From NCBI GenBank assembly GCA_047495785.1, contig JBLDXI010000048.1, positions 248,001-312,000 of the forward strand: DNA of 64,000 nt, given 5' to 3'. Each line of letters starts with the position of its first letter. The first letter of the stretch is position 1. Origin of the DNA: Lepidodermella squamata (taxonomy: Eukaryota; Animalia; Gastrotricha). The position numbers were made by a program, and so were the translations under genes. This document shows positions 1 through 64,000 of the stretch, piece after piece. The notes below the pieces were generated by a model, which worked only from the letters and a program-made list of their open reading frames with translations, was not told the origin of the DNA and ran no database searches.

Positions 1-806
1 CGCAGTGTTCGATGGCCTGCCTCTAGGCATGATTAATGTAGAGACTAGTTTTGAATAACGGAAATAGAAAATACTGATGTTATGACCAAGCCCTATTATG
101 TGAAAAAAAATCCATCGACCTTTGGAACCTATTTAATTTATGGCGAAAACTTAGAGAAATATATCTTCCGATACATCCATAACTTGATTTTCAGCCCAAA
201 AAATAGGGAAAATGCGCAATTTCTCGCAGGATCTAATCATACAATTTGAGCGCGCGTTTCCGAAAATTGAATTTGTAGTCACCGAAAACCCGAAATTTCG
301 ATAATTTCCATTCACGATTTATTTCCTTACTACTACGACTTTTTTGCAGGCGGCTTCAGGTCCGGCGCGTGCCAAATAGCACCAACTCCCCCGAATATTT
401 TTTGAATTAGCGTCAAAAGCTCGTTATGAAATAAGCAGCCAGTGACAATGTCACATCGCCGTGCCTTCCATAATAAAATTAGTCGAATCGGAAAGGTCTT
501 CTCACAAACAACTTTCTTATTTTTCTCATACGCAGGCGAGGAAACATGAACAGCAAAAAGCATATGTATACATCGCCGTTCGCAAACTGATTTCTTTTTT
601 CCTTTTTCATGCGGTTAACCGTAACATTTTCAATACTTCCTTTTGATAAGAAGGAATTTAACATAGGAAAAACTTAAGTCGCACACCGGATTTCAAGCGT
701 TGCCATGGAAACATGGCTCCAAATAGTAAAGTTATTGAAATTCATGTCGAGCAAAAATTCAGCCCGACGATCATTCAGCAAATAACTCTGATCGGCCATA
801 TGGTTT

Positions 807-925
807 TATTGGCATTGGCTTTTCAAAAAAATGAGCTAAATAATGTCAACTGGACGTTCGTCCGTTATCGCCCGTAAACAACGGCGCACGCGTTGTTTTT
901 CTGACGACCTGCGCAGTTAAATTAA
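807..925 (+). promoter_or_regulatory. Conserved upstream non-coding block of mosaic gene copy 1 (candidate promoter/5' UTR)
   Basis: TGTCAACTGGACG(T/C)TCGTCCGTTATCG...GACCTGCGCAGTTAAATTAAA is shared with 15621-15740, just upstream of copy 2's ATG, while neighbouring introns are more diverged. Confidence 0.5.
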
Positions 926-994
926 ATATCATTCACAAATTTATATTTATTCATTTTTCATTGGTGTGTAGTTCGATTAAACTTGGACAAGGTT

Positions 995-3900
995 ATGAAC
1001 GCATTGTATCACTTGTCAATCAGCTGTGTCGCTTTTGGGCTGATCGGGCCAGTTCTTGGTATACCGAAGAATGCTGGGCTATGGCCGAATGCCACCGTGA
1101 AATACATCATTGATACGAAGTATTTGAGTGAGCTCAACTTAGGAAACTAATTAAAAGCATAGATTTCCTCTCATTTTTCTCTAAACCGATATTTTTAGAT
1201 AATACACTTCGGAATTTCCTAGTACCCAATTACTCATTATTTTTTTTGATATTTAATGTTTGCAGGTCCATCGAACGTCAGAAACATCGAAGCGGCGATG
1301 GCCATTTGGTCTCAATCTACGTGTATAACTTTCACTCCACTTCCAGACCCGTGGTCACCGGACTTTGATGAGACTACGCCGAACGTCTTGATATTCAGAA
1401 TAGGCCAAGAGTGAAATCTCAGACTTCTCCTCAATTTTAATTATTCACCTTGTACTTTTTAGTTGCTTCGCGAAAGTTGGCATGACTTCGCCGCCGAATA
1501 ATATCATTATGGGACGCTACTGCGCTGAGCACGTATGGCTTTGATATAAACAGCCTGATTTAATCTCTTAATCAATTTTTTAATTTCAGGTGCCACCAAT
1601 CGCCGCCGCAATAGGCCGAGCCTTGGGATTGGCAAGTTATTCTGCGATATTTAATCATTTTTACACTATATTCTATGTATTTCAGAACTATGAACATGTT
1701 CGGGCAGATCGAGACGCCTTTGTCACAGTTCAGAATGCAAACGTTCCAGCGTAAGGCTTTGATTCAATTTAAATATTTGCTCCAACAAACCCAAATGCAT
1801 AATGTAGGGATTCAGCATCGTTGTTCGCCATCGATAACAACGACGAAGACTACGGCACTTTCTACGACACCGAGTCGAGCACGCACCCGAGTTGGTTCTG
1901 GAAAAGCACGCCCGACAAACCGACGATTTTAACGCGTGATCCTCGTGAGCAGTACAATCTCGGCCAAAAGCAGTTCATATCATTCATCGACTTTCAAAAA
2001 ATTAATCTTCACTACAATTGCAAAGGTTAATTGCTAACTCATTTCACTGAAAATATCTTGAACCTTTTTTCTGAAATCCGCCAAATTTCGTCCCTATATT
2101 TGTTCCCGAATGGGTACCACTTGCGCTTTCCCACTTGCGCTACCTGCGCTTTCCCATTTGCGCTGCGATTAAACTAAACATGTGAGAATATCGCCAAATA
2201 CGCGCAATCAGCCAGGAATTATTTTAAAGTGATTAAATAATATAATAGAGCTCGAAATTTGGAACAAAACTGTCAACTTTTTACGATGTTTCAATAAAAA
2301 GTTTTCGAAGATGCAAGCGATGGAAAAATGAAAATTAAATTGGAATTTGTTTAATTTTCTCTTGCACATCAACTGCGGGGAAGCCATCGAGGCTCCTCAA
2401 ATAATCTTGTTGGCGTTGTTCTCGATCAGATTGTATATTATATGTATATTGTATTAGCAGTGCGTGATTGTATATTTTGGCGTAGAGTTTGACGTATTTT
2501 TCAAGATTTTTGAAGTTTTCATCGCGAATTATCTCTTTCATGATCAAGCACCTGACGCTATGGTGCCTTTTTCGACGCAATCTGTTCTATAGATTGTGCC
2601 AGCTCTCAATGCCTTTTTTGGATCGATCAGACAGGTCATCCATACTTCATCCGACAGGGGCTACCTCGGAGTACATGGGATCGCGAAACAAGTTTTAGTT
2701 CACTATAAAACTACCCGTTCACGATAAAAAGTTGACAATTCTGTTCCAAATGCTGTGTTCTATTATATTATTTAATCATTTTTATAATAATCCCTCATTA
2801 AATTAACGTTTTTGGCATTAATCTGAAATATTAACCGAAATCGCAGCGCAAGTGGGAACATACATTGTTCCCTAATTTGCGCTAATTTGCGCTGCTATTC
2901 ATAAAATCGATAAACAAAAGATTGTAGAGAGATTTTTTGGAATTTTTTCCCATGGAAAGCGTGATCTCTAAAAATATGCTGACCTGGTGAAAAACTATTT
3001 TGAAACAAGGCGCATCTCAAGGAGGCGAAATAAAAAAAATAGCTAGTTGTAGAGATCGATAATCGATAATCAGTGATTTCTTCGTGAATGAATGAGTATA
3101 AGGTGATTTTGACTTCAGATTTGAGTTCTACGAGTGCTATTTCGTCGCTGGCGCGGCTAAAAGTCGTCAGCGCCGTGCAGTAATGTAGCTTAACCATGCT
3201 ATACGCTATCTCCATCGACAATGGTGTTTAGCCTATATTCTCGAGCTGGGGGTACGGTATATGCACCCCTTTACTCCTGTACTTTGCACTCTGTTTTTTA
3301 AAATGCATACTTGCCCTAAATACCGAATTGGGATGGCCTTTGTTTTTTCAAAGACCATTCGCAGAAAAAGGAAGCGCTTGCATGGCTTAGATCGCTGCGA
3401 AAATGTGGTTTAAATAATCTGACCCTGCACTTTATTTCGGTCCTTCAGCATACAGTAATTTTTCTGGGAAAAACGCCAATAATTTCTCGTGCCTTTTCCA
3501 GCTCGGAAGTGTCCATCGCAAAATTTGGCATGTAAGAACAACGGGTACATGAACCCGAGTACGTGCAACTCGTGCTTGTGCCCGCCCGGATTTGCGGGTC
3601 AACTCTGCGAGCGTCTAGCTGATTCTACTTTACCTGACTGCGGAGGGTCGGTTGTTGTTAGTCCATGTGGTGTAGCCGCTATAGACTTTCCGAAGAAAAC
3701 ATACGATGGTGGCGAATGTTTTTGGAATGTCACGACCACCGGAGATGGCATGATATTCGCCCTCAGCAGCGCGCCGGATCTTGGCGGTGATGGTTTGAAA
3801 ACTGAAAAAACCCCAAAATATGTTGTCTATAACCGGTTCCTATTTTCAAGTGTACGGCTGTTGGAGTTACCTGGAGGTTAGATCCCAAAGCTTCGCCCGT

Positions 3901-6900
3901 CCAACTAACAAGTACGCCGTTAATTTATTTACAAATTTTCATGAAATTATGACATTTCAGGATCTGCATGAGCACCATAAAAGCTGGTCGCTTGTTCGAG
4001 ACTAACAACAAAATGGCGACCGTGCGGCTGTTCCACAACCCGCTGCTATACTCGGGCGCTGTAAATCCTGAAATCGGGTTCTCAATGACTATTTACGCGA
4101 CTTGTGGTGGCCAGAAAGCGACATCGCTTACCAAGCAATGCAAATTCACGAGTACTGGTTACGACTACGAGGGCTCCATGGCTAAGACGACAGATAATCA
4201 GCAGTGCTTGCCTTGGGCTAACACCCCTTCCAAAGACCCCCTTCTCTTTCCAAGGGGCGGTTTACAAGCTGCTGGTGCTGCTTGCCGCAACCCCTCTAGC
4301 AGCAAACGCCTTGGCTGCTACATCAGCAGTGAAATCATCGGCCGTTGCCAAGTACCAGAATGCAGTAAGATATAGTTATTTCTTATTTCGTCGTTGGTGC
4401 GGCTAAAACTCCTATCTCCAAAACAATTTATTTCCAGATAAATCGAAAAAAACAGCTTTATTTCCAACATTTTCACTAAAAAATGTCACTGATGTGAAAA
4501 ATAGGGGTAATCAAACCCGGCGCCGGCCATTTATAGCGGTGACGCATCGTTATTGCACAATAAGGACATTCGCTGCAGATAGGACTTATTTTGGTGGATT
4601 TTTCAATTTTTTGTTCGTGTTTTTTAAGGTTGTGGTTCGAGTCCTTGCGAAAGCATTCATTTTCGGCCGATTTTTGCCGACTCGAATACCGCACTGAGTC
4701 ATCGCCATTTTTTGTCTTGATAGAATAATTTTTGTGATGCACATAGCACTTTTTGTGCCATATTCGAACTCATGCTATGGAGATAGCACTTTTCTGATGG
4801 AAAAAGAATGACCTGGACAGAATCCACGAATGTGGAGATAGGAGTTTAGATCCCTGGCGAATTTTGAAATGGGGTTTTCATATTATTGACCAGCGTGAAA
4901 AACTGAGTCAGGAACCGGAAAAAACCCAATTTCGACTTTTGATGGAGAGAGGACTTTTAGCCCCACCAACGATGATTTCTAATGAAATACACCGAATTTT
5001 TGCAGCGCCATATACCCGATGCATTGATAAGACTACGGGGCAATTCACCGGCTGCGAACAATTGCCAGGCTGTAGCGATCCTTTAACAGAAGTCATATTT
5101 AGTTCAATATAAGTATGATCTTGTACTCATTCGGTTTCTTTTTCTGAAGTTGAAGCCCATAAATTTGTCTGCCCCGGTCAATTACTTCCAGACTTTGGAC
5201 GCGTGCATCAATGGTGTTAGTTTTTCTAAGTATTCATTGAATTCGAGTCTGTCATGTTGACTTTTTCAGTTTGCAGTTTGTTGCTTCAACAAGGACACAA
5301 ATGAATACAAGTTGACATCGGTTGATTACGGCTGCCCAACGGGTTATACCGCTGTATGGCTATTTCATATATCATAAAGCGATTCTCCCGATTGCCGATT
5401 GAGCTACCGTATCAACCAATTGGTCTAAGATGGCAGCATCGGTTAACGTGATACATCATTTCTATTGGCACTCCTAAACTTTGAACCCCATTATCTCTGC
5501 AACCCTGATGAATATCAACCTATTTTTTATACCGATCGACTTCTCGTTTATTGATCTTCAAAGTGGCATCAAAATTTCACGATGTCAAAATTTTCGCCAA
5601 TCCCCACTTTTCACTTATTTTCGGGCATATCGTATATAACGTGCAGTTATTTGGGGGTAAAATGGACCTGGGAAAAAATATGAGCCCCTGTTTTTTTCGC
5701 AATTTAACACCTCCCGAGTCAGATTTAATAAAAAGCTTGTTCAAAATATGATGCTTATCGCTCAATGAGTTATCGCAATCGGTAATAATTATTGCAACTT
5801 TTATCAAATTGCTCTAAAAACCTACCCAATGGCGATTTGCCTAATGGTGTAACTCAATGGGCTATTGGGAGGAATTGCTTAATGATATACGACAGCTATA
5901 TCATATTAATTATACACTACGTCGTATTTGACTTCACATTTCAAGGCTCTATGGTTCAAAGATTTCGCGAAGCTCGAAAACAACTACAACCCGGCCGTGG
6001 ACCTTTGCAAGGCTAACGTGAGTTACAATAAACGTATACCTGGGATTTTTCAGTTCTAATGCTCAAACCTTAATGAATAGCGTGCTCTCAGTAGCCATGC
6101 AAACCTTTATATCAGGCCTGGTTAGCCAAATTTGCGAAATTTGTATTTTTTCAACGCTCGAACCTAGCGAAGTTTCGGTTGTTCAGCTTTATAGAACTTT
6201 AAATGGATGGCCTCTGCGCATGTTTTTTATATCAAATTTCAGGTTGAACTGATTCGTTGTGTTGAGGTCGATGGAAGAAATCTCGTCTGCGCTCCAAAGA
6301 CACCTGGGTGCCCACCCGGCCTTGTAAGTAAATGATTTCCGTAAGTGAACCCCAAATTAATGTCAACTATCGAACATCAGAGAGAATTCGACAGCAATGT
6401 CTTCACTAGCATTGATGCATGTGCGGTTGGGGTAAGCTTATCATCGGAATCCACTATATTTTCCCCGTAAATTCTTTCTGCTTAACAGACTGTTCGATAT
6501 TGCGTTAAAAATGACGGCTCTGCGTTCCGATGTACTGCCGATGCGTGCGACTCTTCATCTGAGACGGAGGTTCGAAAATTCTCGCGATATTTGAGAAAAA
6601 ATCCTAAAATCCGTTTTGTAGATGGCAGTCCTAAGTCAATCATCAAGGTTTATAGCAGAGAACAATGAGAAATGCCTGAATTATGTAAGAATACAAAGCC
6701 AACGACTGCAAGCTAACGAACTGATGTTTTGCGCTTATTAGATCGGATACGTTCGATGTATTAGCCTGAGCGAAGCTGGAGCCGTGACCTGTTACTTGGC
6801 AAATGAAAACACCAGTTCTGCAATCTGATATCTTTTGCTCAACTAGTTTCAATGACTATGTTTTAGGGTGGTCCGGTTCGCTGAGTTATCTTATGCCGAG

Positions 6901-9900
6901 AAACCGTATTTTTCTCACGCAGTCTGATTGCCTCAATGCAACGAAGTCATATTTCCTGATAACTGCCACAGTCGGCAAGACTGGTAGTTATACCGATGCG
7001 AACCTTCAGTGCTTAGCCGCTAACGGGCAATTGGCGACTGTCAAAAGCTTGGAAGAACATGAAATGATGATGAAATTCATGGAGGCAAACAATGTAGAAT
7101 CTGGTTGGGTTGGGCTGAAACACAACGGCGCTCGTTTTGTCTGGATAGATGGCGTGCCGATGACTTTCAGCAAATGGCGAGATGGCAGTCCTTTGACGCC
7201 GTTTGGGAAATTAGGTTGCGGCGTTTACACCATTTCTGGTATGACAAATGCCGATTGCCTCTTCGCTTCCGCCAGCCGAGCTGCCATTTGCGAAACATTC
7301 GGAGACCAGGTGAGACAATAGATTTTACTGCCGTTTTCTCGAATTCAGATGTAAAAGAAAAACGTGTTGTATCGTGAAATATTGATTGTCATACTGAGCT
7401 GTGCTTTGGTTTAAAAATCTACACTCATTACTAGATACCTGAGCCTCTCGACACAGACGTCAAACATATTCGATGCATCGACAGCAAACATGGAGGCACG
7501 GTCACCTGCGTTCCTACAGATACAGGTATAAACGTATAACATTTTGCATTCGTTCTCGATTTATAATTGTTACGTATCTAACAGGATGTGGTAGTGGTTT
7601 CGCTGGTTTTTATAAAATGCCGAATCGTGAATTTGCATCAAAAGCTGATTGCGTCAATGCTGTGAAACGCTTCTATGCTGCTAACGATGATTTCGTTGCT
7701 ATCGAGTCACTTACGGATGGTTAAATAGCTTATTTTTTATCGAAATAAGTATCCCATGACAGACTTCATAAAATATCCCAATTTTACCAACGCCATAGTG
7801 CTGTCCTGAATATTGGGATTTAAGATTTAAGGCTTATTGTGATACCAAAGCTTAGCTACCGTACTGCCTAGAAAAAATTGCCAGCCTCGGATAAATGGCA
7901 GCTCAAATAAATGTCAGAGGTTTTAGGTCGTTCGTAAAAATAAATGTCAGGTCAGTGGCGGTGACAATACGAAAGATCGCTAATGAGGTCATTTTCAGCC
8001 ATTATGGTTGGAAGTAATTTCTACTATTGGCACTTAGAAAGGTCAGGGACCAATATTTAGGGTCAAAATACGTAGAATCGGACGGAAATGCATGCTATTT
8101 TGGTTACATAGGCATTTGCTTTTTGGCTCGGATAAATAAATTTCAGTCCCTTATAAATGTCAGGGGTTCATCAACGTTTGAAAAAAATAAATGTCATGGG
8201 TGTTTTTCCGGGCAGTACGGTACTTAGAACCTTTAAATCTCGAGTATAATTTTCACAGTTAGAAAACTTCAGGTCAGGGTTCCTCAAACTGGGGGTCGCG
8301 GACCCGTTTTTTATTATGTCCACGCACGTGTTCCCTAATAATTCTCTACTCCATTTTATGATATTGAGTTCATGAGCATACTAAATTTTGGTACAGCGAA
8401 ACAGCGGTGCAGATCCAGTGGTGGACAGGTGGCGACGATAAAAAGCGCAGCCGAGTTGGAACAAGTTAGAGCGGTTCTTTACGCGAACGGCCTGGTCGGC
8501 ACTGGTAGGTTCTCGGCTTGGGGCGGTATTATCCGTGATGATAACGGTGAAAGGTGGCATGACGGCTCATCAGTGGAAAATCTCCCTTCTGGCCTCCGGA
8601 TACCCGCAGGTAAGAAGATCAGTGAAACCGATTCCCAGTTGGCTACCAGCAGTAAAACTGATTCTCAGCGGGCTACTTAGTAGTCTATTAGGTTATAAGC
8701 TGGAACGGGCCTACCAGAGCAGGACTCGAAAGTGCTTTATTTAAAATAGAGACGTTAATAAAGACTCTTTAATCTCTAAACTCCAAGTTAAAAGCAGTCG
8801 AATTTCTGTTGTTACAACAGGCGTTTTCCAAATGTTTCCAAATGGCAAGTGCTCTGCATTCAATCACGTACTTGAAATCGATGACGTTCCAAGTGATTAC
8901 TATCTCGCCCCCATGGATTGTGAAGATTCCAACGGCTTCATTCGTTCCGTAATTTGTGAAACTTACGACCCTCCGGTGAGCCTGCTAACAGTGACGCAAT
9001 CGACGCATAATCTTGGGTTTATAGGTAACAGGTTTTGTACGATGCGTCAATTCGCGCTCTGGCTCGTGGAAGAGATGCGTCCCTGCAACTCAAGGTAACA
9101 TATTTCCGTCACGCGCACGGACTTCCTCAGTTTTCTGTTGATAGGCTGCGATAAAGCTTTCGAGAGGCAAATGCCTGTTGATGTCGGCTTCGCGACGCAG
9201 GCCGACTGCGAGTCCGCCGTCAAAGACTTCTACGTCGGTTCTCAATCGTTCCCAGTCAACACGTTTGAAAGCGCTTTTCAGCTGTGCTACGCCAAGGGCG
9301 GCCAGCCAGCTACTGTGGTGACTGCGAATGATCTGGCTGCGTTGAGGACTTTCGCGACTACGGTTATCCAACAACCGGAAGCCGGCTGGCTGGGCCTCGT
9401 CAACAACAATAGCATATATCAGTGGGTCGATGGTGCGCCTTTCCAAGGGGATTTCAGCATTTGGGGTTCCGGAGAGCCCAATGGTAAGATTTGTTCGAAA
9501 AAATTGCCAGAAATCAGTAGCGATTTTCCATTTTGTACTAATTAAATAAAATGTCTGTAGAACTCGGTTAAAAAATGAATACCTTATAGGAAGTCCTCCA
9601 GAAAATTGCGCCGGGCTGCAGACCTACGCCGGTACTTACTCCTTGAATGACGTTCCCTGCTCATTTCAAAACTTGTATTCGGCTGCGATCTGCGAGACAA
9701 TGAAATCGCCTTCCTCTTCTTCGTCTTCTTCGCCGTCTTCTCCGCCAAGCTCGCCGGCTAAGTACGGCGCGATTCGCTGCCTCGACAAATCAACCGGAAT
9801 CTCGCGGTGCGTGCCAGCAATTGACAGTAAGTTCTCTCGCGGTCAAATATTCCAATTATGAAACTGATTTCTTTTGTTAACTATAAGAGTGCTTGCCGAC

Positions 9901-11346
9901 AGAGGAGCAGTTTCCGAGGGCCCAAGCTTACTTGACAGTCGATCATTGCTTGAAAGCCGATCGAGTTTACGCAGCTCTCCGTGTTTCGAGCGTTCCGCGG
10001 CGTTTCAAAGACGCTGCAGCACTTTGCAATCTCGCTGGCGGCCAGTTGGCCTCTATTTACAATACGTTTGATTTGTACAGATTGCGCCGCGCTGCTCAAG
10101 GCATCGATTCTTTATGGATTGGCATGGCATCTGACAACAATTCAGAATACAGATGGCAATCTGGAGATCCAGCTGATCTCTTCGCTGGGTTGAACGCATC
10201 GCCCGTGAGGCCGCCTACAGGTTCGCATAATTACAAGCCTACCAAACTCAAATTAAATTAAAATAAATAAAAGCATCTCAGCTCATACGATAAATTATTC
10301 ACTTGAATTATTGCAGGTCCAACTTGCTCCATAATGCGCAGAACTGGTGTTTCTGGAAAGTGGCACACCGACCTCTACCTCGAGACAGCCGATTGCAACG
10401 ATGATAACACGGGTGTTGCCTGCGAAATTCTCCTGTATCAAAGGGTAAGTTTGATATATGCACATAACGGGCTGCTTTTCAATACAATTTCTGCCTGTTC
10501 TCAGTCTGGATATGCCAGGTGCCTGGGTAGAGAAAGAGTTTCTTGCCGTCCTTTGGGTAATTTCTTCTCGTCTTCTCTCTTTCCTTTCTAGCTAAGAATT
10601 ATCATGCTTCCCGCGCGAATTCAGCGAAATTTTCAAATGTGAGGCGACGTTACTACTGATGAGGTCACAAGGTTTCGCTTGCCAGGTTTCTCAAAATATA
10701 TGATCTCCGAAGTTGGTTCGGGAGCACGAATCGTCGATATTTCCGCTATCTGCGGGGAAATTGAATGTCAGATGGCTGACTCTTATAATAAGATTGAATA
10801 ATGACAATATGAATGGCGTATTTAAGAAATTGCATTTGCTATCATTTGTCATCAGGCTGTGGGTTTGGCGAAACTCAGATGCCATCGGACACGTTTTTTC
10901 CAGACAGGCCCAGCTGCGTGAAGGCGCAAAAGGTTTACTCTCTTATCAGACTGAATGAGACAGTCGGTTCGTTCGAGGAAGCCCGGCGGATGTGTGAGCA
11001 AAGTGGCGGCCAGTTGGCCACCGTCAAAACAGCAGTGGAGCAGAACCTGCTAAGGGGATTTCTCAACAGCGGCGCTCAACGAATTACGGCCATTGTTGGC
11101 CTGCGTATGCTTGACGATGGCACGAACCGCTACGGCTGGGTCGATGGGACGGATTTCGACCCGTTCGATCGGCAGTGGGGCGGGACGGATGACGCTGATG
11201 AGCCTCTGGATGTTGGCGCGTGCGGCGCTTACAGGTTCTACTCGGCCTTCAAAAAATACCCCCAGAACTATTATCTCGATAACATCAGCTGCGACTACCC
11301 TTTCAATGCCATTGCGTGCGAGACTTACAAAAAGACAACGTCTTAA
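995..11346 (+). CDS. Secreted mosaic protein, copy 1: inactive astacin-like + EGF + CUB-like + kringle + 4-Cys repeats + 5 C-type lectin domains (~30 exons, ~1,600 aa)
   Basis: ATG 995 with signal peptide, then WPNATVKYIID; EHVRADRD and LGQKQFISFIDFQKINLHYNC (astacin); CKNNGYMNPSTCNSCLCPPGFAGQLC (EGF); GYDYEG..CLPW..CRNP..CY (kringle); five GQ(L/V/P)A(T/S)-type C-type lectin domains; splice sites shared with copy 2; stop 11344-11346 followed by AATAAA. Confidence 0.85.
2108..2863. mobile_element. Non-autonomous Mutator-like (MULE) element in intron
   Basis: Long imperfect TIRs (CCCA(C/T)TTGCGCTGCGATT / AATCGCAGCGCAAGTGGG plus AT-rich inner arms); 9-bp flanks TTTGTTCCC / ATTGTTCCC; not seen in the copy 2 intron. 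Confidence 0.65.
4406..4847. mobile_element. MITE in intron
   Basis: 15-bp TIR AAACTCCTATCTCCA / TGGAGATAGGAGTTT; the matching copy 2 intron is only ~50 bp. Confidence 0.6.
7859..8220. mobile_element. Tc1/mariner (Tc2/pogo-like) MITE
   Basis: TIR CCGTACTGCC / GGCAGTACGG, TA duplication on both sides, internal AATAAATGTCA repeats; empty site with a single TA at 27735-27736 in copy 2. Confidence 0.85.
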
Positions 11347-13239
11347 AAGGACTAGGGATGGACTAAAATAGGCTGATTATATCTGAACTTTTTCGGAAAA
11401 AGTCTTATTTAATTGAACTAATTGGTCGACATTTATTTTGAAATAAAATTTCTCAGATGGAAATTATTTTTAAATTGCTACCTGGAGTTGGGGACAGATT
11501 GGAAACAAACAAAAAGCTTTCAAAATAAAAGCATTTTCCTAATCCTTGTTGAGATTCGTGCATGATTTGTCGTGATCTAAAAGTTACGGGGCGATAAAGA
11601 TAAACCTTGGGTTTCAGCATTTTATTCCTGCCTATCTAGTTTCACGGTCGGTGATTGCGTTGATAGGCAATTGTCCTTTGTTGCAAGGTCATTTCTTGCA
11701 TATAAATAGAAAATAATTGTTTAAAGGATCGCACGATTTGTTTCATCCCGGAGTCATAGCAACAATAAATTGACCAACGCGCACGGGTCAAAGATTAACT
11801 TAGCGACGCTGATCTGCTTGTGCGAGCCGCGACGAAACCAATATGTCAGGCTTCCAAAGCTTTTGCCACTCAACACTCCTCTGAAGCTATTGGCCGAATG
11901 AGTCTGAACGAGTCTAATGCCAAATGCCAGGCTGATGCCTGCAACCTCACGATTTTTGGATTTTTTCCAACGAAAAAGGGGTTTGTTTAACCCCCGTACT
12001 CGGGGCACCGCAGTATGATGCAAAGCTCTCACTGTCAATCCAGAGAGCGAAGTACCGCTAGTGATGGTAGGGATCATCCCTGTCAGTTCCATCTTTCTCT
12101 ACGGTGAGCTCAGTCAAAGACCAAAGGGAGACCATATTATGTCGATTTTTGTTATCCCCATCAATTCCGCGGTCCTACTTCGCTCTATGTCTCAACTCCA
12201 GCCTAACATCACACACGGCACTCAAAGCCAGGGTAGAACATGGCGATGAGTCATACAAGTGTATCCTGGACGTCGTTGTGATGGATGACCTTCCACAAGG
12301 TTTCGCCAGTGTTCCGACTCCGGGGGGAAGGGGGGAAATGCCCACCCCTAGCACAGGCGGCTGACGGTTGAGAGTGGTGAGCTTACCCCCCTGGAGGCGG
12401 AAAAATGGTTCAAGAAAGTGTTGAAAGTTGAAACCAATATGACTCAAAGATACTATATAGATTGGTATAACAACATGAAATAATTTACCTGTAAACGTGT
12501 AGTTAAACAAAGTCGTGCCCTTCCAGCATAAATCTACTAACACTGGAAGGGGGTAAAAAGTCTAAAATCGATCGATCAGCCAATAATCAATAAATCGATG
12601 TTCGAAAATCGATACAGGAAAAATTAATATCGAAAAATGGACTGCGCCATTGAATTCCTCGTAAAAAGTTACCCTAAAAACATGTATCGCGATCATAAAA
12701 ACACGAAATGAAAAAAACTAAATTTTCATGTGATTGAAATCGACCGTTTAAATTTTCACAAAAATTAATTTTTTTAAAAAAAAGTTGAAAAATGTGTTCT
12801 TTTTTGACGAAAACCCCCTTAGAAACCCAGGAGGGATAAATTTCAAACGCTGAATCCGTTTCTTTTTTCACAATTTTCGCAGTCATCATAGATCAGGAGA
12901 TAATTAGGGGGTGTAATACATTTATTGCTTTACTGTCACGTGGTCAATTTTTACGTTGGACAGGTCGTGTCACTTATAGTTCTATCCAGAATTTCACGCC
13001 GAATCCGAATCCGAAGTCATATTGGTGGTAGCACACACTGGTTTTGAGTTATCAATATAAATTGCTCGGTTACATTCCAGTGGCATCAGGGCTGTTTTAA
13101 CGCGTGGGCACACGGGCCGCTTGCATGAAAGGGGCATTCAGTTTGTCTAAAACAAATGTATTTTTGGGTTTTAAAAGGCTAACAGAAAAAGCAGGTACTG
13201 ATGCAAATGTATAAAGGTCGCCATCCACCAAAATAACCA

Positions 13240-14951
13240 TAATAATAATAATAATAATAGTTATATTTTGCCTCTTCGAGACTCGAGACTGAGCGTCGTG
13301 TACCGTTTCCGGTTTTGAAGAGGGCGAAGGCAGGCGAAGAATGATCCTCACCCACCCCCACAGTCGAGGATTCTGCTTTTTGTATAGAATTCATAATTTT
13401 CAATCGAGTTTACAACCATGCGCCATTCATCTTTTTCGAACGAAACCGATTCCGCTAGTTGGACATCGGGAATAATTTTGATCTCAAAATCCTTTTCGCC
13501 GGGATTTTTTCTATTTTCTCGTTTCTTAGTGGTTTTATTTTTCTTATCCTTGACCTTATTTTTCTTATTGGTTTTCTTTTTCCGGCGAATTTCCTTAGTA
13601 AGACCTACTTTAATTAGGCTTCTATGCACTCCGTTGATCCATCTGGTTCGAGGTCTACCTCTGGGTGCAAACCACCCAAGCGGAGGCGTCCAAATATATA
13701 TTTTGTGTATTAGTCCTTCTACGTCATAGTCACGTGACCTAATTATGTGACCTAGATACCTTAGCCTTTGTTTTTCAACAATGCGGCTCACTTCAATGAG
13801 ACCTCCGCATAACGCAAGTCGAATGTCTATATTTGGAATATAGTCCATTAGGTGGACACCTACTATAGATCGAAGCCATCGATATTCAATAGTGTTTAGT
13901 CTATTTTCTTGGGCTATCGATATGTTCCACGATTCGCAGGCGTAAATGATGGTAGGTATTATAACACATGTCAGTACCTTAAGTTTTGTAGCTATGGAAA
14001 CCTGACTTTTGTTGCACATGAATTTATTCATGGCGCCGAAAACACTGCCTGCCTTAGAAATTCTGTAGTTTAGTTCCTCATCATTTTTGCCGTCACTAGT
14101 AATAATGCTCCCTAAATATTTAAATTTGGTCACTTTTTCAAGTTTTTTCCCGTTCAATTCCAATTCGTAATTTTGAGTAGCTGACTCGTCTCTAGAAATA
14201 ATCATATATTGAGTTTTTGCCGCGTTGATTTTCAAACCCAATTCGATGCAAGCCAGATCAAAAATATTAAGTAGTCGTGAAATTTCGTCGTGGTTCATGC
14301 CTAAAAGTGTTCCGTCGTCAGCAAACGCTAGTAAATTAAGGAAATCAGTCTCGCTCATAGCGGTCTCGCTGTTTGCGGTTTCGCCAATAGGAAAGCCTAA
14401 TTTTTCAGCAGATATTTTTTCGCAAATTTTGTTGAAGGTCGCTATGAATAGCAAAGGAGACAACGGGCAACCCTGTCTTAGTCCCCTGGTAACATAGAAG
14501 AAATCTTAGAGCTCAGAATCGACTCTAACAGCAACTTTATTTACTTTATATAAACTTTGAATAGCTTCAATTAAGCTGGGTTCTACACCCATATTTTGTA
14601 GGGCGGCCCATACTTTTTCCCTGTCCACCAGATCATAGGCTTTTTCGAGATCGATGAAGACTAGGTGGAGTTCCTTCTTAAAGAATATAATTTTCTCAAT
14701 AATTTGTCGGAGAACGTAAATGCAGTCTCTGGTGCCCTTAAGGGGTTGAAAACCAAATTGCAGTTTAGAAATTTTTGACCCAAATTATGCTCTCAATTTT
14801 CGTTCGAGAATAATGGCATAGAGTTTTCCTACAACACTTAAGAGGCTGATGCCTCTGTAATTTTGGCATTTTGATTTCTCACCTTTATTTTTATAAATTG
14901 GGGTAATTATAGCCGTTGACCATTCTTCTGGGTCCATATACCAACCAAATA
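13240..14951 (-). mobile_element. 5'-truncated RTE-like non-LTR retrotransposon (RT disrupted)
   Basis: YRGISLLS, VFIDLEKAYD, LRQGCPLSP, FADD, FKYLGS, YACESW, RLRYLGH, PRGRPRTRW; stops/frameshift upstream of 14463; (TTA)n tail; candidate TSD ACCAAAATAACCA at 13227-13239 and 14952-14964. Confidence 0.9.
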
Positions 14952-15269
14952 ACCAAAATAACCAAAAAACAAAATATCTCATAAATTTTGAAATTTTCGG
15001 CTCGCTACGCTCGCATTGTTTTCTGGCTGCCCCGATTATTTCTAGAAATCTATTGATTGTTGATAATGGAGTAAACAGTGCATTTGCTTATTCGATTTTC
15101 CGAAGTAATTATAAATATTTTTTGTTCGATAAACCTCGGGAAGATTAGTCTTTTTCAATCACAAAAAATAGCTGTCATTTTCAAGCTCGAAGTTATAAAA
15201 GCTTTATTTGATTTGAATAAATTTTTACACTATCCCCTTATGATAATTCAGCATTAAAACTATATTTTG

Positions 15270-15540
15270 AGCTCCGTTTCGAAACCGTTTCGCGGTGTAC
15301 GCTTTCGAAAGCCTTCTTGGCGTCGACGGGATTAATAAGCGACGGAGTGTCCCACAGGAGACATAGCTCGACGATGTTCCGCAGGGCAAAGATTTGGTCG
15401 ATGCACCAACGAAGCGGGCGAGAATCTGGTTCCTTATGCGGCACAAGGTGACCCGACGAACCACCTAGCTGGGCATTAATAGGAGGGCGATGCCCCGCGA
15501 GATCCCGAGATCAGTCCGGTCAGCCATACGCTTGGTGGCA
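15270..15540 (-). mobile_element. Degraded reverse transcriptase fragment of a different LINE
   Basis: RGIALL...CIDQIFALRNIVE...VDAKKAFESV with stop and frameshift. Confidence 0.7.
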
Positions 15541-15826
15541 AATTTTTCAAAATAACTTCAATTGACGTCATTGAAATTCAAGTCGAATAAAAAATAGTTG
15601 ACGTGGATCTTCCATTTTTGTATTGGCATCGGCTTTTTGAAATGAACTATTTGTCAACTGGACGCTCGTCCGTTATCGTCCGTAAACAGCGCACGTGAAG
15701 CACGCGTTGTTTTTCAGGCGACCTGCGCAGTTAAATTAAAATCCATTCATAAATTGCATTTTTTGTATTCAAAAATTCTCCATTTTTCATCGGTGTGTAT
15801 AGTTCGATTTAAAATTGGGCGAGCTC

Positions 15827-18800
15827 ATGAACGCGTTTCATCTCTTGTCAATCTGTTGTGCCACTTATGGGCTAATCGGCCCAGTACAAGGTATACCGAA
15901 GAATGCTGGGATATGGCCGAATGCCACCGTGAAATACATCATTGATACGACTCATTTGGGTAAGCCAAATTCAGTTCATAATTTGGAAAATCTTATTTCC
16001 GTTCTATTTTCTCGAACCGTAGATTTCTAGAAATTTTAATTTTAATTTTCGATAATTTATGTTTGTGTTCCGTTTGAAGGTTTATACGTTGCACAAATTG
16101 AAGCGGCGATGGCTATTTGGTCTCGATCTACCTGTATAACGTTCACTGCGCTGCCAGACCCATGGTCACCGGACTTCGATGACACTACGCCGAACGTGAT
16201 GATATTCAAATTAGGCCAAGAGTGGAAACTCCGAATTTTTTGAAATTTTTTTTTAATTTACAATCAATTTTGCAGCTGCTTCGCGAAAGTTGGCATGACT
16301 TCGCCGCCAAATAATATTATTCTCGGACGCGACTGCTTTCATGACGTATGGTTTTGATATCGACACCCCGATTTGAGCTCTTTATCACTTTTTACTTTCA
16401 GAACGTGAAAATTGCTGCCTTGATAGGCCGAGCTCTTGGATTGGCAAGTTATGCTGTGATACAAATTTTTTTGTTATTGCCTTATTTTTCAGAACTATGA
16501 GCACGTGCGGGTAGATCGAGAAGCCTTTGTCACAGTGCAGAATGCAAACGTCCGAGCGTAAGTCTCTGATTCAATTAAAATGATTGTGTAAACATAACCA
16601 AGCGACTAACCTAGAGATTCAGCAGCGTTGTTCGCAATTGATAACAACGACAACAGTTACGGCACTTTCTACGACACCGAGTCGAGTACGCACCCGAGTT
16701 GGTACTGGAAAAGCAATCCGACCAAGCCCACGTTTCTAACGCGTGATCCTCGTGAGCAGTACAATCTCGGCCAGACGCAATTCATATCGTTCCTTGACTT
16801 CCAAAAAATTAATCTCCACTACCATTGCAAAGGTGAGCCATAGTTACATCCGCATTTTTCTTGATAGGTATTCAAATCATACGGACGGCCTTTTTCATAC
16901 AGTGGAACCCCGATTTCCCGTCTTCTGCGGTTCCACGAAAATCCTGACGGAAAATCAAAATTGAAGGAACATCTAGGTAGTTTTGCATGTAATTGCACTC
17001 TGCGGGTCAAAGACGCTCCTAAATATTTACATATCGCGATTCCGCGTCAGACGGGAAATCAGGTGACGGGAAATCGGGGTTCCACTGTAGATTTCTCCAC
17101 TAGTTCCTCACATGTTAAAGAAACATGTTAAAACAAGTAAAAACTAATATCGATCGCGATTTTTTTTGTCTATGCGATTTTCGGGATGTTCGGGATTTTT
17201 TACCGATTATACAGCTTAGCTCCTTTAATTGTTCGCGTTTTCTTCGGTTTCTGTGATATAGTACCGAATATAGCTAATCTAGGGGTGAGGTCACTAAAAC
17301 TGACTAAAACTTTTTTTCATCAAACTGTTGTGGTTCAAAAAAAACAAAATTCAAGAATTTAATTAATGCACCGTTGAACGATCGCAGATGCTATTATTTC
17401 TTACAACGTAAATCGTAAAGTTTCCGGCCAGGGCAAACGGGCGGTTTGGCGGCGTAGAAGTACTTAGTGGGTCGAGATTTGGCGCGAGATTTGGCTTCGG
17501 CCATCGGCGCAGGTCTCGGCCAGCGACCGGAACCTGTGGTGACGGATCTGGGAGGAGCGAGGAGGCAGTCCGCCCTGAAAGCGCTAACCTAGCCAGCCAC
17601 TATCGGTGCACCGAGTACGAGGTGTAAGGGGGTAAACGTAAACAAACCCCTAACCCCTCTGGCCTCGGAAATTTCTAAGAAACTTAAGGGTCCCCCTGTT
17701 AATTTTCCAATTTTAGGCCCAAAAAGGCTCGATTTACGGAGCCGGACCCAGTCGGATCACTACAAAATAGTTTCAAATGCAGATCTAAGGCTGATTATTT
17801 CCATTGAATTTTTTGAGAAGCCATTGTCATAAAGAAATATGTAGCCGATAGTTTATTGTGCCATTTCCAGTTCTGAAGTGTCCATCCCAGAATCTGGCTT
17901 GTATGAACGACGGGTATCTCAACCCAAGTACGTGCAACTCATGCTTGTGCCCGCCCGGATTCGCTGGTCAATTTTGCGAACGTATAGCTGACTCCACTAT
18001 AGCTGATTGCGTCGGCGGCTCGATCGTTGTTAGACCTTGCGGTACAGCAGCCTTGCGGCTTATGTGGAAAGAGTACAATAAGGGCGAATGCTTTTGGAAT
18101 GTCACGACCACTGGAGACGGCTTGATATTCGCTTTTGGGGCAGCTCCGGATCTTGGCGGAGATGGTTTGAACAAAAGAGCCAACAATTTGCAACTACTGT
18201 TTCTAATTTTCAAGAGGACGGCTGTTGGAGTTACCTGGAGGTTAGATCCCAAAGCTTTGCCCGCCCAACGAACAAGTACGCTGTTGATTTATCAACAATT
18301 TTCATGACATCGTGACATTTTAGGATCTGCATGAGCACCGTAAAAGCTGGCCGCTTGTTTGAGACTAACAACAAAATGGCGATCGTGCGGTTGTTCCACG
18401 ATCCGACTTTATACTATGGCGATATATCTACGAGAATCGGGTTCTCGATGGTTGTTTACGCGACTTGTGGTGGCCAGAAAGCGACATCGCTTACTAGGCA
18501 ATGCAAATTCACGAGTACTGGTTACGACTACGAGGGCTCCATGTCGAAGACGCGAGATAACCAGCAGTGCTTGTCTTGGGCTAACACCCCTTCCAAAGAT
18601 CCCCTTCTCTTTCCAAGGGGCGGTTTACAAGCTGCTGGTGCTGCTTGCCGCTACCCCACGAGCAAAGGCAGCGTTTTCTGCTACATCAACAGTGATACCA
18701 TCGGCTTTTGCACCGTACCAGAGTGCAGTAAGATCTAATTATTTCGTATTTTTCATTAAACCATCGAATCTTTACAGCACCGTACACCCGGTGCATTTCT

Positions 18801-21800
18801 AAGATCACGGGGCAATTCATAGGCTGCGAGCAATTGCCAGGCTGCGCTGATCCTTTAACCGAAGTCATTTTTTAAATAAATAATGACATATATTCATTCA
18901 CTGTCTTTCTGTAAAGCTAACGCCCATAGACCCGGCTACCCCGATGAAATACTACCAGACCGTGGACGCATGCATCAATGGAGTAAGTTCTTCTTTGCAT
19001 CATGAATTCCAGTTTTTTAAGTTGAACCTTACCTTTCAAGTTTGCAGTGTGTTGCTTTAACAAGGACACAAATGAATACAAGTTGACTTCACTCGATTAC
19101 GGCTGTCCAACTGGGTTTACCGGGGTATGGGTCATCCGATCTTATCCTTAATGTTGTATTTAACCTCCGATTTCAAGGTTCTATGGTACAGAGATTTCGA
19201 CAGGCTCGAAAACAACTACAATCCGGCCGTCGGCCTTTGCAAGGCTAACGTGAGTTACAATCAGCGAAGAACGTGGACTTTCGCAATTCTATGAGGCAGT
19301 GCTTCTCAACCTTCATTTTTCGGGCCGCATGCGCAATTTTGTGCGGCCCGAAATTCAAATAGGTAACTTGTATTGGTTGAGGCCCGCAAGCCTTGTTAGC
19401 AATCATTTTCAAATAGCTTTAAGGTCCAAGCGATGCACGGAAGTCTAACTACAGGGTTCCTATGAATCACCCATATTTTAATGCATTTTCAGCCCATTTT
19501 CGGGTTGGAAATGCTCAAAAAGCATCGGCTAGAGCCATTACCATTAATAAATACCATTAATAAAGCCACTCATTCTCTTATTCGTTCATTTACACTAATC
19601 AATTCCCTCTTTCAAATGCCCTCAAGGCCCATTCTTGAATATTTTGCGTAAATATATTCCAAAACTCGATTTTCGTAAATCGATTTTCGAATTATGCGCG
19701 TGAAGTTAGCGGACCACTTTCGTGCGGTCCAAGGTTAATGCATAATATACATATTTTCCACCTGTCATTATGGTTGCTTATTTTGAGATAAAATTTTTGG
19801 CGATGTTGAATATCATGGAAACCAGTCTTAACCATGGACCGCAGCTAAAAAACGCATATTGGACCGCAATTTTCACAAAAATGCCATTTTATGAAATTTG
19901 CGGTCCAATCACGTGCGGTCCATCAATTCCGGGCTATTATCATGGCATAACGAGATTTCGGGTCACATTTTTTTCAACATCAAATTTACTTTTTTCAACA
20001 TCAAATTACTTTTTCTATCATCAAACTCTTTTTTCAACAGCAAATTTCGATATGTTAATTTTTGCGATCCACGCTTATTAAAGCCCTTGATGATGACTAA
20101 TCCGGAAAAATAACAGAAAATTCGGGAGATGAATGTAGTTTATTGCTGTCGAACCCGTTTATAAAATAATACAAAATTGAGTTAGCTATAATTTTTCAAA
20201 GTTACGGACAAATATTTGATTTTTGGCCAAAAAAAATTGAATTTTTAAATATTTGTCCAAATAATTTTAAAAGTCTTATTTTTGCAAAGGCAATAATTCA
20301 TATGAGTGAATTCAGTCAGGGGTCTTCAAGGTTAAGCCGCCGTATCGTTTTGCGTCGTTGCGCTGCACTGAATAGCCGCATGCGCTCCCTGTCTTCAGGG
20401 CGGGTATTGTCGATGTCGATGGTGATCTTCAACTCGCACCCTGGGCAGGTGTCATCCCAACGAAGAGTCCGGCCGCATCGGTAGCACTTGTTCGCACGTT
20501 CTTCAGCCGACCTGAAATCTTCGTCGCTGGGTGGTGAGGCGCGATTGCAATGGACAACGATGCCCGGAGCCAGTTCGAAAGAGTCCTGTAATGAAATGAA
20601 AATTTCAAAACAATGAAGAAATTTTTATTCAGTTTTCCCTTACATTGAACGAGAAATCTGATCGTGCAGTAGGACTCAGAATATCAGCGCCCCGTCCACG
20701 ACCCCTGCCGCGACCTCGGCCTCGTGGTTGTTGCTCTTGAGCGGTTTGCGGTCGAACATGAACTCGCCCTCGCCCGCGTTGTAGCTCACCCGATGACAGC
20801 GTTTCTGAGCATTCAACAGGATGATTCGATGACGAGCGGCCTCGGCGACCCAGCCTAGTGACCCAGCCTTGTCGAATTCGCTGCGAAACTGAGCCCGTTG
20901 AAGCGCGTGAATGTGAGTAGGCGCTTCGTCGAAACAAGGATTTGGAACGGAGCCGGGTCCAACGACTCGTCGATTTTGAAGCCGACTGCAAAAGGCTTGT
21001 CATCGTCGTCGGGTTCTTGGCTGTGGTTCGCAACCCATTCCTTGGCTTCCGCGGAATTAAGAGAGCTCAGGTTTCTCGCGAAGCCACGCAGCGCTTGGTC
21101 GACTTTCGGCTTCGATTTGTTCCTTTTTCGGTAAAGAAAGTTTTCCACTTGCTTCAGCGAAAGCTTGGCCTTTTCTAGAAAATACGAAAAATAAAACTTC
21201 AAAATTAATTTCGATGAAAGTTCCTTTACTTCGATGCTTCAGCTTGGCGACAATAGACGATGCACCCAAGCCTCGCTTGAAATATTTCTCGATTCGCTTC
21301 TTGACTGGTGTCGTTAGCTGGGAAGTAAGCCGTTTTGAAGTGGTCTTGTGCCGATGCTTCGCCCCGGATGTCATCAGTACCCATGTCTCGCCGTCGAGAA
21401 GCAACTTGGCCCGGTTTTGACATCGTTCATAGCCGGACTTTCGCATGTAGCGACAACAATAGGCGATGTCGTCACCGTTTGCGATGTTGTACGGCGTGTT
21501 CTTCTTAATCCATTCTTTAGCCGCCTCCTTACTTGGGAATTCCGCGAGCTTCTTGGTGTACTTGATGGCTGGCCCGCGAGTTGGAGGCGGCGACGGAGTA
21601 CCAGATTCCGATGAAGACGATGAGTTGGAAGGAGTTTTGATGAGTAACTTCTCCATTATTTACAAATCAAATAAAGATGAAGATAAAGAGATATAGCGAG
21701 AAAAAGTTACTTTAAGAACTTAGAATTTAACTTTTGAGAATGAATTCTCCGATTGATTGTAACAAAAATTCAAGCATTTAAAGTGACTTTTCCCGCGCAG

Positions 21801-24800
21801 CGCATGTCTTCTGCACGCGCAAAAAAATCACGCGCCAAAAATCAATTGTTGAAATGACCACCTTTGTTCGTTGGCCTGGCACGAGTCTAGGCCCCGCTTT
21901 CATCACCCGAGGTCATAAGCACTTCAAATACACAACTTCATCTTGAAAGTATATTTTTCCTTATCAAATAATTATTTCTGAAGTTTGCTGTTGAAAAAAG
22001 AGTTTGATGATAGAAAAAGTAATTTGATGTTGAAAAAAGTAAATTTGATGTCAAAAAAAATATTTTCCGAGATTTCGATGTTACGAGGGCGAATTCTATG
22101 TTTCGAATTCTAAGCCCTGATGATGATGTTTTTACATCGAAACGTCGGCGAATTTTAATTTTAATTTTAAATAATTTACCGTGGTGATCCCTAACTGATT
22201 TTGACAATTTGAAATAAATTCCAGTTATGATTTTCTAGTTTCGTTTTGCGATGAGTGGAAATGGCTTTGCTAGCTCATAAAAATTGACAATAAAATGTAA
22301 TTATTTGATAATTCCTCAAATACTAAATACCTACTGGTGAATGATCAATTTTTCTTAAACTTTTCGTGTTTCAAATTTCATGGAAATAAAACTAACGAAT
22401 ATGAAATGAAATGAAATGATTTATTTTTTTCTCTTCCCCGCGACTAGACGTCTGTACCCTTTCGGGTTTTGAGGAAGGCGAAGGCAAGGCAAACCAAAAA
22501 GAAAAATTTTAGTCACCCTCCCCCACAGCCGAGAAAATCTTACTTTTGTTATAAAATTCAAAATCTTCCAGAGACTCAACTATTTGTCGCCATTCAACTC
22601 GATCTAATGCCGTTGTTTCGGTAAATGTCCAGTCAACAGTTTTTTCGGAAATTTCGGTTACATTACTACCATCTTTACGAGGTCTGCCACGGGACCCGTC
22701 GGTTTTTTTTCTTATTATATTTTCTGTTGTAAGTCCTACTTTACTTAAGCTTCTTTCAACCGCATCTAGCCATCTAGTTCGAGGTTTCCCCACCGGTCTC
22801 TTCCATTCCTTAGGCGCAACCCACCTATAAAGGTCGTAGACTGGCCCCGGTATCGGTTCACCTTTGTCGTCGACATAGGTCTCCATCCTTATTATATGAC
22901 CTAGGTAATTAAGTCGTTGTTTTTCAATTAATCTACCGACTTCAATTATTCCGCCACACATTGATAGTCTGATATCTATGTTGGGAATGTAGTCCATTAC
23001 TGTAATTCCTAAAATGCATCGCAGCCACTTATATTCTTGGGTATTTAGCGTACTTTCGTCGTCTTCCGTAATATTCCATGACTCGCAGGCATACATCATA
23101 GCTGGAATAATAACGCATTTTAATATTTTTAATTTTACCGCCAAAGAGACATGTTTTCGGTTGCACATAAATTTACTTATCGCGCCAAAGCAACTACCTG
23201 CTTTCGCAATGCGCGCTTTAAGTTCCTCGCCGATTTTGCCATCATCAGTTATAATGCTACCTAGATACTTGAACGTGCTTACTTTTTCAAGATTGCGACC
23301 CTCTAATTGTAAATTATATTTTTCATTTTTCTTTGGGTCACCACCTATAATCATATATTGAGTCTTCGCCGCGTTAATTTTGAGACCCAATTCTTTACAA
23401 GCCGCGTCGAAAATTCCTAATAACAACTTAATTTCTTTGTGATTCATGCCTAACAGCGTTCCATCATCGGCGAAAGCCAAAATATTCAGAAAATTTTTTC
23501 CCAACGGAAAGCCGACCTTTTCATTAGCGACTTTTTCACAGATTTTATTGAAAGTAGTAATAAAAAGAAGAGGAGATAAGGGGCATCCCTGCCTGAGGCC
23601 TCTATTCACGTAGAACAATTCTGATAACTTCCCATCGATTTTAACTGCCACCTCATTTTTCACGTATAGACTCTTAATGGCTGCTATTAATTCAGGGTTT
23701 ACTTTCATTTCTTCGAGAGTTTCCCATACTTTTTTCGGTCGACCAAGTCGTACGCCTTTTCTAAATCAATAAAAACTAGATGTAATTCCTGATGAAATTC
23801 TATAATTTTCTCAATGACTCGTCGTAACACAAATATACAATCTCTGGTTCCTTTAAGAGGCTGAAAACCAAATTGAAATTTGGAAATGTTCCTACCCAAC
23901 GAGGCGCGCAATTTTCTCTTCAGAATAATTGCATACAGTTTACTAATTACACTTAACAGAGTTATACCTCGGTAATTTTTACATTGCGACTTCTCCCCTT
24001 TGTTTTTATAAAGTGGGGTTATAATTGCTGAGCACCAGTCATCCGGAATTTTCTTTTCCCTCCAAATTCGATTCATTAAATTTAAAAGCCATTCATTGTT
24101 TTCCTCATCTAAAGCCTTAATCATTTCGGGTCGAATTTCGTCTATTCCTGGGGCTTTACCGTTTTTCATATGGTCAATGGCACTCCTAATTTCCTCGATA
24201 GATATTCCTTTTATATCAGAGTTCGAAGCCATATTTAGAGTTCGAAACTAACGACTAAACAGCAACAATATCTTTTGAATTTTGCTCACATTATAAACAT
24301 GCGGCCCACTGTGCAATACAATACAGTGGTAGCGGCCCGAGTTGGAAAATGGCCCACTACGGAAAAAGGTTGAGAAGCACTGCTGTAAGACTCAAACTCC
24401 TCGGAAGGACGTAGTATCAATGGAATAGTCAATCCTGAATCAGGCCAAGTCAAACCTGGTGGAGTTGGCCTCATTTCAAAATTTGCAATGGGTGCGTTTC
24501 TTTATTCTCAACAGATTTTGTTGAAAACAAGGCAAAAAACAGAGACTATTTCTTTATCCATTTATGTTAAAAACAATCAACTGTGCGTATTTCTTTATTC
24601 TGATTTTGTTAGTAGCAAAAGCAATAATCAGAGGCATTTCTTTATTCGATTTTTTGCATTAACAAAATCTCGTTTATCAAATGAAGCACTCTGATTTTGT
24701 TATTATATTAAATCAATAAAGAAATGGTTAGCTGTGTAACTGCTCTGGCGACTTGAGAAGTCAATAGAATCGGTAATATTTAGACAGGTTGTATAATTTG

Positions 24801-27800
24801 GCCTTGGGCCAACTGAAATTTCAGTCGGTATTGAGAGTCATAATGTTGCGATCGATTAACTTTTCAAATTTTCAAATAGGAAATCAGCAGTTAATATTGC
24901 AAATCAGCGCTTTTATCATTTAGCCTGAGATAATAAGTGCCGACATTTCAGCCGGGTCAAATCAGCCCAATGTGAAGCGCTTAGCCAAATCAAGACAAAA
25001 ATGTCATTTTTTCAGACTCGAAGGTGGAGAAAGCTCTCTCGCAATAAAAAGTTTCTCTTTTTGGCGAAATTTTCGCAGGCGACAAATAAGCAATCTAGCC
25101 CAGTGTGCGACTTTCAGGGGGGGATGGGGGGGATCATCCCCCCAGCTCGGCCGGGCCAGACAACAAAATGAGAATTTATCCCACTGTTTTGTTAATTTTG
25201 AGAGGTTGTGGAGCATGTTTTAGTGAGAAATTTTCAAAATTTTCTCGCTTCGCTCGGTTATAAGTCAAAATGACCAGTCATTTTGGCAAATATAGCAAAA
25301 AAAAATTGTCCATCCCCGGCAGCTCCGGGATCGAAGATCGCACCCTGATCTAGCCTAACTTATTATAATATATCACTATGATCCGAATCGTTACCGACGG
25401 CCACGCTCGTATTACTCTTATTTTATACGCTCGTATTTTAGGCCTTAAAGCTAGTTAATCTTTTGCAAAAAATTTCGTTCATTTGACGACGTTTCAGCTA
25501 GCGACAATAAGGCAAATTAGCCAAAATTTCATCAGAATTTGATCAATTTCATCCGAACTTGAATAAAACTGAGCTCGTAATTCGTCTGTCAATTAAGACT
25601 GATATGTCCCTTGCTGGACTGTCGCCAGCGGAAATGTCGCCCAATAGCAATTTCGCACCTGCAATATCCTCAAATTGGCACATAATCAATTCATATTAAA
25701 AAAATTGTCTGCGGTTTTGTCGCCAGCTGACATGTCGCACACCCATATATTAATAGGTATGCTGGCTGGCCTAATGAATCATCAATCATAACTTGGAAAA
25801 AAATAGCAGAAAATCAGTTATTTTCTCATTATGCCTTCGTTGGGCGGGTCGTCGATGCGTGCGACTTAGAAAAAATCGCTCCAAAAACGACTCGGCGAGT
25901 TGTTGATAATTTTGGGCAAAAAACATGTTTAATGAATGAAACGCTGGCTGATTATTATAGTAGCTCCAACAATAATCAGAATAAAGAAATAATTTCTGGT
26001 TGAACTAATAATTTCAACAGAAATAAAGAAATGGCCTGTTTATGGCTTGTTTTGTTTATAATTTCATCTCTGTTGGAGATAAAGAAACGCACCCAATGCT
26101 TTTCTTATACAAAATGAAGAAAATGTTTCGTGATCAACTTTCAGGTTGAACTGATTCGATGTATCGATTCCGATCTAAGAAATTTTGTCTGCGCTCCAAA
26201 GACACCCGGATGCGCAGCCGGCTTCGTAAGTAAATAATTACCGAGATTAAACCCCGAATTAATGTAAATAATCAAACTTCAGAGAGAATTCGACAGCAAT
26301 GTCTTCACTAGCATTGACGCATGCGCGACTGGAGTAAGCTCATCTTCGAAATTAACTCTTCATCTCCCGTAAAATCTTTCTGCCTAACAGAGTGTTCGAT
26401 ATTGCGTACAAAATGACGGTTCGCGGTTCCGATGTACTACCGATGCGTGCGATTCTTCATCTGAGACGGAGGTTCGAACATCATTCGCGCGATTTCTGAG
26501 TAGATCTACTGAAATCACTATTTGCAGATGGCAGTATTTAGCCAATCAAGATTCGCTGGAGAGAACAATGAGAAATGCGTGAATTATGTAAGTCATTTAA
26601 GAGCCCAGCAAATTTAGAGAACTGCTGATGTTTTGCTTTTAAGATCGGATACGCTCGTTGCATTAGCATCAACGTAGCTGGAACCGTATCCTGTTTCTTG
26701 GCGAATGAAAATAGTTCTGCTATCTGATACGTTTTGCTCAACTAGTTTCAATATATGCTTATAGGGTGTTCCGGTTCGCTGAGTAATATTATGCCGAGAA
26801 ACAGAATTTTTCTTACGCAGTCCGATTGCCTCAATGCGAAGAAGTCTTACTTCCTGATACCAGCGACAGGTAGCTACGCCGATGCGAATCTCCAGTGCTT
26901 GGCTGTGAACGGACAATTAGCCACTGTGAAAAGCTTGGAAGAGCATGAAATGATGCTGAAATTCATGGAGGCAAACGATGTGGCAGCCGGTTGGGTTGGG
27001 CTGAAACACAACGGCGCTCGTTTTGTCTGGGTAGATGGCGTGCCGATGACTTTCAGCAAATGGCGAGATGGCAGTCCTTTGACGCCGTTTGGGAAATTAG
27101 GTTGCGGCGTTTACACGCCTGAAGGCATGACAAATGCCGATTGCCTCTTCGCAGGTTCAAGCCGTGCTATATTTTGCGAAACATTTGGCGACGAGGTGAG
27201 ATAGCAAGATAACTGCTGTATCCTAGAGTTCATTTATAAACCTTTTACGAATGTGATGTGTCGGGAAGTACCGAGTTTGGATTATCTATATGTTTTTGTA
27301 AAAAATTCTGATTAGATACCTCAGCCTCTCGACACAGACGTCAAACATATTCGATGTATCGACAGCAAACATGGAGGCACGGTCACCTGCGTTCCTACAG
27401 ATACAGGTATCTCGTATAAAATTTTGGATTCGTTCTCGATTTATAATTGTTACGTATCTAACAGGATGTGGTAGTGGTTTCGCTGGTTTTTATAAAATGC
27501 CGAATCGTGAATTTGCATCAAAAGCTGACTGCGTCAATGCTGTGAAACGCTTCTATGCTGCTAACGATGATTTCGTTGCTATCGAGTCACTTACGGATGG
27601 TTAACTAGCTTATTCTTTATCGAAATATCCCATGACAGACTTCATAAAATATCCCAGTTTTACCAACGCCATAATGCTGTCCTGAATATAGGGACTTTTT
27701 ATTTAAAGCTTTATATGCGATACGAAAGCTTAGCTACCAAAAACCTTTAAATTTCCTAGATATTTTACACATCCCCGAAATTTAAAGGTCTTGGTGTGAT

Positions 27801-30800
27801 CTTCTTGCACAAATTAGGAATCATCACTTTGCATAAAATTAGCTCAACTCCGAATCTAGCTTAGTTCCGTGCGCGACGCCAACAATGACTGCCCAATCAG
27901 AGGGTAAAACTGGACTTTTGCGCGAACGATAAGTCACAATTTTTAAGAATCTTGTGGCCGCGCGCGGTGATGTCAAAGAGCTAATCTCGGAGATCGAGAC
28001 GGTTTTTATACCGAAATAAAGTTCAGATAATACTCTATCGCGCTGAAAAACTATAAAAGATGGTATAGAAATATTAGGGGTCACAGCAGGGTGCGATGTT
28101 CGATCCCCGAGCTCACAGGGATGGAAAAAATTGTGTGATGTATTTGCCGAAATTGACGGGTCATTTCGGCTAATAACCAAGCGAAGCGAGAAAATGTTGG
28201 ATATTTTCTACTAAAACACGCTCCAGAGCCTTCAAAAATTAACAAAACAGTGGGATAAATTCTCATTTTGTTGTCTGGCCCGGCCGAGCTGGAAGGGGGA
28301 GGGGAGGGAAAATCGCAAACAGGGTCACAGCTCACAGCCTTGTAAAAAATTTTGAATTTTGGGTCGCCTAGGGTGAGGCGTTGAGGCGTGAACGATGATC
28401 ACATTTTATGCAGAAAAGGTTAGAAGCTAAAGTAATACCGAATTACAAGAAAGGACCGCGTTAAATAGGAAAGATACATACTTAACATTAAATCGCATGC
28501 GCTGTTTGCATCGATCTTGGCCGGGCAGACGAATCTTTTCCTGGAATTACCATTCAAATTGAAGAAAAGGCAGCGCTAATAATTTGAAATTTATGATAAG
28601 CTTTATGACTCCTGATTTCACCACACATTTTATGTCCACGCACGTGTCTCCTAATAATTCTCTACTCTATTTTATGATATATTGAGTTCATGAGCATACT
28701 AAATTTTCGTACAGCGAAACAGCGGTGCAGATCCAGTGGTGGACAGGTGGCGACGATAAAAAGCGCAGCCGAGTTGGAACAAGTTAGAGCGGTTCTTTAC
28801 GCGAACGGCCTGGTCGGCACTGGTAGGTTCTCGGCTTGGGGCGGTATTATCCGTGATGATAACGGTGAAAGGTGGCATGACGGCTCATCAGTGGAAAATC
28901 TCCCTTCTGGCCTCCGGATACCCGCAGGTAAGAAGATCAGTGAAACCGATTCTCAGTTTTGGCTAACAGCAGTAAAACTGATTCTCAGCGGGCTACTTCA
29001 GTAGTCTAGGTTATAAGCTGGAACGGGCCTGCCAGGGCAGGACTCGAAAGTGCTTTATTTAAAATAGAGACGTTAATAAAGACTCTTTAATCTCTAAACT
29101 CCAAGTTAAAAGCAGTCGAATTTCTGTTGTTACAACAGGCGTTTTCCAAATGTTTCCAAATGGCAAGTGCTCTGCATTCAATCACGTACTTGAAATCGAT
29201 GACGTTCCAAGTGATTACTATCTCGCCCCCATGGATTGTGAAGATTCCAACGGCTTCATTCGTTCCGTAATTTGTGAAACTTACGACCCTCCGGTGAGCC
29301 TGCTAACAGTGACGCAATCGACGCATAATCTTGGGTTAATAGGTAACAGGTTTTGTACGATGTGTTAATTCGCGCTCTGGCTCGTGGAAGAGATGCGTCC
29401 CTGCAACTCAAGGTAACATATTTCCGTCACGCGCACGAGATTCCTCAGTTTTCTGTTGATAGGCTGCGATAAAGCTTTCGAGAGGCAAATGCCAGTTGAT
29501 GTCGGATTCGCGACGCAGGCCGACTGCGAGTCCGCCGTCAAAGACTTCTACGTCGGTTCTCAATCGTTCCCAGTCAACACGTTTGAAAGCGCTTTTCAGC
29601 TGTGCTACGCCAAGGGCGGCCAGCCAGCTACTGTGGTGACTGCGAATGATTTGGCTGCGTTGAGGACTTTCGCGACTACGGTTATCCAACAACCGGAAGC
29701 CGGCTGGCTGGGCCTCGTCAACAACAATAGCATATACCAGTGGGTCGATGGTGCGCCTTTCCAAGGGGATTTCAGCATTTGGGGTTCCGGAGAGCCCAAT
29801 GGTAAGATTTGTACGAAAAAATTGCCAGAAATTAGTGGTTTCTCATTTTGTGCGAATTAAATAAACTTTTTTAGAACTAGCCTAAGAATTTAAATACCTT
29901 ATAGGAAGTCCTCCAGAAAATTGCGCCGGGCTGCAGACCTACGCCGGTACTTACTCCTTGAATGACGTTCCCTGCTCATTTCAAAACTTGTATTCGGCTG
30001 CGATCTGCGAGACGATGAAATCGCCTTCCTCTTCTTCGCCTTCTTCGCCGTCTTCTTCACCAAGCTCGCCGCCCATGTACGGCGCGATTCGCTGCCTCGA
30101 CAAATCAACCGGAATCTCGCGGTGCGTGCCAGCAATTGACAGTAAGTTCTCTCGCGGTCAAATATTCCAATTATGAAACTGATTTCATTTGTTAACTATA
30201 AGAGTGCTTGCCGACAGAGGAGCAGTTTCCGAGGGCGCAAGCTTACTTGACGATGAATCACTGCTATAAAGCCGATCGAGTTTACACCCCTCTCCGTGTT
30301 TCGATTTTTCCCCGGCGTTTCAAGGAGGCTGCAGCTCTTTGCACTCTCTCAGGCGGCCAGTTGGCCTCTATTTACAATTCCGCTGATTTGTACAGATTGC
30401 GCCGCGCTGCTCAAGGCATCGATTCTTTATGGATTGGCATGGCTTCTGACAACAATTCGGAGTACAGATGGCAATCTGGGGATACGGTGGACCTTTTCAC
30501 CGGGTTGAACGCATCGCCGGTGAGACCGCCAGGAGGTTTGCAAAGTTACAATTTTACGGTCAAAAGCTGAATACAGTATATTTTCAATCATTCAAATTCC
30601 GATTGGAAAGCCCCACTCGACAAATTGATACATTTTGAATTATTTCAGGGCCAACGTGCGCTATAATGCGCAGAACTGGTGTTCCTGGAACCTGGCACAC
30701 CGACCTCTACCTCGAAGCAGCCGATTGCTACGATGATAACACCGGTCTTGCCTGCGAAACTCTTTTGTATCAAAGGGTAGGTTTTACAACATGATATATT

Positions 30801-31498
30801 ATACGTAACATGCTGTTTTTCTATTGAAACTTGTGCCTGTTTCTTTCAGTCTGGATATGCTAGGTGCCTAAGTAAAACCAGAGTTTCTTGCCGCGCTTTG
30901 GGTAATTTATTTTCGTTCTGTTTCTTTTTACAATTATCAGACTTCAGCACAATTTTCCGATTCTTTCCGACCGAATGTATTTTCGATGATGTCCTTCTTA
31001 GAGTGCGGATTCGGCGAACGTCAGATGCCGTCGGACACGCTTTTTCCTGACAGGCCCAGCTGCGTGAAGGCGCAAAAGGTTTATTCTCTTATCAGACTGA
31101 GCGAGACAATCGGTTCGTTCGAGGAAGGCCAGCGGATGTGTGAGCAAAACGGCGGCCAGTTGGCCACCGTCAAAACAGCAGCAGAGCAGAGCATTTTAAG
31201 GGGCTTCCTCAACAACGGCGGTCAACAAATCACGGCAATGATTGGCCTGCGTTTGCTTGACGATGGCTCGAACAGCTACGCGTGGGTCGATGGCACGAAC
31301 TTCTGGCCGCTTGCACCTGAACGGCAGTGGGGCGGAACGGATTCCTTTGATGAGCCTCAGGGTGAAGGCGCATGTACCGCTTACAGGTTCTACTCGGCCT
31401 TCAAAACCTACCCCCAGAACTACTATCTCGACAACATCAGCTGCGACTACCCTTTCAATGCTATTGCATGCGAAACTTTCAAAAAAACAACGTCTTAA
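15827..31498 (+). CDS. Secreted mosaic protein, copy 2 (tandem paralog of 995-11346, with TE-expanded introns)
   Basis: Exon-by-exon homology and the same intron positions as copy 1; no disabling lesion seen in the exons inspected; stop 31496-31498. Confidence 0.85.
16900..17087. mobile_element. Tc1/mariner-type MITE
   Basis: Perfect 23-bp TIR CAGTGGAACCCCGATTTCCCGTC with TA on both sides. Confidence 0.9.
19961..22068 (-). mobile_element. MULE with internally deleted, intron-containing transposase
   Basis: ~90-bp TIRs beginning GG; perfect 9-bp TSD GAGATTTCG (19952-19960, 22069-22077); ORF from 21656 with a C..C..HxH zinc finger (CCRY...C...KHRH) and PFAV...FQILVSTKRLL, then frameshift with no DDE core; RG-rich and CxxC..CxxC C-terminus. 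Confidence 0.85.
22106..22154 (+). ncRNA. Minimal type I hammerhead ribozyme (Penelope-like)
   Basis: AATTC-taa-GCC CTGATGA t GATGT tttt ACATC GAAA CG TC GGC-GAATT: intact core, 5-bp stem II, helix I pairing, predicted cleavage after C22146. Confidence 0.75.
22399..24244 (-). mobile_element. 5'-truncated RTE-like LINE (one frameshift near 23720)
   Basis: KAPGID, YRGITLLS, FIDLEKAYD, LRQGCPLSP, FADD, YACESW; (ATTTC)n tail; 10-bp TSD AAACTAACGA at 22389-22398 and 24245-24254. Confidence 0.92.
24490..26094. mobile_element. TIR element in intron
   Basis: ~26-bp TIR GGGTGCGTTTCTTTAT...CAACAGA at both ends; internal TTTCTTTAT repeats; TSD not evident. Confidence 0.65.
25101..25347. mobile_element. 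hAT MITE
   Basis: CAG...CTG termini; perfect 8-bp TSD ATCTAGCC; related to 28087-28322. Confidence 0.85.
28087..28322. mobile_element. hAT MITE (same family as 25101-25347, opposite orientation)
   Basis: CAGGGTGCGAT(G/C)TTCGATCCC end; 8-bp TSD GGTCACAG. Confidence 0.8.
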
Positions 31499-32436
31499 AA
31501 GTTAGATGGACCAAAATAGGCTGATTGCATCTTGACTGTTTCTGAAAGAGTGTTATTTAATTCAACTCATTTTGAAATAAAATTGCTCTGCTCAAATAAA
31601 TATTTGATGTTGCTACATGATTAAAGCCCAGAAGGTTTTGAAAACCATCTATTTTTCTCCCCCTATTAGCATGCGCTAATTCGATAGCGAAGAATGTGGG
31701 AGAAAGAATTCGAAAAGCCCATATTTCTATCCCTTACGGTTACGGAGATTTTCCAGTGTCAAAATGGTCACGTGACCTTACCTTGGGTGTCACACCTGGG
31801 CGGTTATCTCGAAAACGGTGATAGCTAGGAAGCCGCTCTCAAAGAAACGTTCATCAGCGTGATAAGATCCACTTGGAAATGCATTCAGTTGGGTCTTCTC
31901 AACACCGCATATTGGTGACACCTTGGTGCAGTCTGTGACAGTCTCAAAAAACGGCTCCTAGCTCATCGCCAAGCCTACGTGACACGGATGATTTATCGGT
32001 TTCCACCGAATTCATACGATTTTCCCAGCGCGAATGTATGCCTTTTAGACACCCTGGGGTTGTGGTCACCCTACAGGGCTTTCATAGGGCTTTAATGCTT
32101 GATTTGAGTTCTTTAAAAAGAGCTTTGAGCTTTTTCGACGGACTCCACCTAATTGGCAGAGGGCGTTTCGACGGTCTCGAGGCTAAACAAAATCAGCAGC
32201 ATTTTTGTGAACTTGAGGTTTGAGGTTTTGCGTGGTTTAAAGTTATTTCTAAAGGGGTTAGACTTCAAAGATCCATATTTTCAGCATGTTAATTTATTTC
32301 TGTATCTCCAGTTTCACGGTCAGTGATTGCATCGATAATGGCATGATCCCTCAAACATCAATCGAATATTTTGCTAATTTTTTCATTTTATCGAATATAC
32401 ACAGCATATGAGACTTGAGTTTGGCTGGTTGCAATA

Positions 32437-34011
32437 TCAATTGGCCTTGTTCCAAACTATTGACTCTGCAACGCCGGCGAAACCGCGCTTGTACAGCAGC
32501 GTATTGATGCAGACGATGGTGAACGAGTTGGGCATCATAGTTAGCGCGAAGCCGAGGGCGCGCGTCTTCTCGTGGATGCGGTAGCCGATGACGAAGAGAA
32601 TGCGGCCGAGCACGAACACGCACGACAGCATGGGCAGAAATCTAATAGGAAGAAAACAAGAAAATTACCAATATCAGTAAAAGACAGAATTATATTATCA
32701 AAAAGCTGAAATTTTTTATAAATTAAAGTAAAAATTTCGATAATTTCTGAAATTTCATGATTGAGTCGTCTGCATGCGGTAAAATTTCGTCAATACTTCA
32801 CTTATTTCGCAATAATTTAACTTCAAAGAATATTTCCGAAGAAAAATTAAATTGTCCCTAAGCGTGGAAAAATCATACAAATTGGAAAAAATTCTCATTG
32901 AAAATAGGTCAAGTTAATTGGCTGAAAATAATATGGAGGGTTCTACTGCTAAAATTTGCTCGATTTTGTGTTTTAACCGACATTTTTGCTCTCTCGAACG
33001 ATTAGGCTGAATGTTAGCCTAAGGTATGTACGATAATTTCAATACTGGCTTTCTATACTTCGGAAATTGGAAAATCACTGCAAAATCGATACTGAAATTA
33101 ATCATAAACTTATATGATATACATTTAGGCACTAAAATAGACGTGAAACTTGGAAGGCCATGTTTGGGTAAGGGAATCCTTTGGCAATTCTCCCAAGGTG
33201 TTTTTTAGCCAATTTTTACCGAATTTCCCCAAAATTATGGAGTCCTCCTTTCACCGGAACCAATTTTCGGAATTTTCTAGTGGCCTGAAATGACCTTTTG
33301 TATTTTTTTTCGGGTCAGGTTGAGCAAAAGAATTCTACAAAAGTTACCAGTAAATTCAGCGTAACATTCTGGCTTATGGAGAATGTTACGCTGAATTTAC
33401 TATAAGCCAGAATGTTCATTTCAGAACTCCTGCGTCGCGTAAAATTCGCCGAATTATTCAAAAAATGAACCTCTGCATATTTCGACTGTGGTTCCGCAAG
33501 GTGTAAAGTTGGTTCGCCACTGTAAATTTAGTTCCGCTCACTTTAAATTTGGTTCCAATAACAGATATTCCGAAAATTATGGTCTCTACTTATATAGGAG
33601 CTTCACTTACTTGGCCGTTTTTTCGTCGAGAAAAGTGCTCAACGCCACCATGTTGATCATGTGAAACACAAACTGTTCGTGCGTGTTGATAAGGATGCGC
33701 TGGCTGATTGCCAACAAGTGTTCGTTGCCCGAAAATGGATCAACAGCCGGGGACAAGAAGCGCCCCAGTGACACGGTGAGCAGCGTGAAGGCATAAGCCG
33801 TAGCCGAGAAGCCGAGGCAGCGCGCGGCGAGGCCGAGCCGCGCCTCGAGGCGATCCATGCCCTTGATAACGATGTCCTGGTTGTCGGTCCACTGATACGC
33901 GACGCCGAAAATGGCGATTGCGGCGGCGATTTGAATGACGTAAGGAATTCGCGAGGTTAGGAAACCAACGTCGGACTCTTGTTTCTCCTTTTTCACACCG
34001 TCTTTCGTCAT
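32437..34011 (-). CDS. TMEM79-like MAPEG-family membrane protein, join(34011..33611, 32641..32437)
   Basis: SQRILINTHEQF and FVLGRILFVIGY...RALGF MAPEG-type motifs; several TM helices; GT-AG intron in frame. Confidence 0.8.
33349..33416. repeat. Perfect 22-bp inverted repeat with a further inverted partial copy
   Basis: AGTAAATTCAGCGTAACATTCT / AGAATGTTACGCTGAATTTACT, followed by ATAAGCCAGAATGTT (reverse complement of 33363-33377). Confidence 0.9.
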
Positions 34012-35911
34012 TATTAATGAAAATTTATAAGGATTCTATATTGGAAATTTACAGCAATTTAAAAATACCTCAAAACTCTGGGAAAATAGAGCGAAAAATG
34101 TATTAAAAAAACTACCCATGAAAAAATTAAATGATGTTTCTAAACATTTTCCCCACAAAATCAAAGGTCCAGCGCTAATCTTTCCCATTCTTTGCGATTT
34201 CGCTGATTTCCTATGTTGACCAATACTGAGCCAAAATGTTTCCTAGGATTTCCAACAATTTTCTCAGGAAATCCCTGAACCCTGAACATGTGATAATTTA
34301 TTTCAGCCAAATGTAAAATAATATATTGTTTCCGAGCGAAAAATAAGCCTAAAGGAGATATCAATCGGCTAGGCATGTGAAAAAAATTGAGATTCTATGG
34401 AATAGCGAATATTCCCATATGGGAAATGAATTTTTCGAAAAATCACAGCGAACCAAAAGTTAAAATTATAAATAATGGAAAGATTTCACTTCAATTCCCG
34501 AATTCGTTGGCGGAAATAAATGTAGTCAAGCTGTATTCTTACATTTAGTTTTTCGGGATTTTTTCAGAGTTGTCCAAGAGGTTGATGAAAAGGTTGATGA
34601 AAATCAGGCCATTTTGCGATTCTCCCGTAGCCGATGCAATAGTGATTTTTGGACGGAAGATATTTGGCCTGATGGTCGGCTATCGGCTCACAAATACTTA
34701 GATTGATTAGATGAATATTGAGCAATTCGTTCATCTTTCAAAAATGCGTATTGAAAAGATGTTCGAATTGTAAAAATAAATTTCCCATTTTATTTAAAAA
34801 TTATCGTTATGATAATTGCTATGAAATCCTAATAATTTTTCATAAAATTACGGTTCGACAAATTTTTATTTGTCATATTGGAGCTACTTAAATATTGATG
34901 TATTGTTCCTCATAAATGGATTGAAAAATTCTCATTCACAAAAAATCATGACCATATTAGGCTACGTGATTAACCCACTGGATGGATAAATTCCTTATTG
35001 AAAGCTAAAAATTAGTAAAAACCATAATGGAAAAAATTAGGAATACTGATAGAAGTGTGCAAACCATGATAGGATTCAATCTTATATACACGCGCTCAAA
35101 TCGGGGCAAAAAACGCGAGGAAAAAATCATTTCGACCGATATAGGATTGAGACAGACCGCAGACAGCGGACCGTCGCCGGTTATACACCCTATACAACAT
35201 GAGGCAAAACAAGTTTTTTTTCCTAATCGCAGCAAAAAATGGCCACGAGTGGTTGAATAAATAATCCTCTCATGCCAGTGTATAAACGCCTGCGGTGATA
35301 ATATAAGGCTGTTTTTTGCCGCGTTCCAGCAGTAGGCATTGCATTAGGATGACTGAAAATAAAAATATTATTAGGACTACTAGCTTTTTTATCTACGTGT
35401 TCCAGAATTCATCATTTGGCTAGGCCACCGTCTGCTCAAAGTCCAGCCAGGGAGACGCTTCATTATCATATTCATCGGCCGTTCGTTTTACATGGTCTGA
35501 CTTTTGTCTCGAAAAATTCCTAACTCAGTTTGAATTAAGCCCCAATTTCAAAGCAATTTTAAAAATACCGACATAGACCCATTTTAATGAGAGTTCTGAT
35601 ATTTGGAAAAAACGTTTGACTATTTCTTTGGCGAAGATTTATACCAGCAATTTCGCAAAAATTGAAAAATTAGCGGAAAAAATGTGGAACAGTCAATTGC
35701 ATACCGAATGATTTTAATCAAAAGTTGGGTGCTCCCCTTTCGAATTTTGAAAGTTTTGAACAAATGCGAAAAGAAAGTTCTCTATCGATCGTGATTAAAT
35801 TCAGCGAAATTCGATCATAATTATTAGTTTTTATTTCTCGCGAGAACAAAGCATCAGTTTCAAGTTTTTATTTCTGTTGTTATTGTCAATGTTTTCATCA
35901 GTTCATCATCC

Positions 35912-36766
35912 TCAATGTGATTTAGCAGTTGCTTTGTTGAACTCGGCCAGTCCAGCGACGCCGCCCTTGATCAGGTGCGAGAGCACGCAGATGAGCGTGA
36001 GCAGGGTGGGCAGGAGGGTGAGAACGAAGCCGAGAACGCGGCCTTTCGTGTGCATGCGGTAGCCGATGATGAAAGCCACTCGACCGAGAACGAAAATGAA
36101 CGAAAGCATCGGAATAAATCTGTAAAAATTAGTAAACATTATTAGCGCCAAATTATATCAATTTAAAATTAAATTAAATAATATGAAAATTATGAAAATT
36201 TCTACAAAATTGAAAAATTTGAAATTACAAAATTTTCTAATAATTTAATTTTTAATAGGTTTCAAATTTTCATACCGAATTCAAATTTTTTCAATTTTTT
36301 TGAAGTTCTCAATTTTTAAAAATATATTAAAATCAAATTGGCTATCTTACTTGGAGGATGATTCATCGAGAATGGTGCTGAATGACAATAGGACAAAAGC
36401 GTGGAGTAGAAACTGCTCGAAGGTGTTGACGAGAATGCGCTGGCTCAGGGCAATTAGCGCCTCATTGCCGGACGTTGGGTCACAAGCCGGCGATGTGAAT
36501 CGGCCGATCGAAACGGTCAACAAGGCGTAGAAAACAGGCGTTATCGAAAAGGCGAGGCATCGGATGGCAAGGGCGAGACGGGCCTCAACTTTGTTGGTGC
36601 CTTCGAATTTGATGTCGCGGCTGTCGACCCATTGATAGGCAACGGCGAATATGCCGACGGCTATGGCCATTTGAATGAAAAATGGGATTCGATACGTGAA
36701 GAAGCCGACTTCTTTCTCCTTTTTTACGGCACTCGAAAACGGACATGACGATCCTTCTTTGGACAT
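35912..36766 (-). CDS. TMEM79-like MAPEG-family protein paralog, join(36766..36351, 36119..35912)
   Basis: SQRILVNTFEQF, FVLGRVAFIIGY; same intron position as the neighbouring paralog. Confidence 0.8.
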
Positions 36767-38269
36767 TTTTCGACAATTAAAACCTGACTAAAATTTAAAG
36801 AAAAAAGAGACCATTTTTTTATGGACATTTTTTTCATTTAATTATCGAGCTGGAAACGTTTGGGAAAAGCCAGAGGACGGTACCAAAGAGTATAGTCAAC
36901 TTCTCCCGCTTCAAAAATGGTTATTGGTGCCAAGGTCCCCAAAATCCAACTTTGGAAAAATTCGAAAATCCTATAACCCTAATCCTAACCCGGAATCCTA
37001 ACCTCTTATCCTAATAGCCGTTTTGCTGATGAAAAAGAATTGTTTGAAAATTCCGAAAAATTTAGTGAACAAAAATTATGTACTAATATTTGAAAGCTAC
37101 GCTAGGCCTTTCATAGTGGGGGATAACAAAAACACGTCTGCAAATAGGCCACTGTTGACAGCAGCGCGCCGGGTTGTATGAAAAGCATCATACAAAGCGC
37201 CATTCGTGGCTGTCTTGCTAAAAACTGCTTTTGAAACACGGTCAAAAATCTTCAGGACAACAGGTGAAAATGAGAAAAGCGTACACAGCAGGTTTGACAA
37301 TTTGACTTGAAAACCATACCGTAGGTGAGGGTAATTTTGGACAAAACACCCATGAATCAGTCTTAAACTAGAAATCAATGATCAAGGTGAGCCTCGATTT
37401 ATCGGTGAAATGTGGTAATTTTACGATTTTTCTCTGATTTTTGGCGATCGAAAACATACACGCTCATTTGCATACTGGCGTAATGGCATTGTGAATGCTC
37501 AGTTTTTGCCGAGCTTCGAGCGGTGACTGGCGTTTTATTCTATTTTTGAGTTGGGCGGCGACGCGCTGTGATCTCTTCACCTTGATCTTCACCTTTAAAA
37601 GTTGTTCATCTCAGAGCGCTGGCCTGAAGCGATTGGCTTCTCGTCTTGTTCAATCACAACCACTACTACTAGCCATTGATGAGATGCTTTAGAGAATGAT
37701 AGGGTACGGGTCAGGAATAACGATGGGAATGAGCGGTAAAATCAGACCGCTAATTTGAAGTGCTGCGAGAGCAGATAGAGATTCAAGCGTTCGACTCCAC
37801 TAACACATCACGAGAAATCCCGGTGAATCTTAGCCAACTGAATCGAGTTCTAAGATATAAAATTAGGACACGCAGCTTCGACTCGAGGTTCCAGCTCATT
37901 TAGCAGCAAAGTTCGCAGCTTCACCTTCCGTATCGTTATTCAGCTTCTTCGTCTTGAATTTATGAGAAAAAATAAAAGATGCATATCTCAACAATAATGT
38001 TTCAAGGCATTTTCACATCCATCCAACAGTCGAAATATTTTGCCTAAATTTAAGCTAAAACGTGTTTTCAGCTTCTCACGCTATAAAATACTGCTGAAGG
38101 TGTCGCATTCAATTCGGGACAAAAACATTGATCTTCTCATTGCATTGATCGGCAGGCTAGTAAAGCGCATTAACATTTACGGGCGACATTCATAGGAATA
38201 AATGATGAATGCGCATTATTCCACCAGTGCAATTCAGTGTACAACTATAGTCTACGTAAATAGACTGAC

Positions 38270-41197
38270 ATGTACGGGCAGCTCAAGCCGATGTTAGATA
38301 GCAAGTTAGAGCAGGATTCTTGTGATGGTGGCGCGACAGAGATTCCGCTAACTGTTGATACGATATGGCGTAAAATTGACAGCGAAATAGCCAGTCCTCA
38401 ACATAGTAAACGATGCTTCAACGAAAGATCGTGGGTCACTCTCCACCTCTTCATATCGTCAACGTTTCGAGACATGGCCTCCGAGCGTGAGTTTATTGTC
38501 AAGAAAGTGCTGCCCGAGTTAGCAGATTGGGCGGAGAAGATTGGCGTTCGGCTGGTTGAAACTGATTTAAGGTGGGGCGTGCCTGAAAGCTCTACATCCA
38601 ACCAAACTATCGAGACTTGCCTTGGCGAATTGGACAGCATATCGGACCAGACATCTGGACAACCGCTATTTCTTGGCCTATTGGGTGACCGATACGGTTG
38701 GGTACCAAAAAGGACCGATTTTTCAGACGAGATTGCGGCCAGATTCTTCTGGATTGATGGCGTCTCTATAACCCAGATGGAAATTATGAACGGTGCGATA
38801 AGGTAAGAAAACAGCGTCTAACTTTGCTGATTTCAGAGCTTTAGAATAGATTAGGGTTATAGACTCTCTTTTCACTAAGCATTTTGGATCTAGCCTCAGA
38901 AATCACCCGCAAAGCTCGAAAATGACCTTTCTCAAGCAAATAGCTTCAGGGAGAGAAACTGAATCCGAATTCAATGATTGAGAGAGGTCCATGATTTAGA
39001 CTGAATATCAATCAAATCAAATCTAAAGCTCCGGATGATTGATCATCGTTTTTGTGATTATAGGCCTCGCAATAAAAATGCTCTGATATGCCTAAGAAGT
39101 CCAAGTTTCGTGAAATCACTGACGCCCGATCAGGCCAAAGTATTCCTAGACGATAGCGAAATGAGCCAGGCTTTACTGTCTGCCTTGAAGAAAAATGCCG
39201 GCAAATATTTAGCTGCAGATCAAATTTATACATACGCGGCGAATCCTGTTGTGTCGAACGAGTCAAACGTCAGCATCGAATTCGAAGCAGAATTTGCTCT
39301 TAAAGTTGTTGAATTCTTCAAAGCCGCTATCATCCGATTGGTCGGTGAGAGAACGAACTTCGAGCAAATGGATTCATTAGAACAGGAAGAGCTGGATCAA
39401 ACGATTTTCTGCGACCGAATATCAACATCGACATACGGCATACAGCAATGGGTCGACGAACTATCCTCTTTGATAGAGGCCGATTTCAGCAATCAACAGA
39501 AAGATCTAAAATACTTCAAGCCAACAAAACGTCTGAGAGATGGCTTAACATTATCCGATGACTTTGACAAAGACCAAGAATTATTCTGGCCCGCTGACGA
39601 TAGTTGGACGTCAAAGCCGAGATGCTTGATAGGTCACGTCGGGCAAGGCAAAACGTCTCTCATGTGTCAACTTTTTTCTCAATTAAAAGCTGAAGGCAAA
39701 TGTTCAGTATTCGCTCATTTTTGCGGATCTCCCGTATCGTCTATGTCAACTCAAACAGAAACATTTCTGCAAAGGTTGGCATCTTTTCTGCAGTCAACAT
39801 TAGACATTCACCCGGTTGTTAAACATGAAGTTGATGGAGATTTTGCTTTGACAACGAAAGCAGTACACGATCTGCTGAAAATTGCCAGCGAAAGGCCCGA
39901 GGTGAGAATTGTTCTTCTGCTAGACTCGCCCGAAAACTTTGACGACATTGGCACAGCTGGTAGGATTCGATGGGCTAGTTTTCTCGCGACTCGGTACCCG
40001 CAGAACTGTCGCGTTCTTATAACCGCTTCCATAAATCCAGACTTGGCCATTCATTACTTTCTAGAGATGGCGAAAGCGGATGTCATTCAGATGCCACTCG
40101 CTGATATGGATCTGCGGGAAACGATCGTTAGACAATTTTACAAGCCGCTGGCGAAAAAGCTCGATCAATCTCAGTTGAAATTTTTAACTGAAAAGGAAGG
40201 CGCACATCTTCCACTGTGGCTTCAAGTCGCATGTGAGGAGCTGCGAGTTTTCGGGGATTTTCGCGGAGTTACGGCTAAAATTCAACACCTCGACCCCACT
40301 CTGGACGGCTTGCTAGTGCAGAATTTGCGAAGAATTATCGACGATAACCCGGAGCTACCTGTTATCAAACTGCTGAGATTGTTCTCCGTCGCCCCTTTAC
40401 TGCTACAAGATGAGTATCTAACGACGGCACTTGCTGATGAAAATGAAGCTGACATTCCGCCACTCATCATGGCTCGGCTGCGATTAGTTCTAAAGCACTA
40501 TTTTAGATTCAGCGTTGGAGAAGGCAGATGTTTGCAGCCGATTCATACAGCTCTGAAGCAAGCGGCTAAAGCGATATCCTGTCAAACTTCCGAGGGAGAG
40601 AGGGCTGCTAAGCGAGAACTCAGCATGTGCATTGTCAACCATGCATCTATCGAAGTGAAAATAAACTGGCTTCGGCATTTGTCTAATTTGCTGTGGGAGT
40701 CAAACTCGAGGGCCGAGCTCTTGCAGTTTCTGCTCTACGATAAAGCCTCCCGCCTTCGACCTTTCTTCAAAATTGAAATTTTAAGAGTAAGCCCCTTTAT
40801 AGCCATGAATCTTATTCGAATTAAGTCCATAAAACTGTAGAAATTTAGGTGTAGCACTTTGGTTACTACACATACCGGGATCTTGGTCAAGTCGTGTGAG
40901 CAATGCGCCCTCAAGGTAGACTTTCAGCTAAACGGCAAGCTGATGGATCTCTGCTTTGTTTGCAAAGAGAGGCTCTCAGGGCATATGGCTGTTGATGCTA
41001 TTTCCTGCGGCCGCCATCGTGATTATCCTCGAGGCTCGGCTGAGCTGATGTGCGCAATTTGTCGAAATAGTCATCCGTCGAGTTACAAGAGATGGACGCC
41101 GCTAAAAATATGTAGTCGGTGCAGCACATCTCACGACATTTGCTGTCATGTTTCTGTCGACATTTCCGAAGCTAAACATCATTTTTCAAAGATCTAG
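38270..41197 (+). CDS. DUF4062-NACHT (TEP1/NPHP3-like) STAND NTPase with C-terminal PHF5-like zinc finger, join(38270..38802, 39064..40786, 40841..41197), 870 aa
   Basis: LFISSTFRDMASERE, DLRWGV, FLGLLGDRYGW, SITQMEI (DUF4062); Walker A GHVGQGKT, Walker B IVLLLDS, PLWLQVACEELRVFG; Cys-rich last exon; AATAAA just after the stop. Confidence 0.88.
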
Positions 41198-41546
41198 CTT
41201 GTTAACGTTCAAAATAAATGCAATATTGCAGACTTCTTTGCTCATGATTTGATTAGCATTGGTCTTCGGTTTTCGGTTTTAGCGAATTTCACGTTCGTGG
41301 AGCGTGGAATGGTTGGGAGCCTTGACTTGAATAAACGTGGTACAATGGGTTGTTTCAATTACCTTGTCACTCTTTATTATCAGGTATCAGAGTGAGCCGA
41401 TGTCGGTGTAAACTAGACATTCCACCATAAATAATAAATACCCAGTCCGCCCGAAGACGAACGAGGAAGGGAAACGTGTGTACTTTTGTTCAACAAACTT
41501 CCATCAAGTTATCGACTCGAAGCTCGATGTCGTTATATCGTTAGCA

Positions 41547-41706
41547 GCGCGCCAAAACAACCACTTAGATGATTCATTCGATCGTACTTGAAGTCGCCGA
41601 ACGTAATGATAAAGTACGATAGGCCATTTGAGCACTGATTTTTTTCTACTCTCGATCGTACTATCCATATAAAATCTATAAATAGTAAAGTGGTTGTTTT
41701 GGCGCG
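41547..41706. mobile_element. Inverted-repeat (MITE-like) element at the truncation point of the GPCR pseudogene
   Basis: CGCGCCAAAACAACCACTT / AAGTGGTTGTTTTGGCGCG; outer boundaries uncertain. Confidence 0.55.
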
Positions 41707-41759
41707 ATATTAACACATCAAATAACGAGAAGCGATAACTTAAGATCATTCACCCTGCA

Positions 41760-42766
41760 TTATTCACTCTAATAGCTCCTTCTCTATTAAGGAATTTGGT
41801 TCCATGAAATCCCGCATATCTTGACCTGTGAAATTGATACTGCTTGGCGATGTTCTGATCCTCTTGCACATTTTTACGATACCACTGAGAGGTTCTTCGA
41901 ACATACAAGGCTGTAATGCTATGGTCTTGCCTTGGTCAGCTGGATTTTCAATGGTTTCATCCGCCGTAGCTCACTCACTAAGCTCGAGCAAGCCAAAAAT
42001 CTCATTTATGAGGTCATTCGGAATCTCCTGGACGTGGACGATTTTGCACTTGGTTTTCATTGGCGCTGCTATTGGCGTTTCACCAACCCGCCTTCATGAG
42101 GTCGTTTTGCGAGGGGGATTCGCTGACACAGTGGAGGGTAGGTGGGCAGTAGAGCCTTACCGAATCGATTGTGCATTTGGCTTTTTCAAGTCGACGGCAG
42201 CAATGGCACTTTTTACAACTTCGGCTATTGTTTGCTGATGATATACACTGTTATAATGGCTGCCTCATCAGTAAAATCTCACGGTAGTTACTCTAAGGTT
42301 GGCGATAGTGTACTTCGAATCTGTCATTTTCGCCGGAATTGCACATTTTTGTATTCTTGCATACTAAGTGTAAATGTATTTTTCGGAACATCTGAGGAAT
42401 AGTTTATTATTTGCGATTTGCTCAGTTCACCTTGAACATAGGTTGTTATTGGAATCATTAGCTAAAACTTCTGACTAATTTTTTCTGGGCTCTAGGAAAC
42501 GTCCAGTGAACTGGCTCTTACCAGCTGCGGCGTCATTACAGCAGCCGTTCTCGTCGCTCTGCTAGATTTGTCGAACGCGAGTCACGTTACTACAGCCGTA
42601 GCATGTGCGTCTTTCTTTTTCGTTGCCTTCAATGAGGCCGCCATTATACTGCATCTAAGGCAACCCCCAGGTCCTCCGCCATCCTCCTCCGGTTTAATTC
42701 ACTTTTCAGGCCCATTGTCAAGTCGATGGCCACCTTTTAGAAGAACACGATTCGAAACACGAGGAT
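41760..42766 (+). pseudogene. Truncated GABA-B-like GPCR copy (7TM part only, frameshifted)
   Basis: Close to 47250-48204 (WSAGFSMVSSAVAHSL, GRWAVEPYRIDC); small deletion/frameshift near 42230; no flytrap exons upstream. Confidence 0.8.
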
Positions 42767-43160
42767 GAAAAACTAAGAACTACCCAAGAATGAAATCCAT
42801 CATTTCGGTGATAATAGCATTTGCGTCAGAAACGACTTCTGACTGTATATGTAAATGTTATTGGACTCTAACTCGGGTTTTTCTCAGTTGATGAATCACG
42901 TTGCAACTTCGAAAATTTCAATAGAATCTCCGTAGTAATGCAGACAATAACTAATAAAAATTATTATCAAGACTAACTAATTATCTAAACAGGCAACATA
43001 GGAGAAGCTAGCAGCTTAAATTGCCCGAAAAACCAACTAGAAAGAACAAAGAATTTATCTTCGGTATTTCAGCTGTCAACAATGGCGCATCAAAAAGCTT
43101 ACTCGGTGTGTTTTTTCGTCTATCATCTAATATCTAATCTTCTCAAAGAGTTTTAAAATA

Positions 43161-43515
43161 ATGTGGGCGAAATTCTTGTTAACATTTTTTCTGGTTATTG
43201 GTCTATCAAGTAATTTTAGTTTTAGTGTTTAAAAAAATCACAATGACTATATAATTTTAACCTGTCACAGAAGCTCGGGTTTTTCGGAGAACTCCCATGA
43301 ACTGCAGATCGGACAACAACGTGCTCACGAGTGGAGAAGCAGAAACAAATGGCGCCTGTCTAGCTATTTGCACGGCACAACCTGGTTGCGTAGCAATTTC
43401 GCTCGAATCGCAAACTAAAAAGTGTCAAGTGATGTCATCGTGTTCGCGACTTGGTTACGCGGTTAACGGCGAGCAGAACTGGGCCATTGCAGGATTAGCA
43501 AACGGCAACATTTAA
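43161..43515 (+). CDS. Small secreted PAN/Apple-domain protein, join(43161..43209, 43271..43515), 97 aa
   Basis: Signal peptide MWAKFLLTFFLVIGLSKA; CLAIC-x5-C..S.....C PAN-type Cys pattern; 61-bp GT-AG intron in frame. Confidence 0.7.
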
Positions 43516-43518
43516 CGT

Positions 43519-43716
43519 ATATCGTTAGGGCGTTCAATAACTTGGATTTAGGCTTGTTTGCAACCACCATTTCAAGGTTGTTGGTGACAAGTAAAGAGCG
43601 GCTTTTTAACGTGAATGAAAAGGCTAAAACAAAAGACTTTATGGTTTTGTCACCTATCCCCTTCAAATGGATGTAAACAAGCCTAACTTCGAGTTATTCA
43701 ACGCCGCTAACGATAT
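43519..43716. mobile_element. MITE-like inverted repeat element just after the PAN gene stop codon
   Basis: ~40-bp imperfect TIR ATATCGTTAG...TTAGGCTTGTTT / AAACAAGCCTAA...CTAACGATAT. Confidence 0.6.
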
Positions 43717-45417
43717 GGTTGCTGATTTCAAAGTGAAAATCAATGATCACGGCCAATATGATCAATAAATGAGCCAAGCATCTTGAACGTTTTCTTCATT
43801 TCTAATCCCCTTCCGCAATCGTGTCGTAGAACCTTTTTCATCACTGAATTACGAAATCGATAGTGAAACTATGTCCCTGAATACTGAGATAAAAGCTGTT
43901 TCCCGTATACATCTTTATACTTTCTGGATCGTCGAAGATTCAGATCACGAACCTGACAAAAAAAGCAATATAAAACGGGTTTTTGTCGCCCGGGGAGACA
44001 CAATTTACTTGGCATGACAACGGATCGCTAAACCTGCCTTCCTCACCTTGAACTTGATGAGCTCCGACGTAACATGGAGCGCGCATAAAGTTGAGTAAGG
44101 ACATAGATTAAGTATAAAAACACATATATCGGAAGCGTGACAGCACTTGCGCAGGTCGATTCTAGAAAAAAGCCGGAATCAAATAGACTTGAAAAACTCT
44201 TCATCACAGTCGCCTCTGCGTGCGTCATACTTTTTGAATCGTTTTTTGTTCCGAGATAAAGGACGTCCAAGGCGAACGTCTAGAGCTCATATTTAAGAAT
44301 GAGTTGCGGAATTCCGTTTCACATACTTTCTCCCACTAAAATCATATAAAATCTATGCATTAGTGAAAATATCAGGCGAAAATGACTCTTCAGAAACATT
44401 CATATAAGGGGTGCGCAAACGCTTTTTGCCTCGCTTTTTCAATAGCTTTTCAACGATAGGTGATGCGAAAACGCGGTTTTCAGCAAATTAAAAAGCAGGT
44501 GTGGTCTGATTATTCCCTAAGATCTTGTTTCAAGAGGTCACCGATTCCTGAAAAACATTGCACGACTATCCGAAACTCCAGGTTTCTTAAAATTGTCACT
44601 TGTCACAGATCAATAAAAAATTCCGCAGAATCGTTTCCGATCGCGGTTGGTTGATAGTGGATAAGACCCTTTCTGTGGGCGCTAAGTCAATTTTCCCTGT
44701 TGACTAATTGATTGTTATTGACCTGATTCTCAGGTAAGAAAAATTTCAGATAAAGCCTTTTCGCATTCGCAGGATGATGCCGTCCAACCTCAAATCCTGT
44801 AAAAGGCCATTTATTTTATGTGAGAATTTTAATAAAAGTCACGGACGAGACTTTTTCGAGAGAAAAAATTGAGGACAGTTGACCCAGACTAGATCTATCG
44901 ACTGGCGAAAACCGCATTGGAAAATTCCCTATGGCTAATGGCTATGTAGTTATTCAAAAAAAAGTGGGGCATAAAGACGTTTGCGCATACTTTAGCAAAC
45001 AACAGACGTGTCGTTGTTTTTCGGAGGAAACACATTCTAATGTAACGCTCTCGCCCCGGCGACCGTATCAGTTTTCTATAATGCACTTATCGATCTAGTG
45101 TAGGTTTTCTTCCGTCTTGTTGTTAAAAAAAATTTCAATTCGCAAAATCAGCCTGTGGAATTTCACCTTTCAAAAAAGTAAATGTAGCTAATTAACTTGC
45201 GACAGGGCTAAAACTTGCTAATGAGTATTGGCCTGCAACTCGCTAAGTTTTACTTAGCTCCGGGCTGGGTTGCCTTGACTATTTTAAATTTGTTTTTCAA
45301 AACGGCTTCAAATTTCGTTGAATATGCAAAAATCACTATTTGTAGGCCGTAGTTTTGGTAAATGCCACCAATATTTTTTATCACTTGAAGCTACTTTAGA
45401 TCGTACCCGATATTGAT

Positions 45418-48204
45418 ATGATGATATGGACAGAAGTAGTGTTCTCTCTCCTCCAAATTATTGCATATTCATCAGCGAAACTAAGTCTCGACGAGTCGAT
45501 ACCTGAGCTGGTAGTGTCGCCTCGAGCTAATTCAAGCCGAACCCTGCTTAAATTGCTGACAAGTGTTACTTACTCTGGCTTCTTCCCAGCTGGGCCCATC
45601 TGCACAGTAGCCTACCAAACCGCATTAGAGAACTTGAGGAAGCAACCCAACTGGCTGCCTCATTACGATTTGGGATTCGAGTATTTCGATGATTCGGTAA
45701 AATTTCAGTTAACAAAATTCTAGATGAAACACTATCGCCAAATTTGCCAGTGTGACGATGCATTAGGAATCGGCGAATTCGCTACACGAATCCTCAACAG
45801 CGGAAATGCCGAAAATCGCTTCCCTTTCGCCGTGCTGACTGAATGCAGCCCTCAGACGCAGAGCCTTACAGCGATGATGCTAAATCAGTTTAATTTCGTA
45901 GGGGTTAGCTGAGATTCCTTACATTTCCCTTCAACATATATATAAATTCATTTTTTTCAGCTGTCGATTTACCCTGTCACCTTCGACGTTTTGACAGATC
46001 GAAAAAGATTCGCAAATTTCTTCGCCATTGGTGATAACCCAGACGTCTACTCGCTGGCTTTATCTGAATTCATGATCAAAATGAACTGGTATCACGTGGC
46101 GATCATCTCGGAAACAAATCCGTATTCAACATTGGTGAGTTTCACTCAACTTCCTAGATATTGAGTTGTGACTACTAATTTTAGATGGATACCTACTTTT
46201 CAAAACATTTTGAGACCGTTGGAATTCGACTTCTGTACCAAGAAAAGGTCAATTTCGATCTGAGCTACGAATATCTCTCCCTGGAGCAATTCAGATCACA
46301 TGATCCCAGAATTATTGTGGTGAATACCTTCAACAATGCCCTAACGTTATGCCTGCTTTATAAAAACGGGCTGTATGGTCCGAAATACGTGTTTCTGCTG
46401 CCGAATTGGGACAACATCGGCAGCCCGCCTATGATCCCCGAGGATGCTGATTGGTGTGAGCTGCACATGGTGCTTAAAGTGCGTTGTTATGTGGCTAAGA
46501 GGTGATTATTTTACTGATCTGCCCATTTGTAGACATTGGAGAGCGTTATCCGGCTCACGGATATGACATGGGACGCCCACGTTGGCAACACTTTTCGTGA
46601 CAGCTCAGGACAATCTTTGCCCGGTCTTCAATCGATTCTGGCAGAAAATATTGAAAGCCCTCAAATGTCACGAGGCTACGATTACTGGCCGGCGATCTGC
46701 TACGACCAGGCGATAGCTACCGGAATCATGCTGAACGCAACAGAAGCAGCTCTTAATAATCGTAAGCCTCTGCTTCTTTCCAAATAGGTAAACTTATTAA
46801 TTCTTTCACAGGCAACGAAACTTTATCCGATTGGTTCGCTAACGAGGACAAATTTCGCACTCGGGGAGCCGATCTTGCAAACGTGATGAAAGAAGTCATG
46901 CTTAAAATGAGGTTCACAGGGTTAAAGGCGAACTACGAATTCAATAAAACTATGTTCGTGGTTGGATTCAGTCAAACCCGTGTCGTTGGTAACCTCACAA
47001 CCTCAGATCTGGTGGCTCTATCGTCTCCATCTCATAACAATAATCGAACGATGACTCTAAAACCGGCAGCTATGAAATGGCGGACAAAGGGAAACGTCCC
47101 TCCCGTTGATAAGATTCGCATCACGAGAAACCTTCACGATCCTCTACCTATAGCTCTGAGCGCAACTTTAACAAGTAGACTTTTTTGCGTGGAAATTAGG
47201 AACCCATTTTTATTTCCCTCTTTGCATAGGCCTCGGCTCCTCTCTGGTTTTGCTAGCAATCGCAATTCTAATAGCTCCCTGTCTTTTGAAAAGATTGAGC
47301 CACATCAAACCTCGTATTACTTGGCCTGTTAAATGGATGCTACTAGGAGATGTTCTGATCACCATCAACATACTCGTTATGCCCTTGAGAGGTTCTTCAA
47401 ACCTGCAAAGCTGTAATGCTATGGCCTTGCTTTGGTCAGCTGGATTTTCGATGGTTTCATCGGCCGTAGCTCATTCACTTAGCTCGAAGCAGCCAAATGT
47501 CTCATTTAGGAGGTCATTTGGAATCTCCTGGACGTGGACGATTTTGCACTTGGTTTTCATTGGCGCTGCTCTTGGCGTTTCACCAACCCGCCTCCGTGAG
47601 GTCATTTTGCGGAATGGATTTGCTGACACAGTGGAGGGTAGGTGGGCTGTGGAGCCGTACCGCATCGATTGTACATTTGGATTTTTCAAATCCAAATCTG
47701 CACTGGCACTTTTTGCAACTTCGGCTATCTTACACTGCTTGCTGTTGATATACTATGTCGTGGTTGCTGTCGCATCAGTCAAATCCCGGGATGTTTACAC
47801 AAAAGTGAGTGAGGGTCTGTAACTTTACTCCAGCTCCACGCGTGATAAAATTGCGAATGATTTGTTTAACCTTCACATTTTAGAGATCCAGGAAACATCG
47901 TGTCAATTGGATGGCAGCTTTTGCAATTTGCAGCTGTGGCATTATCATAGCAGCTGTTCTTATCGCGCTGCTTGACTGGTCGAACGCGAGTCATGTGACC
48001 ACAGCCGTAGCTTGCGCGTCAATTTGTTTCGTTGTCATCAATGAAGCAGCCGTAGCACAGCATCTACGGCAGCCTCCTATTTCAATTGCAATTTCCCGTT
48101 GCGATTCCTCCCCTCGATCGGTTCACTGGTCGAATCGATTGCCAACTCGCTGGCCACCTTCGCCAAAGAGAAGCCGAAAAATCTGGATCACAAACCTGGC
48201 ATGA
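45418..48204 (+). CDS. Divergent GABA-B-like class C GPCR (Venus flytrap + 7TM), multi-exon
   Basis: Signal peptide; LPHYDL..EYFDDSCD, DRKRFANFF, MNWYHVAII, DPRIIV, LYKNGLYGPKYVFLL, FTGLK, W....PP.D; seven hydrophobic segments; no Cys-rich domain. Confidence 0.8.
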
Positions 48205-49556
48205 TTCCTGTTTTCTGAGTTGTTTTCTGCGAAAAATATTAAGGCTTTCGAGCCATGAAGAGACTGTTGAAAAGATCAACGTTTGGGCCTTGTACTTGCG
48301 TTTCTCTGAGCAATTCTTGGATGCCAGGATAGAATGGTATCAGAAGAAAAACACCTAGGTTTATTAGTTAATTTTGAATAACATCAAGGTTTGAATGACC
48401 ACGAAATCATGTTTATACCACCTGCATCATTGGATAGATCCTCTCCAGAGGAGTATAACGATGTAAATGTTGGGCCATATTCGGCTTCAATATTAAATTG
48501 CAACAAGAATAATAAAAACTTAACGGCCTCTTTCAAACGCAACGCAACACTTCGATGACGATTAGAAACCTTTTTCAAAGTGAACGGCTGGTTTTGGAAA
48601 ATAACAGACACGATTCTGCTTTATGTTTTTCGCGAGGGGCAACTTTGGCAAATCCCTTAACCATCCAAGATGTATACCTACATGTAATAGCAAGGCTGTG
48701 CCAAGAGTTCATCTCAGGCAAAGTTCGGTTTTATTATCGCTAACAGAGAAACAACTGAAATCATACAAGCAAGATGTTTGAGAAGATGACGGTATTAACG
48801 GTAGCGCAAAAATAATCGCAGCAAAGAACATAACATGTCACTGATCGCATATCAAATTGCGTCAACCCTATTACCCTACTTTTTCCATGGTGTCTTTCGC
48901 GGGTTCTTCATGGCTGGCACAAAGACCACGCGAATCCACGCAAACATACCTTCTCAACAATGCGCGTGGTGCATTAAAGATTAAAGTTGAAGTTGTCCCT
49001 GAATGATCGATCACTCATGCTTAATCATCTTCAAAACGGAAGCAGGTATCATGTAACGAGATTCATGCTTCGTTAGTAGCATAAAAAACGCGTTTGAGCC
49101 TGACGGGAAGTCAATAGTGAAATAATGCATAAGAACGTATTGCCACTAGTCACATAACACTTTCTCATATACCTGCGAATTAGTAGTAGAGTTTTGTTAC
49201 CTGACGCTTGAAAATATATATCCGCTAGCTGTGGCCCTAAATTCATACATAATCACCGTCAAAATACATTCAGAAATTCTCAGCTGAAAATCTAGAGTTT
49301 ATTTATGACGTTGTTTTCGACAACGAGTCTACTCTACCCTCGTTACGTTGTCACCATCTCTCGGTAACATAATCAGGCGTCCTCATTCGTCAACTGTCAT
49401 TTGAACCGTCATGTAGGTCGCAATTATACTAGGGCAGTTTTTGCAATAGTTTTATCATGATTCTCCATAATCCCACATGATAGCTGAACTGAGGCTGGCT
49501 AATCGCCAAAATATGCTAATTTCTTCATAGATTGTCTCCTACTTGTTGAGCCCATT

Positions 49557-52517
49557 ATGACTGTGGTAGAAGTATTGATAACTCTTCTCCAAATTATGGC
49601 ACATCTATCAGCGAAACTGAGTCTTGACGAGTCGATACCTGAGCTGGTCGTGTCGCCTCGAGCTAATTCAAGCCGAACCCTGCTTAAAGTGCTGGCAAGC
49701 GTTACTTACTCTGGTTTGTTCCCAGCCGGGCCTCTGTGTACAGTAGCTCATCGAGCAGCGCTAGAGAACTTGAGGAAGCAACCCAACTGGCTGCCTCATT
49801 ACGACTTGGGATTCGAGTATTTCGATGATTCGGTAAAGTGATCTTCCCTCTTCCCACACTCAAACGTTATCTGAACCCGTATCTTCATATTTTCAAGTGT
49901 GATGATGCATTAGGAATCGGTGAATTCACGACTCGGATCCTCGACATCAGAAATGTAGAAAATCGCTTTCCTTTCGCCGTTCTGACTGAATGCAGCCCTC
50001 AAACGCAGAGCCTTACCGCGATGATGCTGAAACAGTTCAATTTCGTAGGGGTTAGTTGAGTTGTAGTAACAGCTTCCTTCACCCTAGATGTAATGTTTCT
50101 CTGTTTCAGTTGTCGATCTACCCTGTCACCTTCGACGTTTTGACAGATCGAAAAAGATTCGCAAATTTCTTCGCGATAGGAGATACCCCTGACTGCTACT
50201 CCCGGGCTTTGTCGCAATTCATGAAGGCAATGAACTGGTATAATGTGGCGATCATTTCAGAAACAAATCCTTATTCAACTTTGGTTAGCTTGGATGATGA
50301 TAACATGACGCCATTATTGATTCAAAGCCGCCAATTTTAGATGGATACCTACTTTTCGCAACATTTTGAGACCGTTGGAATTCGACTTCTGTATCAAGAA
50401 AAGGTCAATTTCGATCTGAGCTACGAATATCTCTCCCTGGAGCAATTCAAATCACATGATCCGAGAATTATTGTGGTCAATACCTTCAACAATGCCCTAA
50501 CGTTATGCCTGCTTTATAAAAACGGGCTCTACGGTCCGAAATACGTGTTTCTGCTGCCGAATTGGGTCAACATCGGCAGCCCACCGGTTATCCCAGAGAA
50601 AGCTGATTGGTGCACGATGGAAGCGGTGTTAAAAGTGCGTTGCTACTCGGTACTCGGTGCTACGTTTGTTACCAATGATTCCTATTTGAAGGCATTAGAG
50701 AGTGTCATTCGACTTTCTGACATGACCGTGGACACCACCGTTGGCAATACGTTTCCAGACAGCCCCGGTCAATCTTTGCACGACCTTCAAACGATTCTAG
50801 CCGAGAATATCGAAAGCCCTCAAACGTCACGCAGCTACGAATATTGGCCAACAATTTGCTACGACCAGGCATTAGCCACAGGCATCATTCTTAACGCAAC
50901 CGAAGCAGTCCTCAGAGATCGTAATAGAGCTATCAATTTTCAATCCAGAAAAATTCAATTATTTCCAACAGGCAACGAAACGTTATCTGATTGGTTCACT
51001 AACGATGAGAATTTTCGCACTTTGGGTGCCGAACTTGCGAGCGTGTTGAAAGAAGTCATGCTTAAGATTAGTTTTACGGGTTTGAAGGCGAACTATGAAT
51101 TCAATAAAACCATGTTCGTGGTTGGATTCAGTCAAACCCGTGTGATCGACAATGTAACCACCAGCGAGCTCGTGGCGATCTCGTCTCCCAGTCACAATAA
51201 AAATCGAACAATGATTCTTAGACAGACAGCTGTGAACTGGCGAACGGAGGGTAATATACCTCCAGTTGATTCGCCACGCGTCATTCGAGATCTGCAAAGC
51301 ACGCTGCCTCTATCGCTCAACGCAGCAATGAAAGGTATGGAACTAAAAATTTTCGAACTCCCGGGCGAAGTCAAATAATGATGGAAACAATGCTATTATC
51401 AAAGCGTATGGCTGTGTTGAAAATGAGCACATCATCTCCTGAAAATGAGAATACTTCCCAAATTTAAACGCACTTAGAAACGCACTTTAAACGCACACTT
51501 AGATTTTAAACTGCAACTGACAACTGACTACGAAAGCAAAATGTGATTTCTTGAAGGATTCGCCATAGCTTTGGCTTTGGTCGCTATTCTAATGCCGATA
51601 ATGCCTTTTCTGTCGAAGAACACGGCCAACATCAAGAGCCGTTTTACCTGGCCTTTGAGAATCATGCTACTCGGTGACGCCGTCATGGTCTCGCACGTCT
51701 TCGCAATATCTGTAACCAGGATGTCAAGCGAAAAAAGCTGTAATGGAATGGTAATGCTGTTGTCAGCTGGGTTTTCGCTCGTTACATCAGCCACTGCTCA
51801 TCAAATAAGCTTGAACAAGCCAAATGTTCGATTTTCATGGTCGAACTGTATGATTATCTTATGGGCGCTTTTGCACCTGGTTCTGATCGGTATTGCTCTT
51901 GGCGTTTCACCAACTCGCTGGAAACAAATAACTTTAATTGGTGATTCGACCGATGCTAACGAGGGCAGATGGAAAGTTGAGTCATACCGAATTGATTGCA
52001 TGTTCGGCTTTTTCGCTTCAACAGCGGCATTAGCGTTATTTTCAACGTCGGTAACCTTGCACGGCATTATGGTTATCTACAGTGTCAAGGTGGCTTCAAA
52101 ATCTTCACGGATTCACCGTTTTATCGAATTGAAATTTTTATCGATGGAGTACTGAATATTCTTCGGTTTCTAATCCTAACTCCAATTTCATAGCGGTTAT
52201 CGTTTAAAGACATTTCGGATTTCTGACGCATATTACTTATTTTCTTTCAGAATGCTAGACATCGTCGCGTGAGTTGGCTGGCTATTCATGCGCTATGCAG
52301 CTGTGGCGTTATTATAGCGGCTGTTGTCATCGCCGTATTAGACTGGGCCAGTGCGCGTCACGTGACCATAACCGTAGCTTGCGCTTCGCTGATCTTCGTC
52401 GCCATTAACGAAGCAGCCGTAGTGTTGCATTTGCGACAGCCGCAAATCCGAAAACCACGGCGCCGGAATCGTCAACCAGTAATCAATAGGCCTCAAAATA
52501 ACTCTCCGATCATATGA
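49557..52517 (+). CDS. Divergent GABA-B-like class C GPCR paralog
   Basis: Same exon layout and motifs as 45418-48204; donor site of the last intron is uncertain. Confidence 0.75.
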
Positions 52518-52519
52518 TT

Positions 52520-52720
52520 TTACTTATTGATAATCTCGGACTGCGGGTCGAACCCTGGAAATTCTTTGGTAACCTTGGCTTCATTGTCGGATGACAACAA
52601 GTCGAGTACAGCGGAATGCTGGGCTAATGCCTCGGACTGTGAAGCTGTCAGTGTAGTCAAACGCTCCAAAATCGCAGCCAAGTCACTCATGATGGCGTTT
52701 TTCTCGCGTCGCCAATTTGT
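52520..52720 (-). mobile_element. Gypsy-like LTR retrotransposon remnant (PBS + gag N-terminus)
   Basis: CA-aat-TGGCGACG PBS-like motif (52705-52719) followed by ATG 52690 MSDLAAILERL...FPGFDPQSE, resembling gag starts. Confidence 0.45.
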
Positions 52721-53983
52721 TTTCCTTTTTAATTTGCAGTGAAAAACATGCAGAAAAACGCGAAATTTGAATTTTTCGTCGTTCACTTTTCTAGGGGGGG
52801 GGGGGGTCTGCAAATAAGCAAACTTTTCATGAATCATTTTGGCACACATAAATGTACTAGCGTGTCAGATCTCTCTTTTTTATTTATCTATGATTTATCT
52901 ATGCTAGCGTGTCAGATCTACTGTATTTATTATTTATTTCTCCACGCAGGATACAAAGAAAACGACCAGGTAAAACGACATTATTAATTTTCATTTACGA
53001 GCAACCATTGGTAGTAATAGTCCCTGAGTCACAAACATGCAGGATCAGAGGATTGAACGACCAAGGCAGTATTAACGGAGTGCGGCCAGGAAGAATTTCA
53101 AAGAAGGATTTAAAATATTCTGTTGGCGTCTCAAGACTCAATATAATTGCTTTTTTCGACTTCCTAACTGGACTTCATCATAGACATCCAGCTCATTACA
53201 GGACGAAAACCCCGATAATTCGGGATTTGAAATTGCATTTCGTGAATTTCGGAATTGATGTTGGGATCCACCCACCAGTTTTCTAGGCATAGTATACACA
53301 GCGGTGTACACAGCCAAAGACCGAAGACAAATGGGAGGCCATCATGGCAATTATCTTTACACCCACTTTTAGATGACCAAATGGCCAAATGAATCAGTTT
53401 TATTTTTCGTCCTCCGTAGGCACCCACTTTTAGCTGGATTTTCTTCTTATTTACCGCAAAAAGAATAAGATCGATCGCGTTAGTTTCCACTGGAGTGCGG
53501 CCAAATTTCCGGCTTTTTCATTCTACCTATAATTGCGACTCGAGTGATGAAAAATTTACTGTCAAGAATTAAAGAATAAGGCATTTTGTAGCATCCCTTA
53601 TCGTGGCTGGGCCGGCGCCAGATCATAGCATCCCATTGCCAGTAAACTAAGAAGGCTATTTACTCAAAATGAGCCTGTGGAACCTCGATTCATAGGGTCA
53701 TTTATTGTCCAAGCCGAGCTTGTCTTACTTCTTCCTTCCATCGACATTCGTGCGATGCGTGAGAATGTGAAAAGCGTCCGACTTTCCCCTTCGTAAAATA
53801 AACACAGTATAATTTAGGTCGCTCGACTTTTATTCGAAATCAACAATCGGATCGTGTCGGAAAAAAACTTCTCATACCTATGCAAGAGAGAAAAAGCGGC
53901 GAAAACACATCATCACGCAGCAATGTTCTTCTTATATTAAACATTTACACAATGTTCTTCAACATTCTACACGCTTTCCATGT

Positions 53984-55059
53984 TCATGCTGACGCGGGTA
54001 GCTCGAACTCATCGATATTGACTCCTCTGTTCCAGCGAACTTCCTCGACAAGAGACTTCAAGAACAACTGCTCGTCAATGGTCTCATAATTTTGCACGAA
54101 TTCCGCTTCGGCATCCAACATTTGTCGCAGGGCCCGGCCGCTGAGATAGTAGGATTTAGCCGCGCCTAGGCCTTCCTCGATAAGCTGGCATTCGTAGTTA
54201 GATTTGACTCGATGCGCAACAGCTTTTTTTAAACGCTCGCGGGTTGATTCGTCCAGTTCGCAAAATGTCTTCCCACCGTGATGCTCGTACGCCTCGCTGT
54301 CCAGGTCGATATCAGACTTGGAACGAACGAAAATGCACTCTTGGCCATTTTTCTTCGCCTGGAGCCCGTAATCAATGTCGAACTGTGACAGCCGGTTGCC
54401 AGTCACGATGATGAGCGCGTCCATGAAGTACAGGAAATTGTCCAGGTAATACTCGGCAACCGGATGCTTCAGAGTCGCGGCTCCAGGATGGTCCCAGAAA
54501 ACGAACGAAGGGTTGAAGAAGCTTTCATACTTGGACGGCACTTCAGTTGTTTCGACAACTCCAACCGCGGCGTTTTGGCGAAGAAACGCATTGAGCAGCG
54601 TCGATTTGCCATTTCCAGCCCCGCCAATGATCGCAAAGTTGAACTTGCCCGTATCAAGGTTGTGCGATTTAGCTTTCTGCCGAAGTTCTTCCTGAGCAAG
54701 CTTTCGCTCAGCGTCGAGGGCAGCTAGCCTTTCCATTTTCTCCCCTTGGAGCTTCGCCGCAACTTCTTCATCTGTCGACAGTTGCAACTTCAACTGCAGT
54801 TGAGCTAATTGTTGCTTCATTTCCTGAAGGTGCGGCGTCATATCCTACGAATAAAAAGAACATCTAAATTGTGGATTCGGAGAAGTTATGAAATTATTTA
54901 CCACAACTTGAACAGGAGCTTGGGCATCTGATCGTGGAAGAAACTCTTTCAGCACACGGAGTAATGCAACCCCAGGGACAACATATTTCTGGATGCTTCC
55001 GTCGTTGAACTTGCAAGAAAAACATTACAATAAAAACATGTTAATCTTCTGACCGACAT
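53984..55059 (-). CDS. IRG/IIGP-like GTPase, subtype A; main exon 54844..53984, exon 55009..54902, tentative micro-exon 55059..55054
   Basis: G1 GGAGNGKS, G2 VGVVETT, G3 WDHPG, G4 RSKSD; coiled-coil N-terminus; 5' end tentative. Confidence 0.85.
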
Positions 55060-55737
55060 TTTCTTGCTTAACACGTAGAAATAAATTAGAAATGCCACCA
55101 GATTTCTCATCAATTTCTCAATCAAGAATTCACCCAGAGGTAGAAACAGGTAGGAAAACAGGTCAAAGCTCAAATCTCAGGATTGCAGGCAGCAAATCAA
55201 ACGATTAGCACAAACAACTCTTCATTTTTGCTTTTTGAAATGAAAGGGTTAAAACTGGCTGGTAACCGGCCGGGTGGGCTGTCACGGGCCAGGTTGGGTT
55301 GGGAAAAGCTACCTGTTTCCACCTGAGGATTCACTTGAATAGCGTAATACGTTGAATTCTCACTATGAAATTAAATCATTGTAGATTATATAGGAATCGT
55401 TTCAGGTAATTCATGGAATAAATTGGCTAAACAACTGAGACGCAAATTTTAGTATTAGCATGACTGATTACTGACGTCTAGCACGTCAAACATTCTTCTA
55501 TGAATTTTCCAGCATTAACAAATCAAGAGAGGGAAAGATAAATAGAGAAAATAGAAAAATACCTGCATCGCAAGCCTGGCGAATGCTTCTAATATGCTCG
55601 ATTCCAGTGGCATTTGAATATATACGTTAGGGAATGTTCCTATAAACGCAAATCAAATCAAAGTGAATTAATAAAATTTCTTGACTTTTTTATCATTATT
55701 TGAAGCGGATTTTTTAATGGTATAGCGATATCATAGT

Positions 55738-55818
55738 AGATAATACTTCAAAAAATAAGGCCAAGGATCCGTACACCAGGTGTACGGATCCTTGGCCTTA
55801 TTTTTTTAAGTATTATCT
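55738..55818. repeat. 81-bp palindrome (40-bp arms, 1 mismatch, 1-nt spacer)
   Basis: AGATAATACTT(C)AAAAAATAAGGCCAAGGATCCGTACACC-A-GGTGTACGGATCCTTGGCCTTATTTTTT(T)AAGTATTATCT. Confidence 0.95.
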
Positions 55819-56339
55819 TTTATCATTAATAGGTCTTCTTTTGCAAAGTAGATGTTCATCCGTAAATTGAAGAAATAGAAACTCGGAACAATTATTTGCT
55901 AGGAAATTTTGAATGGAAATGTATGAGTAACGAAGTATATTTAAGTAAATTGAAGGCATGATCTACGATCCAAGAATTTGGATCGCAATGCTTATCCTAG
56001 TGATACGAGCATTGGATCCAGTTTTACGATACCATCGATGCCAGTGATTTTTAATTGCTGGCACGCGATTGCTCCACGGCTTCACGTTTCTTCTTCAAGG
56101 ATTCATATTCAACGGCGCATGACGCAGCGCCGCTTTTTTCAGCTACTCAATTCATATTAACACTTCTGCAAAAAATAATTTAGCAATCTAATCTTTCCAC
56201 GTCCAAATAGAATAACTAATGTTTCCTTTTTCCTTACACCAAATGAGACACACGTTCATAAATCAATTAAACGTTACTTTGCTATAATGCACTGAAAATG
56301 TTTAGGTCGAATTTGATTTGTTGATCTGACTTCCTTATC

Positions 56340-57335
56340 ATGGGTAATCTTTTCGGCCGTACTGAAGTCATTGAGTATCGAGTCCCGCCGGAAATATCGG
56401 TATGATGCCCAAACCGCAATTCTTTTCGAAATTTGCCAAACTTTTGTTACTAGAAAATGCTCGAAACACTCCAAGCCCAAATATCGCAGCTGCAAAACAA
56501 CATCGCACATGAAACCGATAAAGCTGTGAAGCAAAAGCTGCTCGAAGAAAAGCAACGCATCGAAGCTGAGAAAGAGGCTAAGCGCAAGCAAATGGAGGCG
56601 GAAATCAAGCAGAAGGCGAAAGATTACGGCCTAAACCTGGACAAATTCAACTTCGCCATAATTGGGAACGCTGGCGTTGGCAAGTCAAGCCTAATCAATG
56701 CGCTGGTTCCGGGCGCGAAGGCTCACGTGAGCGTTGTCGAAGGCACAATGAAGCCTACGCCTTACGCCGATAACGCGAACAACGTCGTGTTCTGGGACGT
56801 GCCCGGTTCGGCAACGAAAAAGCATCCAGTTGTGAGTTATTACGCTGACAACTTCCTGTACCTGATGGACTCATTGATCATTGTGACTGGCACTCGCCTG
56901 TCTGAATTTGACGTTGGGTTTGCGAAAGAAGCTATTCGACATGGTCAGAGAGTTGTTTTCGTGAGGTCGAAAGCTGATGTGGATCTAGCCAGCGAATACT
57001 ACGACTCGGAAAATAAATATTGGGAGGACTGTCCAGTCAATGATCGAAGACGTGTGGCCGACAACGTCAGAAATAAAATCAAGACCAACTACAGAGACCA
57101 ATTTCTGGAGTACAACGTCGCGAGAATGAAGGATGGCGCGGAGGTTCCGTTCCATTTCATCAGTTCGCGAACCGTCAAAGAAATCATCGATGGCGTTGAA
57201 ACTAGCCGATGCAAGTGGCCATTGTTGGATGAGAAGCAGCTATTGAAGGGGCTATTTGAGCAACTGAAGAAAGACGGAGCTTTTCGAAATATTGATCAAT
57301 TCATTCTTCCCAAGTTTCTTGCTTCCGATTATTGA
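56340..57335 (+). CDS. IRG/IIGP-like GTPase, subtype B, join(56340..56399, 56454..57335)
   Basis: MGNLFG start; GNAGVGKSS, VSVVEGT, WDVPG, RSKAD. Confidence 0.88.
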
Positions 57336-57897
57336 TTGCTGTCAAGGTGTACTTATGTGTGAGTGTCACCAGTTGTGTTGTGAAATCCAATGAATTGTTG
57401 ATGTCAACAATTTTTGATGCGTTTCTTTTGATTTGAAACTTGAATTTGAATAAATTTCCATGTATTCACGAGATCGTATTTTTGGAAATTACTGAACATG
57501 GTGAAATATTTTCTATGGGACATGGTGAAACATACTGGCCTCTGGCCTTCCTCCAGACATTCACTTTCTATCAGTTTTATGGCGAATTTCTCTGCTCTCG
57601 GAAAAAGCTGTTGCGGCAATATTAATAAATTTTCCGTTCGATTCGCTAAATGAAATCATACTGCAAAATACACAGACATAAATGGCAAAATACATAAGTG
57701 GCAAATGTTGGAGATTTGCCTCGCAAAACCCTGACACAGAAATCCAGGCGATTGGTGGAAATCGTAGTTGATTAGTATCAGTACTATTGAGTCGCGGATT
57801 TGAGGCTGGGTCCTCTGTGCTATGGTTTTCGCATAGCTCAGTGAAATTATATCCAAACTAAGATATCATTTCAAGGAAGCTATCGCCAATTTGTCAC

Positions 57898-57938
57898 GGT
57901 TCTTTGGAGTAGTGGTTTAGCACTCTTGCTTTCTGAAT
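57898..57938 (+). pseudogene. 5' half of tRNA-Gln(CTG), truncated
   Basis: GGTTCtTTGGaGTAGTGGTTTAGCACTCT...TCTGAAT resembles the eukaryotic tRNA-Gln 5' half and abuts tRNA-Pro. Confidence 0.55.
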
Positions 57939-58010
57939 GGCAAGTTGGTCCAGTGGTATGATCCTCGCTTAGGGTGCGAGAGGTCACGGGTTCAATTCCC
58001 GGACAGGCCC
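57939..58010 (+). tRNA. tRNA-Pro(AGG), possibly degenerate
   Basis: CTCGC-TTAGGGT-GCGAG anticodon arm, TTCAATT loop; two acceptor-stem mismatches and one T-stem mismatch. Confidence 0.8.
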
Positions 58011-58061
58011 CTGTGTTTTTAGGCCGAAACAAGCAAGTGACAAACTTTGTCCAGAAGAAGC

Positions 58062-58135
58062 GACATCCGTTGCTCAATTGGCAGAGCGTCTGACTCCAGA
58101 TCAGAAGGTTGCGTGTTCAAGTCACGTCGGGGTCA
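58062..58135 (+). tRNA. tRNA-Trp(CCA)
   Basis: TCTGA-CTCCAGA-TCAGA arm, GCGTG-TTCAAGT-CACGT; one extra nt in the acceptor stem. Confidence 0.85.
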
Positions 58136-58201
58136 TAATTTTGAAATTATTGCAGTTTATTTGTCAGCTCACAGCCTGCTTCAGGTTAGCTGAACTCATC
58201 T

Positions 58202-58275
58202 GGCCGCTTAGCTCAGTTGGTTAGAGCGTCGTGCTAATAACGCGAAGGTCGTGAGTTCGATCCTCCCAGTGGCCA
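58202..58275 (+). tRNA. tRNA-Ile(AAT)
   Basis: GGCCGCT/AGTGGCC acceptor, TCGTG-CTAATAA-CGCGA arm, T-run downstream; one T-stem mismatch. Confidence 0.9.
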
Positions 58276-58344
58276 CTCATTTTTTGGCGTGAATACATCT
58301 CTCAATAGGAGGAAAAGCTATTGTGCAATAACATCGCCACCAAA

Positions 58345-58430
58345 CCCGCGATAGCTCAGCTGGTAGAGCGGAGGACTGTAGATGCAACGCAGCTATCCTT
58401 AGGTCGGTGGTTCAAGTCCGCCTCGCGGGA
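58345..58430 (+). tRNA. tRNA-Tyr(GTA) with 13-nt intron (58382-58394)
   Basis: CCCGCGA/TCGCGGG acceptor, GAGGA-CTGTAG-[intron]-ATCCTT, canonical D and T arms. Confidence 0.93.
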
Positions 58431-58830
58431 GTTGTCAGCTTTTTGAGTGAAAAATTGTGTAATTATTATTACAAATGTTTGCTGAGGGCTCTCGTCCATG
58501 CTGTGATGCAACAGTCGCTATGCCCGAGTGTTAACTATGCCATGTTACTCACTGCCTGTTGCTCCCATAGATATAATTCAGTTGCTTCTTTCACTCTGAT
58601 ATTATCTTTAGATAGTAAACAAACAGCTTTTTCCTACTGCGCCTTCTTTTATTTGAAAATCTCAGGCTCCAGGAAACAGAAAACCACAAAGAAAGTGGAC
58701 ATCAATGAACTGAAGCTACATCTGTGAAAGAAAAGACATCAAAACTTTATCACCGAATCTCAACACATATGTAGCTTGAAAAATTGCAAAGCAGGAGCTC
58801 AGACAAATTGCTTAGATCACTCTTCCATGT

Positions 58831-59841
58831 TCATGCTGACACGGGCAGCTGGAACTCATCAATAATGACTCCTCTGTTCCGGCGAGCTCCCTCGACTAGA
58901 CATTGTAAGAACAACTGCTCGTCAATGAACGGGTACCGTTGCTCAGAAGCGGCTTCGAAATCCAACATTTTCTGCAACGCGCGGCCGCTGAGATAGAAGA
59001 ACTTCGCCGAGCCAAGTCCGTTCTCGAAAAGCTGGCTTTCGTAGTTCGATTTGACTCGAAGTGCAATGTCATTTGTGAAACACTGGCGAGTTGATTCGTC
59101 AAGCTCGCAAAATGTCTTCCCACCATATTTGTCGTGCGCCTCGTTGTCCAGGTCGATATCAGACTTGGAACGAACGAAAATGCACTCTTGACCCATTTTC
59201 TTAGCCTGCAGACCGAATTCAATGTCGAACTGTGACAGCCGGTTGCCAGTCACGATGATGAGCGCGTCCATGAAGTACAGGAAATTGTCCAGGTAATACT
59301 CGCCAGCGGGATGCTTCGGGGTCATGGCTCCAGGATGGTCCCAGAAAACCAACGCAGGGTTGAAGGGGCTCACGTACTGTGATGGGGCCTCTGTCGTCTC
59401 GACCACTCCAACTGCAACGTTTCGGCGCAGAAACGCGTTAAGCAGCGTCGATTTTCCGCTCCCAGGGCCGCCGATAATCGCAAAGTTGAATTTGCTCGTA
59501 TCAAGGTTGTGCGATTTAGCTTTCTGCCGAAGTTGCTCCTCAGTGCGCTTCCGCTCAGCCTCCCGTGCCGCCAGTTTCTCCTCTTTCTCTTTTTCAAGCC
59601 GCTGAATAACTTCCTTATCTTCCGACACGCGCATCATCAACTGCACTTGGTCCAATTGCATCTTCATCGCCGTAAGTTCGGGCGTCATGTCCTGTACAAA
59701 AAACCACGTAAGCCCACTGGAATGCGGAGAGCGATAAGGTCTTACCACGACTTGAACAGGAACTTTCGATTCTGAGTGTGGTTGCCGCAGCTGCTCGAAT
59801 AATGCCATCACTGGACCGGCTAAGGCTGTCGAAAAGTCCAT
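58831..59841 (-). CDS. IRG/IIGP-like GTPase, subtype A, join(59841..59746, 59691..58831)
   Basis: GGPGSGKS, WDHPG, RSKSD; 54-bp in-frame intron at the PVQVV|DMTP position shared with paralogs. Confidence 0.88.
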   Translation of the reverse strand: MDFSTALAGPVMALFEQLRQPHSESKVPVQVVVRPYRSPHSSGLTWFFVQDMTPELTAMKMQLDQVQLMMRVSEDKEVIQRLEKEKEEKLAAREAERKRTEEQLRQKAKSHNLDTSKFNFAIIGGPGSGKSTLLNAFLRRNVAVGVVETTEAPSQYVSPFNPALVFWDHPGAMTPKHPAGEYYLDNFLYFMDALIIVTGNRLSQFDIEFGLQAKKMGQECIFVRSKSDIDLDNEAHDKYGGKTFCELDESTRQCFTNDIALRVKSNYESQLFENGLGSAKFFYLSGRALQKMLDFEAASEQRYPFIDEQLFLQCLVEGARRNRGVIIDEFQLPVSA

Positions 59842-60935
59842 TAGGTCATCCTGAGTCTAAAATCATAAAATATTTATGATTTATTAATATAATAATTTAA
59901 CGATCGAACCAGGGAACCGCATTTGACCCAATTATCACTGTTCGAATATGCGGATATGCTGCCGGGATACTTTTACATTTTACAATTAGACGTTCATCAT
60001 TAGACGTTATTTTTCAATATACACTCACGCCATTCGATTTAGCTTCCTCTCGCTGCTGCCCCAATACGGCTGCCTGCGGTTCGCTGGAGTCCTGTATCGG
60101 AATACCAGGGACATGCGGAGCTTCTAACAAAAATTCGGGAGGATGATATGGGTTTAGATTCAGAAATAAGTTGAATACCTTGTTGCGAATTTTCATCTGT
60201 AGCCGACATCATTGAATTTAAAGGATCCATCTATGAGTATCATAAGCAATAGCAGATATTTGCAATCCATGATCAATAAGGATCCAGTCAGATATCATAC
60301 ATAGCATCACGTTTCAGGAAAAATTTAGTCAGAATTAAGCCAAGATTGGATTGTCACCTATCTAAAAGTACAAATAGGGTGGGCCCAGATAAGCAGATTT
60401 TGGGTCGCCAAGCGAAAAAGGAGAGCGAAACATTGCTAAACTACAAACGTTAACCCACAATCGATGAACGCTCTGACAAAGGGCCATGGTGATTGCAAGA
60501 AGAGTAAACATAAATTAAAGTAACAATATTGCGTTGAAAAGTATAGTTTTTATCGGGAAAAGGTCGCCAAATAAAACAATTGAAGAAATAAATGACACGC
60601 TGTGAATGGTGTGTGAATACTCATATTTAAAACAGCGCAGCAATTCGCTGTTAGCTTGAAAAATGAATAATCTTGATCAAGCAAACGTTGGAGATGTGGA
60701 ACGATCGCGTGCCAACAATGAATCACGATAAATATGAATTATTTTCATTGTAATATTTTTACGTTGTTCTGATGGAAGAAATTGCACTTTTTGTTGTTTT
60801 TTCCCTTTAAAAACTGAAATGATGTGAGGCGCGAATTAGAGATATTTTACAACGAAATGTTTCTTTACTTGCAATGATGATTTGGTGATCTAATAGTATG
60901 CATGAAATGTTCAGGTTTAGACCTTCTTTTTCAAG

Positions 60936-61945
60936 ATGGATTTATTGAAAAATGTGGTTCTTCCTGCGGCGCAATTAATCCAGTTGTTGAAGCCACGCTC
61001 AACAGCTAAAGCCCCTGTTCAAGTCGTGGTAGGCCCTTTTCCATTCTGAGCATTACAGGCGGGTGTATGTACGTTCTTTTGCAGGACATGACGCCGCAAA
61101 TTATGGCAATGAAGCAGCAGCTAAATCACCTGCAGATGATGCTACTCGTGGCGAAAGATAAGGAAGTTGCTCGGCGGCATGAAGACGAGAAAAAGGAGAA
61201 GCAGGCAGCACTGGAGGCCGAGCGTCAGCGCGCACAGGAACAACTTCAGCAAAAGGCGAAATCGCACAACCTTGATACGAGCAAGTTCAACTTTGCGATC
61301 ATCGGCGCGGCTGGCAACGGCAAATCAACTCTGCTCAATGCGTTTCTTGGGCAAAACGTAGCAGTTGGAATAGTCGAGACAACAGAGGAGCCGTCGCAGC
61401 ACGTGAGCTCCTTCAACCCTGCGTTGGTTTTCTGGGACCATCCTGGAGCCATGACCCCGAAGCATCCCGCTGGCGAGTATTACCTGGACAATTTCCTGTA
61501 CTTCATGGACGCGCTCATCATCGTGACTGGCAACCGGTTGTCACAGTTCGACATTCAATTCGGGCTCCAGGCTAAGAAAAATGGCCAGGAGTGCATTTTC
61601 GTCCGTACGAAGTCTGATGTGGACCTGGACAACGAAGCTTACGAGCATCATGGTGGGAAGACATTTTGCGAACTGGACGTGTCAACTCGCCTGCGTTTGA
61701 CAAATGATGTCGCTCATCGGGTCAAATCGAACTACGAAAGCCAGCTTTTCGAGAACGGACTCGGCTCGGCCAAGTTATACTACCTCAGCGGACGCACGTT
61801 GCAGCAAATGATGGACTTTGAATCCGGATCCGAGCCGAAATACCCGATCATCGACGAGAAGTTGTTTCTGCAATGTCTAGTCGAGGGAGCTCGCAGGAAC
61901 CGAGGAATCAATATCGATGAGTTCCAGCTGCCCGTGTCAGCGTGA
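60936..61945 (+). CDS. IRG/IIGP-like GTPase, subtype A, join(60936..61028, 61085..61945)
   Basis: GAAGNGKS, VGIVETT, WDHPG, RTKSD. Confidence 0.88.
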
Positions 61946-63352
61946 CCACGGAAGCGTGATTTAAGCAATGAACTCGATGTGTTGGAACTGCTATGAAATC
62001 TTCCAAGCCATTAGGTGTTGAGATGTAGTGACCAAGTCATGATCCCTCCTTCTTTTTTAGTTCAAGCTTGAAGTCAATAATATCCAACTTCTTGAACATG
62101 ATTTTCCCTTGTTTGTATGACTGTTTATTTTCAAATAAAAGAAGTGAGACGCAAGAAAAAATATGGTGTTTTCTCTTGCAATGTTTCGAAATTTGTTTTG
62201 TAATTAAATTTACTGTATTGCTGAATGGATTGCTGAAATGTTGCTGAATTAATCGAACCCAAAATCATCAATACTCCATTTTTCTAGTGTATGAATCACC
62301 TTATCAGTATTTTCTCATTTGTAAGCACAGGAAATATCATAAATTTGTATGATTTCATTAATACCTGAGTTCGCAGCACGAGCTTGGGTTATCGGAGCGA
62401 ATCGCGGCTGAGATAACCAAATCGATGCGGAGAATCCATATATGAATGAATTACTAGTTTGATATTTTACAACCTTTTAATGGAATTGAGTTCAATTTCT
62501 TTTCAAATTACACCCACCATCGAATATCCACGATTTTGCCAAACAAATAAACAAATGTACCGGAGACGTTTGAAGGTAGCGACAGAAAGCATATCAAAAT
62601 GTGATAAATGATATGACCAATCACAAAGACTCACATAATAATACATTTTTATTAATAAATGTAAAATGATTCATGCTAATCCGTGATTCACTGCCGGCAC
62701 GCGCCTGTTCCACCGCTTCAATATGATTGCGGTTGATTTATAATCATTATTGTTATAGCTGCCCGACGTATGATTTTTTTTGTATTTCCCATTCAAAGTT
62801 TAACATTCATTCCTTAACAACACATTTTTTCATTAGCAATCAATATTTTATCGAAACCACTAATTCATCGCAATATTACAGCACCACATCAGAGCCCATG
62901 ATGGAAAATTATGATATCATATAGAAACTAGGATATGCTTGTCCCAAAAGTTGCGCAGCCATTTTGTTTAATTTTTGAGGAAATTCAACTAGTAATTTTT
63001 CTCTAATTGAACATGCCGAGATCTTCCATCCTTTATCCGCGATTTTATCGAAGACATTGAAGAATTTAACGGAGGAACCTTAATTGAAAAAACCCCTGAT
63101 TTGATAGTTTCGGTATTGTTTCCTGTAGGATCAGACTTCTCCGGATCTTTTTTAATCCGGATCATTGGCAAGTGCTTGATTACTATTCTCCTATTTTCCT
63201 GACCATGAATAGTGCTGAACCCCTTTTTATTTTACTTATTTAAATGGCTCGAAATATTCTGCTATGCCGAGCATTAATCTGCTGATTAATTAATTTTTTG
63301 ATATATATCAGCAGTTTTTTAGTTTGAACAAACATACCATTTCTTTATCACA

Positions 63353-64000
63353 ATGGGTTCAAGCAGAAGCCGTCCTGTCATTGAGTATCGAGTTCCGCCT
63401 GAAATTACGGTAAGGTTTCTACGACTTCTCTAGATATTTCCCTGACTATTTTACTACTAGGCCATGATGGAGCGGCTTAACGCCCAAATAGCGGAACTGG
63501 AGAACTTAATGGCCAGTAAAGTTGAAGAAACTGTGAAGCAAAAGTTGATGGAGGAGAAGCAACGCATCGAGGCTGTGAAAGAGAAGAAGCGCAAGCGAAT
63601 GGAGGCCGAAATCATAAGCAAGGCGAAAGAATTCGGCTTCAATGTCGACAACTTCAACTTCGCCATAATCGGGCTAGCCGGGGTCGGCAAGTCAAGCCTT
63701 ATCAACGCCTTGGTTCCAGGCGCCAACGCCCTAACCAGTGTTGTGGAGGGCACAATGAAACCGGAGCCTTACCGCAGCAGTGCTAAGAACGCGGAAAACA
63801 CCGTGTTCTGGGACGTGCCTGGTTCGGCAACAGAGAAGCATCCTGTCGCGAATTACTACGCTGACAACTTCCTGTACCTGATGGATTCGTTGATCATTGT
63901 GACTGGCACTCGCCTGTCTGAATTTGACGTTGGGTTTGCGAAAGAAGCGATTCGACATGGCCAAAGAGTTGTTTTCGTGAGGTCGAAGGCTGATTCGGAT
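63353..64000 (+). CDS. IRG/IIGP-like GTPase, subtype B, partial, join(63353..63409, 63461..>64000)
   Basis: MGSSRS start; GLAGVGKSS, WDVPG, RSKAD; open to the window end and absent from the ORF track. Confidence 0.85.

Follow-up and report, generated by a model that had tools for sequence, protein, structure and literature searches.

TEP1, NWD1, NWD2, TTC41 and NPHP3, together with the invertebrate proteins called "TPR repeat-containing protein DDB_G0287407-like", have in common a DUF4062/TeTIR domain that is followed by a NACHT-type ATPase and a helical domain. These TeTIR/DUF4062-NACHT proteins were not recognized as TIR-like NADase receptors until 2026 (bioRxiv 10.64898/2026.05.01.722283; bioRxiv 10.64898/2026.09.21.753143), and the published architecture has WD40 or TPR repeats at the end of the protein. 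The DUF4062/TeTIR domain itself is a TIR-like NADase, with E1008 as the catalytic residue in TEP1 (bioRxiv 10.64898/2026.05.01.722283; bioRxiv 10.64898/2026.09.21.753143). These two preprints, by showing that the DUF4062 domain of TEP1 is an NADase, bear out the suggestion in an earlier note on the present DNA that DUF4062 is related to the TIR/NDT fold. On the other hand, the human proteins NWD1, NWD2 and NPHP3 were found to have no NADase activity in vitro, or almost none (bioRxiv 10.64898/2026.05.01.722283).

The locus described here lies in a window of 64,000 nucleotides (the whole stretch of DNA that was analyzed) and is an expressed three-exon gene of the animal type, whose product is a STAND (NLR-like) protein of 870 aa that belongs to the TeTIR/DUF4062-NACHT family (Table 1). 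The window protein differs from the TEP1-type family in that a Cys/His module some 100 aa long stands where WD40 or TPR repeats are usual, a feature that it shares with its closest relative, P0001, and it lacks the TROVE/VWA N-terminal extension. The reading that we favor, with a probability of roughly 60%, is that this is a TeTIR/DUF4062-NACHT receptor in which the usual repeats have been replaced by a new C-terminal module of about 100 aa, probably holding three zinc ions and serving as the ligand-binding or autoinhibitory end of the protein.

Table 1. Features of the three-exon gene, in window coordinates.
Feature	Position	Strand	Remarks
Exon 1	38270..38802	+	residues 1-177 + 2 nt; start codon; most of the TeTIR/DUF4062 domain
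Putative catalytic Glu171	38780-38782	+	exon 1
Intron 1	38803..39063	+	261 nt, GT..AG, phase 2; from sequence
Exon 2	39064..40786	+	residues 178-752: end of TeTIR domain, NACHT-type P-loop NTPase, then helical region
Intron 2	40787..40840	+	54 nt, phase 0; donor GTAAGC at 40787, acceptor CTGTAG ending at 40840
Exon 3	40841..41197	+	118-aa Cys/His-rich tail, residues 753-870; ligand core 40850-41149; TAG stop 41195-41197
AATAAA polyadenylation-signal-like hexamer	41213..41218	+	16 nt past the stop codon; from sequence

The N-terminal domain is readily recognized. Residues 61-148 match the Pfam DUF4062 profile (PF13271) with an E value of 5.5e-10 (39.8 bits against a cutoff of 24.7; hmmscan), P0001 matches it at E 7e-9, and at the very N-terminus MYGQLKP corresponds to MYASLKP in the alignment with P0001. 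By motif and spacing matching, which is not an alignment to TEP1, every TEP1 residue found important for NADase activity appears to have its counterpart in the window protein: F61, S64, R67, R73, R101-W102-G103, C117, R141 and E171 correspond to TEP1 F902, S905, R908, R914, R942-W943-G, C959, R976 and E1008, respectively. Counted from the Phe, the remaining residues in the window protein are found at +3 (S), +6 (R), +12 (R), +40 (RWG), +56 (C), +80 (R) and +110 (E); the equivalent offsets from F902 in TEP1 are +3, +6, +12, +40, +57, +74 and +106 (residues from bioRxiv 10.64898/2026.09.21.753143). Since human NWD1, NWD2 and NPHP3 show little or no activity in vitro, conservation of these residues is no guarantee of NADase activity, and the window protein is best described as a putative NADase.

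Immediately downstream of the DUF4062 domain is the ATPase, with a Walker A motif, GHVGQGKT (G-x4-GKT; 39632-39655, residues 368-375), and a Walker B-like VLLLDS. The NACHT and NPHP3_N profiles both fall slightly below their gathering scores (NACHT, E 4.2e-5, 23.9 bits against 26.7; NPHP3_N, E 1e-4, 23.0 bits against 24.8), and their matches span residues 185-343 of exon 2, with the Walker A motif beneath them. By homology, the protein is very likely a NACHT STAND NTPase, in line with the combination of DUF4062 and NACHT described in the earlier note.

Does the tail really belong to this protein? If intron 2 were retained, an in-frame TAG within it (40838-40840) would terminate translation, and the tail therefore depends on the splicing of this intron. 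The joint that removes it (40786|40841, skipping 54 nt, GT..AG) is carried by one contig of sequencing run X2, at a depth of 4.69. X2 is probably an RNA run, its RNA nature being a guess, and to that extent the splicing of the last exon to the NACHT exon has been confirmed. The X2 depth is confined to exons and is zero upstream of 38242 and past about 41146; the last covered bin is the one before the AATAAA hexamer. Within intron 1, X2 depth is zero at 38847-38967, and the X2 joints from 38688/38736 to 39062/39113 exceed other joints of that kind by about 261 nt; the alignment of the spliced protein to the uninterrupted open reading frame (ORF) of P0001 has no gap at the junction itself. As anticipated, the protein does not go on into WD40 or TPR repeats. 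P0001, too, ends just past the module, there are no TPR or WD40 ORFs downstream of exon 3 in the window, and exon 2, exon 3 and P0001 have no Pfam matches to WD40, TPR or other repeats. A transcript that runs on into repeat exons is ruled out by these downstream ORFs and the end of P0001, together with the stop codon and the AATAAA hexamer.

The tail stands apart from the rest of the protein in its composition. Its 12 Cys in 118 aa amount to 10%, against 1.9% Cys in the remainder, and it is basic (pI 8.8), while the rest of the protein is acidic (pI 5.5). The candidate ligands are C4, C19xxC22, C38xxC41, C56xxH59, C71xxC74, C91xxC94 and C101-C102-H103 (tail numbering), spanning 98 residues with spacers of 14, 15, 14, 11, 16 and 6 residues between the groups. 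Over all six frames, the window contains 331 stop-free segments that are 60 aa or longer, and the exon 3 tail is alone among them in having five C-x2-[C/H] motifs within 118 residues; the runner-up has three. The exon 3 peptide quoted in the earlier note corresponds exactly to the translation of 40841-41194, but its figure of exactly 12 ligands does not hold, as H103 and H113 bring the candidates to 13-14.

How well is the module conserved? As measured on a single pair of sequences, the tail is 34% identical to that of P0001, and all 13 of the ligand candidates (C4, C19, C22, C38, C41, C56, H59, C71, C74, C91, C94, C101 and H103) are invariant, which upholds the description of the last exon as a conserved Cys-rich module. 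H113 is likewise invariant in the P0001 tail, its only homologue, as are about 27 residues that are not ligands. One might argue, from a splice backed by one low-depth contig in a run whose nature is guessed and from the very small number of homologues, that the tail has no function or is there by chance, as the product of recent exonization or of an annotation or splicing artifact. The conservation of ligands and other residues argues against this, however, as do the presence of the module at the same position in an intronless gene product of another organism that is 38% identical, the open frame of the exon, which begins exactly at the module boundary, and a Cys density far out of line with the remainder of the window. 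We consider such an origin highly improbable.

The relatives of the tail are few. P0001, a protein of 932 aa, comes from another organism, in which a single uninterrupted ORF on a metagenome scaffold encodes it (L001:163-2961), and the 870-aa product aligns with it from end to end, across both junctions, with 38% identity. In an exhaustive phmmer search of 1.84 billion proteins (representatives), the P0001 tail (residues 788-904) was the only real relative of the window tail, with an E value of 5e-14. (A second match, P0002, was a low-complexity false match.) No further tail-bearing protein came out of word-indexed searches, whether the query was exon 2, P0001 in full length or the tail profile, and nothing was found in scans of the JGI metagenomes with the tail and NACHT alignments or in scans of viral and prokaryotic genomes. 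An exact look-up of the exon 2 ORF product found it not to be on record. The tail is thus, as judged from the database searches, a new and lineage-restricted module, since P0001 was the one real relative that the exhaustive search returned. The closest named relative is P0003 from Mercenaria mercenaria (29% identity to P0001, E 1e-81), which has Pfam matches to NPHP3_N (PF24883), DUF4062 and NB-ARC (PF00931); in P0004 and P0005, TPR Pfam domains are present. When the window was compared with the contig of P0008 (L002), the only shared element was the gene itself.

From the ligand pattern, the tail probably binds three zinc ions. The simplest layout would consist of three successive sites, C19/C22/C38/C41, C56/H59/C71/C74 and C91/C94/C101/H103, of which the first two have zinc-ribbon-like spacing (spacers of 15 and 11 residues), while a conserved sixth pair, C101-x-H103, would complete the last. 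C4 is invariant and yet has no role in this sequential scheme. The CxxC-x15-CxxC and CxxH-x11-CxxC spacings fit those of the zinc ribbon and the LSD1 finger (TIGR01053, CxxC-x16-CxxC), and the NCBIfam LSD1 model does match residues 55-75 below threshold (E 0.038, 13.6 bits against 15.5), treating pairs 3 and 4 as a single unit (C..HR.YP.G....C..C); this accounts for one of the three putative sites. Otherwise, NCBIfam gave no significant zinc-finger family with either tail.

A module of about 100 aa is short compared with the sensor repeats typical of STAND proteins, interaction domains are common among three-zinc modules, and evenly spaced ligand pairs are compatible with cross-bracing. Conceivably, then, the tail could be a zinc-stabilized adaptor or oligomerization module, cross-braced in the manner of RING, B-box or ZZ domains, that recruits or targets, with the trigger being sensed elsewhere, for example by a partner or by the helical region that follows NACHT. 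Such a role is a less probable alternative, though one to be taken seriously. No Pfam zinc-finger model (RING, B-box, ZZ, PHD, LIM, UBP, zinc ribbon or other) was matched at E <= 10 by either tail, there is no known partner, and the C-terminal position in STAND proteins is typically occupied by a sensor or autoinhibitory element. It is from this position in other STAND proteins that a sensor role for the tail is suggested.

A quite different proposal, made in the earlier note, was that the tail is related to PHF5A/Rds3 (SF3b14b; Pfam PF03660; PDB 5SYB), and that it would act as an integrated spliceosome decoy. The likeness is a formal one and goes no further than the count: in both small modules, about 12 Cys-type ligands can be set out as a single Cys, five C-x2-C pairs and a final Cys, probably for three zinc ions. 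PHF5A has five CXXC motifs and two single Cys, with the first and fourth motifs forming ZnF1, the second and fifth ZnF2, and the third, together with the singles, ZnF3 (PMC5458519). Were the tail to adopt this trefoil-knot fold, with three zinc ions on permuted CxxC pairs, as an integrated SF3b decoy or sensor, the ligand count would formally fit (C4, five C-x2-C/H pairs and C101), and it is in the permuted scheme only that the invariant C4 acquires a role. However, neither the window tail nor the P0001 tail matches PF03660 at E <= 10 (hmmscan against Pfam-A), and no PHF5A/Rds3 chain was found in the PDB at E <= 10, either by phmmer with the tail or by hmmsearch with the two-sequence profile; these searches gave only chance-level matches, to MANF and YydG (E >= 0.16). 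The earlier note itself had listed the lack of a profile match as grounds for rejecting the idea. The protein-atlas feature search did not bring up a PHF5 cluster either: the window tail drew only archaeal "multiple Zn-finger" clusters, whose score of 0.85 is at chance level, and the P0001 tail drew no cluster with a name. Since PHF5A is very strongly conserved across eukaryotes (PMC5458519), a recently integrated copy should be recognizable.

The details of the ligand pattern point the same way. The third pair of the tail is CxxH, the conserved H103, part of an extra CxH, has no role in the permuted scheme, and profile or pairwise similarity is lacking; furthermore, PHF5A/Rds3 is a free subunit of 110 aa, whereas the tail is the C-terminal domain of an 870-aa protein. 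In human PHF5A, the spacers are 11, 3, 12, 8, 10 and 9 residues and the ligands span 75 residues, and on these Cys positions all six spacers, as well as the span (98 against 75), differ between the two. The human sequence used here agrees with the published Y36, V37, C40, 13 Cys and length of 110 aa (PMC5458519). The local motifs that had seemed similar (LVRICDEC, CVIC, VSDAYYC) belong to other pairs in PHF5A and are not conserved in P0001. AlphaFold2 models of the tail reached a pLDDT of 43.9 from the single sequence and 32.4 from the two-sequence alignment, both unusable, and a Foldseek search of the PDB with the former, which is too poor to count for or against, brought up no PHF5A and no match at E <= 0.001. 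The relationship to PHF5A/Rds3, and with it the integrated SF3b decoy, is very unlikely, all tests at the level of sequence having spoken against it. We would give equally little weight to the broader idea that the tail is a PHF5A-like or independently evolved permuted zinc knot by which the animal guards or mimics a core spliceosome surface, much as the integrated decoys of plant NLRs would do.

How might a receptor with a zinc module in place of repeats work? Apaf-1, plant TNLs and TEP1 suggest, by analogy, the following as a likely course of events. The basic zinc module would be the ligand-binding or autoinhibitory end, and binding of a trigger, which could be a protein or a nucleic acid, would free the NACHT ATPase to oligomerize. 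This would gather the N-terminal TIR-like domains and switch on NAD+ hydrolysis, leading to NAD+ depletion, cell death or signaling. The fusion of an unusual, non-repeat domain to an NLR is reminiscent of the plant NLR-IDs. However, plant TNLs and NLR-IDs have NB-ARC rather than NACHT domains, as well as LRRs, which the window protein lacks, and their integrated domains are recognizable copies of host targets (WRKY, HMA and others), whereas the tail matches no known host family.

A zinc module this compact, and apparently unique, on a family member with intact NADase residues would offer a small and tractable putative sensor for ligand fishing. It would also suggest that animals, like plants and bacteria, exchange the recognition end of their STAND receptors. 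As for the surroundings of the gene, the next feature on the + strand after exon 3 is a PAN-domain exon at 43297. Farther along, 13-21 kb downstream, there are four genes for IIGP/IRG-like GTPases, a cluster that fits an immune setting.

The NLR-like DUF4062-NACHT gene consists of three exons that splice into a 2613-nt coding sequence without internal stops, giving an 870-aa product, and this model is backed by two independent lines, sequencing runs and homology. Logan contigs of X2, a 2015 run whose RNA nature is guessed, match the gene with zero differences, and their coverage is confined to exons, with depth falling to zero upstream of 38242, at 38847-38967 (intron 1) and beyond about 41146. 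X2 joints across intron 1 exceed neighbouring joints by about the length of that intron, and one low-depth contig has the joint 40786|40841 ("skips 54, GT..AG"). In a second run, X1, which is probably the source assembly, the gene lies in one unspliced contig (100%). The product aligns from Met1 into the tail with P0001, a 932-aa homologue whose gene is one continuous ORF in a metagenome scaffold from ENA (L001:163-2961), at 38% identity (E = 0); the N-terminal MYxxLKP is conserved, and the alignment passes straight through both exon junctions. The splice of exon 3 to the NACHT exon, as proposed in the earlier note, is thus supported by the low-depth X2 contig and by P0001. Retention of intron 2 leads to a stop at 40838-40840, so that the tail can be made only via this splice.

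Coordinates of the NLR-like gene and neighbouring features
Feature	Position	Strand	Detail
RVT_1 ORF	13348-14460	-	E 8.6e-9
RVT_1 ORF	22509-23705	-	E 1.7e-18
Small ORF	33607-34011	-	134 aa
Small ORF	36347-36766	-	139 aa
NLR-like gene, exon 1	38270-38802	+	begins at ATG
Intron 1	38803-39063	+	261 nt, GT..AG
Exon 2	39064-40786	+	
Intron 2	40787-40840	+	54 nt, GTAAGC..CTGTAG, phase 0
Exon 3	40841-41197	+	TAG stop 41195-41197
AATAAA	41213-41218	+	3' of stop codon
MITE-like element	41540-41714		~175 bp
PAN/Apple ORF	43297-43512	+	PF00024, E 4.7e-5
GTPase cluster	53984-61945		four genes, alternating strands
IIGP/IRG-like ORF 1	53984-54838	-	Pfam IIGP
IIGP/IRG-like ORF 2	56457-57332	+	Pfam IIGP
IIGP/IRG-like ORF 3	58831-59838	-	Pfam IIGP
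IIGP/IRG-like ORF 4	61067-61942	+	Pfam IIGP

Exon 3 translates, in the frame and with the sequence quoted earlier, to a 118-residue tail (KFRC...CEQC...CFVC...CGRH...CAIC...CSRC...CCH, then stop) with 12 Cys and 6 His, Cys making up 10% of it versus 1.9% of the remainder of the protein. The six frames of the 64-kb window contain 331 segments of 60 aa or more that lack a stop, and of these the tail alone has five C-x2-[C/H] motifs in a span of 118 residues, the next best having three; this unique count and the Cys density establish that the pattern is real and exclude chance local composition. Conservation was measured on two sequences, the window tail and the P0001 tail, which are 34% identical. 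Invariant in both are C4, C19, C22, C38, C41, C56, H59, C71, C74, C91, C94, C101, H103 and also H113, together with the non-ligand motifs KFRC, K-x-DF-x-LN, HR-x-YP and YK-x-W; the only unshared Cys are doubled ones (C102 in the window tail and, in P0001, an additional Cys ahead of pair 1). Both tails are basic, with a pI of 8.8, in proteins whose other parts are acidic (pI 5.5-5.6). Pfam finds no WD40 or TPR repeats in either protein, in agreement with the earlier note, and the next forward-strand coding feature 3' of the gene is the PAN-domain exon, which presumably belongs to the next downstream gene and is unrelated.

Is the tail a PHF5A-like knot? The spliceosomal SF3b subunit PHF5A/Rds3 is very strongly conserved among eukaryotes and folds as a trefoil knot; 12 of its 13 Cys bind three Zn, and its five CXXC are permuted, the first and fourth forming ZnF1, the second and fifth ZnF2, and the third, with two single Cys, ZnF3 (Teng et al., PMC5458519). 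The layout had been described correctly, and the count of one Cys, five pairs and one Cys does fit the tail; all other tests were negative or uninformative. PF03660 gave no match at E <= 10 to the window or P0001 tail, PDB sequence and profile searches with the tail returned no PHF5A/Rds3 chain at E <= 10, and protein-atlas feature searches with both tails found no PHF5 cluster. The spacers between ligand groups differ (14/15/14/11/16/6 in the tail, 11/3/12/8/10/9 in human PHF5A), as does the ligand span (98 residues versus 75). The PHF5A positions used are consistent with Y36, V37, C40, 13 Cys and 110 aa in PMC5458519. The supposed PHF5A-like local motifs have their counterparts at other pairs in PHF5A and are missing from P0001. 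The third pair of the tail is CxxH, unlike the CXXC of PHF5A, and the invariant C101-x-H103 adds a sixth pair, so that a simpler arrangement of three sites in succession is possible (1+2, 3+4, 5+6); in this scheme, sites 1+2 and 3+4 have zinc-ribbon spacing. A weak lead is the NCBIfam LSD1 finger, which matches residues 55-75 below threshold (E 0.038) and treats pair 3 and pair 4 as a single unit. AlphaFold2 models of the tail are too low in confidence to bear on the fold (pLDDT 43.9 from a single sequence, 32.4 from two), and Foldseek with such a model returned only noise. We consider a PHF5-like knot very improbable.

In the sets searched, the predicted zinc module has no detectable relatives beyond P0001. 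An exhaustive phmmer search of 1.84 billion representative proteins found P0001 as the sole true relative of exon 3 (E 5e-14, residues 788-904 of 932); nothing else tail-like was found in the 90%-clustered protein set with a two-sequence profile, nor in JGI metagenomes, IMG/VR viral contigs or GTDB prokaryotic genomes. P0008, a 90%-cluster sibling of P0001, lies on a 7.4-kb contig (L002) whose synteny with the window is limited to the NLR-like gene itself. Downstream of P0008 is a split ANF_receptor-domain gene (5982-7420), indicating that the organism is a eukaryote. P0001 also matches TPR-bearing DUF4062-NPHP3_N proteins, and its nearest named relative is from a mollusc, the Mercenaria mercenaria "TPR repeat-containing protein DDB_G0287407-like" (E 1e-81).

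Exon 1 scores above the Pfam threshold for DUF4062 (E 5.5e-10), while the NACHT and NPHP3_N matches of exon 2, over the Walker A motif GHVGQGKT, are both slightly below threshold. DUF4062, or TeTIR, is a TIR-like NADase, which upholds the suggestion of a TIR-related effector, and human TEP1 hydrolyses NAD+ via E1008 (bioRxiv 10.64898/2026.05.01.722283; 10.64898/2026.09.21.753143). The TeTIR-NACHT family is thus already known; an architecture ending in the zinc module is absent from both of these defining preprints. Each TEP1 residue important by mutagenesis has a counterpart here, judged by motif and spacing without alignment to TEP1: F902, S905, R908, R914 and R942-W943(-G) correspond to F61, S64, R67, R73 and R101-W102-G103 at the same offsets (0, +3, +6, +12, +40), and C959, R976 and E1008 (+57, +74, +106) to C117, R141 and E171 (+56, +80, +110). 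Because all have counterparts, the effector domain is predicted to be catalytically competent.

In the mechanism that we propose, most of which is inferred, the protein acts as a STAND receptor. The predicted zinc module would be its recognition or autoinhibitory end; ligand binding there would allow NACHT-driven oligomerisation, which would switch on the TeTIR NADase via induced proximity. Activation of this kind has been proposed for TEP1, and for plant TNLs and SARM1-type TIRs it has been demonstrated. The main rival, in which the tail works as a zinc module for adaptor function or oligomerisation and the sensor lies elsewhere, seems to us rather unlikely.

An immune role is suggested by the biology of the family and by the four IIGP/IRG-like (interferon-inducible-type) GTPase genes 13-21 kb downstream. 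Each is a single ORF (E 5.5e-19 to 1.8e-22), and the cluster is a second innate-immunity-type gene family near the NLR-like gene. Directly upstream of that gene are two paralogous small ORFs, neither with a Pfam match, that share an N-terminal KKEKExxVGF-T-RIP and have hydrophobic stretches resembling membrane segments. Further towards the 5' end of the window, the two reverse-transcriptase ORFs represent retroelements, either as copies or as remnants. About 340 nt 3' of the stop codon lies a MITE-like element with 27-nt terminal inverted repeats (89% complementary); X1 depth reaches ~29,500 in bin 41509-41600 versus 52 over the gene that flanks it, which shows a very high copy number of the element in the genome.
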